Below are positions 1 through 30,000 of a stretch of DNA of 30,000 nt, piece by piece. Made by a program: the position numbers and the translations under genes. The notes beneath the pieces are model-generated. The model did no database searches, had not been told where the DNA came from, and was given only the letters and a program-made list of their open reading frames with translations. This DNA is from Erwinia sp. SLM-02. Lineage in GTDB: Bacteria; Pseudomonadota; Gammaproteobacteria; Enterobacterales; Enterobacteriaceae. The stretch's first letter is position 1. The number at the start of each line of letters is the position of its first letter. The stretch spans positions 20,485-50,484 of the forward strand of contig NZ_JAQISN010000005.1 of the NCBI RefSeq assembly GCF_037450285.1. Reading direction: 5' to 3'.

Positions 1-1
1 C

Positions 2-661
2 GCGTGGCTGATCGGCGCGGGCAGCAGCATCTGCGGCGCGGCGGCGGTGCTGGCAACGGCCCCGGTGGTGAAAGCGGAGTCCTCCAAGGTCGCCGTGGCG
101 GTCGCCACCGTGGTGATCTTCGGGACCGCCGGGATCTTCCTCTATCCGTGGATCTGGCATCACGTTGCCCCGCTGATCCCGGGGATTTCCGCTACGCAGT
201 TTGGGGTATATACCGGGTCAACCATGCATGAAGTTGCCCAGGTGGTGGCCGCGGGCCACGCCGTCAGCCCGGAAACCGAAAATGCGGCGGTGATCGCCAA
301 AATGCTGCGCGTGATGATGCTCGCGCCGTTCCTGCTGGTGCTGAGCATCTTCATCAGCCGGGGGGCAACGGAGAGCGGCGCTGCGGCACAGCGCATCGTC
401 TTCCCGTGGTTCGCGCTGATGTTTATCGTGGTGGCGATGTTTAACTCATTCCACCTGCTGCCGCTGCCGCTGGTGGCCGCCGTCAACAGCCTGGATAACG
501 TGCTGCTGGCGATGGCGATGGCCGCGCTGGGGCTGAGCACCCGCATCAGCCAGCTGATGAAGGCCGGTACCCGTCCGTTTGTACTGGGGCTGCTGCTGTT
601 TATCTGGCTGATTATCGGCGGCGGCGCGATCAATCTGCTGGTGCATCATGCGCTGGCTTAA
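2..661 (+). CDS. YeiH/UPF0324-family inner-membrane protein (putative sulfate-exporter family), 5'-truncated by the window edge
   Basis: Frame 2 is open from nt 2 (AWLIGAGSSICGAAAVLATAPVV...), upstream of the first Met at 47. The sequence is multi-TM and hydrophobic, with GSSICGAAAV and STMHEVAQVVAAG motifs that I associate with YeiH-type proteins. Stop TAA at 659-661. Confidence 0.75.
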   Translation, partial: AWLIGAGSSICGAAAVLATAPVVKAESSKVAVAVATVVIFGTAGIFLYPWIWHHVAPLIPGISATQFGVYTGSTMHEVAQVVAAGHAVSPETENAAVIAKMLRVMMLAPFLLVLSIFISRGATESGAAAQRIVFPWFALMFIVVAMFNSFHLLPLPLVAAVNSLDNVLLAMAMAALGLSTRISQLMKAGTRPFVLGLLLFIWLIIGGGAINLLVHHALA

Positions 662-667
662 CCGGAC

Positions 668-704
668 CGGCGCAGGTGTCGCACGCTCATCGGCCGCTGC
701 GCCG
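668..704. terminator. Hairpin between convergent genes (possible factor-independent or bidirectional termination structure)
   Basis: Perfect 8-bp inverted repeat CGGCGCAG (668-675) / CTGCGCCG (697-704) with a 21-nt loop. It lies between the YeiH stop (661) and the LysR stop (706). No U-tract follows. Confidence 0.25.
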
Positions 705-705
705 C

Positions 706-1599
706 TCAACCCTCCCGGTTCGCCAGCCGCCAGACCAGCATCTGCCGGGCATGAGCGATTCTTGGCTGGCGCAGCGCGCTCGGCAGCCACACCAGGCTGT
801 AACGGATTTCCGTGTCACCGACCGGTGCACCGAGTGCCGCCAGTTCACCGCTGTCTAGCTGTCTGCGACAAAGGAATTCCGGCATCACCGTCCAGCCGAA
901 GCCCTTACACAGCAGGCTGCGCTGGCCGCGCAAATCCTGGCCGACCATCGCCGGGAGCAGTGCATCATACTTAATGCGGTTTTTATCCAGCCAGCGGCCG
1001 ATCAGCGAAAGCTCAAGGTTGTAGGCCAACAGCGGCTCCTGCAGTAACGCCAGAGCGAAGTCCGGTTGCTGCTGTAGCCGATGCGCCACCGAGGGCGCGG
1101 CCACCGCCAGTACGCGGTCGGTGAAAATCACTTCACCTTTCAGCCGCGAATCGCTCACCGGGTGTGCGGTAATCCCCAGATCGCAGTGCCCTTCCACCAC
1201 CATCTGCACCACCATCTCACCGTCGCCGGTGTGCATATGTACGCGAATATCGTTTTCCAGCAGCGGCAGCAGCTCCCCGGCCAGTTTCTCCGCCATAAAA
1301 TCCGCGTGCCCGATGATTTGCAGCGTGCCGCTGACGTCCATAGAGCGTGCACGGGCCGAGGCCAGCGCCGACTCGGCGGTATCCAGGGTATTACCGATAT
1401 CGGCCGCTAAATCATCCGCAGCGGCGGTCGGAACAACGCCCTGCGGCTGGCGCTGAAACAGCGGTCGGCCCACGGCAACTTCCAGCCCGCTGATGTGCTG
1501 AGATACTGCAGGCTGGGTCAGATTCAGCGCCCTGGCCGCGCCGGAAATGGAGCGCTGGCGATAAACTTCAATAAAGGTGCGTAAGCGAACCAGCGACAT
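706..1599 (-). CDS. LysR-family transcriptional regulator
   Basis: N-terminal wHTH MSLVRLRTFIEVYRQRSISGAARALNLTQPAVSQHISGLE followed by a LysR substrate-binding-type C-terminus. I prefer ATG at 1599 (G-rich SD GGGGGA just upstream) over the ORF-track start at 1650. It is divergent from the ALDH gene. Confidence 0.9.
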   Translation of the reverse strand: MSLVRLRTFIEVYRQRSISGAARALNLTQPAVSQHISGLEVAVGRPLFQRQPQGVVPTAAADDLAADIGNTLDTAESALASARARSMDVSGTLQIIGHADFMAEKLAGELLPLLENDIRVHMHTGDGEMVVQMVVEGHCDLGITAHPVSDSRLKGEVIFTDRVLAVAAPSVAHRLQQQPDFALALLQEPLLAYNLELSLIGRWLDKNRIKYDALLPAMVGQDLRGQRSLLCKGFGWTVMPEFLCRRQLDSGELAALGAPVGDTEIRYSLVWLPSALRQPRIAHARQMLVWRLANREG

Positions 1600-1608
1600 G
1601 TTTCCCCC

Positions 1609-1622
1609 ATAAAAATATTTAT
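1609..1622. promoter_or_regulatory. AT-rich dyad ATAAA-N4-TTTAT in the LysR/ALDH divergent control region (candidate LysR-type site)
   Basis: The sequence ATAAAAATATTTAT lies 10 nt upstream of the LysR start, inside the 112-bp divergent intergenic region. LysR regulators typically bind AT-rich interrupted dyads next to their own promoter. Confidence 0.3.
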
Positions 1623-1711
1623 ACCCCTGCCAAAATAGCTTTGTTAGCACCGAAAATCCACGGCAGGTAAGCTTGCTGCAACTTAACGATTACCGCGAGG
1701 CAAAGAACACC

Positions 1712-3133
1712 ATGACTCACAGCACCCTTCAACAGGATTTACAGCGTATTCTCCAGACCATGAAGCAGGCACATTTACAGGCTGGCCTAGCACCGCTGGC
1801 ACTGCGGCGCGACCGCCTGCTGCGCAGCGCCGCGCTGATCCGCGATAACCATGAAACAATTGCCGCCGCCATCAGCGCCGATTTCGGCCACCGCAGCGCT
1901 TACCAGACGATGACCGCCGACCTGCTAACCACGATCGGGATGCTGCAGCACGCGGCGGACCACGTGGCCGAATGGATGAAACCGGAGGCCGCTGAAGTGC
2001 CGGTCGCGGGTATGCAGGCATGGATTGAACCACAGCCACTGGGCGTGGTGGGTGTAATCAGCCCGTGGAACTTTCCGATTAACCTGGCATTCGGGCCGCT
2101 GGCGGGCGTCTTCGCCGCGGGCAATACCGCAATGCTCAAGCCATCGGAGCTGACGCCAGCCACCTCTGCCCTGCTGGCCGAACTGGTGGCGCGCTATTTC
2201 GACCCGAACGAGCTGACGGTGGTACTGGGCGATGCCGCCACGGGCCAGGCGTTCAGCGCCCTGCCGTTCGACCATCTGGTGTTTACCGGCAGCACCTCGG
2301 TAGGCAAACACGTGATGCGCGCCGCTGCCGAGAACCTCGTGCCGGTCACGCTGGAGCTGGGCGGAAAATCGCCGGTGGTGCTGGATGTGGATGCCGACCC
2401 GCAACTGGCCGCCGAAAGAACCCTGACCATCAAAACCTTTAACGCCGGGCAGATCTGTATTTCTCCCGACTATCTGCTGCTGCCGCAGGCCGCAGAAGAG
2501 GCGTTTACCGACGCCGCACGCACCTTTATCCGCCGGGCTTACCCTGCCGTGCAGGAAAACCCGGACTACACCGCGATCGTCAGCGATCGTCACTATCAGC
2601 GACTGGTCGATCTGCTGGCCGACGCCGCCGCCAAAGGTGCGCGCATTATCAGCCTGGCACCAGAGGGTGAAGCCGACTTCGATCCGCTGAGCCGTAAAAT
2701 CGCCCCGCATCTGATCCTTGATGTCAACGAGGAGATGAACGTGATGCAGGAAGAGATATTTGGACCGCTGCTGCCGGTGAAAACCTATGCGGGCGATGTC
2801 AGTGAAGCAATAGCTTACATCAATGCACATCCGCGCCCGCTGGCCGCCTACTACTTTGGCAACGATCGGCAGCGCCAGCAGCAGATGGCACAGCGGACCA
2901 CCTCCGGCGCGCTGGTTATCAATGACGTGATGACCCACGCCGCGATCGACAGCCTGCCGTTTGGCGGCGTCGGCGCATCGGGGATCGGGGCTTACCACGG
3001 GATTCACGGCTTCCGGCGCTTCAGCCACGCCAAACCGGTAGTCATTCAGGATGAGGCGGGCACCACCAATTTACGCCTGCGTGCTCCGTATCAGGACAAA
3101 ACGGCCGCCGTGACGGCTATGCTTAATCAATAA
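1712..3133 (+). CDS. NAD(P)-dependent aldehyde dehydrogenase, class-3 / coniferyl-aldehyde-dehydrogenase-like
   Basis: ALDH signatures are present: SPWNFP, FTGSTSVGKHV, LELGGKSP (catalytic Glu) and FNAGQICISPDY (catalytic Cys), plus EEIFGP. ATG at 1712 (MTHSTLQQ) is preferred. A TTG at 1673 is an alternative start. Confidence 0.9.
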   Translation: MTHSTLQQDLQRILQTMKQAHLQAGLAPLALRRDRLLRSAALIRDNHETIAAAISADFGHRSAYQTMTADLLTTIGMLQHAADHVAEWMKPEAAEVPVAGMQAWIEPQPLGVVGVISPWNFPINLAFGPLAGVFAAGNTAMLKPSELTPATSALLAELVARYFDPNELTVVLGDAATGQAFSALPFDHLVFTGSTSVGKHVMRAAAENLVPVTLELGGKSPVVLDVDADPQLAAERTLTIKTFNAGQICISPDYLLLPQAAEEAFTDAARTFIRRAYPAVQENPDYTAIVSDRHYQRLVDLLADAAAKGARIISLAPEGEADFDPLSRKIAPHLILDVNEEMNVMQEEIFGPLLPVKTYAGDVSEAIAYINAHPRPLAAYYFGNDRQRQQQMAQRTTSGALVINDVMTHAAIDSLPFGGVGASGIGAYHGIHGFRRFSHAKPVVIQDEAGTTNLRLRAPYQDKTAAVTAMLNQ

Positions 3134-3165
3134 TCTCTATTCGCCCCATCACCGGAGAACCCGTA

Positions 3166-3843
3166 ATGAAAATTTTAATGGTACTGACCTCACACGCCGA
3201 GCTGGGTAATACCGGAGAGAAAACCGGTTTCTGGCTGGAAGAGTTTGCCGCGCCCTACTACGTCTTCAGGGATGCGGGTGCAGACGTGGTGCTGGCCTCG
3301 CCTGCCGGTGGCCAGCCGCCGCTGGACCCGAAAAGCGATCTGCCGGATTTTCAGACGGCAATGACCGACCGCTTTAAGGCCGACAGCTCGGCGCAGCAGG
3401 CGCTGGCCAGCACCGTGAAGCTGGAGACGGTCAATCAGCAGGACTTTGATGCGGTATTTTATCCCGGCGGCCACGGCCCGCTGTGGGATCTGGCCGAATC
3501 GGCCGACTCCATTGCGCTGATTGAAGCCTTTGACCGCGCCGCTAAGCCCATCAGCTTTGTCTGCCACGCGCCGGGCGTGCTGCGCCACGTGAAATCCACC
3601 GGCGGCGCACCGCGCGTTCAGGGCAAACAGGTGACCGGCTTCAGCAACAGTGAAGAAGCGGCGGTGCAGCTGACCGACGTGGTGCCTTTCCTGATTGAGG
3701 ATGAGTTTATTGCCGCTGGCGCACACTATCAGAAAGGTGCCGACTGGGCCCCGTTCGTGGTGGAAGATGGCAATCTGATCACCGGCCAGAACCCGGCCAG
3801 CTCGGAAGATGTGGCGAAGGCGCTGCTGAAAAAACTGGGCTAA
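3166..3843 (+). CDS. DJ-1/PfpI-family (type 1 glutamine amidotransferase-like) protein
   Basis: 225 aa with a Rossmann-like start MKILMVLTSH and a nucleophile-elbow Cys in ISFVCHAPGVL. Contains the FYPGGHG motif and ITGQNPASS near the C-terminus. GGAGAA SD upstream. Confidence 0.85.
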   Translation: MKILMVLTSHAELGNTGEKTGFWLEEFAAPYYVFRDAGADVVLASPAGGQPPLDPKSDLPDFQTAMTDRFKADSSAQQALASTVKLETVNQQDFDAVFYPGGHGPLWDLAESADSIALIEAFDRAAKPISFVCHAPGVLRHVKSTGGAPRVQGKQVTGFSNSEEAAVQLTDVVPFLIEDEFIAAGAHYQKGADWAPFVVEDGNLITGQNPASSEDVAKALLKKLG

Positions 3844-3882
3844 ACACTCATATTAAGCAAGCATTCTCGGCTTTAAACCACT

Positions 3883-3911
3883 AAACCGGGCCATCAATGG
3901 CCCGGTTTTTT
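3883..3911. terminator. Rho-independent terminator between convergent genes
   Basis: AAACCGGGCC-ATCAAT-GGCCCGGTTT followed by further T residues through 3911. It sits between the DJ-1 stop (3843) and the AraC stop (3921). Confidence 0.85.
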
Positions 3912-3920
3912 CATGGCCGG

Positions 3921-4790
3921 TTATCTGTTTTTCAGATAAGTATCGCGAAACTCTCTGGGCGGCATCCCCTTGGAGGCTTTAAAATGGCGATTAAACAGGG
4001 CCAGCGAGGAATAGCCGACCTCATCGGCAATACTGGAAACAGAATCCTGCGATTCCAGTAGTTTTTCGGCCGCATGCAGGATGCGCAGGTTAATAATGTA
4101 GTCCATCGGTGACTTCTTGGTGATACGCTTAAAAAGTCGGTGAAAAGTGGTCGAACTGACGTGGCAAAGGGTTGCCATCTGCTCCACCGAAACACGCTGA
4201 TGATAGTTATTATTCAGGTAATCAATCACCTCAAGAATATTTCTAATCTGCTTTCTGTCTTCACGAAAATGCTCGGAATGAATAATGGTAGAGAATTCCG
4301 TTACCGAATCCGACGCGAGCTTTAACAGAATATTCAACAACAGCGGCGTACGATAGGGCGGAGCCAGTTCAGCAATAGACATAATATCCGGCCTGACCTG
4401 CTGAATAACAGCTTCGCTAAATGTTACCGCAGAGGTTATTCGGCGCAAAAAATCTTTAACCGCCTTCATCTCTGGGAAAGTATCAGCCAGCTTTTCAATC
4501 CATTCAGAACTAAACCAGATAACCAGAGCCAAATGTGGATCGGCATCATTAATCTTTCCCTGCGATTTCCACGAATGAGGAACATTCGGACCAATCAAGA
4601 CCAAATCGTTATCTTTATAATGATTAATATCCCCACCAATATATTTAACGCCGTAACTATTTAGTGTAAACGTTAATTCATACTCAGGGTGATGATGCCA
4701 CTGAAAAGGAATCTCATCCTGCATCACTCGATGAAGAAATGACCATGACACATAAGGATTATTAATAATCTTTTCATAATCAGACTTCAT
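3921..4790 (-). CDS. AraC/XylS-family transcriptional regulator with N-terminal cupin-like sensor domain
   Basis: The C-terminus has the double HTH typical of the family (VSVEQMATLCHVSSTTFHRLFKRITKKSPMDYI and SSIADEVGYSSLALFNRHFKASKGMPPREFR). The N-terminus has the cupin-like FQWHHHPEYELTF. The gene is very A+T-rich. Confidence 0.9.
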   Translation of the reverse strand: MKSDYEKIINNPYVSWSFLHRVMQDEIPFQWHHHPEYELTFTLNSYGVKYIGGDINHYKDNDLVLIGPNVPHSWKSQGKINDADPHLALVIWFSSEWIEKLADTFPEMKAVKDFLRRITSAVTFSEAVIQQVRPDIMSIAELAPPYRTPLLLNILLKLASDSVTEFSTIIHSEHFREDRKQIRNILEVIDYLNNNYHQRVSVEQMATLCHVSSTTFHRLFKRITKKSPMDYIINLRILHAAEKLLESQDSVSSIADEVGYSSLALFNRHFKASKGMPPREFRDTYLKNR

Positions 4791-4913
4791 AATCCACTCT
4801 CATCATTATTGGTAGGATAGTATCAGTTATTGGCATTTTAACACTTACATAACAGACCTAAAACAGCCATTCTCTAGCCGTCGACATATTATCAACTTAA
4901 CACCCAACCTGAG

Positions 4914-4951
4914 ATAAATGTCAATAAAAAATATAAAATAAATGTCAATAA
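4914..4951 (+). promoter_or_regulatory. Exact 14-bp direct repeat ATAAATGTCAATAA x2 (candidate AraC-family operator/activator site)
   Basis: Copies lie at 4914-4927 and 4938-4951 (24-bp phasing), ending 43 bp upstream of the MFS ATG. AraC-family proteins commonly bind tandem direct repeats that overlap the -35 region. Confidence 0.4.
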
Positions 4952-4993
4952 TTTAAATCCGATAATGTGAACCAGATCAATAAAGGATAGAAG

Positions 4994-6271
4994 ATGAGCA
5001 CACCTGCCGCTATATTACATTCAACAAAAGAAGATCATTACCAGATTAATACACCATTGAAATTGATGGTATTCTCACTATTTTTTATGTTTGGCAGTAT
5101 CACCAGTTTAAACGATGTGTTGATCCCTAAACTGAAGGAGCTTTTCCAGCTCACCTATATGGAATCAATGCTGGTACAGTCCGCCTTTTTCTTCGCCTAC
5201 TTTACCGCTTCCATCCCCGCCAGCAGGCTGATCATCCGCTTCGGCTATGTCAAATCGGCAATTGCCGGGCTGCTGATTATGGGCATTGGCTGCCTGGCAT
5301 TTATTCCGGCCACTCATATCGGGTTGTTCCCGGCATTCCTTGGCGCTTTATTTCTGCTGGCCGTTGGTGTCACCGTTATTCAGGTGGTTGCCAACCCGCT
5401 AATCACCCTACTTGGTTCAGCCAGAAGCGCATCTATCAGGCTGACGCTTGGCCACGGATTCAATTCATTAGGCACCACCATTGCACCATGGATCGGGGCA
5501 ATTTTTATTCTCGGTGCTATTTCTGGTATCGATCTCTCAACCCTTCATGGAGCGGAACTGGCCGCGGCCATGCAGAAAGAAACGGCCGTGATCGGTCAGG
5601 CCTATACGGCCATCGCCGTAGTCATTTTTCTGTTTTGCGCAGCCATGTTCAGATTTAAGTCATTTGGTCAGCACAGCGCGATGCTACCAAAAACTAACCT
5701 GATGAACTCACTGAATTTATTTAGCAGTACACGTTTTCGCCTCGGGTTTATCAGTCTGTTTTTATACGTTGGGGCTGAGGTCACCATCGGCAGCATCTTA
5801 GTTAATTATCTGACTCATGGTGATGTCATGGCCATTACACCTGAACAGGCAGGTAAATATATTGCTTTTTACTGGGGTGGGGCCATGGTGGGTCGTTTTA
5901 TCGGCTCGGCGCTGATGAAAATAATTTCTCCTGCGAAGATTCTGTTTATATTCTCGGCAATGGTTATCACACTGATTGCGGTCAGTATGAATTCCCATGG
6001 AGAACTGGCCGGTTTTGCATTGCTCACGGTTGGCCTTTTTAATTCAATTATGTTCCCAACAATATTTTCCCTTTCCTGCTCGAAGCTTAATTCCCGTTCA
6101 GCTGAAGGTTCTGGCCTGCTCTGCTGTGCCATCGTCGGCGGAGGATTCATCCCTCCCATTACCGGCCTTCTGGCCGATATATTCACGTTAAAACTCAGCT
6201 TAATAATTCCGGCAGCATGTTACTTATTAATATTTTTATTCGGCACATACTGTGCTAAACAAGGAGATTAA
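4994..6271 (+). CDS. MFS transporter, fucose:H+ symporter (FHS) family, glucose/galactose-transporter-like
   Basis: 425 aa and roughly 12 hydrophobic segments. The N-terminal SLNDVLIPKLKELF motif is characteristic of FucP/GluP-type sugar permeases. AAGGA SD lies upstream of the ATG. Confidence 0.85.
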   Translation: MSTPAAILHSTKEDHYQINTPLKLMVFSLFFMFGSITSLNDVLIPKLKELFQLTYMESMLVQSAFFFAYFTASIPASRLIIRFGYVKSAIAGLLIMGIGCLAFIPATHIGLFPAFLGALFLLAVGVTVIQVVANPLITLLGSARSASIRLTLGHGFNSLGTTIAPWIGAIFILGAISGIDLSTLHGAELAAAMQKETAVIGQAYTAIAVVIFLFCAAMFRFKSFGQHSAMLPKTNLMNSLNLFSSTRFRLGFISLFLYVGAEVTIGSILVNYLTHGDVMAITPEQAGKYIAFYWGGAMVGRFIGSALMKIISPAKILFIFSAMVITLIAVSMNSHGELAGFALLTVGLFNSIMFPTIFSLSCSKLNSRSAEGSGLLCCAIVGGGFIPPITGLLADIFTLKLSLIIPAACYLLIFLFGTYCAKQGD

Positions 6272-6273
6272 TC

Positions 6274-7269
6274 ATGAAGTGGCTTCTTATTGGTGCCAGC
6301 ACCATTGCACAACAGTTTGTTATTGATGCGATTCGCGCAGGCGGCGATGAAATATCATGGCTGGTTAGTGGAGATGAACAACGGGCTGCGGCATTTGCTG
6401 TAAAAAACAACATTGCCCGTTTTACCACGGACCTGAAACTTGCCCTTTCGCAGCAGGATATTGATGCCGTATATATCTCTACAACCAACGAAAAGCATTT
6501 CCCGCAGGCGATGCTGGCGCTGGAGTATGGCAAGCACGTGCTGTGCGAAAAACCGATGGCACTTTCGATGGAAGAAGCGACAACGATGATCGAACGGGCA
6601 TCTGCGTGCAACCAAGTGCTGGCGGTAAACCACCACCTGCGCAATGCCGCGACGATTCGGAAAATGCGCGACGAGATTCGGAACGGCACGCTGGGTGATA
6701 TTCTCACCGTTCGCTTCTGCCACGCCGTTTCTCTGCCTGAAAATCTGATTGGCTGGCGCACGGATAACAGCGCAGGCAACGGTGTGATTATGGATATTAC
6801 CGTTCATGATATTGATACGTTGAGATTTTTACTCGATGACGACGTCGTCGCCGTTTCCGCAATGGCCCAGGACGGACTGCTAAGCCAGAGTGGCTCGGTG
6901 GAAACGGTGATGGGCACGCTACGTTTTTCCAAAGGTACGCTGGTCAGCTTTTTTGACTCCTTCACCGCCCGCAATTTTGAAACCAGTATTGATGTGATCG
7001 GCACGCAGGGTACGCTGCGTGCGCGCAATATTCTGACGCAGAACCCCGTAGGCGAAGTGACGCTTCATAACCGTCACGGGTCTGAACCGTTAGCGATCGA
7101 ACACGCCAGTCTTTATGAACGCGGTTTAGCCTCGTTCCGCGATGCGATATTCAATGGTGGGCAACCGGCGGCCAGTGGTGATGACGGACGACAGTCTCTG
7201 GCAGTATCTCTTGCCGTAGTGAAAGCGGTTTCATCCGGAATTACCGTTCATATCGGTGAGGAACAGTAA
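6274..7269 (+). CDS. Gfo/Idh/MocA-family NAD(P)-dependent oxidoreductase
   Basis: The N-terminal Rossmann start is MKWLLIGASTIAQ, and the conserved EKP motif is present (HVLCEKPMALS). Length is 331 aa. AGGAG SD is present, and the start lies 2 nt after the MFS stop. Confidence 0.85.
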   Translation: MKWLLIGASTIAQQFVIDAIRAGGDEISWLVSGDEQRAAAFAVKNNIARFTTDLKLALSQQDIDAVYISTTNEKHFPQAMLALEYGKHVLCEKPMALSMEEATTMIERASACNQVLAVNHHLRNAATIRKMRDEIRNGTLGDILTVRFCHAVSLPENLIGWRTDNSAGNGVIMDITVHDIDTLRFLLDDDVVAVSAMAQDGLLSQSGSVETVMGTLRFSKGTLVSFFDSFTARNFETSIDVIGTQGTLRARNILTQNPVGEVTLHNRHGSEPLAIEHASLYERGLASFRDAIFNGGQPAASGDDGRQSLAVSLAVVKAVSSGITVHIGEEQ

Positions 7270-7270
7270 A

Positions 7271-8788
7271 ATGCAGCGTGATTTAGACCATCCCGACATT
7301 GTGATTATTGGCTCCGGTATTGGTGGAGCCACCATGGCTTTCGGGCTTGCTAACAGCGATCTGAAGATCCTCATTCTGGAAAGCGGCGAACAGATGCCGG
7401 ACTCTCCGGACAATGACGATCAGCAGAAGATATTTTCTCAGCAGCACTTTAAGCCCGACGAAGTCTGGTTCGATAAAGATAATAAAGCTTTTCGCCCCGG
7501 GAATTACTACTACGTTGGTGGCAACTCCAAGTTCTACGGCGCGGTACTGGCACGCTACCGGCAGGAGGACTTTGAGGAGATGATCCATGAAGGAGGCGTT
7601 TCCCCCGCCTGGCCATTCGGTTATGCCGAACTGGAACCCTGGTACTGCGCGGCGGAAAAACTCTATCGGGTCAGGGGCAACAGCCAGGCCGACCCGACCG
7701 AACCACCCCGTTCCCACCCCTATGCTTTTGCAGCCATTGAGGATGAAGCCGATATCGCCATCGTCCGGCGCAGGCTGCAAAAACAGGGTCTTAGTCCCTA
7801 TTCTCTGCCGCTGGCGGTAGATATTGCACAGTGGAGCCAGTCGCGCAAAGTCCCGTGGGATGCACATCCCCACTATTTTAACGGCAAGTTTGATGCGGAA
7901 ACCGCCGCCCTGAGCCTGACCGCCAGCCACAGCAATATTCAACTTTTGACCGGCAGCAAGGTCATCAGACTGAAAACCGCTGCGGACGGCGGACGCATCG
8001 AAGAGGTGGTTTATCAACGCAATAATCAGACCTGTAGCGTGCGCCCTAAACTGGTTATTCTCGCCGCCGGAGCCGTACATTCGGCTGCGCTGCTGCTTAA
8101 ATCGAAAAACACCCGCTACCCCAACGGGCTGGCGAATCGCTCTGGCATGGTTGGTCGCAACTTTATGAACCACAACTGCACCGCCGTGGTGGGCTTCAGC
8201 CATCGCTACTGCAACCGCTCTGTGTATCAGAAAACCTTCGGCCTGAATGATTTCTATCTTTCCGACGGCGCAGGTGGCTACCCGCTAGGCAACATTCAGC
8301 TGTTGGGTCGCGTGTCCGGTCAGATCCTCAAGTCGTCCCTTCCCGCAGCGCCGGGTTTCGCCTTGAACTACTTCAGCAGGCACAGCATTGATTTTTACGC
8401 CATGAGTGAAGATTTGCCCTCCCCTGAAAACCGTATCCAGCTGGACGGCGATAAAATAACTCTGCACTGGGAGCGCAATAACTGGGCGGCGCATACCCGA
8501 CTGGTGAAAAAACTCAGCAACGCACTTAAGAAATGTGGGTTCTATTTTGTGATGAGTAAACCCTTCGATAAACGAACGCCGTCACACCAGTGCGGCACGG
8601 TCAGAATGGGTATCGATCCCGAGCGCGATCCGCTTAACAGTTACTGTCAGGCCTGGGAGCATGAGAACCTGTACGTGGTGGACGCCAGCTTTATGCCCAG
8701 TTCGGCAGCGGTTAACCCTTCACTGACTATTGCCGCGCAGGCGCTGCGAGTGGCGGACCACATAATGCAGCATCGTCTTGCCAAATAA
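7271..8788 (+). CDS. GMC-family FAD-dependent oxidoreductase
   Basis: Contains the FAD fingerprint DIVIIGSGIGGATMAFGLA. The C-terminal GMC active-site region is HQCGTVRMG ... NLYVVDASFMPSSAAVNPSLTIAAQALR. ATG at 7271 (GAGGA SD, 1 nt after the Gfo stop) is preferred over GTG at 7256. Confidence 0.85.
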   Translation: MQRDLDHPDIVIIGSGIGGATMAFGLANSDLKILILESGEQMPDSPDNDDQQKIFSQQHFKPDEVWFDKDNKAFRPGNYYYVGGNSKFYGAVLARYRQEDFEEMIHEGGVSPAWPFGYAELEPWYCAAEKLYRVRGNSQADPTEPPRSHPYAFAAIEDEADIAIVRRRLQKQGLSPYSLPLAVDIAQWSQSRKVPWDAHPHYFNGKFDAETAALSLTASHSNIQLLTGSKVIRLKTAADGGRIEEVVYQRNNQTCSVRPKLVILAAGAVHSAALLLKSKNTRYPNGLANRSGMVGRNFMNHNCTAVVGFSHRYCNRSVYQKTFGLNDFYLSDGAGGYPLGNIQLLGRVSGQILKSSLPAAPGFALNYFSRHSIDFYAMSEDLPSPENRIQLDGDKITLHWERNNWAAHTRLVKKLSNALKKCGFYFVMSKPFDKRTPSHQCGTVRMGIDPERDPLNSYCQAWEHENLYVVDASFMPSSAAVNPSLTIAAQALRVADHIMQHRLAK

Positions 8789-8810
8789 GGACTCCAATCC
8801 GCTACAAAGC

Positions 8811-8840
8811 AAAACGCCATGTCAGACATGGCGTTTTTTT
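8811..8840. terminator. Bidirectional rho-independent terminator shared by the two convergent operons
   Basis: AAAACGCCATG-TCAGA-CATGGCGTTTT, with the T-run extending to 8840 on the plus strand. On the minus strand a T-rich stretch (TTTTGCTTTG) follows the stem. The element lies between the GMC stop (8788) and the flavoprotein stop (8842). Confidence 0.9.
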
Positions 8841-8841
8841 A

Positions 8842-10917
8842 TTAGCGGTATATTTTCCCCATCAGGAAATCAGGCCAGTTCTTTTCAAAAAAGACTTTAC
8901 TGAGATCCACCGGATCGTTCACCGGGCGCGAGGCATGATGGAAGCGTTCACCGTCCCACGCAATCAGCAGCTTGCTGTCCGGCGCGGCGGCTTTCTCCGA
9001 CCGGAAGCGCCATTTCTCAATCGGCCCGCTGCGACCCTCGGGAACTGAATCCCCCAGTTCATCAAGGATAATTCGGGCACCTCGGCTGCCGCCGCCGCCT
9101 TCGATATACGTGCTCAGCATCGCCATTACTGCAGCTGAAGCCAGCGCAAAATGCCGCCAGAGTATGTTTTCGGTCAGCTTAGTCAGGCTGGTCAACCTCA
9201 CACCTTTCGCCAGTACCTCGCTCAGCAGCAACGCAGCCCGCTGCTGTTCCTCTGCGATTTCCTGCGCCGCGACAACAAATCCGGCCTGGTCCGACATGCG
9301 GTTACGAATTTCGGTTTTCAGCGCAACGGGATCGATAGCGTCTTCCGACAGTGATTTTTCAGCCCACTGAATGATATCCGCCATCACATCCGCATAATCG
9401 ATTTCCCCTTCACGCGCGGCCAGCCGCTGGCGCTGCTGCACGTCGTGCGCCACCTTCTGCGCCACCCGCACGCCAAATACCTGTCCGGAGTTCAGCGCCG
9501 CGCCGCCGGGTCGGGTGACGCCATGGGTACCGGCCACTTCTCCCAGCGCAAAACAACCGGTAAGGCTGGTCTCTCCCCAAATATCCACCTCGATGCCGCC
9601 GTTCATATGCTGATTGTTCACCGCAAATTCCAGCGGACTGCGCGTGATGTCGCAGCCGTGCATGGCATAAAGCTCAATGGCCAGCGGATTCATCTGCCGG
9701 AGGCGATCGATCGGCAGATCGGCTGCACATTCGTTATTGGCGAGGTAGCTGCTGACATCTTCATCAAGCCGCGACAGCGAAAACGGCTGATCTCCCGGGA
9801 CCGGCTGCGGATTGCGGTTGAAATCCATATACACCCGGTGCCCGTTTTTCACCTCTTCGGCAATCGCCATATCCACCAGGCTGGAGCCGTGTTCCAGCGT
9901 GCGCGTGGCATGAAACGGCCACTGATAGCCCTTGCGGAACACATTTGAGGCCAGCTCCTGCGTGGTACGATAATACTGCGCGAGGAAGTTATGCTCGTTG
10001 CCCTGTGCATCCACCGAATAGATATAGGGGATCACCTGCACATAGGTTCCCGACAGGTTCCACGGAAATGCCGTACGCGGTGTGCCGATGCCAAACTGGC
10101 TTTCGATGATATTGGTTAACCTCAGCCCACCTTCCAGCGCCAGCCCCAGCGAACCGTAACACTTCTTCGGGTAAACGCTGTCGCGATACATATCCCCCGG
10201 CCCGCCGGTGGCCAGCACCACCGATGCGGCATTGATGACCCCAAAACGATAGGGATTGTGAACCGCGCTGCCGGTGCTGACCAGTAAACCGGCGCAGCGC
10301 TCCGCACCAGCGCTGTCCCGCTGCTTGATCAGCTTTAGCGCCGTTGTGGCGGTCAGCATCGGTATCGCCAGTCGCTGCGTCTCCTCCAGCAAGACCTTCA
10401 CCATCAACCGTGAGGTGCGCGGACCGCAGCTGGTGGCGCGACCGGCCTCATCATGGTCGGTCTGATAGCGCAATATCGAACCGAAGCGATCTTCGGGCAG
10501 TTCCAGCCCCAGATATTGCAGTCCCGCGAGTGTGTGGATGGAACCAACGGCTTCCACATAGGCGATATCTTTGTCCATTGCGCCGCCTGAGCTCAATGCC
10601 GCCGCCAGCTGATGGAAGTTATCGCCATTTTTGCCGGTCGCCGCGGTAAACAACGTCTGCTTGTCCGAACCCGAACAGGCCGAGGTGCCCATATACAGCC
10701 CCGACGTCACCAGCAGAACGTTGACGTTTTTTCGCTTCAGCTCCACGGCGGCGCGCAGCCCGGCGGCCCCGGTGCCGACCACCACCGCATCGTAGTGATA
10801 AAACGGAACATTCAGTCCGTTAATATCCCTTATTTCGCTTTCCCGGACTTTATTAAATGACTTAGGAAAGGATACCTGCGTCAGGCTATCCAGAATCTGT
10901 TGATCAACAGCACTCAT
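8842..10917 (-). CDS. Large FAD-binding oxidoreductase of the succinate dehydrogenase / fumarate reductase / L-aspartate oxidase flavoprotein superfamily (691 aa)
   Basis: The N-terminal dinucleotide fold is YDAVVVGTGAAGLRAAVEL. The distal FAD motif GCFALGEVAGTHGVTRPGGAALNSGQVFG matches the G-E-x-A-x-x-G-x-H-G-A-N-R-L-G-x-N-S-L...F-G pattern of SdhA/FrdA/NadB. No signal peptide is visible. Confidence 0.75.
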   Translation of the reverse strand: MSAVDQQILDSLTQVSFPKSFNKVRESEIRDINGLNVPFYHYDAVVVGTGAAGLRAAVELKRKNVNVLLVTSGLYMGTSACSGSDKQTLFTAATGKNGDNFHQLAAALSSGGAMDKDIAYVEAVGSIHTLAGLQYLGLELPEDRFGSILRYQTDHDEAGRATSCGPRTSRLMVKVLLEETQRLAIPMLTATTALKLIKQRDSAGAERCAGLLVSTGSAVHNPYRFGVINAASVVLATGGPGDMYRDSVYPKKCYGSLGLALEGGLRLTNIIESQFGIGTPRTAFPWNLSGTYVQVIPYIYSVDAQGNEHNFLAQYYRTTQELASNVFRKGYQWPFHATRTLEHGSSLVDMAIAEEVKNGHRVYMDFNRNPQPVPGDQPFSLSRLDEDVSSYLANNECAADLPIDRLRQMNPLAIELYAMHGCDITRSPLEFAVNNQHMNGGIEVDIWGETSLTGCFALGEVAGTHGVTRPGGAALNSGQVFGVRVAQKVAHDVQQRQRLAAREGEIDYADVMADIIQWAEKSLSEDAIDPVALKTEIRNRMSDQAGFVVAAQEIAEEQQRAALLLSEVLAKGVRLTSLTKLTENILWRHFALASAAVMAMLSTYIEGGGGSRGARIILDELGDSVPEGRSGPIEKWRFRSEKAAAPDSKLLIAWDGERFHHASRPVNDPVDLSKVFFEKNWPDFLMGKIYR

Positions 10918-10943
10918 ATTTTTTCCACAAAAATTTTATTTAA

Positions 10944-12173
10944 TTAACGCGTACACTTCACGGCATAGAACAGAATGACGCCGAAGCTGAACACCGGAAT
11001 AATAAACGCGGTTGCCATTGAGGAGTAATCGGCAATCATCCCCATCAGATAAGGCGAAATAGCCCCGCCGACTAAGGTCATCACCAGATAAGAACCCGCG
11101 CGCTTTGACTGCGCGCCCAGGTTTTTCACCCCCATGGCAAAAATGCACGGGTACATAATCGACAGGAAGAAGAAAATCACCACCAGTCCGATAACGGAGA
11201 TTTTTTCCACGCCCATCACCGCCAGCGAGCACAGCAGAATATTAATAATGCTGTAGGTAATTAACATGCTGCGTGGCGCGAAATACTTCATCACCCAGGT
11301 GCTGATAAAACGGCCAATCATAAAGGTCAGCATCGCGCAGGAAAGCAGATAAGAGGCGTCCTGCACGCTGGTACCCTTCCAGTGGTCAATCGCGTAGTTG
11401 ATAAAGAATGAGGCGATCCCCACATGCGCAGCCATATAAAAGAACTGGGCGGCCAGCGCGCCGGTAAAGCTCGGTTTTCTCCAGATGCTCTGCTGAACGG
11501 CACCGACGCAGCTGTCATCGCGTGCTTCCTGCACTTCCGGCAGGCGGGTGACGATAAACACCACCATCAGCAGCAGTACTACGGCAGCCAGCACCACGTA
11601 GGTGGTCATCACCGGATCAAAGGCGTGCCCGGCTATGCGAATGTCCGGCGCGAAGAACAGCGTACCGCCGATAATTGGCCCCATAAACACGCCAAGGCCG
11701 TTAAAGGACTGGGCGAAATTCAGGCGACGTTCGGCATTATTAGCATCACCCAGCACCGACGCATACAGATTGGCCGAAGTTTCCAGGCAGCCTAAACCGC
11801 AGGCCAGAATAAACAGGGCAAACAGGAAAAAGGCAAAAGTACCGACCGAGGTGGCCGGCACAAACAGTAATGCTCCGGCTGCGAAAAGTAATAATCCGCA
11901 GATCACGCCAAGCTTGTAGCCATAACGCTGCATCACTGCGCCGACCGGGATCGCCACAAGAAAATAGGCACCGTAATAGGCCATTTGCAAATAGCCGGAC
12001 TGCGCCTTGCTGACGTTTAAGGAATCCTGAAAATGTTTATTTAAAACATCCAGCAGGCCGTGGGAAAGCCCCCACAGGAAAAACAGCGAGGTGATCATGC
12101 CAAAGGCCAGCTTTACCGATACAGTCTTATTATTAAATGCAGGAACAGAAGCGATGTTGTTATCAATACTCAT
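10944..12173 (-). CDS. MFS transporter, FHS family, L-fucose-permease (FucP)-like
   Basis: 409 aa and roughly 12 TM segments. Motifs LFFLWGLSHGLLDVLNKHFQ and LGCLETSANLYASVLG closely resemble the FucP-type signatures (LFFLW...LNDIL, GLGCLETAANP). GAAGAGG SD is present. Confidence 0.85.
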   Translation of the reverse strand: MSIDNNIASVPAFNNKTVSVKLAFGMITSLFFLWGLSHGLLDVLNKHFQDSLNVSKAQSGYLQMAYYGAYFLVAIPVGAVMQRYGYKLGVICGLLLFAAGALLFVPATSVGTFAFFLFALFILACGLGCLETSANLYASVLGDANNAERRLNFAQSFNGLGVFMGPIIGGTLFFAPDIRIAGHAFDPVMTTYVVLAAVVLLLMVVFIVTRLPEVQEARDDSCVGAVQQSIWRKPSFTGALAAQFFYMAAHVGIASFFINYAIDHWKGTSVQDASYLLSCAMLTFMIGRFISTWVMKYFAPRSMLITYSIINILLCSLAVMGVEKISVIGLVVIFFFLSIMYPCIFAMGVKNLGAQSKRAGSYLVMTLVGGAISPYLMGMIADYSSMATAFIIPVFSFGVILFYAVKCTR

Positions 12174-12202
12174 ACAGACCTCTTCGCAGATGTTTTTAGT
12201 GT

Positions 12203-13807
12203 TTAATGACGGCCCAACCGACCGAGAATGGCATCCGCTGCCTTTTCGGCAATCATGATGGTCGGTGCGTTGGTATTACTGCTCGGGACGCGTGGTATCA
12301 CGGATGAATCCGCAATGCGCAGGCCTTCAAGACCAAATACCTTCAGATGCTCATCCACTACCGCATCAGGATCGCTCTCTACACCCAGGCGGCAGGTGCC
12401 TACCGGGTGATGATCGGTTTTTGCGTTCTGGCAGGCATACTCGAAGAGCTCGTCATCGGTACGGATCTGCGGCGAAGGCAGACGAATTTCCTTCACGTAA
12501 GGCTTGAACGCATCCTGCGACAGGATTTCACGCACCAGCTTCAGGCCGCGCAGTGACATTTCGCGGTCGTAAGGGTCCGCCCAGTAGTTGGGATCGATCA
12601 GCGGCGCATCGGCCGGATTGCCGCTTGCCAGCCGCAGCGTGCCGCGCGAGCGCGGGCGCAGGAAGGCGGAGTTCAGCGTCACGCCGGAGTTTTTCATCTG
12701 CTCAACGCCCGCTTCGATGCCGGACCCCAGCCCCAGGTGGAACTGCACGTCCGGTGACCGCGCGTTGCTGTCCAGGTACCAGAAGCCGCCCGTTTCAAAC
12801 AGGCTGGAGGCTACCGGTCCCTTCTTCAGCAGCAGATACTGCAAACCGGCCCAGGCCGCATGATGAATTTTCAGGCAGGGGTCGTAGGTATGGTCGCCGG
12901 TACACTCGGCAATAGCGAACAGGTCGAGGTGATCCTGCAGATTGCTGCCCACGCCCGCCAGATCATGTTTCACAGTAATACCCTGCTCTTCCAGATGCCG
13001 GGCCGGGCCGATCCCGGAAAGCATCAGCAGCTTAGGCGAGCCAAAGGCACCGGAGGTGACGATCACCTCCCGCGTAGCGCGTACCTGCTGTGTGCCGCCG
13101 CTGCCGGTGGCAATTTCCACACCGGTCGCCCGCTTGCCTTCCAGCAAAATGCGCAGGGTGAAAGTATTCAGCTTCACGGTCAGATTTGGCCGCGACTGCG
13201 CCGGACGCAAATATGCCACCGACGTTGAGGAGCGTTTAGCATTAAGCTGGGTAAGCTGGTAATAACCTAACCCGCCCTGATGCTCACCGTTAAAGTCCGG
13301 GTTATAGGGAATATTTAATTCCTGTCCGGCCTGGAAAAAAGCTTCGCAAATAGGCAACGGGCTGATGGGATTTGATACGCCAAGCGGGCCGCGATAATCA
13401 TGATATTCATTAACGAAGCGCTGGTTTTTTTCGGATTTTTTAAAATAGGGCAGCACATCTTTATAAGCCCAGTTTTTAACGCCGCAGGCCTGCTCCCATT
13501 CGTCATAATCATATTTCGACCCACGGGTATAAACCTGCGCGTTAACCGATGAACCGCCGCCAATTACTTTCGCCTGGGTAAATCGCAGTACGCGATTATT
13601 CAGATGCTTCTGCGGTACGGTGTGCCAACCCCAGCTACTGCGGCCCTTAGTCATTTTGGCAAAGCCGGCGGGCATGCTGAACAGCGGATGGGTATCACCC
13701 CCACCCGCCTCCAGCAGCAACACCTTAATTGCCGGGTCCTCGCTGAGTCGGTTCGCCAAAACGCAACCGGCAGATCCCCCGCCGATAATAATATAATCGT
13801 ATTCCAC
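12203..13807 (-). CDS. GMC-family FAD oxidoreductase, choline-dehydrogenase (BetA)-like
   Basis: Contains YDYIIIGGGSAGCVLANRLSED, GGSSVNAQVY, and the active-site region HHPVGTCRLG ... LRIADSSVIPRVPSSNTNAPTIMIAEKAAD. The start is GTG at 13807, with a GAGGT SD 5 nt upstream. Confidence 0.9.
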   Translation of the reverse strand: MEYDYIIIGGGSAGCVLANRLSEDPAIKVLLLEAGGGDTHPLFSMPAGFAKMTKGRSSWGWHTVPQKHLNNRVLRFTQAKVIGGGSSVNAQVYTRGSKYDYDEWEQACGVKNWAYKDVLPYFKKSEKNQRFVNEYHDYRGPLGVSNPISPLPICEAFFQAGQELNIPYNPDFNGEHQGGLGYYQLTQLNAKRSSTSVAYLRPAQSRPNLTVKLNTFTLRILLEGKRATGVEIATGSGGTQQVRATREVIVTSGAFGSPKLLMLSGIGPARHLEEQGITVKHDLAGVGSNLQDHLDLFAIAECTGDHTYDPCLKIHHAAWAGLQYLLLKKGPVASSLFETGGFWYLDSNARSPDVQFHLGLGSGIEAGVEQMKNSGVTLNSAFLRPRSRGTLRLASGNPADAPLIDPNYWADPYDREMSLRGLKLVREILSQDAFKPYVKEIRLPSPQIRTDDELFEYACQNAKTDHHPVGTCRLGVESDPDAVVDEHLKVFGLEGLRIADSSVIPRVPSSNTNAPTIMIAEKAADAILGRLGRH

Positions 13808-13879
13808 GTTGACCTCACGTCATGAGACGGCAGCCATCTTATTCAGATGGCCGCGTTATTATTTAACTTGCGAATTGAA

Positions 13880-15400
13880 TTAACTGGCGTTATTTATCCA
13901 CCAGTTGGTTCTGGCACCGGTGTGTAATTGCACGGTTTTCTGCTCGGTATAATCTTCTACCGCGCCCTTACCTAATTCACGCCCCAGGCCGGATTGTTTA
14001 AATCCGCCAAACGGTAATTCCGGCGAACCGTCCAGGAAAGTATTTACCCAGATCGTACCGGCATTAATTTTTCGCGCGGCTTCCAGGCAAATATCGATAT
14101 CCTTACTCCACACTGCGGCGGAAAGTCCGTACAGGGAGTTATTAGCAATGCTGATTGCCTCTTCATAATCGGCAAAGGTCAGAATGGCCAGTACCGGACC
14201 AAAGACCTCTTCCTGCGCAATCTGCATCTCCGCCTTCACGCCACCGACCACGGTAGGGGCCATAAACAGTCCCTGACCGGTCGTAACCCGGTCGCCGCCG
14301 AGCAGGATTTCAGCACCCTGTTCGCGGGCAGAACGGATAGCGTCCTCAATGACCGCCATCTGGTTATCATTAATAATTGAACCGACTTTGACCTCGGGAT
14401 GCAGCGGGTCGCCGACCTTCACCTGACTGGCTTTTTCTACCACCGCGCGGGTAAATTTCTCGGCAATGTCCTGATGCACCAGTACGCGGCTGCCGCTGTT
14501 ACAGCATTCGCCAGCGTTGAAATAGACGCCAAACACCACGGCATCGACCGCCGCGTCAAAATCGCAGTCCGGGAAGATGATTTGCGGATTTTTACCGCCC
14601 AGTTCCAGCGAGACTTTCTTCAGCTTGCGCCCGGCTTCCGCCGCGATATGTCTGCCTACCCGGGTGGAGCCGGTAAACGACACCATATCGACATCATCGT
14701 GATCCACCAGCGGACTGCCCACATTGGTACCCAGGCCGGTAACGATGTTGACCACGCCAGCAGGCACGCCCGCGTCGGTGAGGATTTCGCCCAGCATCAG
14801 CGTGGTTCCGCTGGTGAACTCGCTCGGTTTAATCACCACGGTACAGCCCGCCGCCAGCGCAAACGGCAGCTTCTGGCTGAGGATCCAGATCGGGAAATTC
14901 CACGGCGTGATCATCGATACCACGCCCACCGGCTGACGCAGCACCAGGCCGAGCATCTGGTCGCCCAGCGTGTTGTAGCTTTCACCGTGCAGCGTGCGGG
15001 CCAGCGAGGCGGCATAGCGCCATAAATCCACGCAGCCGGACACTTCACCGCGCGCCTGCGCCAGCGGTTTACCGGTTTCCAGGCATTCGATAATCGCCAT
15101 CTCTTCACTGCGCTGCGCAATGCCGTCGGCAATCTTCAGCAGCAGCTCCGCACGCTCCTTCGCGGTGAACGACGTCCATGTTCCTGCATCAAACGCACGG
15201 CGCGCCGCAGAAATGGCCAGCAGAGCGTCTTCCGCGCTGCCGTCAGCATAATTTCCGGCGACGATGCCGTGCGCAGGACCAACGCGGTCAACACGTTTGC
15301 CGCTAACGGAGTCACGGAATTCCCCGCCGATCAGCATGCTGCCGTGATAAGGCCGATAGTCAGTCAGGATTGACGGGTCTGCGGTTAAAAATGTGGTCAT
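13880..15400 (-). CDS. NAD(P)-dependent aldehyde dehydrogenase (hydrolytic type)
   Basis: Contains ITPWNFP, FTGSTRVGRHI, LELGGKNP (Glu), FNAGECCNSGSR (Cys) and EEVFGPV. I place the start at ATG 15400 (MTTFLTAD, GGAGAA SD). The 552-aa ORF-track version would overlap the upstream hydratase gene by 137 nt. Confidence 0.9.
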   Translation of the reverse strand: MTTFLTADPSILTDYRPYHGSMLIGGEFRDSVSGKRVDRVGPAHGIVAGNYADGSAEDALLAISAARRAFDAGTWTSFTAKERAELLLKIADGIAQRSEEMAIIECLETGKPLAQARGEVSGCVDLWRYAASLARTLHGESYNTLGDQMLGLVLRQPVGVVSMITPWNFPIWILSQKLPFALAAGCTVVIKPSEFTSGTTLMLGEILTDAGVPAGVVNIVTGLGTNVGSPLVDHDDVDMVSFTGSTRVGRHIAAEAGRKLKKVSLELGGKNPQIIFPDCDFDAAVDAVVFGVYFNAGECCNSGSRVLVHQDIAEKFTRAVVEKASQVKVGDPLHPEVKVGSIINDNQMAVIEDAIRSAREQGAEILLGGDRVTTGQGLFMAPTVVGGVKAEMQIAQEEVFGPVLAILTFADYEEAISIANNSLYGLSAAVWSKDIDICLEAARKINAGTIWVNTFLDGSPELPFGGFKQSGLGRELGKGAVEDYTEQKTVQLHTGARTNWWINNAS

Positions 15401-15401
15401 C

Positions 15402-16187
15402 TTATTCTCCCAGGTATTCTGCTTTACGCCGCTCAGAAAAACTCGCCAGTCCTTCTTTCGCATCGCGTGTGGTTGCTGCCAGCGCACCGGCAATGGATTC
15501 CAGCGCCATCGCCGTATCCGTTCCTGTGCCTGCATCAATAATCTGTCGGGTCAGCTGTACGGAAACCGGTGCCTGCTCGCTGATTTTTTCCGCCAGCGCG
15601 ATAGCCGTTTCCAGCGCCTTGCCCGGTTCGCTGATTTCCTGAACCAGGCCCGTCTCATACGCACGGTCGGCGTTGATGCGGATGCCGGTCAGCGCCATAT
15701 ATTTCACCTGCCCTGGTCCGATCAGCTGCACCAGACGCTGGGTACCCGACCATCCCGGGCAGGTGGCTATTCCCGCCTCCGGTAGGGCGAACGTGGCCGC
15801 CGGGTCGGTAACGCGAATATCGCTGGTAGCCAGCAGCTCCAGTCCACCGCCGAAGGCGTGACCGTTGATCGCCGCAATCACCGGCACTCTGAGCGTGGCC
15901 CAGCGGTCAAAAACCCGATGGCCTTTACGCACCCAGCTGCGCCACATATCCAGCGCCGCCAGCGAAGACCAAACCTTGATATCCGCACCCACGCAAAAGG
16001 CACGGTCGCCAACTGCGGTCAGTACCACGGCGCGCAGCACCGGGTGGTCATCAATTTCATCCGCAATGCGCGCCAGCTCGCTGAGCATAAAGGGCGTCAG
16101 CGCGTTGAGCTTTTCAGGGCGATTCAGCGTAACAATGGCAATCGTGCCGCGCGTCTCCAGCGTGACGCTGCCCATATTTTCAGCCAT
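15402..16187 (-). CDS. Enoyl-CoA hydratase/isomerase (crotonase) family protein
   Basis: 261 aa. Contains LNRPEKLNAL, FCVGADIK, INGHAFGGGLELLATSDIR and the second catalytic-region Glu in FALPEAGIA. The stop lies 1 nt before the ALDH ATG. Confidence 0.9.
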   Translation of the reverse strand: MAENMGSVTLETRGTIAIVTLNRPEKLNALTPFMLSELARIADEIDDHPVLRAVVLTAVGDRAFCVGADIKVWSSLAALDMWRSWVRKGHRVFDRWATLRVPVIAAINGHAFGGGLELLATSDIRVTDPAATFALPEAGIATCPGWSGTQRLVQLIGPGQVKYMALTGIRINADRAYETGLVQEISEPGKALETAIALAEKISEQAPVSVQLTRQIIDAGTGTDTAMALESIAGALAATTRDAKEGLASFSERRKAEYLGE

Positions 16188-17769
16188 GGGTCACCTCCGG
16201 TAGTTCCAGTCCCATTACCGCGTCGTAAAACATACGAGGATCCATAATCTTCAGGTTCTGAGCTACCCGCAGCGGGAAGTCGGCCTGCTCGAGCACGTCC
16301 CGGGTCAAATCCATGCCTGGCGCGATTTCCGTGACCATCAGCCCGTCTTTAGTCAGTTGCATCACGCAGCGCTCGGTGACATAGATAACGTCCTGTCCGC
16401 GTTCCAGCGCCATCCGGCCGCTGAACGTCACATGATCGACATCGTTAACCAGCTTGCGCATTTTGCCTTCCCGATCGATGACCAGTTCCCCACCCTCAAT
16501 CCGCTGGCTGGCGCCGGCTTTAAAGAATCCGGAAAACACCAGTTTTTTCGCATGGGTGGTAATGTCGACAAAGCCGCCGCAGCCGGCGGTCAGGTAAGGT
16601 TTGCCAGGGAGTTTCGACACGTTCACGTTGCCGAAGCGGTCAATCTGCAGGAACGACAGCATCGCCATATCAAAACCGCCGCCCTGGAAATAGGTGAACT
16701 GGGTGGATGCCGGGACGATCGCGTCAGCGTTGGCCGCACAGCCAAAGGCAAAGCCCAGCAGCGGCATACCGCCCACCGCCCCCTGCTCAATCACCCAGGT
16801 GACTTCTCCGTTCATGCCTTCTTCCAGCAGAATCCGCGGAACGTTGGCGGAAATACCGAAGCCGAGGTTAACGGTCATGCCTTTTTTCAGCTGCATGGCT
16901 GCGCGGCGGGCAATCAGTTTTTCCGTACCCCACTCAGGTACCTCAAAACTGCTTTCCGGGTGGAATATTTCGCCGCTGATCGCCGGATCGTAGGCAATCA
17001 TGGTGGTTTGCATCTGGTCCGGGGCCACAACGACATGGTCCACCAGGTTGCAGGGCACATGGACGTGATGCGGTTTCAGCGTGCCGGCTTTGGTCAGGCG
17101 CTTGACCTGGGCAATCACCGTGCCGCCATTGTTTCTCACTGCCAGCGCCTGTTCCACCACGCCAAGCACACCGCCTTCATGTTCAAAGGACAGGTTGCCA
17201 CGCTCGTCAGCGGTGGTGGCACGAATAATTGCCACATCCGGCACCAGCGGATGGAAGTGCAGCCAGGTTTGGCCGGAAAAATCAACTTTGCTGACCAGCG
17301 GTTCCGCGGCGGCAAGTTCGTTCATCGCGCAGCCCTGACGATCCGGGTCAACGAAGGTATCCAGACCCACTTTGGTCAGAACGCCGGGACGTTTTGCCGC
17401 CGCGTCCTTATGCAGATCGAACAGCACGCCGCTGGGCACGTTGTAGCCGGCGATTTCGTTGTCGATAATCATCCGCCAGATTTCCGGCATCGGTAAGGAT
17501 GACGGGCCGCTGGGCAGCGAACCTGCGATCACTTTTTTCAACAGTCCGGCCTGGGCAAGATGCTCAATCCCCGGAATACCGTACATATCCCCCGCGGCAA
17601 TCGGGTGGATCATGGTGAGATTGACCGGTTTCCCTTCATTTCTGTAACGCTTGCCCAGCGCAGCCAGCACCGCATCCGGGCAGTTCAGGCCGCTGGCCGA
17701 ACTGACGGTGACCGAAGCGTTATCGCCGACCAGCGCAGCGGCTTCGTCAGCAGTGAGTAGTTTTTTCAT
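16180..17769 (-). CDS. Family I acyl-CoA:acetate/3-ketoacid CoA-transferase, fused alpha/beta, YdiF/propionate-CoA-transferase-like
   Basis: About 530 aa, collinear with the E. coli YdiF pattern as I recall it (FVDP..., IIRATTADERGN, SFLQIDRFGNVNVSK, VTFSGRMALERGQDVIYVTERCV, EIAPGMDL). ATG at 17769 (MKKLL) is preferred, with GTG at 17778 possible. The 3' end overlaps the hydratase start by 8 nt. Confidence 0.88.
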   Translation of the reverse strand: MKKLLTADEAAALVGDNASVTVSSASGLNCPDAVLAALGKRYRNEGKPVNLTMIHPIAAGDMYGIPGIEHLAQAGLLKKVIAGSLPSGPSSLPMPEIWRMIIDNEIAGYNVPSGVLFDLHKDAAAKRPGVLTKVGLDTFVDPDRQGCAMNELAAAEPLVSKVDFSGQTWLHFHPLVPDVAIIRATTADERGNLSFEHEGGVLGVVEQALAVRNNGGTVIAQVKRLTKAGTLKPHHVHVPCNLVDHVVVAPDQMQTTMIAYDPAISGEIFHPESSFEVPEWGTEKLIARRAAMQLKKGMTVNLGFGISANVPRILLEEGMNGEVTWVIEQGAVGGMPLLGFAFGCAANADAIVPASTQFTYFQGGGFDMAMLSFLQIDRFGNVNVSKLPGKPYLTAGCGGFVDITTHAKKLVFSGFFKAGASQRIEGGELVIDREGKMRKLVNDVDHVTFSGRMALERGQDVIYVTERCVMQLTKDGLMVTEIAPGMDLTRDVLEQADFPLRVAQNLKIMDPRMFYDAVMGLELPEVTHG

Positions 17770-18009
17770 CGTGTTCACTTATTGTTTGATTAAAATCGAT
17801 AAAACATGAATTTTCCTGTCCAATCAGAAGCATCCCCTACTCATCACGTTCATCAATAAGCGCCAAACCTTGTTGGTAAAAAACAAAATTAATTATGTAA
17901 AACAGAAACATAACAACCCACCTATTGTTCCATACGGTTTATTATTGAGATCAAGCCAGCGTTTCTGGCGCGCTTTGCCCTTTCATTTAAAAACCATAAA
18001 AATTCAAAA

Positions 18010-18043
18010 TTGGATCGTTCCAATTTCTTTTGGAACGTTCCAA
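18010..18043. promoter_or_regulatory. Two LacI/GalR-type palindromic operators
   Basis: TTGGATCGTTCCAA lies at 18010-18023 (outer 5+5 bp symmetric). TTGGAACGTTCCAA lies at 18030-18043 and is a perfect 14-bp palindrome. Both have a central CG flanked by AA/TT as in the family consensus TGnAAnCGnTTnCA, are 20 bp apart, and sit in the divergent LacI/operon control region. Confidence 0.7.
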
Positions 18044-18232
18044 AACACTATAGATGGCATTAGAAAGAGTCAATCCGTCATAACAGATAAGATCTAAAAT
18101 ATGATCTTCGTCGCAAACTTCTTGTAAGTATCTTCACTTGCAATGCATTAATTGGTGATACCGCAGGGGGAAAGGTGGATTTTGACCAGTACCGCGATTA
18201 CTCTTAGGGAAATTTTTTCCAGAGGTTACAAA

Positions 18233-19261
18233 GTGAGACTTCCTACGGGTGACGGTAAAGTGACAATCATGGATATTGCCCGTGCTGCTGGCGTGTCCAA
18301 ATCTACTGTCTCACTTGTGCTTAACAACAGCGAACTGGTGAAGCCGGAGACAGCCGCAAAGGTGAAGCTGGCGGCGGAAAGCATCGGTTATGTCTATAAC
18401 CGCAGTGCGGCCAGCCTGCGGCAGGGAACCAGCAACGTTGTGGCGATGGTGGTTAATGACCTCACCAACTCTTTCTTTGTTGAGCTGCTGATCGGTGCCG
18501 AGCGCCGCCTGCTGGAATCGGGCTTTATCACCCTGCTCTCCCATACCGGGGAAGATATTCCGCTTCAGGAACAGGTACTTAATTCGATGCGTGAGCAAAA
18601 AGCCGCCGGGCTGATACTGTGCCCTGCACTGAGCACGCCGCCCGGCCTGATCCGAACGCTGAAAAGCTGGAAGCTGCCCTTCGTCACCGTGATGCGCCCG
18701 TTAGAGGGTGAAGACTCTGATTTTATCGGCTGTGATAACTACGAAGGCATTAAGCTGGCCACCCAGCACCTGATCGATCTCGGCCATAAAAAAATTGCCT
18801 TCATTGGCCGTAACCGCACCAATTCCGTCAGCGTTGTCCGCCAGGACGGCTACGAGCACTGCCTGCTGAACAACGGATTTACTATTAATTCGTCGTGGAT
18901 TGTAGAAAGTAGAATCAGCATGGCGGGTGGTAAAGAAGCGATGAAACAGCTGCTCCAGCTTAACGAACGCCCAACGGCAGTGGTGTGTTATAACGATCTG
19001 ATCGCCACCGGGGTACTAAGCGAAATCGGTGAACAGGGTTTGACCGCCGGCAAGGATATTGCCGTGGTCGGCAGCGATGGCGTAGCTAATACCGCGTTCA
19101 CCAACCCGCCGCTGACCACCGTTGCCCTGCAGAGCCATAAAGTTGGCGAACTGGCCAGTCAGATTCTGCTGAACCGGTTAAAGGATCCGACCGCGCCCTT
19201 TACCCACACACTGCTGAAGCCCGAACTGATTATCCGCAAGTCCTGCGGTTCTAAAGCCTGA
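18233..19261 (+). CDS. LacI/GalR-family transcriptional regulator
   Basis: The HTH is TIMDIARAAGVSKSTVSLVLNN, followed by a periplasmic-binding-protein-like sugar-sensor fold (VVNDLTNSFF, AFIG, VVCYNDLIATGVL). The start is uncertain. I prefer GTG at 18233 (AGAGG SD 7 nt upstream), with alternatives GTG 18260 and ATG 18269. The ORF-track start at 18152 looks too long. Confidence 0.88.
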   Translation: MRLPTGDGKVTIMDIARAAGVSKSTVSLVLNNSELVKPETAAKVKLAAESIGYVYNRSAASLRQGTSNVVAMVVNDLTNSFFVELLIGAERRLLESGFITLLSHTGEDIPLQEQVLNSMREQKAAGLILCPALSTPPGLIRTLKSWKLPFVTVMRPLEGEDSDFIGCDNYEGIKLATQHLIDLGHKKIAFIGRNRTNSVSVVRQDGYEHCLLNNGFTINSSWIVESRISMAGGKEAMKQLLQLNERPTAVVCYNDLIATGVLSEIGEQGLTAGKDIAVVGSDGVANTAFTNPPLTTVALQSHKVGELASQILLNRLKDPTAPFTHTLLKPELIIRKSCGSKA

Positions 19262-19284
19262 AACCCTCTGCTTCCCGGCGATCG

Positions 19285-19328
19285 GGCTTCAGGCTTCAGG
19301 CTTCAGGCTTCAGGCTTCAGGCTTCAGG
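19285..19328. repeat. Perfect heptanucleotide tandem repeat (GGCTTCA) x6 plus a partial unit
   Basis: Six exact units span 19285-19326, followed by GG. The repeat starts 24 nt after the LacI stop codon and directly abuts the terminator stem. Confidence 0.95.
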
Positions 19329-19354
19329 TACTGTTTATCCCCGGGCAAACAGTA
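19329..19354 (+). terminator. Probable terminator of the LacI gene
   Basis: TACTGTTT-N10-AAACAGTA (8-bp stem), followed by the T-rich TCTGCTTATTTTGTG. Confidence 0.5.
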
Positions 19355-19384
19355 TCTGCTTATTTTGTGCGCTTCCTGCCGCCA

Positions 19385-19585
19385 TTATTCTCCATGCCGC
19401 TGCCCGTTTTGTTCCTCGCCGTTACAGCCGTTTTCATCGGCTTCATCCGCCTGCCACTGTAGCAGCGCGGCCAGATAGCCGTAGCGTGCCTCCACGCTGA
19501 AACCCTGCCAGATGCGGCCGCTGTCGCCTTCGGACAGTCTGAAGTAGTCGCGGAAATAGTGCGCGCTGTCTCTCAACATACTCAT
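19385..19585 (-). CDS. Hypothetical small acidic protein (66 aa)
   Basis: Strong SD (GGGGGAG, 5-nt spacer) precedes ATG at 19585. No family is recognised. The C-terminal third is Asp/Glu/Asn/Gln-rich. Confidence 0.5.
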   Translation of the reverse strand: MSMLRDSAHYFRDYFRLSEGDSGRIWQGFSVEARYGYLAALLQWQADEADENGCNGEEQNGQRHGE

Positions 19586-19772
19586 TTTAACTCCCCCACG
19601 TTTCGCTATCGATCTGAGCGATACGGATCTTCCCGCCGTCCGGGCATTAACGATCCGTGATCCGGCTCACTTCCGGCTTGTTGCAATTTTGTTAGCATCT
19701 CCGACATAATTACGAACGAAGATAATAAAACCTTCATTCGAAGCCTAACACACCTGAAGCGGAGCTGTCACG

Positions 19773-21032
19773 ATGAGCGATTTCACCTCGACCACCCTAC
19801 CTGAAGACCACAAGGCCCTTATCCGGCTGATGAAAAAGCAGCTTCGCCAGCAGATTGGTGACGTTGAAGGGCTTTTTGCCCAGGTTAAGCACAAGATTAC
19901 GACTGAAATCGCCCGGGCGAAGGCAGAAGAGGCCGCGAACGGCACCGCCTGGCCGGTGATTAACTGGAGTGACATCAGCGAAAAACGCATCACGGCGGAG
20001 CAGATTGCGGCGATCAAACGGCGCGGCTGCGTGGTGGTGAAGCAAACTTTCCCGCGCGATAAAGCCCTGGCCTGGGACACCTCAATGCTCGACTACCTCG
20101 ACCGCAACGATTTCGACGCGCAGTATCGTGGGCCGGGGGATACGTTCTTCGGCAGCCTTGAGGCATCCAGACCGGAGATTTACCCGATTTACTGGTCCAC
20201 CGCACAGATGGAAGCGCGGCAAAGTGAGGCAATGGCCGAAACGCAGTCGTTCCTCAACCGCCTGTGGAAGTTTGAAACCGAAGGGGTGAGCTGGTTTAAC
20301 CCGGACGTCAGCATTATCTATCCGGACCGCATCCGTCGCCGCCTGCCGGGAACCACCTCAAAAGGCCTGGGTGCGCACACCGACTCCGGCGCGCTGGAAC
20401 GCTGGCTGCTGCCGGCCTACCAGCAGGTATTCAGCAAAATATTCAACAATCAGTTCGCCGAGTACGATCCGTGGGATGCGGCGCACCGCACCGAGGTGCA
20501 TGAATATGATGTTGATAACACCACCAAGTGCTCCGCCTTCCGCACCTTCCAGGGCTGGACCGCGCTGTCGGATATGCAGCAGGGACAGGGGCTGCTGCAC
20601 GTGGTGCCGGTGCCGGAAGCGATGGCCTATGTGCTGCTGCGGCCGCTGCTGAACGACGTCCCGGAAGATGAACTGTGCGGCGTGGCGCCGGGCAAGGTTC
20701 TGCCGGTATCACCACAGTGGCACCCTGATTTGATTGAGGGACTCAGCTCGATCCCGTCGCTGCAGGCGGGCGATTCGGTCTGGTGGCACTGCGATGTGAT
20801 CCACTCGGTGGCCCCGGTAACCGAACAGCAGGGCTGGGGCAACGTGATGTATATCCCCGCCGCACCGCTCTGTGAGAAGAATCTGGCCTACGCACACAAA
20901 GTGGCGCAGGCGCTGGATCAAGGAACGTCGCCGGGCGATTTCCCGCGGGAAGACTACGAACGCGACTGGCAGCAGCGCTTTACTACTGCGGATTTGAATG
21001 ACATCGGTAAGCGTAGCCTCGGGTTGGAATAA
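19773..21032 (+). CDS. DUF1479 / YbiU-like protein (2-oxoglutarate/Fe(II)-oxygenase-like fold)
   Basis: 419 aa, the length typical of enterobacterial YbiU-type DUF1479 proteins. A candidate facial triad is H-x-D in GLGAHTDSG plus a distal His in WWHCDVIHSV. GGAG SD is present. The family call is from memory of family properties, not from an alignment. Confidence 0.6.
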   Translation: MSDFTSTTLPEDHKALIRLMKKQLRQQIGDVEGLFAQVKHKITTEIARAKAEEAANGTAWPVINWSDISEKRITAEQIAAIKRRGCVVVKQTFPRDKALAWDTSMLDYLDRNDFDAQYRGPGDTFFGSLEASRPEIYPIYWSTAQMEARQSEAMAETQSFLNRLWKFETEGVSWFNPDVSIIYPDRIRRRLPGTTSKGLGAHTDSGALERWLLPAYQQVFSKIFNNQFAEYDPWDAAHRTEVHEYDVDNTTKCSAFRTFQGWTALSDMQQGQGLLHVVPVPEAMAYVLLRPLLNDVPEDELCGVAPGKVLPVSPQWHPDLIEGLSSIPSLQAGDSVWWHCDVIHSVAPVTEQQGWGNVMYIPAAPLCEKNLAYAHKVAQALDQGTSPGDFPREDYERDWQQRFTTADLNDIGKRSLGLE

Positions 21033-21041
21033 GTGACAAAA

Positions 21042-21069
21042 CGGCTGGCCTGAAGTTTTGGGCCAGCCG
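21042..21069 (+). terminator. Hairpin after the DUF1479 gene (possible partial terminator or attenuator)
   Basis: CGGCTGGCC-N10-GGCCAGCCG (9-bp GC-rich stem), 10 nt after the stop. No U-tract follows. Confidence 0.35.
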
Positions 21070-21156
21070 CACGCAGGCCACCTGGCACAGACGTGGTATG
21101 CCGTGAAGAATATCTGTTAGACTGGGGCGAATTATTCCAGCCTTATCAAAGCCTGA

Positions 21157-21909
21157 ATGAACAGCAGACACGAACAGATCATCCAGCTGGTGAATGAAAG
21201 AGGCAGCGTCAGCGTCAGCGAGCTGGCGCAGCTGACCGGCGTTTCCGAAGTCACTATCCGCCAGGATCTCAACGCGCTGGAACGCGATAATTTCCTGAAG
21301 CGCGTTCATGGCTCCGCCGTGGCGCCCGACAGCGATGACGTCAATTCCCGCATGCAGACCCGCTACAAAATCAAGCAGGGGCTGGCCGAATTTGCCGCCT
21401 CACAGATCGGCGATGGCGAAGCGATCTTTATCGAAGGCGGCAGCACCAATGCCCTGCTGGCCCGCGCGCTCGCCGCGCGCAGCGACCTGACGATTATCAC
21501 CGTCAGCCACTTTATCGCCCATCTGCTGCGCGACTCGCAGTGCGAAGTGGTGATCCTCGGCGGCCAGTATCAGAAAAGCAGCGAGTCCGTGGTCGGACCG
21601 TTAACCCGCTACTGCATCCAGCAGCTCAACTTCCACAAGGCCTTTATCGGCGTGGACGGCTGGCATTCCGATACCGGCTTTACCGGCCGCAACATGATGC
21701 GCTGCGACGTGGTGAACGCGGTAATGGCCAAAGGTACCTGGACCATTGCGCTGACCGACTCGTCCAAATTCGGCAGCGTACACCCTTATCCGATTTCCAT
21801 TGAGCACCGCTTCAGCCAGATCATCACCGATGACGGCCTGGCACCGGACATCCGTAAGGCGCTGATTAAGCAGCAGTATCAGCTGGATATTGTTGCCCAG
21901 CGCCGCTAG
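21157..21909 (+). CDS. DeoR-family transcriptional regulator
   Basis: The N-terminal HTH is [39 protein letters not shown]. The C-terminus is a DeoR-C sugar-phosphate-sensor-like domain ([24 protein letters not shown]). Confidence 0.9.
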
Positions 21910-21950
21910 CGCAGAGCCCGGCCGTTCGACATAAATAAGGAATCAGCAGT

Positions 21951-23729
21951 ATGGCCGCAACCCCTGCGGATAGTGAAAAATGGTGTCTGGGTAGCGTGAT
22001 CTGGTACGGCGGTTTTAATACCAAAACGAACAGAGAAAACCATTTCGGCTTTCTGGCCTCCGAGAGCAAAGCAGAGCTTTTTTTTCATAAAAGCGACATC
22101 ATCGGCAGCCAACTGCCCGAAGAAGAAACGCTGGTTCTGTTTCACGAAGGCGTCAGCAAAAACGGCAAACCCGCCGCCTTTGCCGTACATCTTCTGGAGG
22201 CCGCCGACTCGGCGGATCGGCTGGCCGACTACCTCAGCGCTTCCCGCCAGGGTGAAATTGATTTCAACCGCTGGCCGTACCGCGACAGGGTGATTCAGTG
22301 CTTCACTCAGGCGTGGGGAAAAGACGTGGTCAGCCGGCTGGCTGCCAGCGGCATTCCGCCCTGCACGCTGTTGGCGTTGTTCCACCAGCGGATGCACTAT
22401 GCCGGGCTGTTTGATGCCATCGCCGCCAGCCGCGATTTTAACGGCCTGATTGCAGAACGGATCTGCCCGACGCTGATGCCGCGCTCGTTTATCGACGCGC
22501 ATATCACGCAGTTTGCCGGGTGGATAAAATCAGAGGCAGTACAGAGTTCCGTTCACGCGGTGCCCCAGGTCGCACTGATTAAAACGCTGCTGACCCATAT
22601 CTCTTTGAGCGCCGTTCTCTACCTCGCCTTCCTGAACTGCCTGCCGGCTGACACCCTGATTGACCACCGCGGCAGTGAAATAGCGCAGTTTGTTAAGCGC
22701 AGCTTCAGCGATGACAGGCTGGCGGTAGAACCCTTTGTGCGCGACGCCTATCAGCACGCGTTCGCATCAAGAGCCGATTATTTCGCTCACCCGGTAATTA
22801 AGGCTTATGCGCTGCCCTATCTGATAAAACTCAAGATGTTCAGAAAGGATTTCAGCTTCGTTGATGACATTGAATCCAGCCCGCTGATGTCCGCCGATCC
22901 TGAGTATTTTATCCTCGGGAAGCTCCTGCCGCTGATTGGGCGCAACGACGATATGGTCATTCAAAGCGTGATTCTGCATGAGATCTGGCAGGGATTATTG
23001 TCCGGCAGGATCACCGTTGATCATCCCGCTATCTTCAGGCTTTTCCCGCAGTGTGAAAATTTGCGCAGCCGTTACTGGCATATCAAACTCTCCTGCGAGG
23101 CCTTCCACTGGCAGCCCAAAAATCAGGACGGCCCTAAGGCAAAAGTGTTTCTCTGCCGATCGAAAAAGTGCCTGGAACCTCAGGTATTGCCCGATCTCAG
23201 TAAGCCTTACGGGGATTTCTCCATTTATGACTGGCTTGCGCACTACGGCATGCAGTATATGGTCGCGGACGAGCCGTCAAAGCGCGATTTACCGATTAAA
23301 CTGGCGGCCTGGTTTAACCGTATCAGGGAGCTGTTTGCGCGCCTCTGCTGCCGCAGCTGCGGTCTGCTGATGGTCCCCAATATGAAATACTCCCGCGTTG
23401 AGGCCACGGTGTGGGACCCGGAAAGCAAAGGATTTGTCCGCAGACCCTTCCAGGCGGCCTATCGTCTGACGGTATTTAAGTGCGCCAGCCATGGCTGCGA
23501 GCAATTTGATATCAGCCACTACATCAACCACTGCATTGGCTATAAATGCAGCGAGATTATCGACGCCCGCGATCTGACCGAGAAATGCGACGAAGGCCGG
23601 TATATCTGTACCTCCTGTGGCTCCTGCTGCACGCATCACCAGGAAAAATATGGCAACGTCAATAACGGCGAAGCGGAAGATGTGAAGTACGAGCGCATCT
23701 ATAGCGGTTCACCGTACTACATCCCGTAA
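21951..23729 (+). CDS. Uncharacterised 592-aa protein: N-terminal cold-shock/OB-like domain, long helical middle region, Cys-rich (zinc-ribbon-like) C-terminus
   Basis: Long ORF with an AAGGA SD 9 nt upstream, starting 42 nt after the DeoR stop. Residues 11-82 follow the CspA-like pattern (GSVIWY, HFGFL, ELFFHKSDI, GKPAAFAVHLL). Residues 368-563 hold 16 Cys in paired spacings. No enzymatic motif is recognised. Confidence 0.8.
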   Translation: MAATPADSEKWCLGSVIWYGGFNTKTNRENHFGFLASESKAELFFHKSDIIGSQLPEEETLVLFHEGVSKNGKPAAFAVHLLEAADSADRLADYLSASRQGEIDFNRWPYRDRVIQCFTQAWGKDVVSRLAASGIPPCTLLALFHQRMHYAGLFDAIAASRDFNGLIAERICPTLMPRSFIDAHITQFAGWIKSEAVQSSVHAVPQVALIKTLLTHISLSAVLYLAFLNCLPADTLIDHRGSEIAQFVKRSFSDDRLAVEPFVRDAYQHAFASRADYFAHPVIKAYALPYLIKLKMFRKDFSFVDDIESSPLMSADPEYFILGKLLPLIGRNDDMVIQSVILHEIWQGLLSGRITVDHPAIFRLFPQCENLRSRYWHIKLSCEAFHWQPKNQDGPKAKVFLCRSKKCLEPQVLPDLSKPYGDFSIYDWLAHYGMQYMVADEPSKRDLPIKLAAWFNRIRELFARLCCRSCGLLMVPNMKYSRVEATVWDPESKGFVRRPFQAAYRLTVFKCASHGCEQFDISHYINHCIGYKCSEIIDARDLTEKCDEGRYICTSCGSCCTHHQEKYGNVNNGEAEDVKYERIYSGSPYYIP

Positions 23730-23730
23730 A

Positions 23731-23779
23731 GCGTAGGGATTGGCGGCATTTATATCGATACCGCTGTTAAGCCCTACGC
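23731..23779. terminator. Two-tier hairpin between convergent genes
   Basis: GCGTAGGG (23731-23738) pairs with CCCTACGC (23772-23779), with an inner GCGG/CCGC pair. It starts 2 nt after the 592-aa ORF stop and overlaps the last codons of the convergent LysR gene. Confidence 0.4.
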
Positions 23780-24667
23780 ATCCCCTTTCACCAGTTCCAC
23801 AAACCGTTCCACCAGCGGATTCTGGCGGGCAGAAGACCAGGCCACCGCCGTGGTGACCACTTCAATGCGCTCTTCCAGCGGCAGCGTCACCACGCTGGTG
23901 AGCGACAGATGTTTCAGCGAGGAAGGAACCAGCGCAATACCCTGCCCGCAGCCGACGAACGCGATCTGTAAGGCAACGGAGCGAACCTCATGGAGGATGC
24001 GCGGCGAAAAGCCCTCACTGCGGCAGGCGGTGATAATGCTGTCAAAATACCCGGGGTTGAGGTAGCGATAGAACATCACCCACTCTTCATTCATCAGCGA
24101 GCGCAGGCTGATTCGGTTCTGCCCGGCCAGCCGGTGATCGTGCGGTAGCGTCACCACCAGCTCCGCGCTGGATATCGGCAGCGATTCAATCCCTTCCCCC
24201 TGCTCGCCGGTCAGACGGGCGAATGCCAGGTCAATTTCACCGTTCTGCAGCGCCGGAATTGCCTCAGCGCTGTCGATCTCCTTAATGGAAATCACGATAT
24301 CCGGGTTCAGCGCCTTCATCCGGCGAATATAGCCGGGCAGCACGTCCAGCATTGCGGCGCTGATGGCGCCAATCGTCAGCACCCCGCTGTGCCCGGCAAC
24401 GGCCTCGTTGATCGCCACCTCAAGCCGCTCCACCTGCTCCGCAAATTTCTTCACCGCCGGAAGGATCGCCAGGCCGACCGGAGTCAGCTGCACGTTTCTT
24501 TTCGAGCGGTCGAACAGCTTAACTTTCAGCGACTGTTCCAGCACCTGAATTTGCTGGGTTAAAGGAGGCTGCGTCATACCCAGTTTCTTTGCCGCACGGC
24601 CGAAATGTTTCTCTTCCGCCACGGCGAGGAACAGCCACATATGGCGGATGATGCGAAAATTAATCAT
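23774..24667 (-). CDS. LysR-family transcriptional regulator
   Basis: The wHTH is WLFLAVAEEKHFGRAAKKLGMTQPPLTQQIQVLE, followed by a LysR substrate-binding domain. 297 aa. Confidence 0.9.
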   Translation of the reverse strand: MINFRIIRHMWLFLAVAEEKHFGRAAKKLGMTQPPLTQQIQVLEQSLKVKLFDRSKRNVQLTPVGLAILPAVKKFAEQVERLEVAINEAVAGHSGVLTIGAISAAMLDVLPGYIRRMKALNPDIVISIKEIDSAEAIPALQNGEIDLAFARLTGEQGEGIESLPISSAELVVTLPHDHRLAGQNRISLRSLMNEEWVMFYRYLNPGYFDSIITACRSEGFSPRILHEVRSVALQIAFVGCGQGIALVPSSLKHLSLTSVVTLPLEERIEVVTTAVAWSSARQNPLVERFVELVKGDA

Positions 24668-24910
24668 TTTTTCTCGATAGGCTGTGGATATCAGAACCCT
24701 GCCAGGGTGCGGTTTTGTATATCGAACTTTAACGCCGGTAGGGTGAGATATTCAACATTTTGCCAGAGGGTTTTATGAGGGATTTCTGTAAGATGAGTCA
24801 TTATCAGGGCGTGACGTAGGATGTCGGCAAACTTGGTGACTGAATTGGCTGGCTGAGTTAACTGCGGATTCCTGTACGGCGTGATGACTGCGATTTTAGT
24901 GAATGCTTCG

Positions 24911-25101
24911 ACTGGCCGGGGGACCGCTCGGGCGGGTCCTCGCGCCGCTTTGCGGTGCCCTCACTTCGCTTGTCAGCCGGTCGGACCGCCACAGACGCGC
25001 GTCCTGCGCGGCTGTGACTTTCGGCCACGTCCGTGTGGCCGAATCCTGGCTTCCTCGCTACGTTCAGCGCTGCGGATTGCCCGTTCGGTCCCCCGGCCAG
25101 T
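24911..25101. repeat. G+C-rich nested inverted-repeat element A (191 bp): long basal stem enclosing three local hairpins
   Basis: The basal inverted repeat ACTGGCCGGGGGACCG (24911-24926) / CGGTCCCCCGGCCAGT (25086-25101) is perfect over 16 bp. After a 2-nt mismatch it continues for 5 bp (24929-33 / 25079-83). The inner hairpins are 24942-24958, 24990-25016 and 25020-25043. The 3' arm is followed by CTGCGTTTTACTTTTGCG. Confidence 0.8.
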
Positions 25102-25202
25102 CTGCGTTTTACTTTTGCGTTGCCTGTTTGAAAAAATGGCTCTGGCTCTGGCACTTAAAATTAACGAACAAGCGATTTTCAAAACAGCGATGCCAACTGT
25201 AA

Positions 25203-25307
25203 GAGGGGCCCGGCCTCGGCGGCTGCCGGATAATCCGCAGCGCTGAGATGAAGGCATTGGGCCAGGAGAGCGCAGCATGAATGCTGCGCTCAGGCCGGGC
25301 CCCCTCC
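25203..25307. repeat. G+C-rich nested inverted-repeat element B (about 105 bp)
   Basis: A perfect 12-bp stem pairs 25205-25216 with 25292-25303. It encloses a perfect 11+11 palindrome GAGCGCAGCAT-GA-ATGCTGCGCTC (25268-25291). A 15-bp motif inside B (25232-25246) is the exact reverse complement of 25064-25078 inside element A. Confidence 0.8.
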
Positions 25308-25534
25308 CTGATTCATATAAAACGCATATCAGACAGATACCTGATTACGATTTCACATATCAGAAACCGTCAGCGATTATCTCTCTTATCGCAAAACACA
25401 CGCCCCGCTAAACCTCAAGGAAACCGCTGAACAATAAATCATCCGGCCGAACAGGCACCAAACCACAGCATTAAATTAACCACCTTTCGGCGCGATGCGG
25501 ACCGCCGACAGCCTTCCCTGTTACAGACATAAAA

Positions 25535-26440
25535 ATGGCTCAAATGACTCTATCTGCCTCATCCCGGATTGCCGGGATCGCTTTTGCCGTACTCGCCGCG
25601 TTTGGTTTTTCGTTTAAGGCGATATTCGTTAAGCTCGCCTATCAGTCTGCACCCGTCGATGCGGTCACCCTGCTGGCGCTGCGGATGAGCATGTCGCTAC
25701 CGGTTATCCTGCTGATGGCAATCCCCATCCTGCGCCAAGGGCCGGCACTCACCGCTAAGGACTACGGATGGCTTGTCCTGCTCGGCGTGGTGGGCTATTA
25801 CGGATCCAGCATGCTGGACTTTATGGGTCTGCAATATATCTCCGCCGGACTGGAGCGACTGATTCTGTTTACCTACCCGATGCTGACTATCCTTATCGGG
25901 GTGGCTTTTTTGGGGAAAAAGTTTGAAAGAAAAGTGCTGCTGGCGATGGCGCTTGCCTACGCCGGGATCCTGTTTGCCTTTATGCACGACGTCAGCGTCT
26001 CCGCCGAGATGAGTACGGTGATCGTCGGCGGCCTGCTGGTGTTCGGCTGTGCGGTGCTGTATGCCGGCTACAGCGCCGGTTCGGAAGCGGCGATTGGTCG
26101 CCTCGGCGCGATGAAGTTTTCCGTGCTGGCGCTGCTAGTGTCCACGATGGCCACGCTGGTCCACTTCCTCCTCACCCATCGTCTGACGGCGCTCCATCTG
26201 CCGCTGCCGGTCTACGGCTGGAGTCTGGCGATGGCGATGTTCTCAACGGTGCTGCCGATTTTCTGGCAGTCCGCCGCCGTCTTCCGTATCGGTGCCGCCA
26301 GAGCGGTGCTGATTGGCCTGCTGGGCCCGGTACTGACCATTTTCTTTAGCTGGTGGCTGCTCAATGAGCCGATATCAGTGGAGCAGATGGTGGGAACGGT
26401 ACTGGTTATTTGCGGGCTGCTGGTGGTGATCCGCCGTTAG
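25535..26440 (+). CDS. DMT-superfamily (EamA-like) transporter
   Basis: 301 aa with about 10 TM segments arranged as two EamA-like halves. The composition is typical Gly/Leu/Ala-rich and the C-terminus is short and basic. Confidence 0.85.
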   Translation: MAQMTLSASSRIAGIAFAVLAAFGFSFKAIFVKLAYQSAPVDAVTLLALRMSMSLPVILLMAIPILRQGPALTAKDYGWLVLLGVVGYYGSSMLDFMGLQYISAGLERLILFTYPMLTILIGVAFLGKKFERKVLLAMALAYAGILFAFMHDVSVSAEMSTVIVGGLLVFGCAVLYAGYSAGSEAAIGRLGAMKFSVLALLVSTMATLVHFLLTHRLTALHLPLPVYGWSLAMAMFSTVLPIFWQSAAVFRIGAARAVLIGLLGPVLTIFFSWWLLNEPISVEQMVGTVLVICGLLVVIRR

Positions 26441-26496
26441 GGACAACACGGTTATCGGGCAAGCCTCAAATTCGCGCGATAGCATTCACGCGCCCT

Positions 26497-26550
26497 CTCT
26501 GACCGCGGCCATCGCGGTCAGAGATACCCGGCAATCAGGCGTAGCCGGGT
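26497..26550. other. Two adjacent intergenic palindromes (REP-like or weak terminators)
   Basis: CTCTGACCGCG-GCCAT-CGCGGTCAGAG lies at 26497-26523 (11-bp stem). ACCCGGC-N11-GCCGGGT lies at 26526-26550. Both sit between the convergent EamA and binding-protein genes. No convincing U-tract is present on either strand. Confidence 0.45.
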
Positions 26551-26570
26551 TTCATCCAGTCGGTGCCCTG

Positions 26571-27497
26571 TTACTTCGTCATAAACTGCTGGTAGTTCTG
26601 AGGAGTAACCTGCTGGAAGGGAATAAATTTAATGTCCTCGACCTTGCCGCCTTTAGCGGCTGTCTCGGCCATATCCACCGCCCCGTAGGCCTGTGATTTC
26701 GCGTCCTGGAACACGGTGACGGTCAGCAGACCGGTTTTAATCGCCTGCAGGCCGTTCGGGCCGCCGTCGGTGCCGCCAACCAGAATATCCTTACCGGGAG
26801 TCAGGCCGTTGCTTTTTATCGCCATCGCCGCGCCGATCGCCATTTCATCGGCGTTCGCGGAAAGAATGTCGATTTTGTCACCGGCGAGGATCCAGTTGTT
26901 CATCAGGTTCATGCCGTCTTCACGCATCCACTTGGCGGTATCTTCCAGCGTCACGTGCATATTGGGATGTCTGGCGATCACCTCTTTTGCGCCCTGCGTT
27001 CTGAAGCGGGTGGCATCGTTGCTCAGCAGCCCTTTCATAATCGCCACGTTGACGCTTTTACGGTCCTTCACCTTCTCCGCCAGGTACTCCATTTGCAGCC
27101 TGCCGGCCTCGACTTCATCACTGCCGATATAGCTGACCCCGTCACCCATCTTCGAATCCGACGGCATACGGTTGAGGTAGATCAGCGGAATTTTGGCCTT
27201 TCTGGCGGCCTCGCTCATATTTTTGGTGCCCTGGGTATCCACCGGGTTGACGATAATTACATCCACCTTGCCGTTGATAAAATTCTGTACCTGGCTCAGC
27301 TGCTTATCGACCGCACCCTGCGCATCTTCAAACTGCACTTTCATATCAGGATAGGTTTTACTTTGGTCCAGCACGTATCCCCGCAGACGGGACAGGAAGA
27401 CATCGTCCATTTGTGCGATGCTGACGCCCACCTGAACCGCAAAAGCAGCCGGGCTGAGCGTGAGAAGGGTCAGACAGAGCAAGAGTGTTTTTTTCAT
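26571..27497 (-). CDS. Periplasmic sugar-binding protein (ABC-type, PBP1 ribose/galactose-binding family), orphan
   Basis: I prefer ATG at 27497 (GGAAGG SD), which gives the signal peptide MKKTLLLCLTLLTLSPAAFA. The mature protein has the PBP1 layout (VGVSIAQMDDVF, VDVIIVNPVD, IPLIYLNR, LSANADEMAIGA, GTDG). Confidence 0.85.
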   Translation of the reverse strand: MKKTLLLCLTLLTLSPAAFAVQVGVSIAQMDDVFLSRLRGYVLDQSKTYPDMKVQFEDAQGAVDKQLSQVQNFINGKVDVIIVNPVDTQGTKNMSEAARKAKIPLIYLNRMPSDSKMGDGVSYIGSDEVEAGRLQMEYLAEKVKDRKSVNVAIMKGLLSNDATRFRTQGAKEVIARHPNMHVTLEDTAKWMREDGMNLMNNWILAGDKIDILSANADEMAIGAAMAIKSNGLTPGKDILVGGTDGGPNGLQAIKTGLLTVTVFQDAKSQAYGAVDMAETAAKGGKVEDIKFIPFQQVTPQNYQQFMTK

Positions 27498-27875
27498 TAT
27501 TGCCTTCCACATTAATAGGTTAATCGGCGCTAGCCGACGACGAAGGTTTATTATCAACGGACGTTATCTAAAATGGCCCCGTCTGCCGACAGGACTTCGC
27601 ACCATTTTTTCCAATAATAAGATCGCAGCAATAAAAATTGCAATGCGTGAAATTTGAGCGCATTTCATGAATGAAACGGACGCTAAGCGCATTCAATTCA
27701 TGATGTTAACCTTTTGTTAACTGGCGAAATGGGGTTTTCATCCGCCGGAAAAAATCGTTTTCTTCGAGGGTAGTCACATTAATTACGGGGAAATGAACTG
27801 AGATCGGTACGGGTTCCACATTGCGCCTTCCGTTGCTACCCTATGAACGTTAATTAACTGTTATTGAGGCAAGGG

Positions 27876-28595
27876 ATGAAAGTGGTCACTGAGCAGGCTG
27901 ATGCAGAGTTTATGCAGGCATTTTTTGAAAACGACACGGCCGGGAGCGAACACGACGAGCGGCGAACGGTGAAGATCCAACAGGCGCTGATCGCTGCCGT
28001 CGCGCAGAAAAACCGCGAATCGACGCTGTTCTGGCAGCACGCTATCGCTTTCCTGGCGCTGTTTGTTTTTCTTTATGCCGCGCTGGGCGCTTCGCTGACG
28101 CTGGATCTCTCCGCCGGGAATGCCAGCCACGGCCATAAAAGTATCGAATATGCGCTGGAAGCCATTCCGGTGCTGATCGCCTTTTCCGGCTACTTTATTG
28201 CCATTCTGTACCTGTTCCACTGTAAAACCAGCGCCCGCCGTACCGAGAGCTGGGATCGGGCGATCCGCGCGCTGGAAGCACAGGGTTCCGGCAGCCTGTT
28301 TACCGCCGTTAACGCCCGCAGCTCAGGTGCCAGCGACTATTCCAGCCCGGCGATTGCCACCGCGCTGGCGCTGTTTATCGGCCTGACCTGGCTGGTTATT
28401 TATAATTACCTCACCTTCACCACCAGCGGCGTGATGGGCAGCGTGATCTCACTGTTTATCAGCACCATGACCTATGTGATCCTTGATATCCAGCTGCTGA
28501 AACCGACGCATAACCATGCCGCCCCGGCTGAGCCGGAGAAAGAGGAAGAGAAAGAGAAAGCGGAAGAAACCCGGACCCCGCCGGAACAGGACTGA
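27876..28595 (+). CDS. Hypothetical 4-TM membrane protein with Glu/Lys-rich C-terminal tail
   Basis: ATG at 27876 follows a GAGG SD. The cytoplasmic-looking N-terminus of about 55 aa is followed by four hydrophobic segments (FWQHAIAFLALFVFLYAALGA, AIPVLIAFSGYFIAILYLF, AIATALALFIGLTWLVIY, GSVISLFISTMTYVILDI). The tail is PEKEEEKEKAEETRTPPEQD. No family is recognised. Confidence 0.65.
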   Translation: MKVVTEQADAEFMQAFFENDTAGSEHDERRTVKIQQALIAAVAQKNRESTLFWQHAIAFLALFVFLYAALGASLTLDLSAGNASHGHKSIEYALEAIPVLIAFSGYFIAILYLFHCKTSARRTESWDRAIRALEAQGSGSLFTAVNARSSGASDYSSPAIATALALFIGLTWLVIYNYLTFTTSGVMGSVISLFISTMTYVILDIQLLKPTHNHAAPAEPEKEEEKEKAEETRTPPEQD

Positions 28596-28605
28596 GTCAG
28601 AAGCA

Positions 28606-28689
28606 GGCACTGGAACTGGAACTGGCACTGGAACTGGCACCGGCACTGGAACTGGCACCGGCACCGGCACCGGCACCGGCACCGGCACT
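28606..28689. repeat. Hexanucleotide tandem repeat GGMACY x14 (84 bp)
   Basis: The units are GGCACT x4, GGAACT x4 and GGCACC x6, contiguous from 28606 to 28689. The repeat begins 11 nt after the stop of the membrane-protein gene. Confidence 0.95.
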
Positions 28690-28815
28690 GATTTTGACGC
28701 TGGCGGGGGTAATGCAGCAGCATTTTCACCCGCTTTGTCCCATACTGACTGCTGTCACCGCTGAAACAGGCAAGCCTTGTAAACGCCCCTGAAACGGGCC
28801 ACCGCAGGAGATGTT

Positions 28816-29148
28816 ATGAGAATTTTTATCCCCGCCGTCTTACTTTTCGCCGCTGCATCAGCCAGCGCCGCGGACGAACAGCAAACCCAAGCCACCTACA
28901 TCAATTATCTGTGCAGCGTTGCGGTTGAAAAGCCCGATGCCTCCGCCGATTACTTCCTGCAAAAAATCAAAGAGCTGAGCATGCGCGGTGAGTCGCCGTC
29001 GGCGCTGAATAAGGATGAGTTCGATCAGGAGACTGCAGAAGAGGTCGTCAATAGCTGGCAGTCGCTGTCGCCGGAACAGCGTAAACAGGTGAAATCAACC
29101 GAGGGCTGCCAGCAGCTGATGGCCAGCGAGTTCCAGCAGTCGGATTAA
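28816..29148 (+). CDS. Hypothetical small secreted/periplasmic protein (110 aa)
   Basis: AGGAG SD is present. The signal peptide is MRIFIPAVLLFAAASASA with an A-x-A cleavage motif. The mature part is acidic and helical-looking, with two Cys residues. Confidence 0.65.
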   Translation: MRIFIPAVLLFAAASASAADEQQTQATYINYLCSVAVEKPDASADYFLQKIKELSMRGESPSALNKDEFDQETAEEVVNSWQSLSPEQRKQVKSTEGCQQLMASEFQQSD

Positions 29149-29296
29149 CTGTCGACACGGCAGAACTCACGGGCCGCGGGCTTTCCATCCGGCGGCCTGT
29201 TATTAACACATCCCCACACAAAAACTCATGACGGGGATTTCGCCATTGCTGACGCCCTCCCTGCCGGCGTTTAACCCCTGACCGTCACCGGCCCTG

Positions 29297-30000
29297 TCAT
29301 GGTCTTCTGAACAGCACAAAGCTGCGCCCCGCCAGTTCGAAGTCCTCTTCCTGCGTAATCACCTGCCCCTGCTGCTGCGGATCGGCGGTGTTCAGCTCCA
29401 GTACCCAGCCGCCTTCGCCAATTTGCGGAATGCTGAACGGCACGCTGCCCTCAAACGGGTTGAACAGCATCAGCACATCGTGCCAGATCCCTTCCTGCTG
29501 TTGCAGATCGGGCCGCGTCAGGTACAAACCAATCGTCGTGCCTTCATCCCACTGTTCCGACTGCTGCGGGCCGCCGCCGGCGTTAAACCATTTAATCACC
29601 ATGCCGTCGCGCCAGTTCTCACGTCGCAGCAGCGGCTGGCTGGCCCGCAGCGCAATCAGACGGCGGGTAAACTCACGCAGTGCTCCGGCGCTTTCGGGCA
29701 GATTTTCCCAGTGTATCCACGAGATCTCGCTGTCCTGACAGTAGCCATTATTGTTGCCCAGCTGGCTGCGGCCAAATTCATCCCCGGCCAGCAGCATCGG
29801 CGTACCGTGGGAAAACAGCAGCGTGGTGAGGAAATTACGCTTCTGGCACTCGCGCACGGCGTTGATCCCCGCGTCGTCCGTCGGGCCTTCCGCGCCGTAG
29901 TTGAAGGAGCGGTTATCGTTATGGCCGTCGTTATTTCCTTCGCCGTTGGCCTCGTTGTGCTTCTCGTTGTACGACACCAGGTCGTTCAGCGTGAAGCCAT
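29297..30000 (-). CDS. Glycogen debranching enzyme, GlgX/TreX family (GH13), C-terminal part only; the gene continues beyond the window
   Basis: The frame is open to the window edge (…FTLNDLVSYNEKHNEANGEGNNDGHNDN…). The motifs SYNEKHNEANGE, TLLFSHGTPMLLAGDEFGRSQLGNNNGYCQD and ISWIHW match the GlgX pattern. Confidence 0.85.
   Translation of the reverse strand, partial: GFTLNDLVSYNEKHNEANGEGNNDGHNDNRSFNYGAEGPTDDAGINAVRECQKRNFLTTLLFSHGTPMLLAGDEFGRSQLGNNNGYCQDSEISWIHWENLPESAGALREFTRRLIALRASQPLLRRENWRDGMVIKWFNAGGGPQQSEQWDEGTTIGLYLTRPDLQQQEGIWHDVLMLFNPFEGSVPFSIPQIGEGGWVLELNTADPQQQGQVITQEEDFELAGRSFVLFRRP

Follow-up and report, generated by a model that had tools for sequence, protein, structure and literature searches.

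The window, the whole stretch of 30,000 nucleotides from Erwinia sp. SLM-02 that was analysed (NZ_JAQISN010000005.1:20485-50484), contains six open reading frames on the minus strand, at 16180-17769, 15402-16187, 13880-15400, 12203-13807, 10944-12173 and 8842-10917, separated in this order by -8, 1, 72, 29 and 26 nt. The third of them, an aldehyde dehydrogenase (ALDH) gene, starts with an ATG at 15400, its open frame extending back to a TTG at 15538. The group ends at a bidirectional intrinsic terminator (8811-8837; 12-bp stem, T-run after it and A-run before it) common to two convergent units, this operon and an AraC module, and at its other end a spacer of 463 bp separates it from a divergent LacI gene (18233-19261, plus strand). 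The original prediction had correctly placed the six genes and the gaps between them, the terminator, the divergently oriented LacI gene, the spacer and the two palindromes inside it. The six operon proteins and LacI have the same lengths in public collections, in Erwinia sp. JUb26 and Pantoea coffeiphila-like genomes. What points to co-transcription of the six genes is their tight spacing and a gene order kept in Erwinia, Sodalis and Serratia.

The LacI-family repressor (Pfam LacI and Peripla_BP_1/3; 342 aa in collections) is formed by a PF00356 helix-turn-helix and a periplasmic-binding-protein-like effector domain (PF00532/PF13377). Two LacI-type operators are predicted at 18010-18043, TTGGATCGTTCCAA at 18010 and TTGGAACGTTCCAA at 18030, being 14-bp palindromes with a central CG and centres 20 bp apart. 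These are the only two matches to the motif in the whole window (chance expectation 0.32) and both lie in the spacer between LacI and the operon. The same motif was identified in the equivalent spacer at six related places (L002, L006, L008, L010, L036 and L048), belonging to E. tasmaniensis, Sodalis (two distinct loci), Serratia ficaria, Yoonia and an uncultured alphaproteobacterial MAG, and the LacI orthologues in alphaproteobacterial clusters are 32-44% identical. A predicted operator kept across genera and classes supports the earlier view of a LacI-controlled locus of carbohydrate type.

The family assignments of the six genes were borne out by Pfam and TIGR profile matches. The first gene (16180-17769) encodes a fused family I CoA-transferase of the YdiF/Pct type (CoA_trans PF01144), similar over its full length to YdiF (PDB 2AHU; 383 bits, residues 4-528, same fused alpha/beta architecture) and 61-67% identical to the CoA-transferases of alphaproteobacterial clusters. 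The second (15402-16187) is an enoyl-CoA hydratase/dehydratase of the crotonase family (ECH_1) where both catalytic Glu motifs are kept (GGGLEL and LPE); its nearest solved structures are true hydratases/dehydratases, the short-chain enzyme 5Z7R and the 3-hydroxypropionyl-CoA (3-HP-CoA) dehydratase 5ZAI. The ALDH (13880-15400; Aldedh PF00171, 569 bits) is a non-acylating NAD(P) enzyme of sugar-aldehyde type, closest to L-sorbosone dehydrogenase 7W5L (525 bits), with best model matches of the BADH type; phenylacetaldehyde-dehydrogenase models also score, and the MMSDH model TIGR01722 gives 287 bits, below its cut-off of 448. The fourth gene (12203-13807; GMC_oxred_N/C) encodes a BetA-like GMC primary-alcohol oxidase/dehydrogenase. 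The choline-dehydrogenase subfamily model gives it 574 bits (cut-off 605), and it matches the solved structures of choline dehydrogenase (9LQ0, 371 bits) and chloramphenicol primary-alcohol oxidase (8B7S, 336 bits); it is 59-73% identical to the GMC gene of alpha- and beta-proteobacterial clusters. The fifth (10944-12173) is a FucP-like FHS transporter that passes the TIGR00885 cut-off of 280 with 286 bits.

The last gene (8842-10917) encodes a stand-alone flavoprotein of 691 aa with the SdhA/FrdA fold (FAD_binding_2 PF00890), from an uncharacterised family comprising 387 representative clusters at E<1e-30. Its AF2 model (pLDDT 87.8, pTM 0.91) has a four-domain fold and superimposes on FrdA in Foldseek (5VPN, 1KF6; TM 0.66/0.78) at 17-20% identity. 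Aligned with SdhA, FrdA and NadB of the same genome, the protein lacks the covalent-FAD His45, His242, Thr254/Glu255 and Arg286 of SdhA, which are replaced or deleted, and the equivalent of Arg399 is the sole dicarboxylate-binding/catalytic residue kept. Since the catalytic residues of fumarate reductase are missing, the family resemblance gives no reason to expect a reductase of enoates or acrylate. No gene for an iron-sulfur or membrane-anchor subunit lies beside the flavoprotein in the window or in 80 related loci; a flavodoxin or a GltD-like protein accompanies it in some of the latter instead.

The convergent AraC module (3921-8788) comprises four genes. The AraC-family regulator (3921-4790, minus strand; Pfam HTH_18/HTH_AraC) lies in a low-GC stretch (GC 0.40 over 4001-5000), and an AraC 45% identical to it adjoins the corresponding LacI operon in Sodalis. 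The next gene (4994-6271, plus strand) encodes a sugar:H+ symporter of the FHS family, assigned to the glucose/galactose (GluP) type by its 239 bits on TIGR01272 gluP (cut-off 203); a gene 62% identical to it flanks the Sodalis cluster. The third (6274-7269, plus strand) is a Gfo/Idh/MocA reductase resembling 1,5-anhydro-D-fructose reductase (AFR), matched over its full length by the solved AFR structures 4KOA and 2GLX (321 and 319 bits, E 6e-95, about 52% identity), with the GASTIA (NADP), EKP and DITVHD motifs kept and the catalytic Lys/Asp/His aligned. At 52% identity the enzyme may act on another 2-keto-pyranose, such as the pyranose form of 2,5-diketo-3-deoxygluconate. Copies 45-50% identical to it stand beside the CoA-transferase and LacI in five alphaproteobacterial clusters. 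Finally, a second GMC-type flavoprotein, GMC2 (7256-8788, plus strand), whose translation may begin further downstream than the GTG at 7256, is classed from its relatives and from solved structures as a cytoplasmic sugar-dehydrogenase-like protein: its nearest structures are the catalytic subunit of FAD-glucose dehydrogenase (6A2U) and fructose dehydrogenase (7W2J), and it is 59% identical to a Rhizobium GMC2 that adjoins GMC and flavoprotein genes. With these conserved partners, GMC2 and the AFR-like reductase, the functional unit, as judged from sequence, is larger than the six genes to which it had been restricted, and the AraC module is part of the same system.

The survey of the 80 related loci identified a set of eight proteins (LacI, CoA-transferase, crotonase, ALDH, GMC, GMC2, flavoprotein and a Gfo/AFR reductase) whose orthologues, shared across classes, are encoded close together in several lineages of alpha- and beta-proteobacteria, the full gene order being checked in Yoonia, Ruegeria, Rhizobium and the five AFR-bearing alphaproteobacterial genomes. 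A gene resembling 2-keto-3-deoxygluconate (KDG) kinase is usual in these clusters, a KDPG aldolase is often present, and a glucose-type ABC binding protein is also found, scoring 581 bits against 4R2B and 375-389 bits against 5DVF, 8HQQ and 5XPJ; the last three were deposited as sugar-ABC binding proteins and we take them to be glucose-binding proteins. A KdgK-like PfkB kinase (250 bits) and a PF01081 aldolase are neighbours of the flavoprotein gene at roughly 20 loci, and in E. tasmaniensis both are inside the same operon, where the flavodoxin and PfkB genes overlap. No dedicated kinase, aldolase or flavodoxin was found within the Erwinia window, and the sole KDG kinase of its host genome is the housekeeping kdgK. 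Most alphaproteobacterial clusters lack AFR and have a levoglucosan-dehydrogenase (LGDH)-like Gfo in its stead. Among 41 genomes sampled from the family in which GTDB places the Rhizobium genome G001, a sample reaching well beyond Rhizobiaceae, AFR was identified in seven and the flavoprotein in two, with no co-occurrence. Acid transporters of shikimate and aromatic-acid types were also found in clusters of the relatives.

The reading that we favour, with a little less than even confidence, is that the operon and the AraC module together represent, in Erwinia, a conserved and uncharacterised system for breaking down a neutral sugar that resembles glucose, in which an acid would be converted through a CoA ester to a 2-keto-3-deoxy acid. 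The original prediction had combined enzymes for alcohol to aldehyde to acid with CoA-ester enzymes, and this outline is retained as presumed chemistry, with a sugar link given by the KdgK-like kinase, the KDPG aldolase, the glucose-type binding protein and the AFR-like enzyme. The BetA-like GMC would oxidise a primary alcohol of the sugar to the aldehyde, and the sorbosone-dehydrogenase-like ALDH would take this to a sugar acid of uronic type, on which the YdiF-type transferase would place CoA. The crotonase could then use the acidified alpha-proton of the thioester to eliminate the beta-hydroxyl; the ring would open and CoA be returned, leaving a 2-keto-3-deoxy-hexonate that housekeeping KdgK and Eda would convert to pyruvate and glyceraldehyde-3-phosphate. 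The kinase and aldolase beside the clusters of the relatives suggest this link to an Entner-Doudoroff tail. As to the substrate, the AFR-level match, the binding protein of the relatives and the GluP-type transporter of the window make 1,5-anhydro-D-glucitol, 1,5-anhydro-D-fructose and 1,5-anhydro-D-mannitol the likeliest class, although this assignment is possible rather than probable. With an anhydro-hexitol, GMC2 and the AFR-like reductase would turn the gluco form into the manno form, whose configuration would be an exact match on paper to 2-keto-3-deoxy-D-gluconate.

Several observations count against the favoured reading: AFR and the flavoprotein did not co-occur in the sampled genomes, most clusters have an LGDH-like Gfo, the AFR-like enzyme may have a different 2-keto-pyranose as its substrate, relatives contain acid transporters, and the window has no dedicated kinase, aldolase or flavodoxin. 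Moreover, the flavoprotein is the most conserved member, yet the proposed route has no necessary role for it; one possibility is that the protein, served by flavodoxin in relatives, could hydrate, with the help of reduced flavin, the vinyl ether that the crotonase would leave. The literature search found no paper on the cluster and, as had been predicted, no described pathway that matches it. In favour of the reading, a 2025 review describes the step following 1,5-anhydromannitol as unidentified and an aerobic route for 1,5-anhydroglucitol as unknown (PMC12441222).

The same logic could serve another substrate and regiochemistry, an alternative we consider rather unlikely. The terminal carbinol of a hexitol or a ketose (e.g. 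L-sorbose-like) would pass through an aldose or osone to an aldonic acid, and the CoA-transferase and crotonase would work as a thioester-based aldonate dehydratase, giving KDG directly by 2,3-elimination, while GMC2, the Gfo enzyme and the flavoprotein would adjust stereocentres by oxidation and reduction. Polyols are among the cargo of CUT1 ABC systems, and the NAD(P) sugar oxidoreductase (Gfo, AFR-like or SDR) that always accompanies the flavoprotein fits epimerisation couples. The linkage to KdgK and Eda also agrees with such a route, as do the proximity of the ALDH to L-sorbosone dehydrogenase and the parallel between the GMC-ALDH pair and the FAD-SDH/SNDH pair of Gluconobacter (PMC7092628). 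However, hexoses cyclise, and it is usually Gfo or SDR enzymes, not ALDHs, that oxidise the resulting lactols; moreover, the crotonase needs an alpha-proton which 2-keto-aldonates do not have. The binding protein of the relatives resembles glucose binders and not polyol binders, and the AFR-level match suggests a 2-keto-1,5-anhydro or osone substrate.

The shikimate-transporter-like MHS and PcaK-like AAHS permeases in related clusters would suit a hydroaromatic or aromatic route, where a ring-bearing alcohol (of benzyl, monolignol or hydroxymethyl-cyclitol type) is oxidised to the acid and degraded as a CoA ester in the manner of beta-oxidation; the crotonase would be the hydratase of this route, and the flavoprotein either its acyl-CoA dehydrogenase or an ene-reductase. 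Aryl-alcohol oxidases belong to the GMC family, the ALDH scores on phenylacetaldehyde-dehydrogenase models, and low-potential partners (flavodoxin, GltD-like) would fit a reductase. This route is improbable all the same: 3-hydroxyacyl-CoA dehydrogenase, thiolase and ring hydrolase are all absent, the catalytic Arg that C=C reductases of this fold possess is missing from the flavoprotein, and the linkage to KdgK, Eda, AFR/LGDH-like enzymes, glucose-type binding proteins and LacI is consistent. Still less credence, indeed very little, is given to the analogy drawn originally with acuN-acuK-dddA-dddC of Halomonas and Alcaligenes, where acrylate would become 3-hydroxypropionate (CoA-transferase and hydratase) and then malonate semialdehyde (GMC), the ALDH finishing the route. 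CoA-transferase, crotonase and ALDH families would be common to both, and a 3-HP-CoA dehydratase is among the structural neighbours of the crotonase. Of the module's own enzymes, DddA belongs to the GMC-type flavoproteins and DddC to the ALDHs of the MMSDH type; the likeness proved a coincidence at Pfam level, the window ALDH not being of this CoA-acylating type by its score on the MMSDH model. ALDH subtype, regulators, transporters and conserved neighbours are all unlike: control is by LacI and AraC and not by LysR and TetR, transport is by sugar-type FHS or glucose-type ABC systems, no linkage to dddD, dddT or acuI was found, and the neighbours in relatives are sugar genes, the cluster being conserved with KdgK, Eda, AFR and a second sugar dehydrogenase.

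Among known systems, the 1,5-anhydro-D-fructose pathway of Sinorhizobium (AFR, EC 1.1.1.292; 2GLX, 4KOA) resembles the window in its full-length homologue, with NADP motif and catalytic residues kept, and in the pairing of this reductase with a glucose-type transporter. It differs in that the published route proceeds by C-1 hydroxylation to mannose and not through a CoA ester; the AFR-positive genomes around Rhizobium G001 are without the flavoprotein cluster, and most related clusters have the LGDH-like Gfo. In 3,6-anhydro-galactose catabolism, which comprises an aldehyde dehydrogenase, anhydrogalactonate cycloisomerase, KDGal kinase and KDPGal aldolase, the anhydro sugar is oxidised to the acid, alpha-proton abstraction and beta-elimination open the ring to a 2-keto-3-deoxy acid, and phosphorylation and aldol cleavage follow. 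There the enolase-superfamily cycloisomerase acts on the free acid, whereas the window would use the CoA-transferase and crotonase on a thioester, with extra flavoproteins. The anaerobic 'anhydroglycolysis' of E. coli uses a PTS and the glycyl-radical enzyme YbiW/PflD on 1,5-anhydroglucitol and 1,5-anhydromannitol (PMC13450708, PMC12441222), so such compounds are real bacterial nutrients; it is a strictly anaerobic radical route via 6-phosphates and has no enzymes in common with the window cluster. In Gluconobacter oxydans, FAD-dependent L-sorbose dehydrogenase and NAD(P) L-sorbosone dehydrogenase convert a sugar carbinol to a sugar acid (PMC7092628). The order of flavoprotein alcohol dehydrogenase and ALDH is the same, and the window ALDH is close to the sorbosone enzyme 7W5L; the Gluconobacter product, 2-keto-L-gulonate, is excreted and no CoA chemistry follows. 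Finally, the uncharacterised ytfB-rplI island of E. coli, Klebsiella and Salmonella comprises TetR, SDR, AP_endonuc_2, crotonase, CoA-transferase, a 690-aa flavoprotein and an ACS permease. It shares the flavoprotein family (62% identity) and the pairing of a crotonase with a family I CoA-transferase, but these two are only 34.6% and 39.5% identical, respectively, to those of the window, GMC, ALDH, AFR and GMC2 are absent from it, and regulator (TetR) and transporter (acid-type) differ. This island is a different and more distant variant that probably starts from an acid.

The minus-strand operon comprises a family I CoA-transferase (CoAT, 16180-17769, 383 bits to E. coli YdiF 2AHU), a crotonase that retains the two catalytic glutamates (ECH, 15402-16187), a non-acylating aldehyde dehydrogenase (ALDH, 13880-15400), a BetA-like GMC flavoprotein (GMC, 12203-13807), a FucP-type FHS permease (10944-12173) and a FAD_binding_2 protein of 691 aa (8842-10917), called here the flavoprotein. 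Spacings along the six genes are -8, 1, 72, 29 and 26 nt, and a bidirectional terminator with a 12-bp stem lies at 8811-8837. LacI (18233-19261) is divergent from the operon across a spacer of 463 bp carrying TTGGATCGTTCCAA at 18010 and TTGGAACGTTCCAA at 18030, the only two matches of the motif in the window where 0.32 were expected by chance. This organization (operon, spacings, terminator, divergent LacI and two palindromes) had been described in the original prediction and was borne out by the ORF coordinates, the stem and the motif count; the families then assigned to the six genes agree with the Pfam and NCBIfam results. The operator motif was also identified in the corresponding spacers of E. 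tasmaniensis, Sodalis (in two separate places), Serratia ficaria, Yoonia and an uncultured alphaproteobacterium, which argues for one conserved regulon. The window is from an Erwiniaceae genome, and its proteins are identical or near-identical to those of Erwinia sp. JUb26 and Pantoea coffeiphila-like isolates. Between the LacI stop codon and the next hairpin there is a perfect heptanucleotide repeat (GGCTTCA, 6.3 copies, 19285-19328) whose unit length is no multiple of three.

A second module, convergent to the operon, comprises AraC (3921-4790), a GluP-type FHS permease (4994-6271), a Gfo/Idh/MocA protein (6274-7269) and a second GMC protein (GMC2, 7256-8788). The Gfo/Idh/MocA protein aligns over its full length with two solved 1,5-anhydro-D-fructose reductases (AFR; 321 and 319 bits, about 52% identity), retains their cofactor and catalytic motifs and is named here AFR-like. 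Single-linkage clustering lumped it with the levoglucosan-dehydrogenase-like (LGDH-like) Gfo of Rhizobium, an equivalence rejected on direct comparison (28% identity). GMC2 is 59% identical to its Rhizobium counterpart; its listed frame opens at a GTG 14 nt inside the AFR-like gene (7256-7269), and the true start may be further downstream since the Rhizobium alignment begins at residue 13. Homologues of AraC and of the GluP-type permease (45% and 62% to those of the window) flank the Sodalis cluster, and the AraC module belongs to the same system as the LacI operon. As this module supplies GMC2 and the AFR-like reductase, the window has the complete conserved set of eight enzymes and regulators, split between two convergent units with a common terminator. 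The six genes previously taken as the unit are real, the conserved unit being bigger and including the AraC module.

Among 80 other genera of the window's GTDB family, each represented by one sampled genome, 5 have the flavoprotein and none has the AFR-like gene or GMC2. The stretch 3921-5000, which holds the AraC gene and the start of the GluP-type transporter gene, is markedly A+T-rich (GC 0.40 versus 0.55-0.60 around). The low G+C at the AraC end and the family sampling are consistent with an acquired island obtained by horizontal transfer.

In close enterobacterial relatives the order LacI, CoAT-ECH-ALDH-GMC-(MFS)-flavoprotein is kept. The operon of E. tasmaniensis runs on into a long-chain flavodoxin, an overlapping PfkB kinase and a PF01081 KDPG aldolase. 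The flavodoxin adjoins LacI in Sodalis and Serratia ficaria, where shikimate-type (MHS) or PcaK-type permeases were swapped in or added, and a minimal Sodalis paralogue contains only LacI, CoAT, ECH, MHS and flavoprotein. The variant of E. coli, Klebsiella and Salmonella is unlike the set of the window, comprising TetR, SDR, AP_endonuc_2, ECH, CoAT, flavoprotein and an ACS permease, with CoAT and ECH only 39.5% and 34.6% identical to those of the window.

When 185,579 species genomes were scanned under the guidance of a profile, 80 flavoprotein loci were recovered, whose neighbours were clustered and the recurrent clusters annotated; gene context in the high-GC loci rests on BLAST-confirmed genes. 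The recurrent partners are a BetA-like GMC (59-73% identical to the one of the window), GMC2 (about 500 aa), a Gfo/Idh/MocA enzyme, LacI, a Dabb protein, CoAT, ECH, ALDH, a CUT1 ABC sugar transporter, a PfkB resembling 2-keto-3-deoxygluconate (KDG) kinase, KdgK (250 bits), and KDPG aldolase. The three loci that were extended (Yoonia, Ruegeria and Rhizobium) share the arrangement CoAT-ECH-ALDH-SBP-permeases-ATPase-GMC2-GMC-(Dabb)-LacI-Gfo-flavoprotein-PfkB. Most alphaproteobacterial clusters contain the LGDH-like enzyme and lack AFR; in five alphaproteobacterial genomes an AFR-like gene (45-50% to the one of the window) separates LacI from CoAT and diverges from the flavoprotein gene, and GMC2 and GMC are adjacent on that contig. 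The CoAT gene of Rhizobium ruizarguesonis Vaf-46 matches as two overlapping pieces (L111/L112, G001:C1:3058426-3059999), a possible frameshift, and that of Ruegeria (L108, G002:C3:4608-6185) contains one in-frame TGA; these copies may be either decaying or assembly errors.

A different set accompanies the flavoprotein in Planctomycetota, Verrucomicrobiota and Armatimonadota: SDR, the KDPG aldolase Eda and PfkB, sometimes with a GltD-like Fe-S flavoprotein, AP_endonuc_2 or a 3-keto-disaccharide-hydrolase family protein nearby. An IF-2B-family gene (MtnA-like sugar-1-phosphate isomerase) was identified 3' of PfkB beside the flavoprotein gene in four Pirellulales MAGs (L093, L098, L099 and L090), which hints at another downstream route in Planctomycetota. 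A PF06439 3-keto-disaccharide-hydrolase family gene adjoins the flavoprotein gene in Armatimonadota and Planctomycetaceae MAGs (L088, L097 and L100), a neighbourhood that would link the family to 3-keto-sugar chemistry in these groups.

The flavoprotein was aligned against the SdhA, FrdA and NadB of its own genome. Together with its relatives it lacks the covalent-FAD histidine, His242, the Thr254/Glu255 loop and the catalytic Arg286, the equivalent of Arg399 being the sole survivor among these SdhA positions. Since the fumarate-type catalytic residues are absent this is not a fumarate-type enzyme, and a role as fumarate, urocanate or acrylate reductase was ruled out. The closest solved structure by sequence scores only 53 bits. 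AlphaFold modelling from 32 relatives (pLDDT 87.8, pTM 0.91) predicts the complete four-domain FrdA/SdhA architecture; FrdA is the closest structure (TM-score 0.66/0.78 at 17-20% identity), and APS/PAPS reductase and NadB come next. The family comprises 387 clusters (50% identity clustering, E<1e-30) with invariant motifs of its own, such as GSDKQT, WNLSGTY and KGYQWPF, and was found in E. coli, Salmonella, Klebsiella, rhizobia, roseobacters, Planctomycetota and Verrucomicrobiota. The genome of the window also contains, about 80 kb away, a 925-aa open frame with a FAD_binding_2 family match (L022, G000:C5:108178-109443), unrelated to the 691-aa flavoprotein; its N-terminal extension is unannotated and, from its first residues, we would guess an Old-Yellow-Enzyme-like domain in an architecture like that of NADH:enoate/acrylate reductases.

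The nearest characterised relatives of the parts are choline dehydrogenase and a chloramphenicol primary-alcohol oxidase for GMC, the catalytic subunits of FAD-glucose and fructose dehydrogenases for GMC2, an NAD(P) L-sorbosone dehydrogenase for ALDH (525 bits), short-chain hydratases/dehydratases for ECH and levoglucosan dehydrogenase 6A3F for the LGDH-like Gfo of most alphaproteobacterial clusters. The ABC binding protein of the Yoonia cluster scores 581 bits to 4R2B and 375-389 bits to the sugar-ABC binding proteins 5DVF, 8HQQ and 5XPJ, which we take to be glucose binders. In Gluconobacter, L-sorbosone dehydrogenase, a sugar-aldehyde enzyme, is paired with FAD sorbose dehydrogenase (PMC7092628). 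The core idea of the original prediction, in which sugar-type uptake and regulation are combined with alcohol-aldehyde-acid oxidation and CoA chemistry, was upheld by comparative genomics. Among sugar catabolic clusters the locus represents an uncharacterised variant, unusual for its CoA and flavoprotein components.

The common denominator would be a neutral, gluco-pyranose-like substrate ending as a 2-keto-3-deoxy-hexonate for KdgK and Eda. Its primary alcohol would be oxidised by GMC, the acid formed by ALDH and the thioester by CoAT; ECH would then abstract the alpha-proton with loss of the beta-hydroxyl, and ring opening with CoA recycling would give the keto-deoxy acid. Leading candidates for the substrate are 1,5-anhydro-hexitols and 1,5-anhydrofructose, favoured because the set includes an AFR-level reductase, the transporters are of glucose type, the stereochemistry fits on paper, and a sugar without anomeric hydroxyl is barred from kinase and isomerase routes and needs a non-hydrolytic ring opening. 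On paper, 1,5-anhydro-D-mannitol oxidised at C6, stripped of its 4-OH and opened at C5 would give the D-erythro acid, KDG, while the same steps would take 1,5-anhydro-D-glucitol to the L-threo isomer, which would explain an epimerisation from gluco through 2-keto to manno by GMC2 and AFR. The flavoprotein could use reduced flavin to hydrate the 2-alkoxy-enoyl intermediate (a vinyl ether) in a redox-neutral reaction, for which 2-haloacrylate hydratase is the model, or could perform an oxidation paired with an NAD(P) reductase (AFR-like, LGDH-like or SDR) that epimerises a centre; the flavodoxin and GltD-like partners suggest a low-potential or flavin-activating electron supply. Taken whole, an oxygen-tolerant pathway for 1,5-anhydro-D-glucitol, -fructose and -mannitol (through a 1,5-anhydro-uronic acid, CoA-thioester-assisted beta-elimination and ring opening to KDG, with a flavodoxin-reduced flavoprotein catalysing a new non-fumarate reaction, e.g. 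vinyl ether hydration) is a tentative proposal.

The redox balance of this scheme does without the flavoprotein, its signature gene. AFR and flavoprotein did not co-occur in any of 41 genomes sampled from the GTDB family of Rhizobium ruizarguesonis Vaf-46, a sample extending well beyond Rhizobiaceae, so the published Sinorhizobium route is a different one; the AFR-like protein could instead be a reductase of another 2-keto-pyranose. A polyol or ketose to aldonate route with CoA-dependent 2,3-dehydration, which shares the logic with another substrate, is rather unlikely. For a hydroaromatic or aromatic alcohol/acid route, the sole pointer is the transporter types of some relatives and the needed downstream enzymes are missing, making it quite improbable. 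The likeness to the acrylate/3-hydroxypropionate module acu/ddd of Halomonas proved misleading, as ALDH subtype, regulators, transporters and neighbours all mismatch, and such a function is hardly credible. The window contains no dedicated kinase, aldolase or flavodoxin, nor the flavodoxin gene found beside LacI in Serratia and Sodalis, and the genome has only the housekeeping FldA and FldB; the system would depend on housekeeping kdgK, eda and fldA/B.

According to a 2025 review, no aerobic 1,5-anhydroglucitol pathway is known, its enzyme being unidentified and of medical interest, as is unidentified the rhizobial enzyme acting after 1,5-anhydromannitol (PMC12441222); the sole known bacterial route is an anaerobic glycyl-radical one (PMC13450708). 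No description of the cluster was found in literature searches on the gene combination, on anhydroglucitol/anhydrofructose catabolic clusters or on 'anhydroglycolysis'. Klebsiella michiganensis has a deoxyribonate pathway through acyl-CoA esters (Price 2019), rejected as a match because it relies on a CoA synthetase, a hydroxyacyl-CoA dehydrogenase and a thiolase encoded in another cluster. Added here are the orthology to a widespread alpha/beta-proteobacterial cluster, the inclusion of the anhydrofructose-reductase-like gene in the set and a concrete, testable proposal for the pathway. Should the substrate guess prove wrong, the eight genes still form a compact set open to joint testing. If true, the proposal could provide the aerobic route that has long been sought for 1,5-anhydroglucitol and 1,5-anhydromannitol, and a large branch of orphans in the complex-II flavoprotein family would receive its first assigned function; the anhydro-sugar reading would also be the first use of a CoA thioester for opening a sugar ring. 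It would be a new strategy of sugar catabolism, where CoA thioester and crotonase would replace the usual enolase-superfamily or IlvD/Edd-family dehydratases. Enolase-superfamily dehydratases and cycloisomerases do the equivalent on free sugar acids, e.g. in 3,6-anhydrogalactose catabolism, of which the route proposed for the window would be the thioester counterpart.

Follow-up and report, generated by a model that had tools for sequence, protein, structure and literature searches.

What is the 592-aa protein that NCBI lists for Erwinia sp. SLM-02 as a 'cold-shock protein' (P0001, 100% identical to the product read here), and what would it do as a stand-alone gene beside a DeoR regulator in a core metabolic neighbourhood? 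The protein and its family are named CSDZ here, and the window refers throughout to the stretch of 30,000 nucleotides that was analyzed. A first-pass annotation, made from the sequence alone, had called the gene an orphan without a family and had offered a sensor, a regulator, or a stress or defence effector as its role.

Gene and domain architecture

The open reading frame was found where it had been described, with an ATG start and the Shine-Dalgarno sequence reported for it (Table 1). Its closeness to the DeoR stop also held, with the correction that the gap is 41 nt and not 42 (the DeoR ORF ends at 21909). Since neither a terminator-like site after DeoR nor a sigma-70-like site was found in this gap, co-transcription of the two genes is plausible. 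Synteny of the gene's place downstream of DeoR holds for at least two Erwinia species. No restriction-modification (R-M) genes were found around the Erwinia copy within the 30-kb window, and the window contains no flanking direct repeats, tRNA, or mobile genes as marks of insertion. The AlphaFold model of the full protein had a pLDDT of 82.5 and a pTM of 0.73.

Table 1. Coordinates of CSDZ, its segments, and the associated divergence boundaries in the window.
Feature	Coordinates	Strand	Detail and basis
Upstream boundary of divergent tract	21894..21950	.	Sliding nucleotide identity vs Erwinia sp. JUb26
Shine-Dalgarno AAGGA	21937..21941	+	9-nt spacer to ATG; read from sequence
CSDZ complete gene	21951..23729	+	592 aa, ATG start; ORF listing
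Cold-shock domain (CSD), residues 11-82	21981..22196	+	Foldseek, PDB profile search, invariant residues
Conserved beta1-beta2 loop insertion GGxNxKTxREN, residues 20-30	22008..22040	+	HMMER alignment
Hypervariable helical segment, residues 85-259	22203..22727	+	Segment identity, dN
Conserved helical segment, residues 260-365	22728..23045	+	Motifs VRDAY, HPV, LIKxKxFxKD, PExxxL
First Cys-rich sub-module, residues 366-446	23046..23288	+	C368, C382, C402, C407; invariant columns
Deep-conserved putative zinc core, residues 447-567	23289..23651	+	Conservation in distant members
Intragenic recombination breakpoint at C467-x2-C470 knuckle	23340..23350	.	Nucleotide identity to JUb26

On sequence and model alike, the N-terminus reads as a genuine CSD with an intact aromatic surface, and nucleic-acid binding is predicted for it. 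The CspA-like layout that had been quoted for this region was borne out by the model, in which strands 11-19, 32-37, 42-46, 61-68, and 74-81 form a five-stranded OB barrel that superposes on Bc-Csp/CspB (TM 0.76-0.82, probability 1.00, Foldseek against the PDB). The CSDZ family profile, searched against PDB sequences, matched CspB and CspA at E values from 4e-7 to 2e-4. Residues W18, F32-G33-F34, F44, and H46 align to the binding-surface motifs of CspA/CspB, and in HMMER W18, F32-F34, and F44-H46 fall opposite W-F, GFGF, and VFVH of CspB; W18, G33, F34, and H46 are invariant in the homologue alignment, and conservation of F32 and F44 reaches 90% or more. Because of a family-specific insertion between beta1 and beta2 (a 7-residue gap opposite CspB, with G20 and G21 invariant and N23, T26, and N30 at least 90% conserved), the query scored only 17.9 bits (E 0.0028) against Pfam CSD (PF00313), below the gathering threshold of 27 bits. 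The relative P0132 exceeded this threshold with 29.5 bits, and 33 of 48 divergent members matched Pfam CSD at E ≤ 1. CspA, CspB, and CspD (PF00313) share the OB barrel and an RNP1/RNP2-like aromatic surface with the N-terminal 70 residues of CSDZ; however, they are stand-alone chaperones of ~70 aa, whereas the CSD makes up 12% of CSDZ, which has two further domains. Lin28 is an RNA-binding protein with a CSD and two short CCHC zinc knuckles directly after it. Its design is analogous and Lin28 CSDs were among the weak PDB matches, but CSDZ has putative Cys4-type ribbons at least 280 residues away and a large helical domain, and homology ends at the CSD.

The long helical middle described earlier was recovered as residues 85-365, which are all-helical in the AlphaFold model. 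Its first part, residues 85-259, has the highest dN of the segments (0.30) and is 15-22% identical in distant members, as opposed to 52-67% for the zinc core. This part is duplicated 2-4 times in longer relatives, and variants of 837-1084 aa hold true repeats of it, as judged from overlapping HMM coordinates. The second part, residues 260-365, has invariant R264, Y267, H280, K293, K295, D300, and E318 and was found together with the zinc module in 69 of 135 long members.

Residues 366-567 contain exactly 16 Cys (positions 368, 382, 402, 407, 466, 467, 470, 511, 516, 528, 533, 546, 553, 556, 559, and 560) followed by H562-H563, and the chance of such a number of Cys at a background of 1.1% is ~1e-9. 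The paired spacings listed for them were all present, and the pairs are conserved, with every Cys except C466 (15 of 16), as well as H563, invariant in 22 homologues with identity down to 36%. These conserved pairs fit a putative multi-zinc-ribbon module, in agreement with the two or more zinc-ribbon-like modules that had been predicted; the invariant Cys in paired spacings suggest that zinc would be bound by Cys4 sites. The first sub-module, with motifs LSCEAFHW, FLCRSK, and DWLAHYG, was found in 74 of 135 long members. Of the 135 family members that reach 500 aa or more, 134 have the zinc core, which is also kept in the diverse alignment A4 and in 67 sequences that share less than 40% identity with the query. 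The conserved positions of the core are N456-R457, C467-x2-C470, Y504, C511-x4-C516, Y524, H527-C528-x4-C533, I537-D-S-R540, C546, C553-x2-C556-x2-C559-C560, and H563.

No PDB fold match was obtained for the C-terminal module using Foldseek; a separate model of the C-terminus was poorer (pLDDT 65) and its best PDB match had an E value of 3.3. The sole non-CSD match among PDB sequences was a marginal one to the zinc domain of the Pol alpha CTD (3flo, E 0.018, 81 profile positions), which has the same spacing of C-x2-C, C-x4-C, ~11-13 residues, and C-x4-C, but lacks the N-R, Y, Y, and I-D-S-R residues. When Pfam was scanned permissively with 48 full-length members and with the C-terminal segments of 30 diverse members, generic zinc ribbons were returned and no nuclease; HNH, GIY-YIG, PD-(D/E)xK, or other nuclease families were absent from both sets even at E ≤ 10. 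The absence of known catalytic signatures, previously judged by eye, was upheld in these family and fold searches. Several candidate motifs were rejected: HEPN R-x4-H at 264-269 (H269 is variable), deaminase C-x-E / P-C-x-x-C (CSDZ reads C-E-A), GIY-YIG (a similar residue set in the wrong order), and PD-(D/E)xK (no motif).

Family distribution and genomic context

Homologue searches gave 34 matches in a 90%-clustered database, and an exhaustive search gave 453 cluster representatives at E ≤ 1e-3, all labelled only 'cold shock domain-containing protein'. The gene is not an orphan, although its family is uncharacterised. Named members are mainly gammaproteobacterial. Members share a layout of CSD, then a hypervariable helical region that can expand, then a conserved zinc core with its 15 invariant Cys, and some distant members carry an additional HARP domain. 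Searches of Pfam, NCBIfam, PADLOC, and the PDB (phmmer) with the full protein yielded nothing beyond the sub-threshold CSD; in these databases there was no full-length match to a characterised family, as had been supposed. In the PDB, the full model matched only CSD/OB folds when searched with Foldseek, and the viral structures of BFVD yielded CSDs only. Almost no new members were gained with the C-terminal domain alone or with the divergent alignment A2. PADLOC-DB v2.0.0, including its PDC candidates, had no family for the query, P0010, P0011, or P0014, and noise-level matches only were seen for P0017 (CSD_V, E 0.018; LmuA, E 0.024) and P0038 (AbiJ, E 0.21).

Among 5,426 E. coli genomes, ~199 carry CSDZ (~4% of complete genomes of this species); it is also borne by 129 Klebsiella plasmids, all but one of which (128) were typed as conjugative. 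No homologues were found in phage genomes using tblastn or in IMG/VR. Disruption in relatives is only occasional, in line with the earlier expectation of an intact gene; truncated or split copies occur in Citrobacter (336 aa) and A. caviae (297+579 aa), and 3' remnants in E. coli.

Of the 13 independent clades, 8 have CSDZ linked to Type I R-M genes, mostly between hsdS and hsdR, an embedding seen in at least 5 clades of relatives; in 3 further clades it lies in ICE or integrase islands. The enterobacterial cassette, hsdM-hsdS-yecA-CSDZ-hsdR-M48, was found in 10 genera and on Klebsiella IncF plasmids. A location immediately after hsdS or flanked by hsdS and hsdR was also found in Aeromonas, in two Vibrionaceae clades, and with a second R-M family, and decayed R-M-linked versions are present in Pantoea, V. 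cholerae, and Endozoicomonas. The integrase islands carry Mrr, NERD-helicase, or reverse transcriptases, and CSDZ also occurs in the variable region of an SXT-type ICE. Adjacent R-M genes are lacking in the Erwinia clade, A. sobria, the SXT-type ICE, V. lentus, and V. fluvialis. The defence-island setting raised in the first-pass annotation was encountered among relatives, which recur in Type I R-M operons and mobile islands. Co-occurrence with DeoR or DUF1479, raised at the same time, fared differently: among the clades examined, only that of Erwinia has DeoR next to CSDZ, which makes a functional link between CSDZ and DeoR/DUF1479 unlikely.

The R-M family of the cassette is held by 543 E. 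coli genomes, as compared with the ~199 that hold CSDZ, and cassettes lacking CSDZ are otherwise ~97% identical to those with it; such near-identical cassettes provide a clean natural experiment. HsdR (98/76/57%) and CSDZ (92/44/38%) rank alike in their divergence, which suggests a long association. Neighbours of the cassette include GmrSD-like pairs, Hhe, and PD-(D/E)xK nucleases, and TgvAB-like DUF262 pairs flank it. In the enterobacterial cassette, the immediate upstream neighbour is PDC-S12 (YecA-like UPF0149 + SEC-C; a PADLOC candidate for phage defence, E 1.5e-97). Like CSDZ, it is a candidate known only from its embedding; it is, however, a different protein, occurs without CSDZ in ~280 E. 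coli genomes, and is absent from the CSDZ loci of Aeromonas, Vibrionaceae, and Erwinia.

Proven defence cargo in the hsdS-hsdR slot includes TgvAB in V. cholerae VPI-2 (PMC11411939), DarTG2 in EPEC (PMC12255303), and PrrC, which Payne et al. (bioRxiv 10.1101/2024.01.29.577857) describe as lying within Type I R-M loci in nearly all cases. CSDZ is not among the cargo listed in the text and supplements of Payne et al., and the literature searched for CSD proteins associated with defence or with Type I R-M yielded only CoCoNuT and unrelated papers. TgvAB (GmrSD NTPase/His-Me nuclease) and DarTG2 (ADP-ribosyltransferase/macrodomain) share the slot with CSDZ but are unrelated to it, and CSDZ has no such domains. 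PrrC and RloC are likewise optional cargo between hsdS and hsdR, a location that applies to the relatives in the clades counted above and not to the Erwinia copy; unlike them, CSDZ has no ABC-type NTPase or HEPN-like nuclease, is also found outside R-M, and has no PrrC/RloC family match in PADLOC, Pfam, or NCBIfam. CoCoNuT systems are CSD-bearing McrBC systems with an McrB GTPase and DUF2357 McrC (PMC11090510). No partners typical of retron type V or CoCoNuT (reverse transcriptase and ncRNA; McrB and DUF2357 McrC) were found in the window or in the cassettes of relatives, and no retron RNA was found using Rfam.

Evolution of the Erwinia alleles

Erwinia CSDZ is mosaic and fast-evolving. Amino acid identity between the alleles is 72%, versus 96-100% for flanking genes, and dN is 0.177, versus 0.002-0.023 in flanking genes (8-90 times faster). 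The alleles show lower GC3, discordant segment identities, and sharp divergence boundaries. At the upstream boundary, identity to JUb26 drops from 83-100% to 47% with 44 gap columns (a 44-nt indel); at the intragenic breakpoint it changes from 62-81% upstream to 97-100% downstream, continuing into LysR. All six Erwinia-clade alleles are intact at 592 aa, and their dN/dS of 0.25 corresponds to purifying selection overall; together with the presence of all family-invariant residues, this value indicates a functional gene. In Erwinia, an immune-like, allele-shuffling gene appears to be fixed in a core metabolic locus.

Candidate functions

Two observations are the most informative: relatives lie again and again within Type I R-M operons, and the Erwinia alleles are mosaic and diverge fast. 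CSDZ is most likely a family of candidate immunity proteins rather than of cold-shock proteins. On balance, we lean toward a widespread, uncharacterised family of candidate immunity proteins directed against phages or mobile elements, because its members usually lie inside Type I R-M operons and mobile defence islands; the binding, function, and mechanism given for it below are proposed. Among the roles first offered, genomic context favours defence; a DeoR-linked role is unlikely, and the orphan status was dropped.

It is improbable, though worth weighing, that CSDZ is instead a PrrC-like accessory or guard of Type I R-M, firing when phage anti-restriction disables HsdMSR or modulating restriction, for instance by alleviating it or by dealing with single-stranded intermediates, with the Erwinia copy dependent on R-M encoded elsewhere or an orphan of such a pair. 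CSDZ holds the exact position of PrrC in the clades noted, its divergence tracks the HsdR ranking, and its most conserved part, the zinc core, has its marginal top match in the Pol alpha zinc domain, a protein-docking module. Such a role is difficult to reconcile with the copies that have no adjacent R-M, with cassettes that are intact without CSDZ, with the two different R-M families accompanied, and with the lack of similarity to PrrC or RloC. We give comparably little credence to a cryptic nuclease of unrecognised fold in the C-terminal module, which would be guided by the CSD to RNA or ssDNA as a self-contained sensor-effector. The polar residues N456, R457, H527, D538, and R540 are conserved at long range beside the putative zinc sites, the acidic E383, D427, D446, E460, E484, and E548 are invariant in the nearer clade, and H527 ends a modelled beta-strand followed by a hairpin and helix, an arrangement that may be loosely His-Me finger-like. 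Against this, the permissive nuclease searches and Foldseek were negative for the module, the only marginal PDB match is a non-catalytic zinc scaffold, and the most reduced members lack C516, which leaves H527 as their most probable fourth zinc ligand.

A housekeeping RNA chaperone or post-transcriptional regulator, acting with the upstream DeoR in Erwinia metabolism or stress, is what the 'cold-shock protein' label suggests and would agree with the genuine CSD, the short terminator-free distance from DeoR, and the synteny between Erwinia species. We regard it as quite improbable, given that the DeoR link is specific to Erwinia, that the DeoR-CSDZ spacer is not conserved (the 44-nt indel), that a 592-aa protein with four putative zinc sites differs greatly from Csp chaperones, that the gene is mosaic and outpaces its neighbours, and that it is patchily distributed, moves horizontally, and is carried by plasmids or ICEs. 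The loss of R-M context in Erwinia and the truncated or split copies of other lineages could also suggest a decaying relic of a once R-M-linked gene, functionless in Erwinia; this is highly improbable in view of the intact alleles, the dN/dS value, the retention of all 15 invariant Cys and the other family-invariant residues, and the good Shine-Dalgarno sequence and start codon.

For the favoured immunity function, the CSD and the zinc core (conserved Tyr/Arg/Asn/Asp) would jointly grip single-stranded RNA or DNA of the invader, and the variable helical array would set the specificity for a trigger or partner. The output may be, with slight preference, direct non-catalytic blocking of the bound nucleic acid; alternatively, it may pass through a recruited partner or through a catalytic site of unrecognised kind. 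The Erwinia copy stands alone at a fixed core position of the chromosome, intact and still diversifying by allele shuffling. A bolder proposal, which we hold only tentatively and consider rather doubtful, is that CSDZ founds a new class of single-protein effectors without a recognisable enzyme domain, occupying the R-M slot to cover the blind spot of R-M, single-stranded invaders or intermediates, with the modified CSD and the novel zinc core as a clamp and the recombining helical array as the source of specificity; variants of this proposal give the zinc core a novel nuclease fold or a guard output like that of PrrC. The single-stranded targets named for such a class are ssDNA/RNA phages, conjugative ssDNA entry, and phage transcripts.

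If the immunity function is true, a common and clinically relevant defence gene has been missed by current catalogues, and its mechanism could not be that of a standard nuclease, NTPase, or NADase. The labels 'cold-shock protein' and 'cold shock domain-containing protein' are misleading for 2,600-plus sequences (the enterobacterial cluster and relatives). Testable residues are defined in the CSD (W18, F32, F34, and H46) and in the zinc core (C467 and C470; N456, D538, and R540).

Gene and family membership

The gene for the cold-shock domain/zinc-core protein (CSDZ) was located in the ORF listing as a 592-aa frame at window 21951-23729 (+ strand); both the frame and an AAGGA sequence 9 bases ahead of its ATG agree with the first-pass annotation, and the co-transcription with the DeoR-family gene proposed there is plausible. 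That gene ends at 21909 and, because neither a terminator-like nor a sigma-70-like site was found in the interval before CSDZ, transcription may read through from one into the other. An antisense ORF of 198 aa (window 21906-22502, - strand) overlaps the 5' third of CSDZ and, having no supporting evidence, is probably spurious.

The description of the protein as an orphan was overturned. It is identical to the 'cold-shock protein' of Erwinia sp. SLM-02, and an exhaustive search yielded 453 representatives at 50% clustering. Homologues are known from Erwinia, Pantoea, E. coli, Klebsiella, Citrobacter, Enterobacter, Buttiauxella, Franconibacter, Vibrio, Photobacterium, Aeromonas, and Endozoicomonas; all source names are generic. 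Searches of NCBIfam, PADLOC, and PDB sequences with CSDZ gave no match. The family is uncatalogued, its characterised homology is limited to the cold-shock domain (CSD), and a recognisable effector is absent.

Coordinates of features in CSDZ, the window, and loci of relatives (L numbers)
Feature	Location	Basis or remark
Shine-Dalgarno AAGGA	window 21937-21941	9 bases 5' of ATG; direct sequence reading
Five-stranded barrel	residues 11-81	AlphaFold model
All-helical region	residues 85-365	AlphaFold model
Mixed alpha/beta Cys-rich region	residues 366-567	AlphaFold model
YecA-like UPF0149 + SEC-C gene	L001 1467-2150; L013 8295-8978	PADLOC PDC-S12
M48/YgjP/SprT-like metallopeptidase gene	L011 17842-18597; L018 7357-8148; L031 14122-14928
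NERD/kinase-like/helicase gene and partner	L008 12222-17183; L020 13543-18504
Reverse-transcriptase genes	L033 16306-18711; L036 1282-2562
TwoAYGGAY RNA motif (RF01731)	window 24970-25048 (- strand)	Rfam, 46.9 bits vs cutoff 43, E 8.6e-5

Domain anatomy, predicted binding face and putative zinc ligands

The domain anatomy of the family is established, as are a conserved predicted single-strand-binding face and conserved putative zinc ligands. Segment HMMs were built for this analysis and applied to 135 family members of at least 500 aa; the N-terminal family-type CSD was detected in 109 and the zinc core (residues 447-567) in 134. The middle region ranges from ~280 to >1,000 residues among members, and in variants of 837-1084 aa a helical unit of ~90-100 residues forms a true repeat in 2-4 copies.

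An AlphaFold model computed with 22 homologues was confident (pLDDT 82.5, pTM 0.73), and its N-terminus superposes on Bacillus cold-shock proteins (Foldseek vs PDB, TM 0.76-0.82), beyond which nothing significant was found in the PDB. The family profile also matched the CspB, CspA, and Y-box CSDs among PDB sequences (E 4e-7 to 1e-3). The query scored 17.9 bits against the Pfam CSD model, under the cutoff of 27, because the loop between beta1 and beta2 carries a conserved insertion of 7 residues (GGxNxKTxREN), as seen in the alignment with PDB Csp sequences. The aromatic and His residues of the nucleic-acid-binding face of Csp proteins have their equivalents in W18, F32-G33-F34, F44, and H46, which are invariant or nearly so across homologues.

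CSDZ contains 21 Cys, 16 of them within residues 366-567 together with an H562-H563 pair, a density with a chance probability of about 1e-9. The first-pass annotation had read a cold-shock-like OB fold, these 16 Cys with their spacings, and a lack of catalytic signatures, and all three readings hold. Among 48 divergent full-length members no enzymatic Pfam domain was found, matches being restricted to CSD, generic zinc ribbons, and HARP (4 members), and 30 diverse zinc-core segments matched no nuclease family at a threshold as loose as E<=10.

Fifteen Cys, as well as H563, do not vary among homologues as low as 36% identity, and 67 sequences less than 40% identical to the query retain N456, R457, C467, C470, Y504, C511, Y524, H527, C528, C533, I537-D538-S539-R540, C553, and C556. 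The conserved N-R, Y, Y, and I-D-S-R residues suggest a specific binding or active pocket. The most reduced relatives lack C516, C546, and C559/C560; in these H527 probably completes a putative zinc site, which weakens a His-Me-finger reading of CSDZ. In a PDB search with a profile from 30 diverse sequences, the single non-trivial match to the zinc core was the zinc-binding C-terminal domain of DNA polymerase alpha (3flo_B, E 0.018), which shares the Cys spacing C-x2-C, C-x4-C, ~11-13 residues, C-x4-C. As the E value is marginal and Foldseek support for the module is absent, this match was treated as no more than a pointer to a scaffold for docking or nucleic-acid binding.

Genomic context of the family

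CSDZ is recurrently embedded in Type I R-M systems and defence/mobile islands, with presence/absence polymorphism. The enterobacterial cassette, in the order hsdM-hsdS-yecA-like-CSDZ-hsdR-M48/YgjP peptidase, is 90-99% identical across ten genera, and with CSDZ it lies on 129 Klebsiella plasmids (128 typed conjugative). The cassette is often situated in a tRNA-Leu island next to TgvAB-like DUF262 pairs, Hhe, and PD-(D/E)xK or restriction genes. Among 5,426 complete E. coli genomes, 543 have its R-M family, and CSDZ is present in about 199 of the 543; the remaining cassettes are ~97% identical and have an empty gap between the yecA-like gene and hsdR. The YecA-like neighbour (UPF0149 + SEC-C) directly 5' of CSDZ is the PADLOC phage-defence candidate PDC-S12 (E 1.5e-97), and it is kept in about 280 E. 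coli genomes without CSDZ. An M48/YgjP/SprT-like metallopeptidase gene comes after hsdR and overlaps its end in all intact cassettes of this family, whether CSDZ is there or not; it seems to be a fixed part of the R-M system.

In Aeromonas (CSDZ of 865 aa) and two Vibrionaceae clades the order is hsdM-hsdS-CSDZ-hsdR-YgjP; one Vibrionaceae cassette has a separate 110-aa SEC-C protein after YgjP. In a metagenomic clade the hsdS gene immediately 5' of CSDZ belongs to an unrelated Type I family, and in Endozoicomonas the order is hsdS fragment-RhuM-CSDZ-PDDEXK_4. Decayed R-M remnants within integrase islands were found in Pantoea and V. cholerae. Three clades without adjacent R-M occupy an SXT-type ICE variable region or integrase islands; in the latter, Mrr, a 1,653-aa NERD-helicase, or reverse transcriptases are present. 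Housekeeping surroundings are confined to the Erwinia clade and a single A. sobria relative. In total, 8 of 13 clades are R-M-linked and 11 of 13 have an R-M or mobile/defence context, with which metagenomic loci are consistent; phage genomes and IMG/VR contained no homologue.

In one island each of Pantoea and Vibrio lentus, CSDZ adjoins the 1,653-aa protein (NERD + kinase-like + helicase) and its ~517-aa partner, which may form another uncharacterised defence pair. Two unrelated islands have genes for reverse transcriptases (801 aa and 426 aa) <8 kb from CSDZ; these could be defence neighbours of the DRT or retron type.

Defence candidates recognised through R-M-operon embedding are an established category, and defence cargo is documented in the gap between hsdS and hsdR: TgvAB (PMC11411939), DarTG2 (PMC12255303), and PrrC (bioRxiv 10.1101/2024.01.29.577857). 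CSDZ has no PADLOC model, and neither the PrrC paper nor the supplements searched with it mention CSDZ.

Evolution of the Erwinia copy and candidate function

Mosaic, rapid evolution of CSDZ is established. Relative to Erwinia sp. JUb26, protein identity is 96-100% for the Gig2-like, DeoR, and LysR genes of the flanks (dN 0.002-0.023, dS 0.12-0.41) and 72% for CSDZ (dN 0.177, dS 0.72, dN/dS 0.25); GC3 is 0.68 in CSDZ and 0.74-0.78 in the flanking genes. At the nucleotide level, identity of 83-100% extends as far as 21893. It drops to 62-81% in the stretch that runs from the intergenic spacer, where there is a 44-nt indel, to about 23340, and is 97-100% across the final 125 codons and into LysR. 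Segment identities are discordant among the six Erwinia-clade alleles; for instance, the query is 99% identical to allele P0003 in residues 467-567 and 58-72% elsewhere, and reaches 86-90% to allele P0002 in residues 260-466 only. As these identity steps and discordant segments show, the Erwinia CSDZ is a mosaic of recombining alleles, residues 85-259 being the most divergent part. The tract 23350-24350 (CSDZ 3' end and most of LysR), with 97-100% nucleotide identity to JUb26, exceeds the 85-95% that the wider flanks typically show, which suggests a recent recombination tract ending inside CSDZ.

The gene is intact in all six alleles and under net purifying selection, and a mosaic, fast-diverging but intact pattern is typical of conflict genes. 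CSDZ is regarded, with slight preference, as a candidate immunity protein, a case that is only moderately strong because its basis is genomic context and evolution, not function. The CSD and zinc core would bind single-stranded nucleic acid of an invader, the variable helical array could confer specificity, and the output may be non-catalytic or cryptic-catalytic. A cryptic nuclease output, compatible with immunity, is doubtful given the empty nuclease search of the zinc core, and an obligate accessory or guard role within R-M, for which the cassettes speak and against which the clades without adjacent R-M count, is unlikely to the same degree. A chaperone or regulator would fit the cold-shock fold, but the allele pattern argues against a housekeeping chaperone, and this reading is very improbable; a relic is hardly credible, as the pattern also speaks against a pseudogene.

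Window 1-20000 holds a run of metabolic genes and regulators (LysR, AraC, LacI), with aldehyde dehydrogenases, MFS transporters, GMC and FAD oxidoreductases, a CoA-transferase, an enoyl-CoA hydratase, and a Gig2-like/DUF1479 protein; no mobile elements or tRNAs were found in the rest of the window. The match to the TwoAYGGAY motif lies within the 870 nt that separate the LysR-type gene from the EamA transporter.
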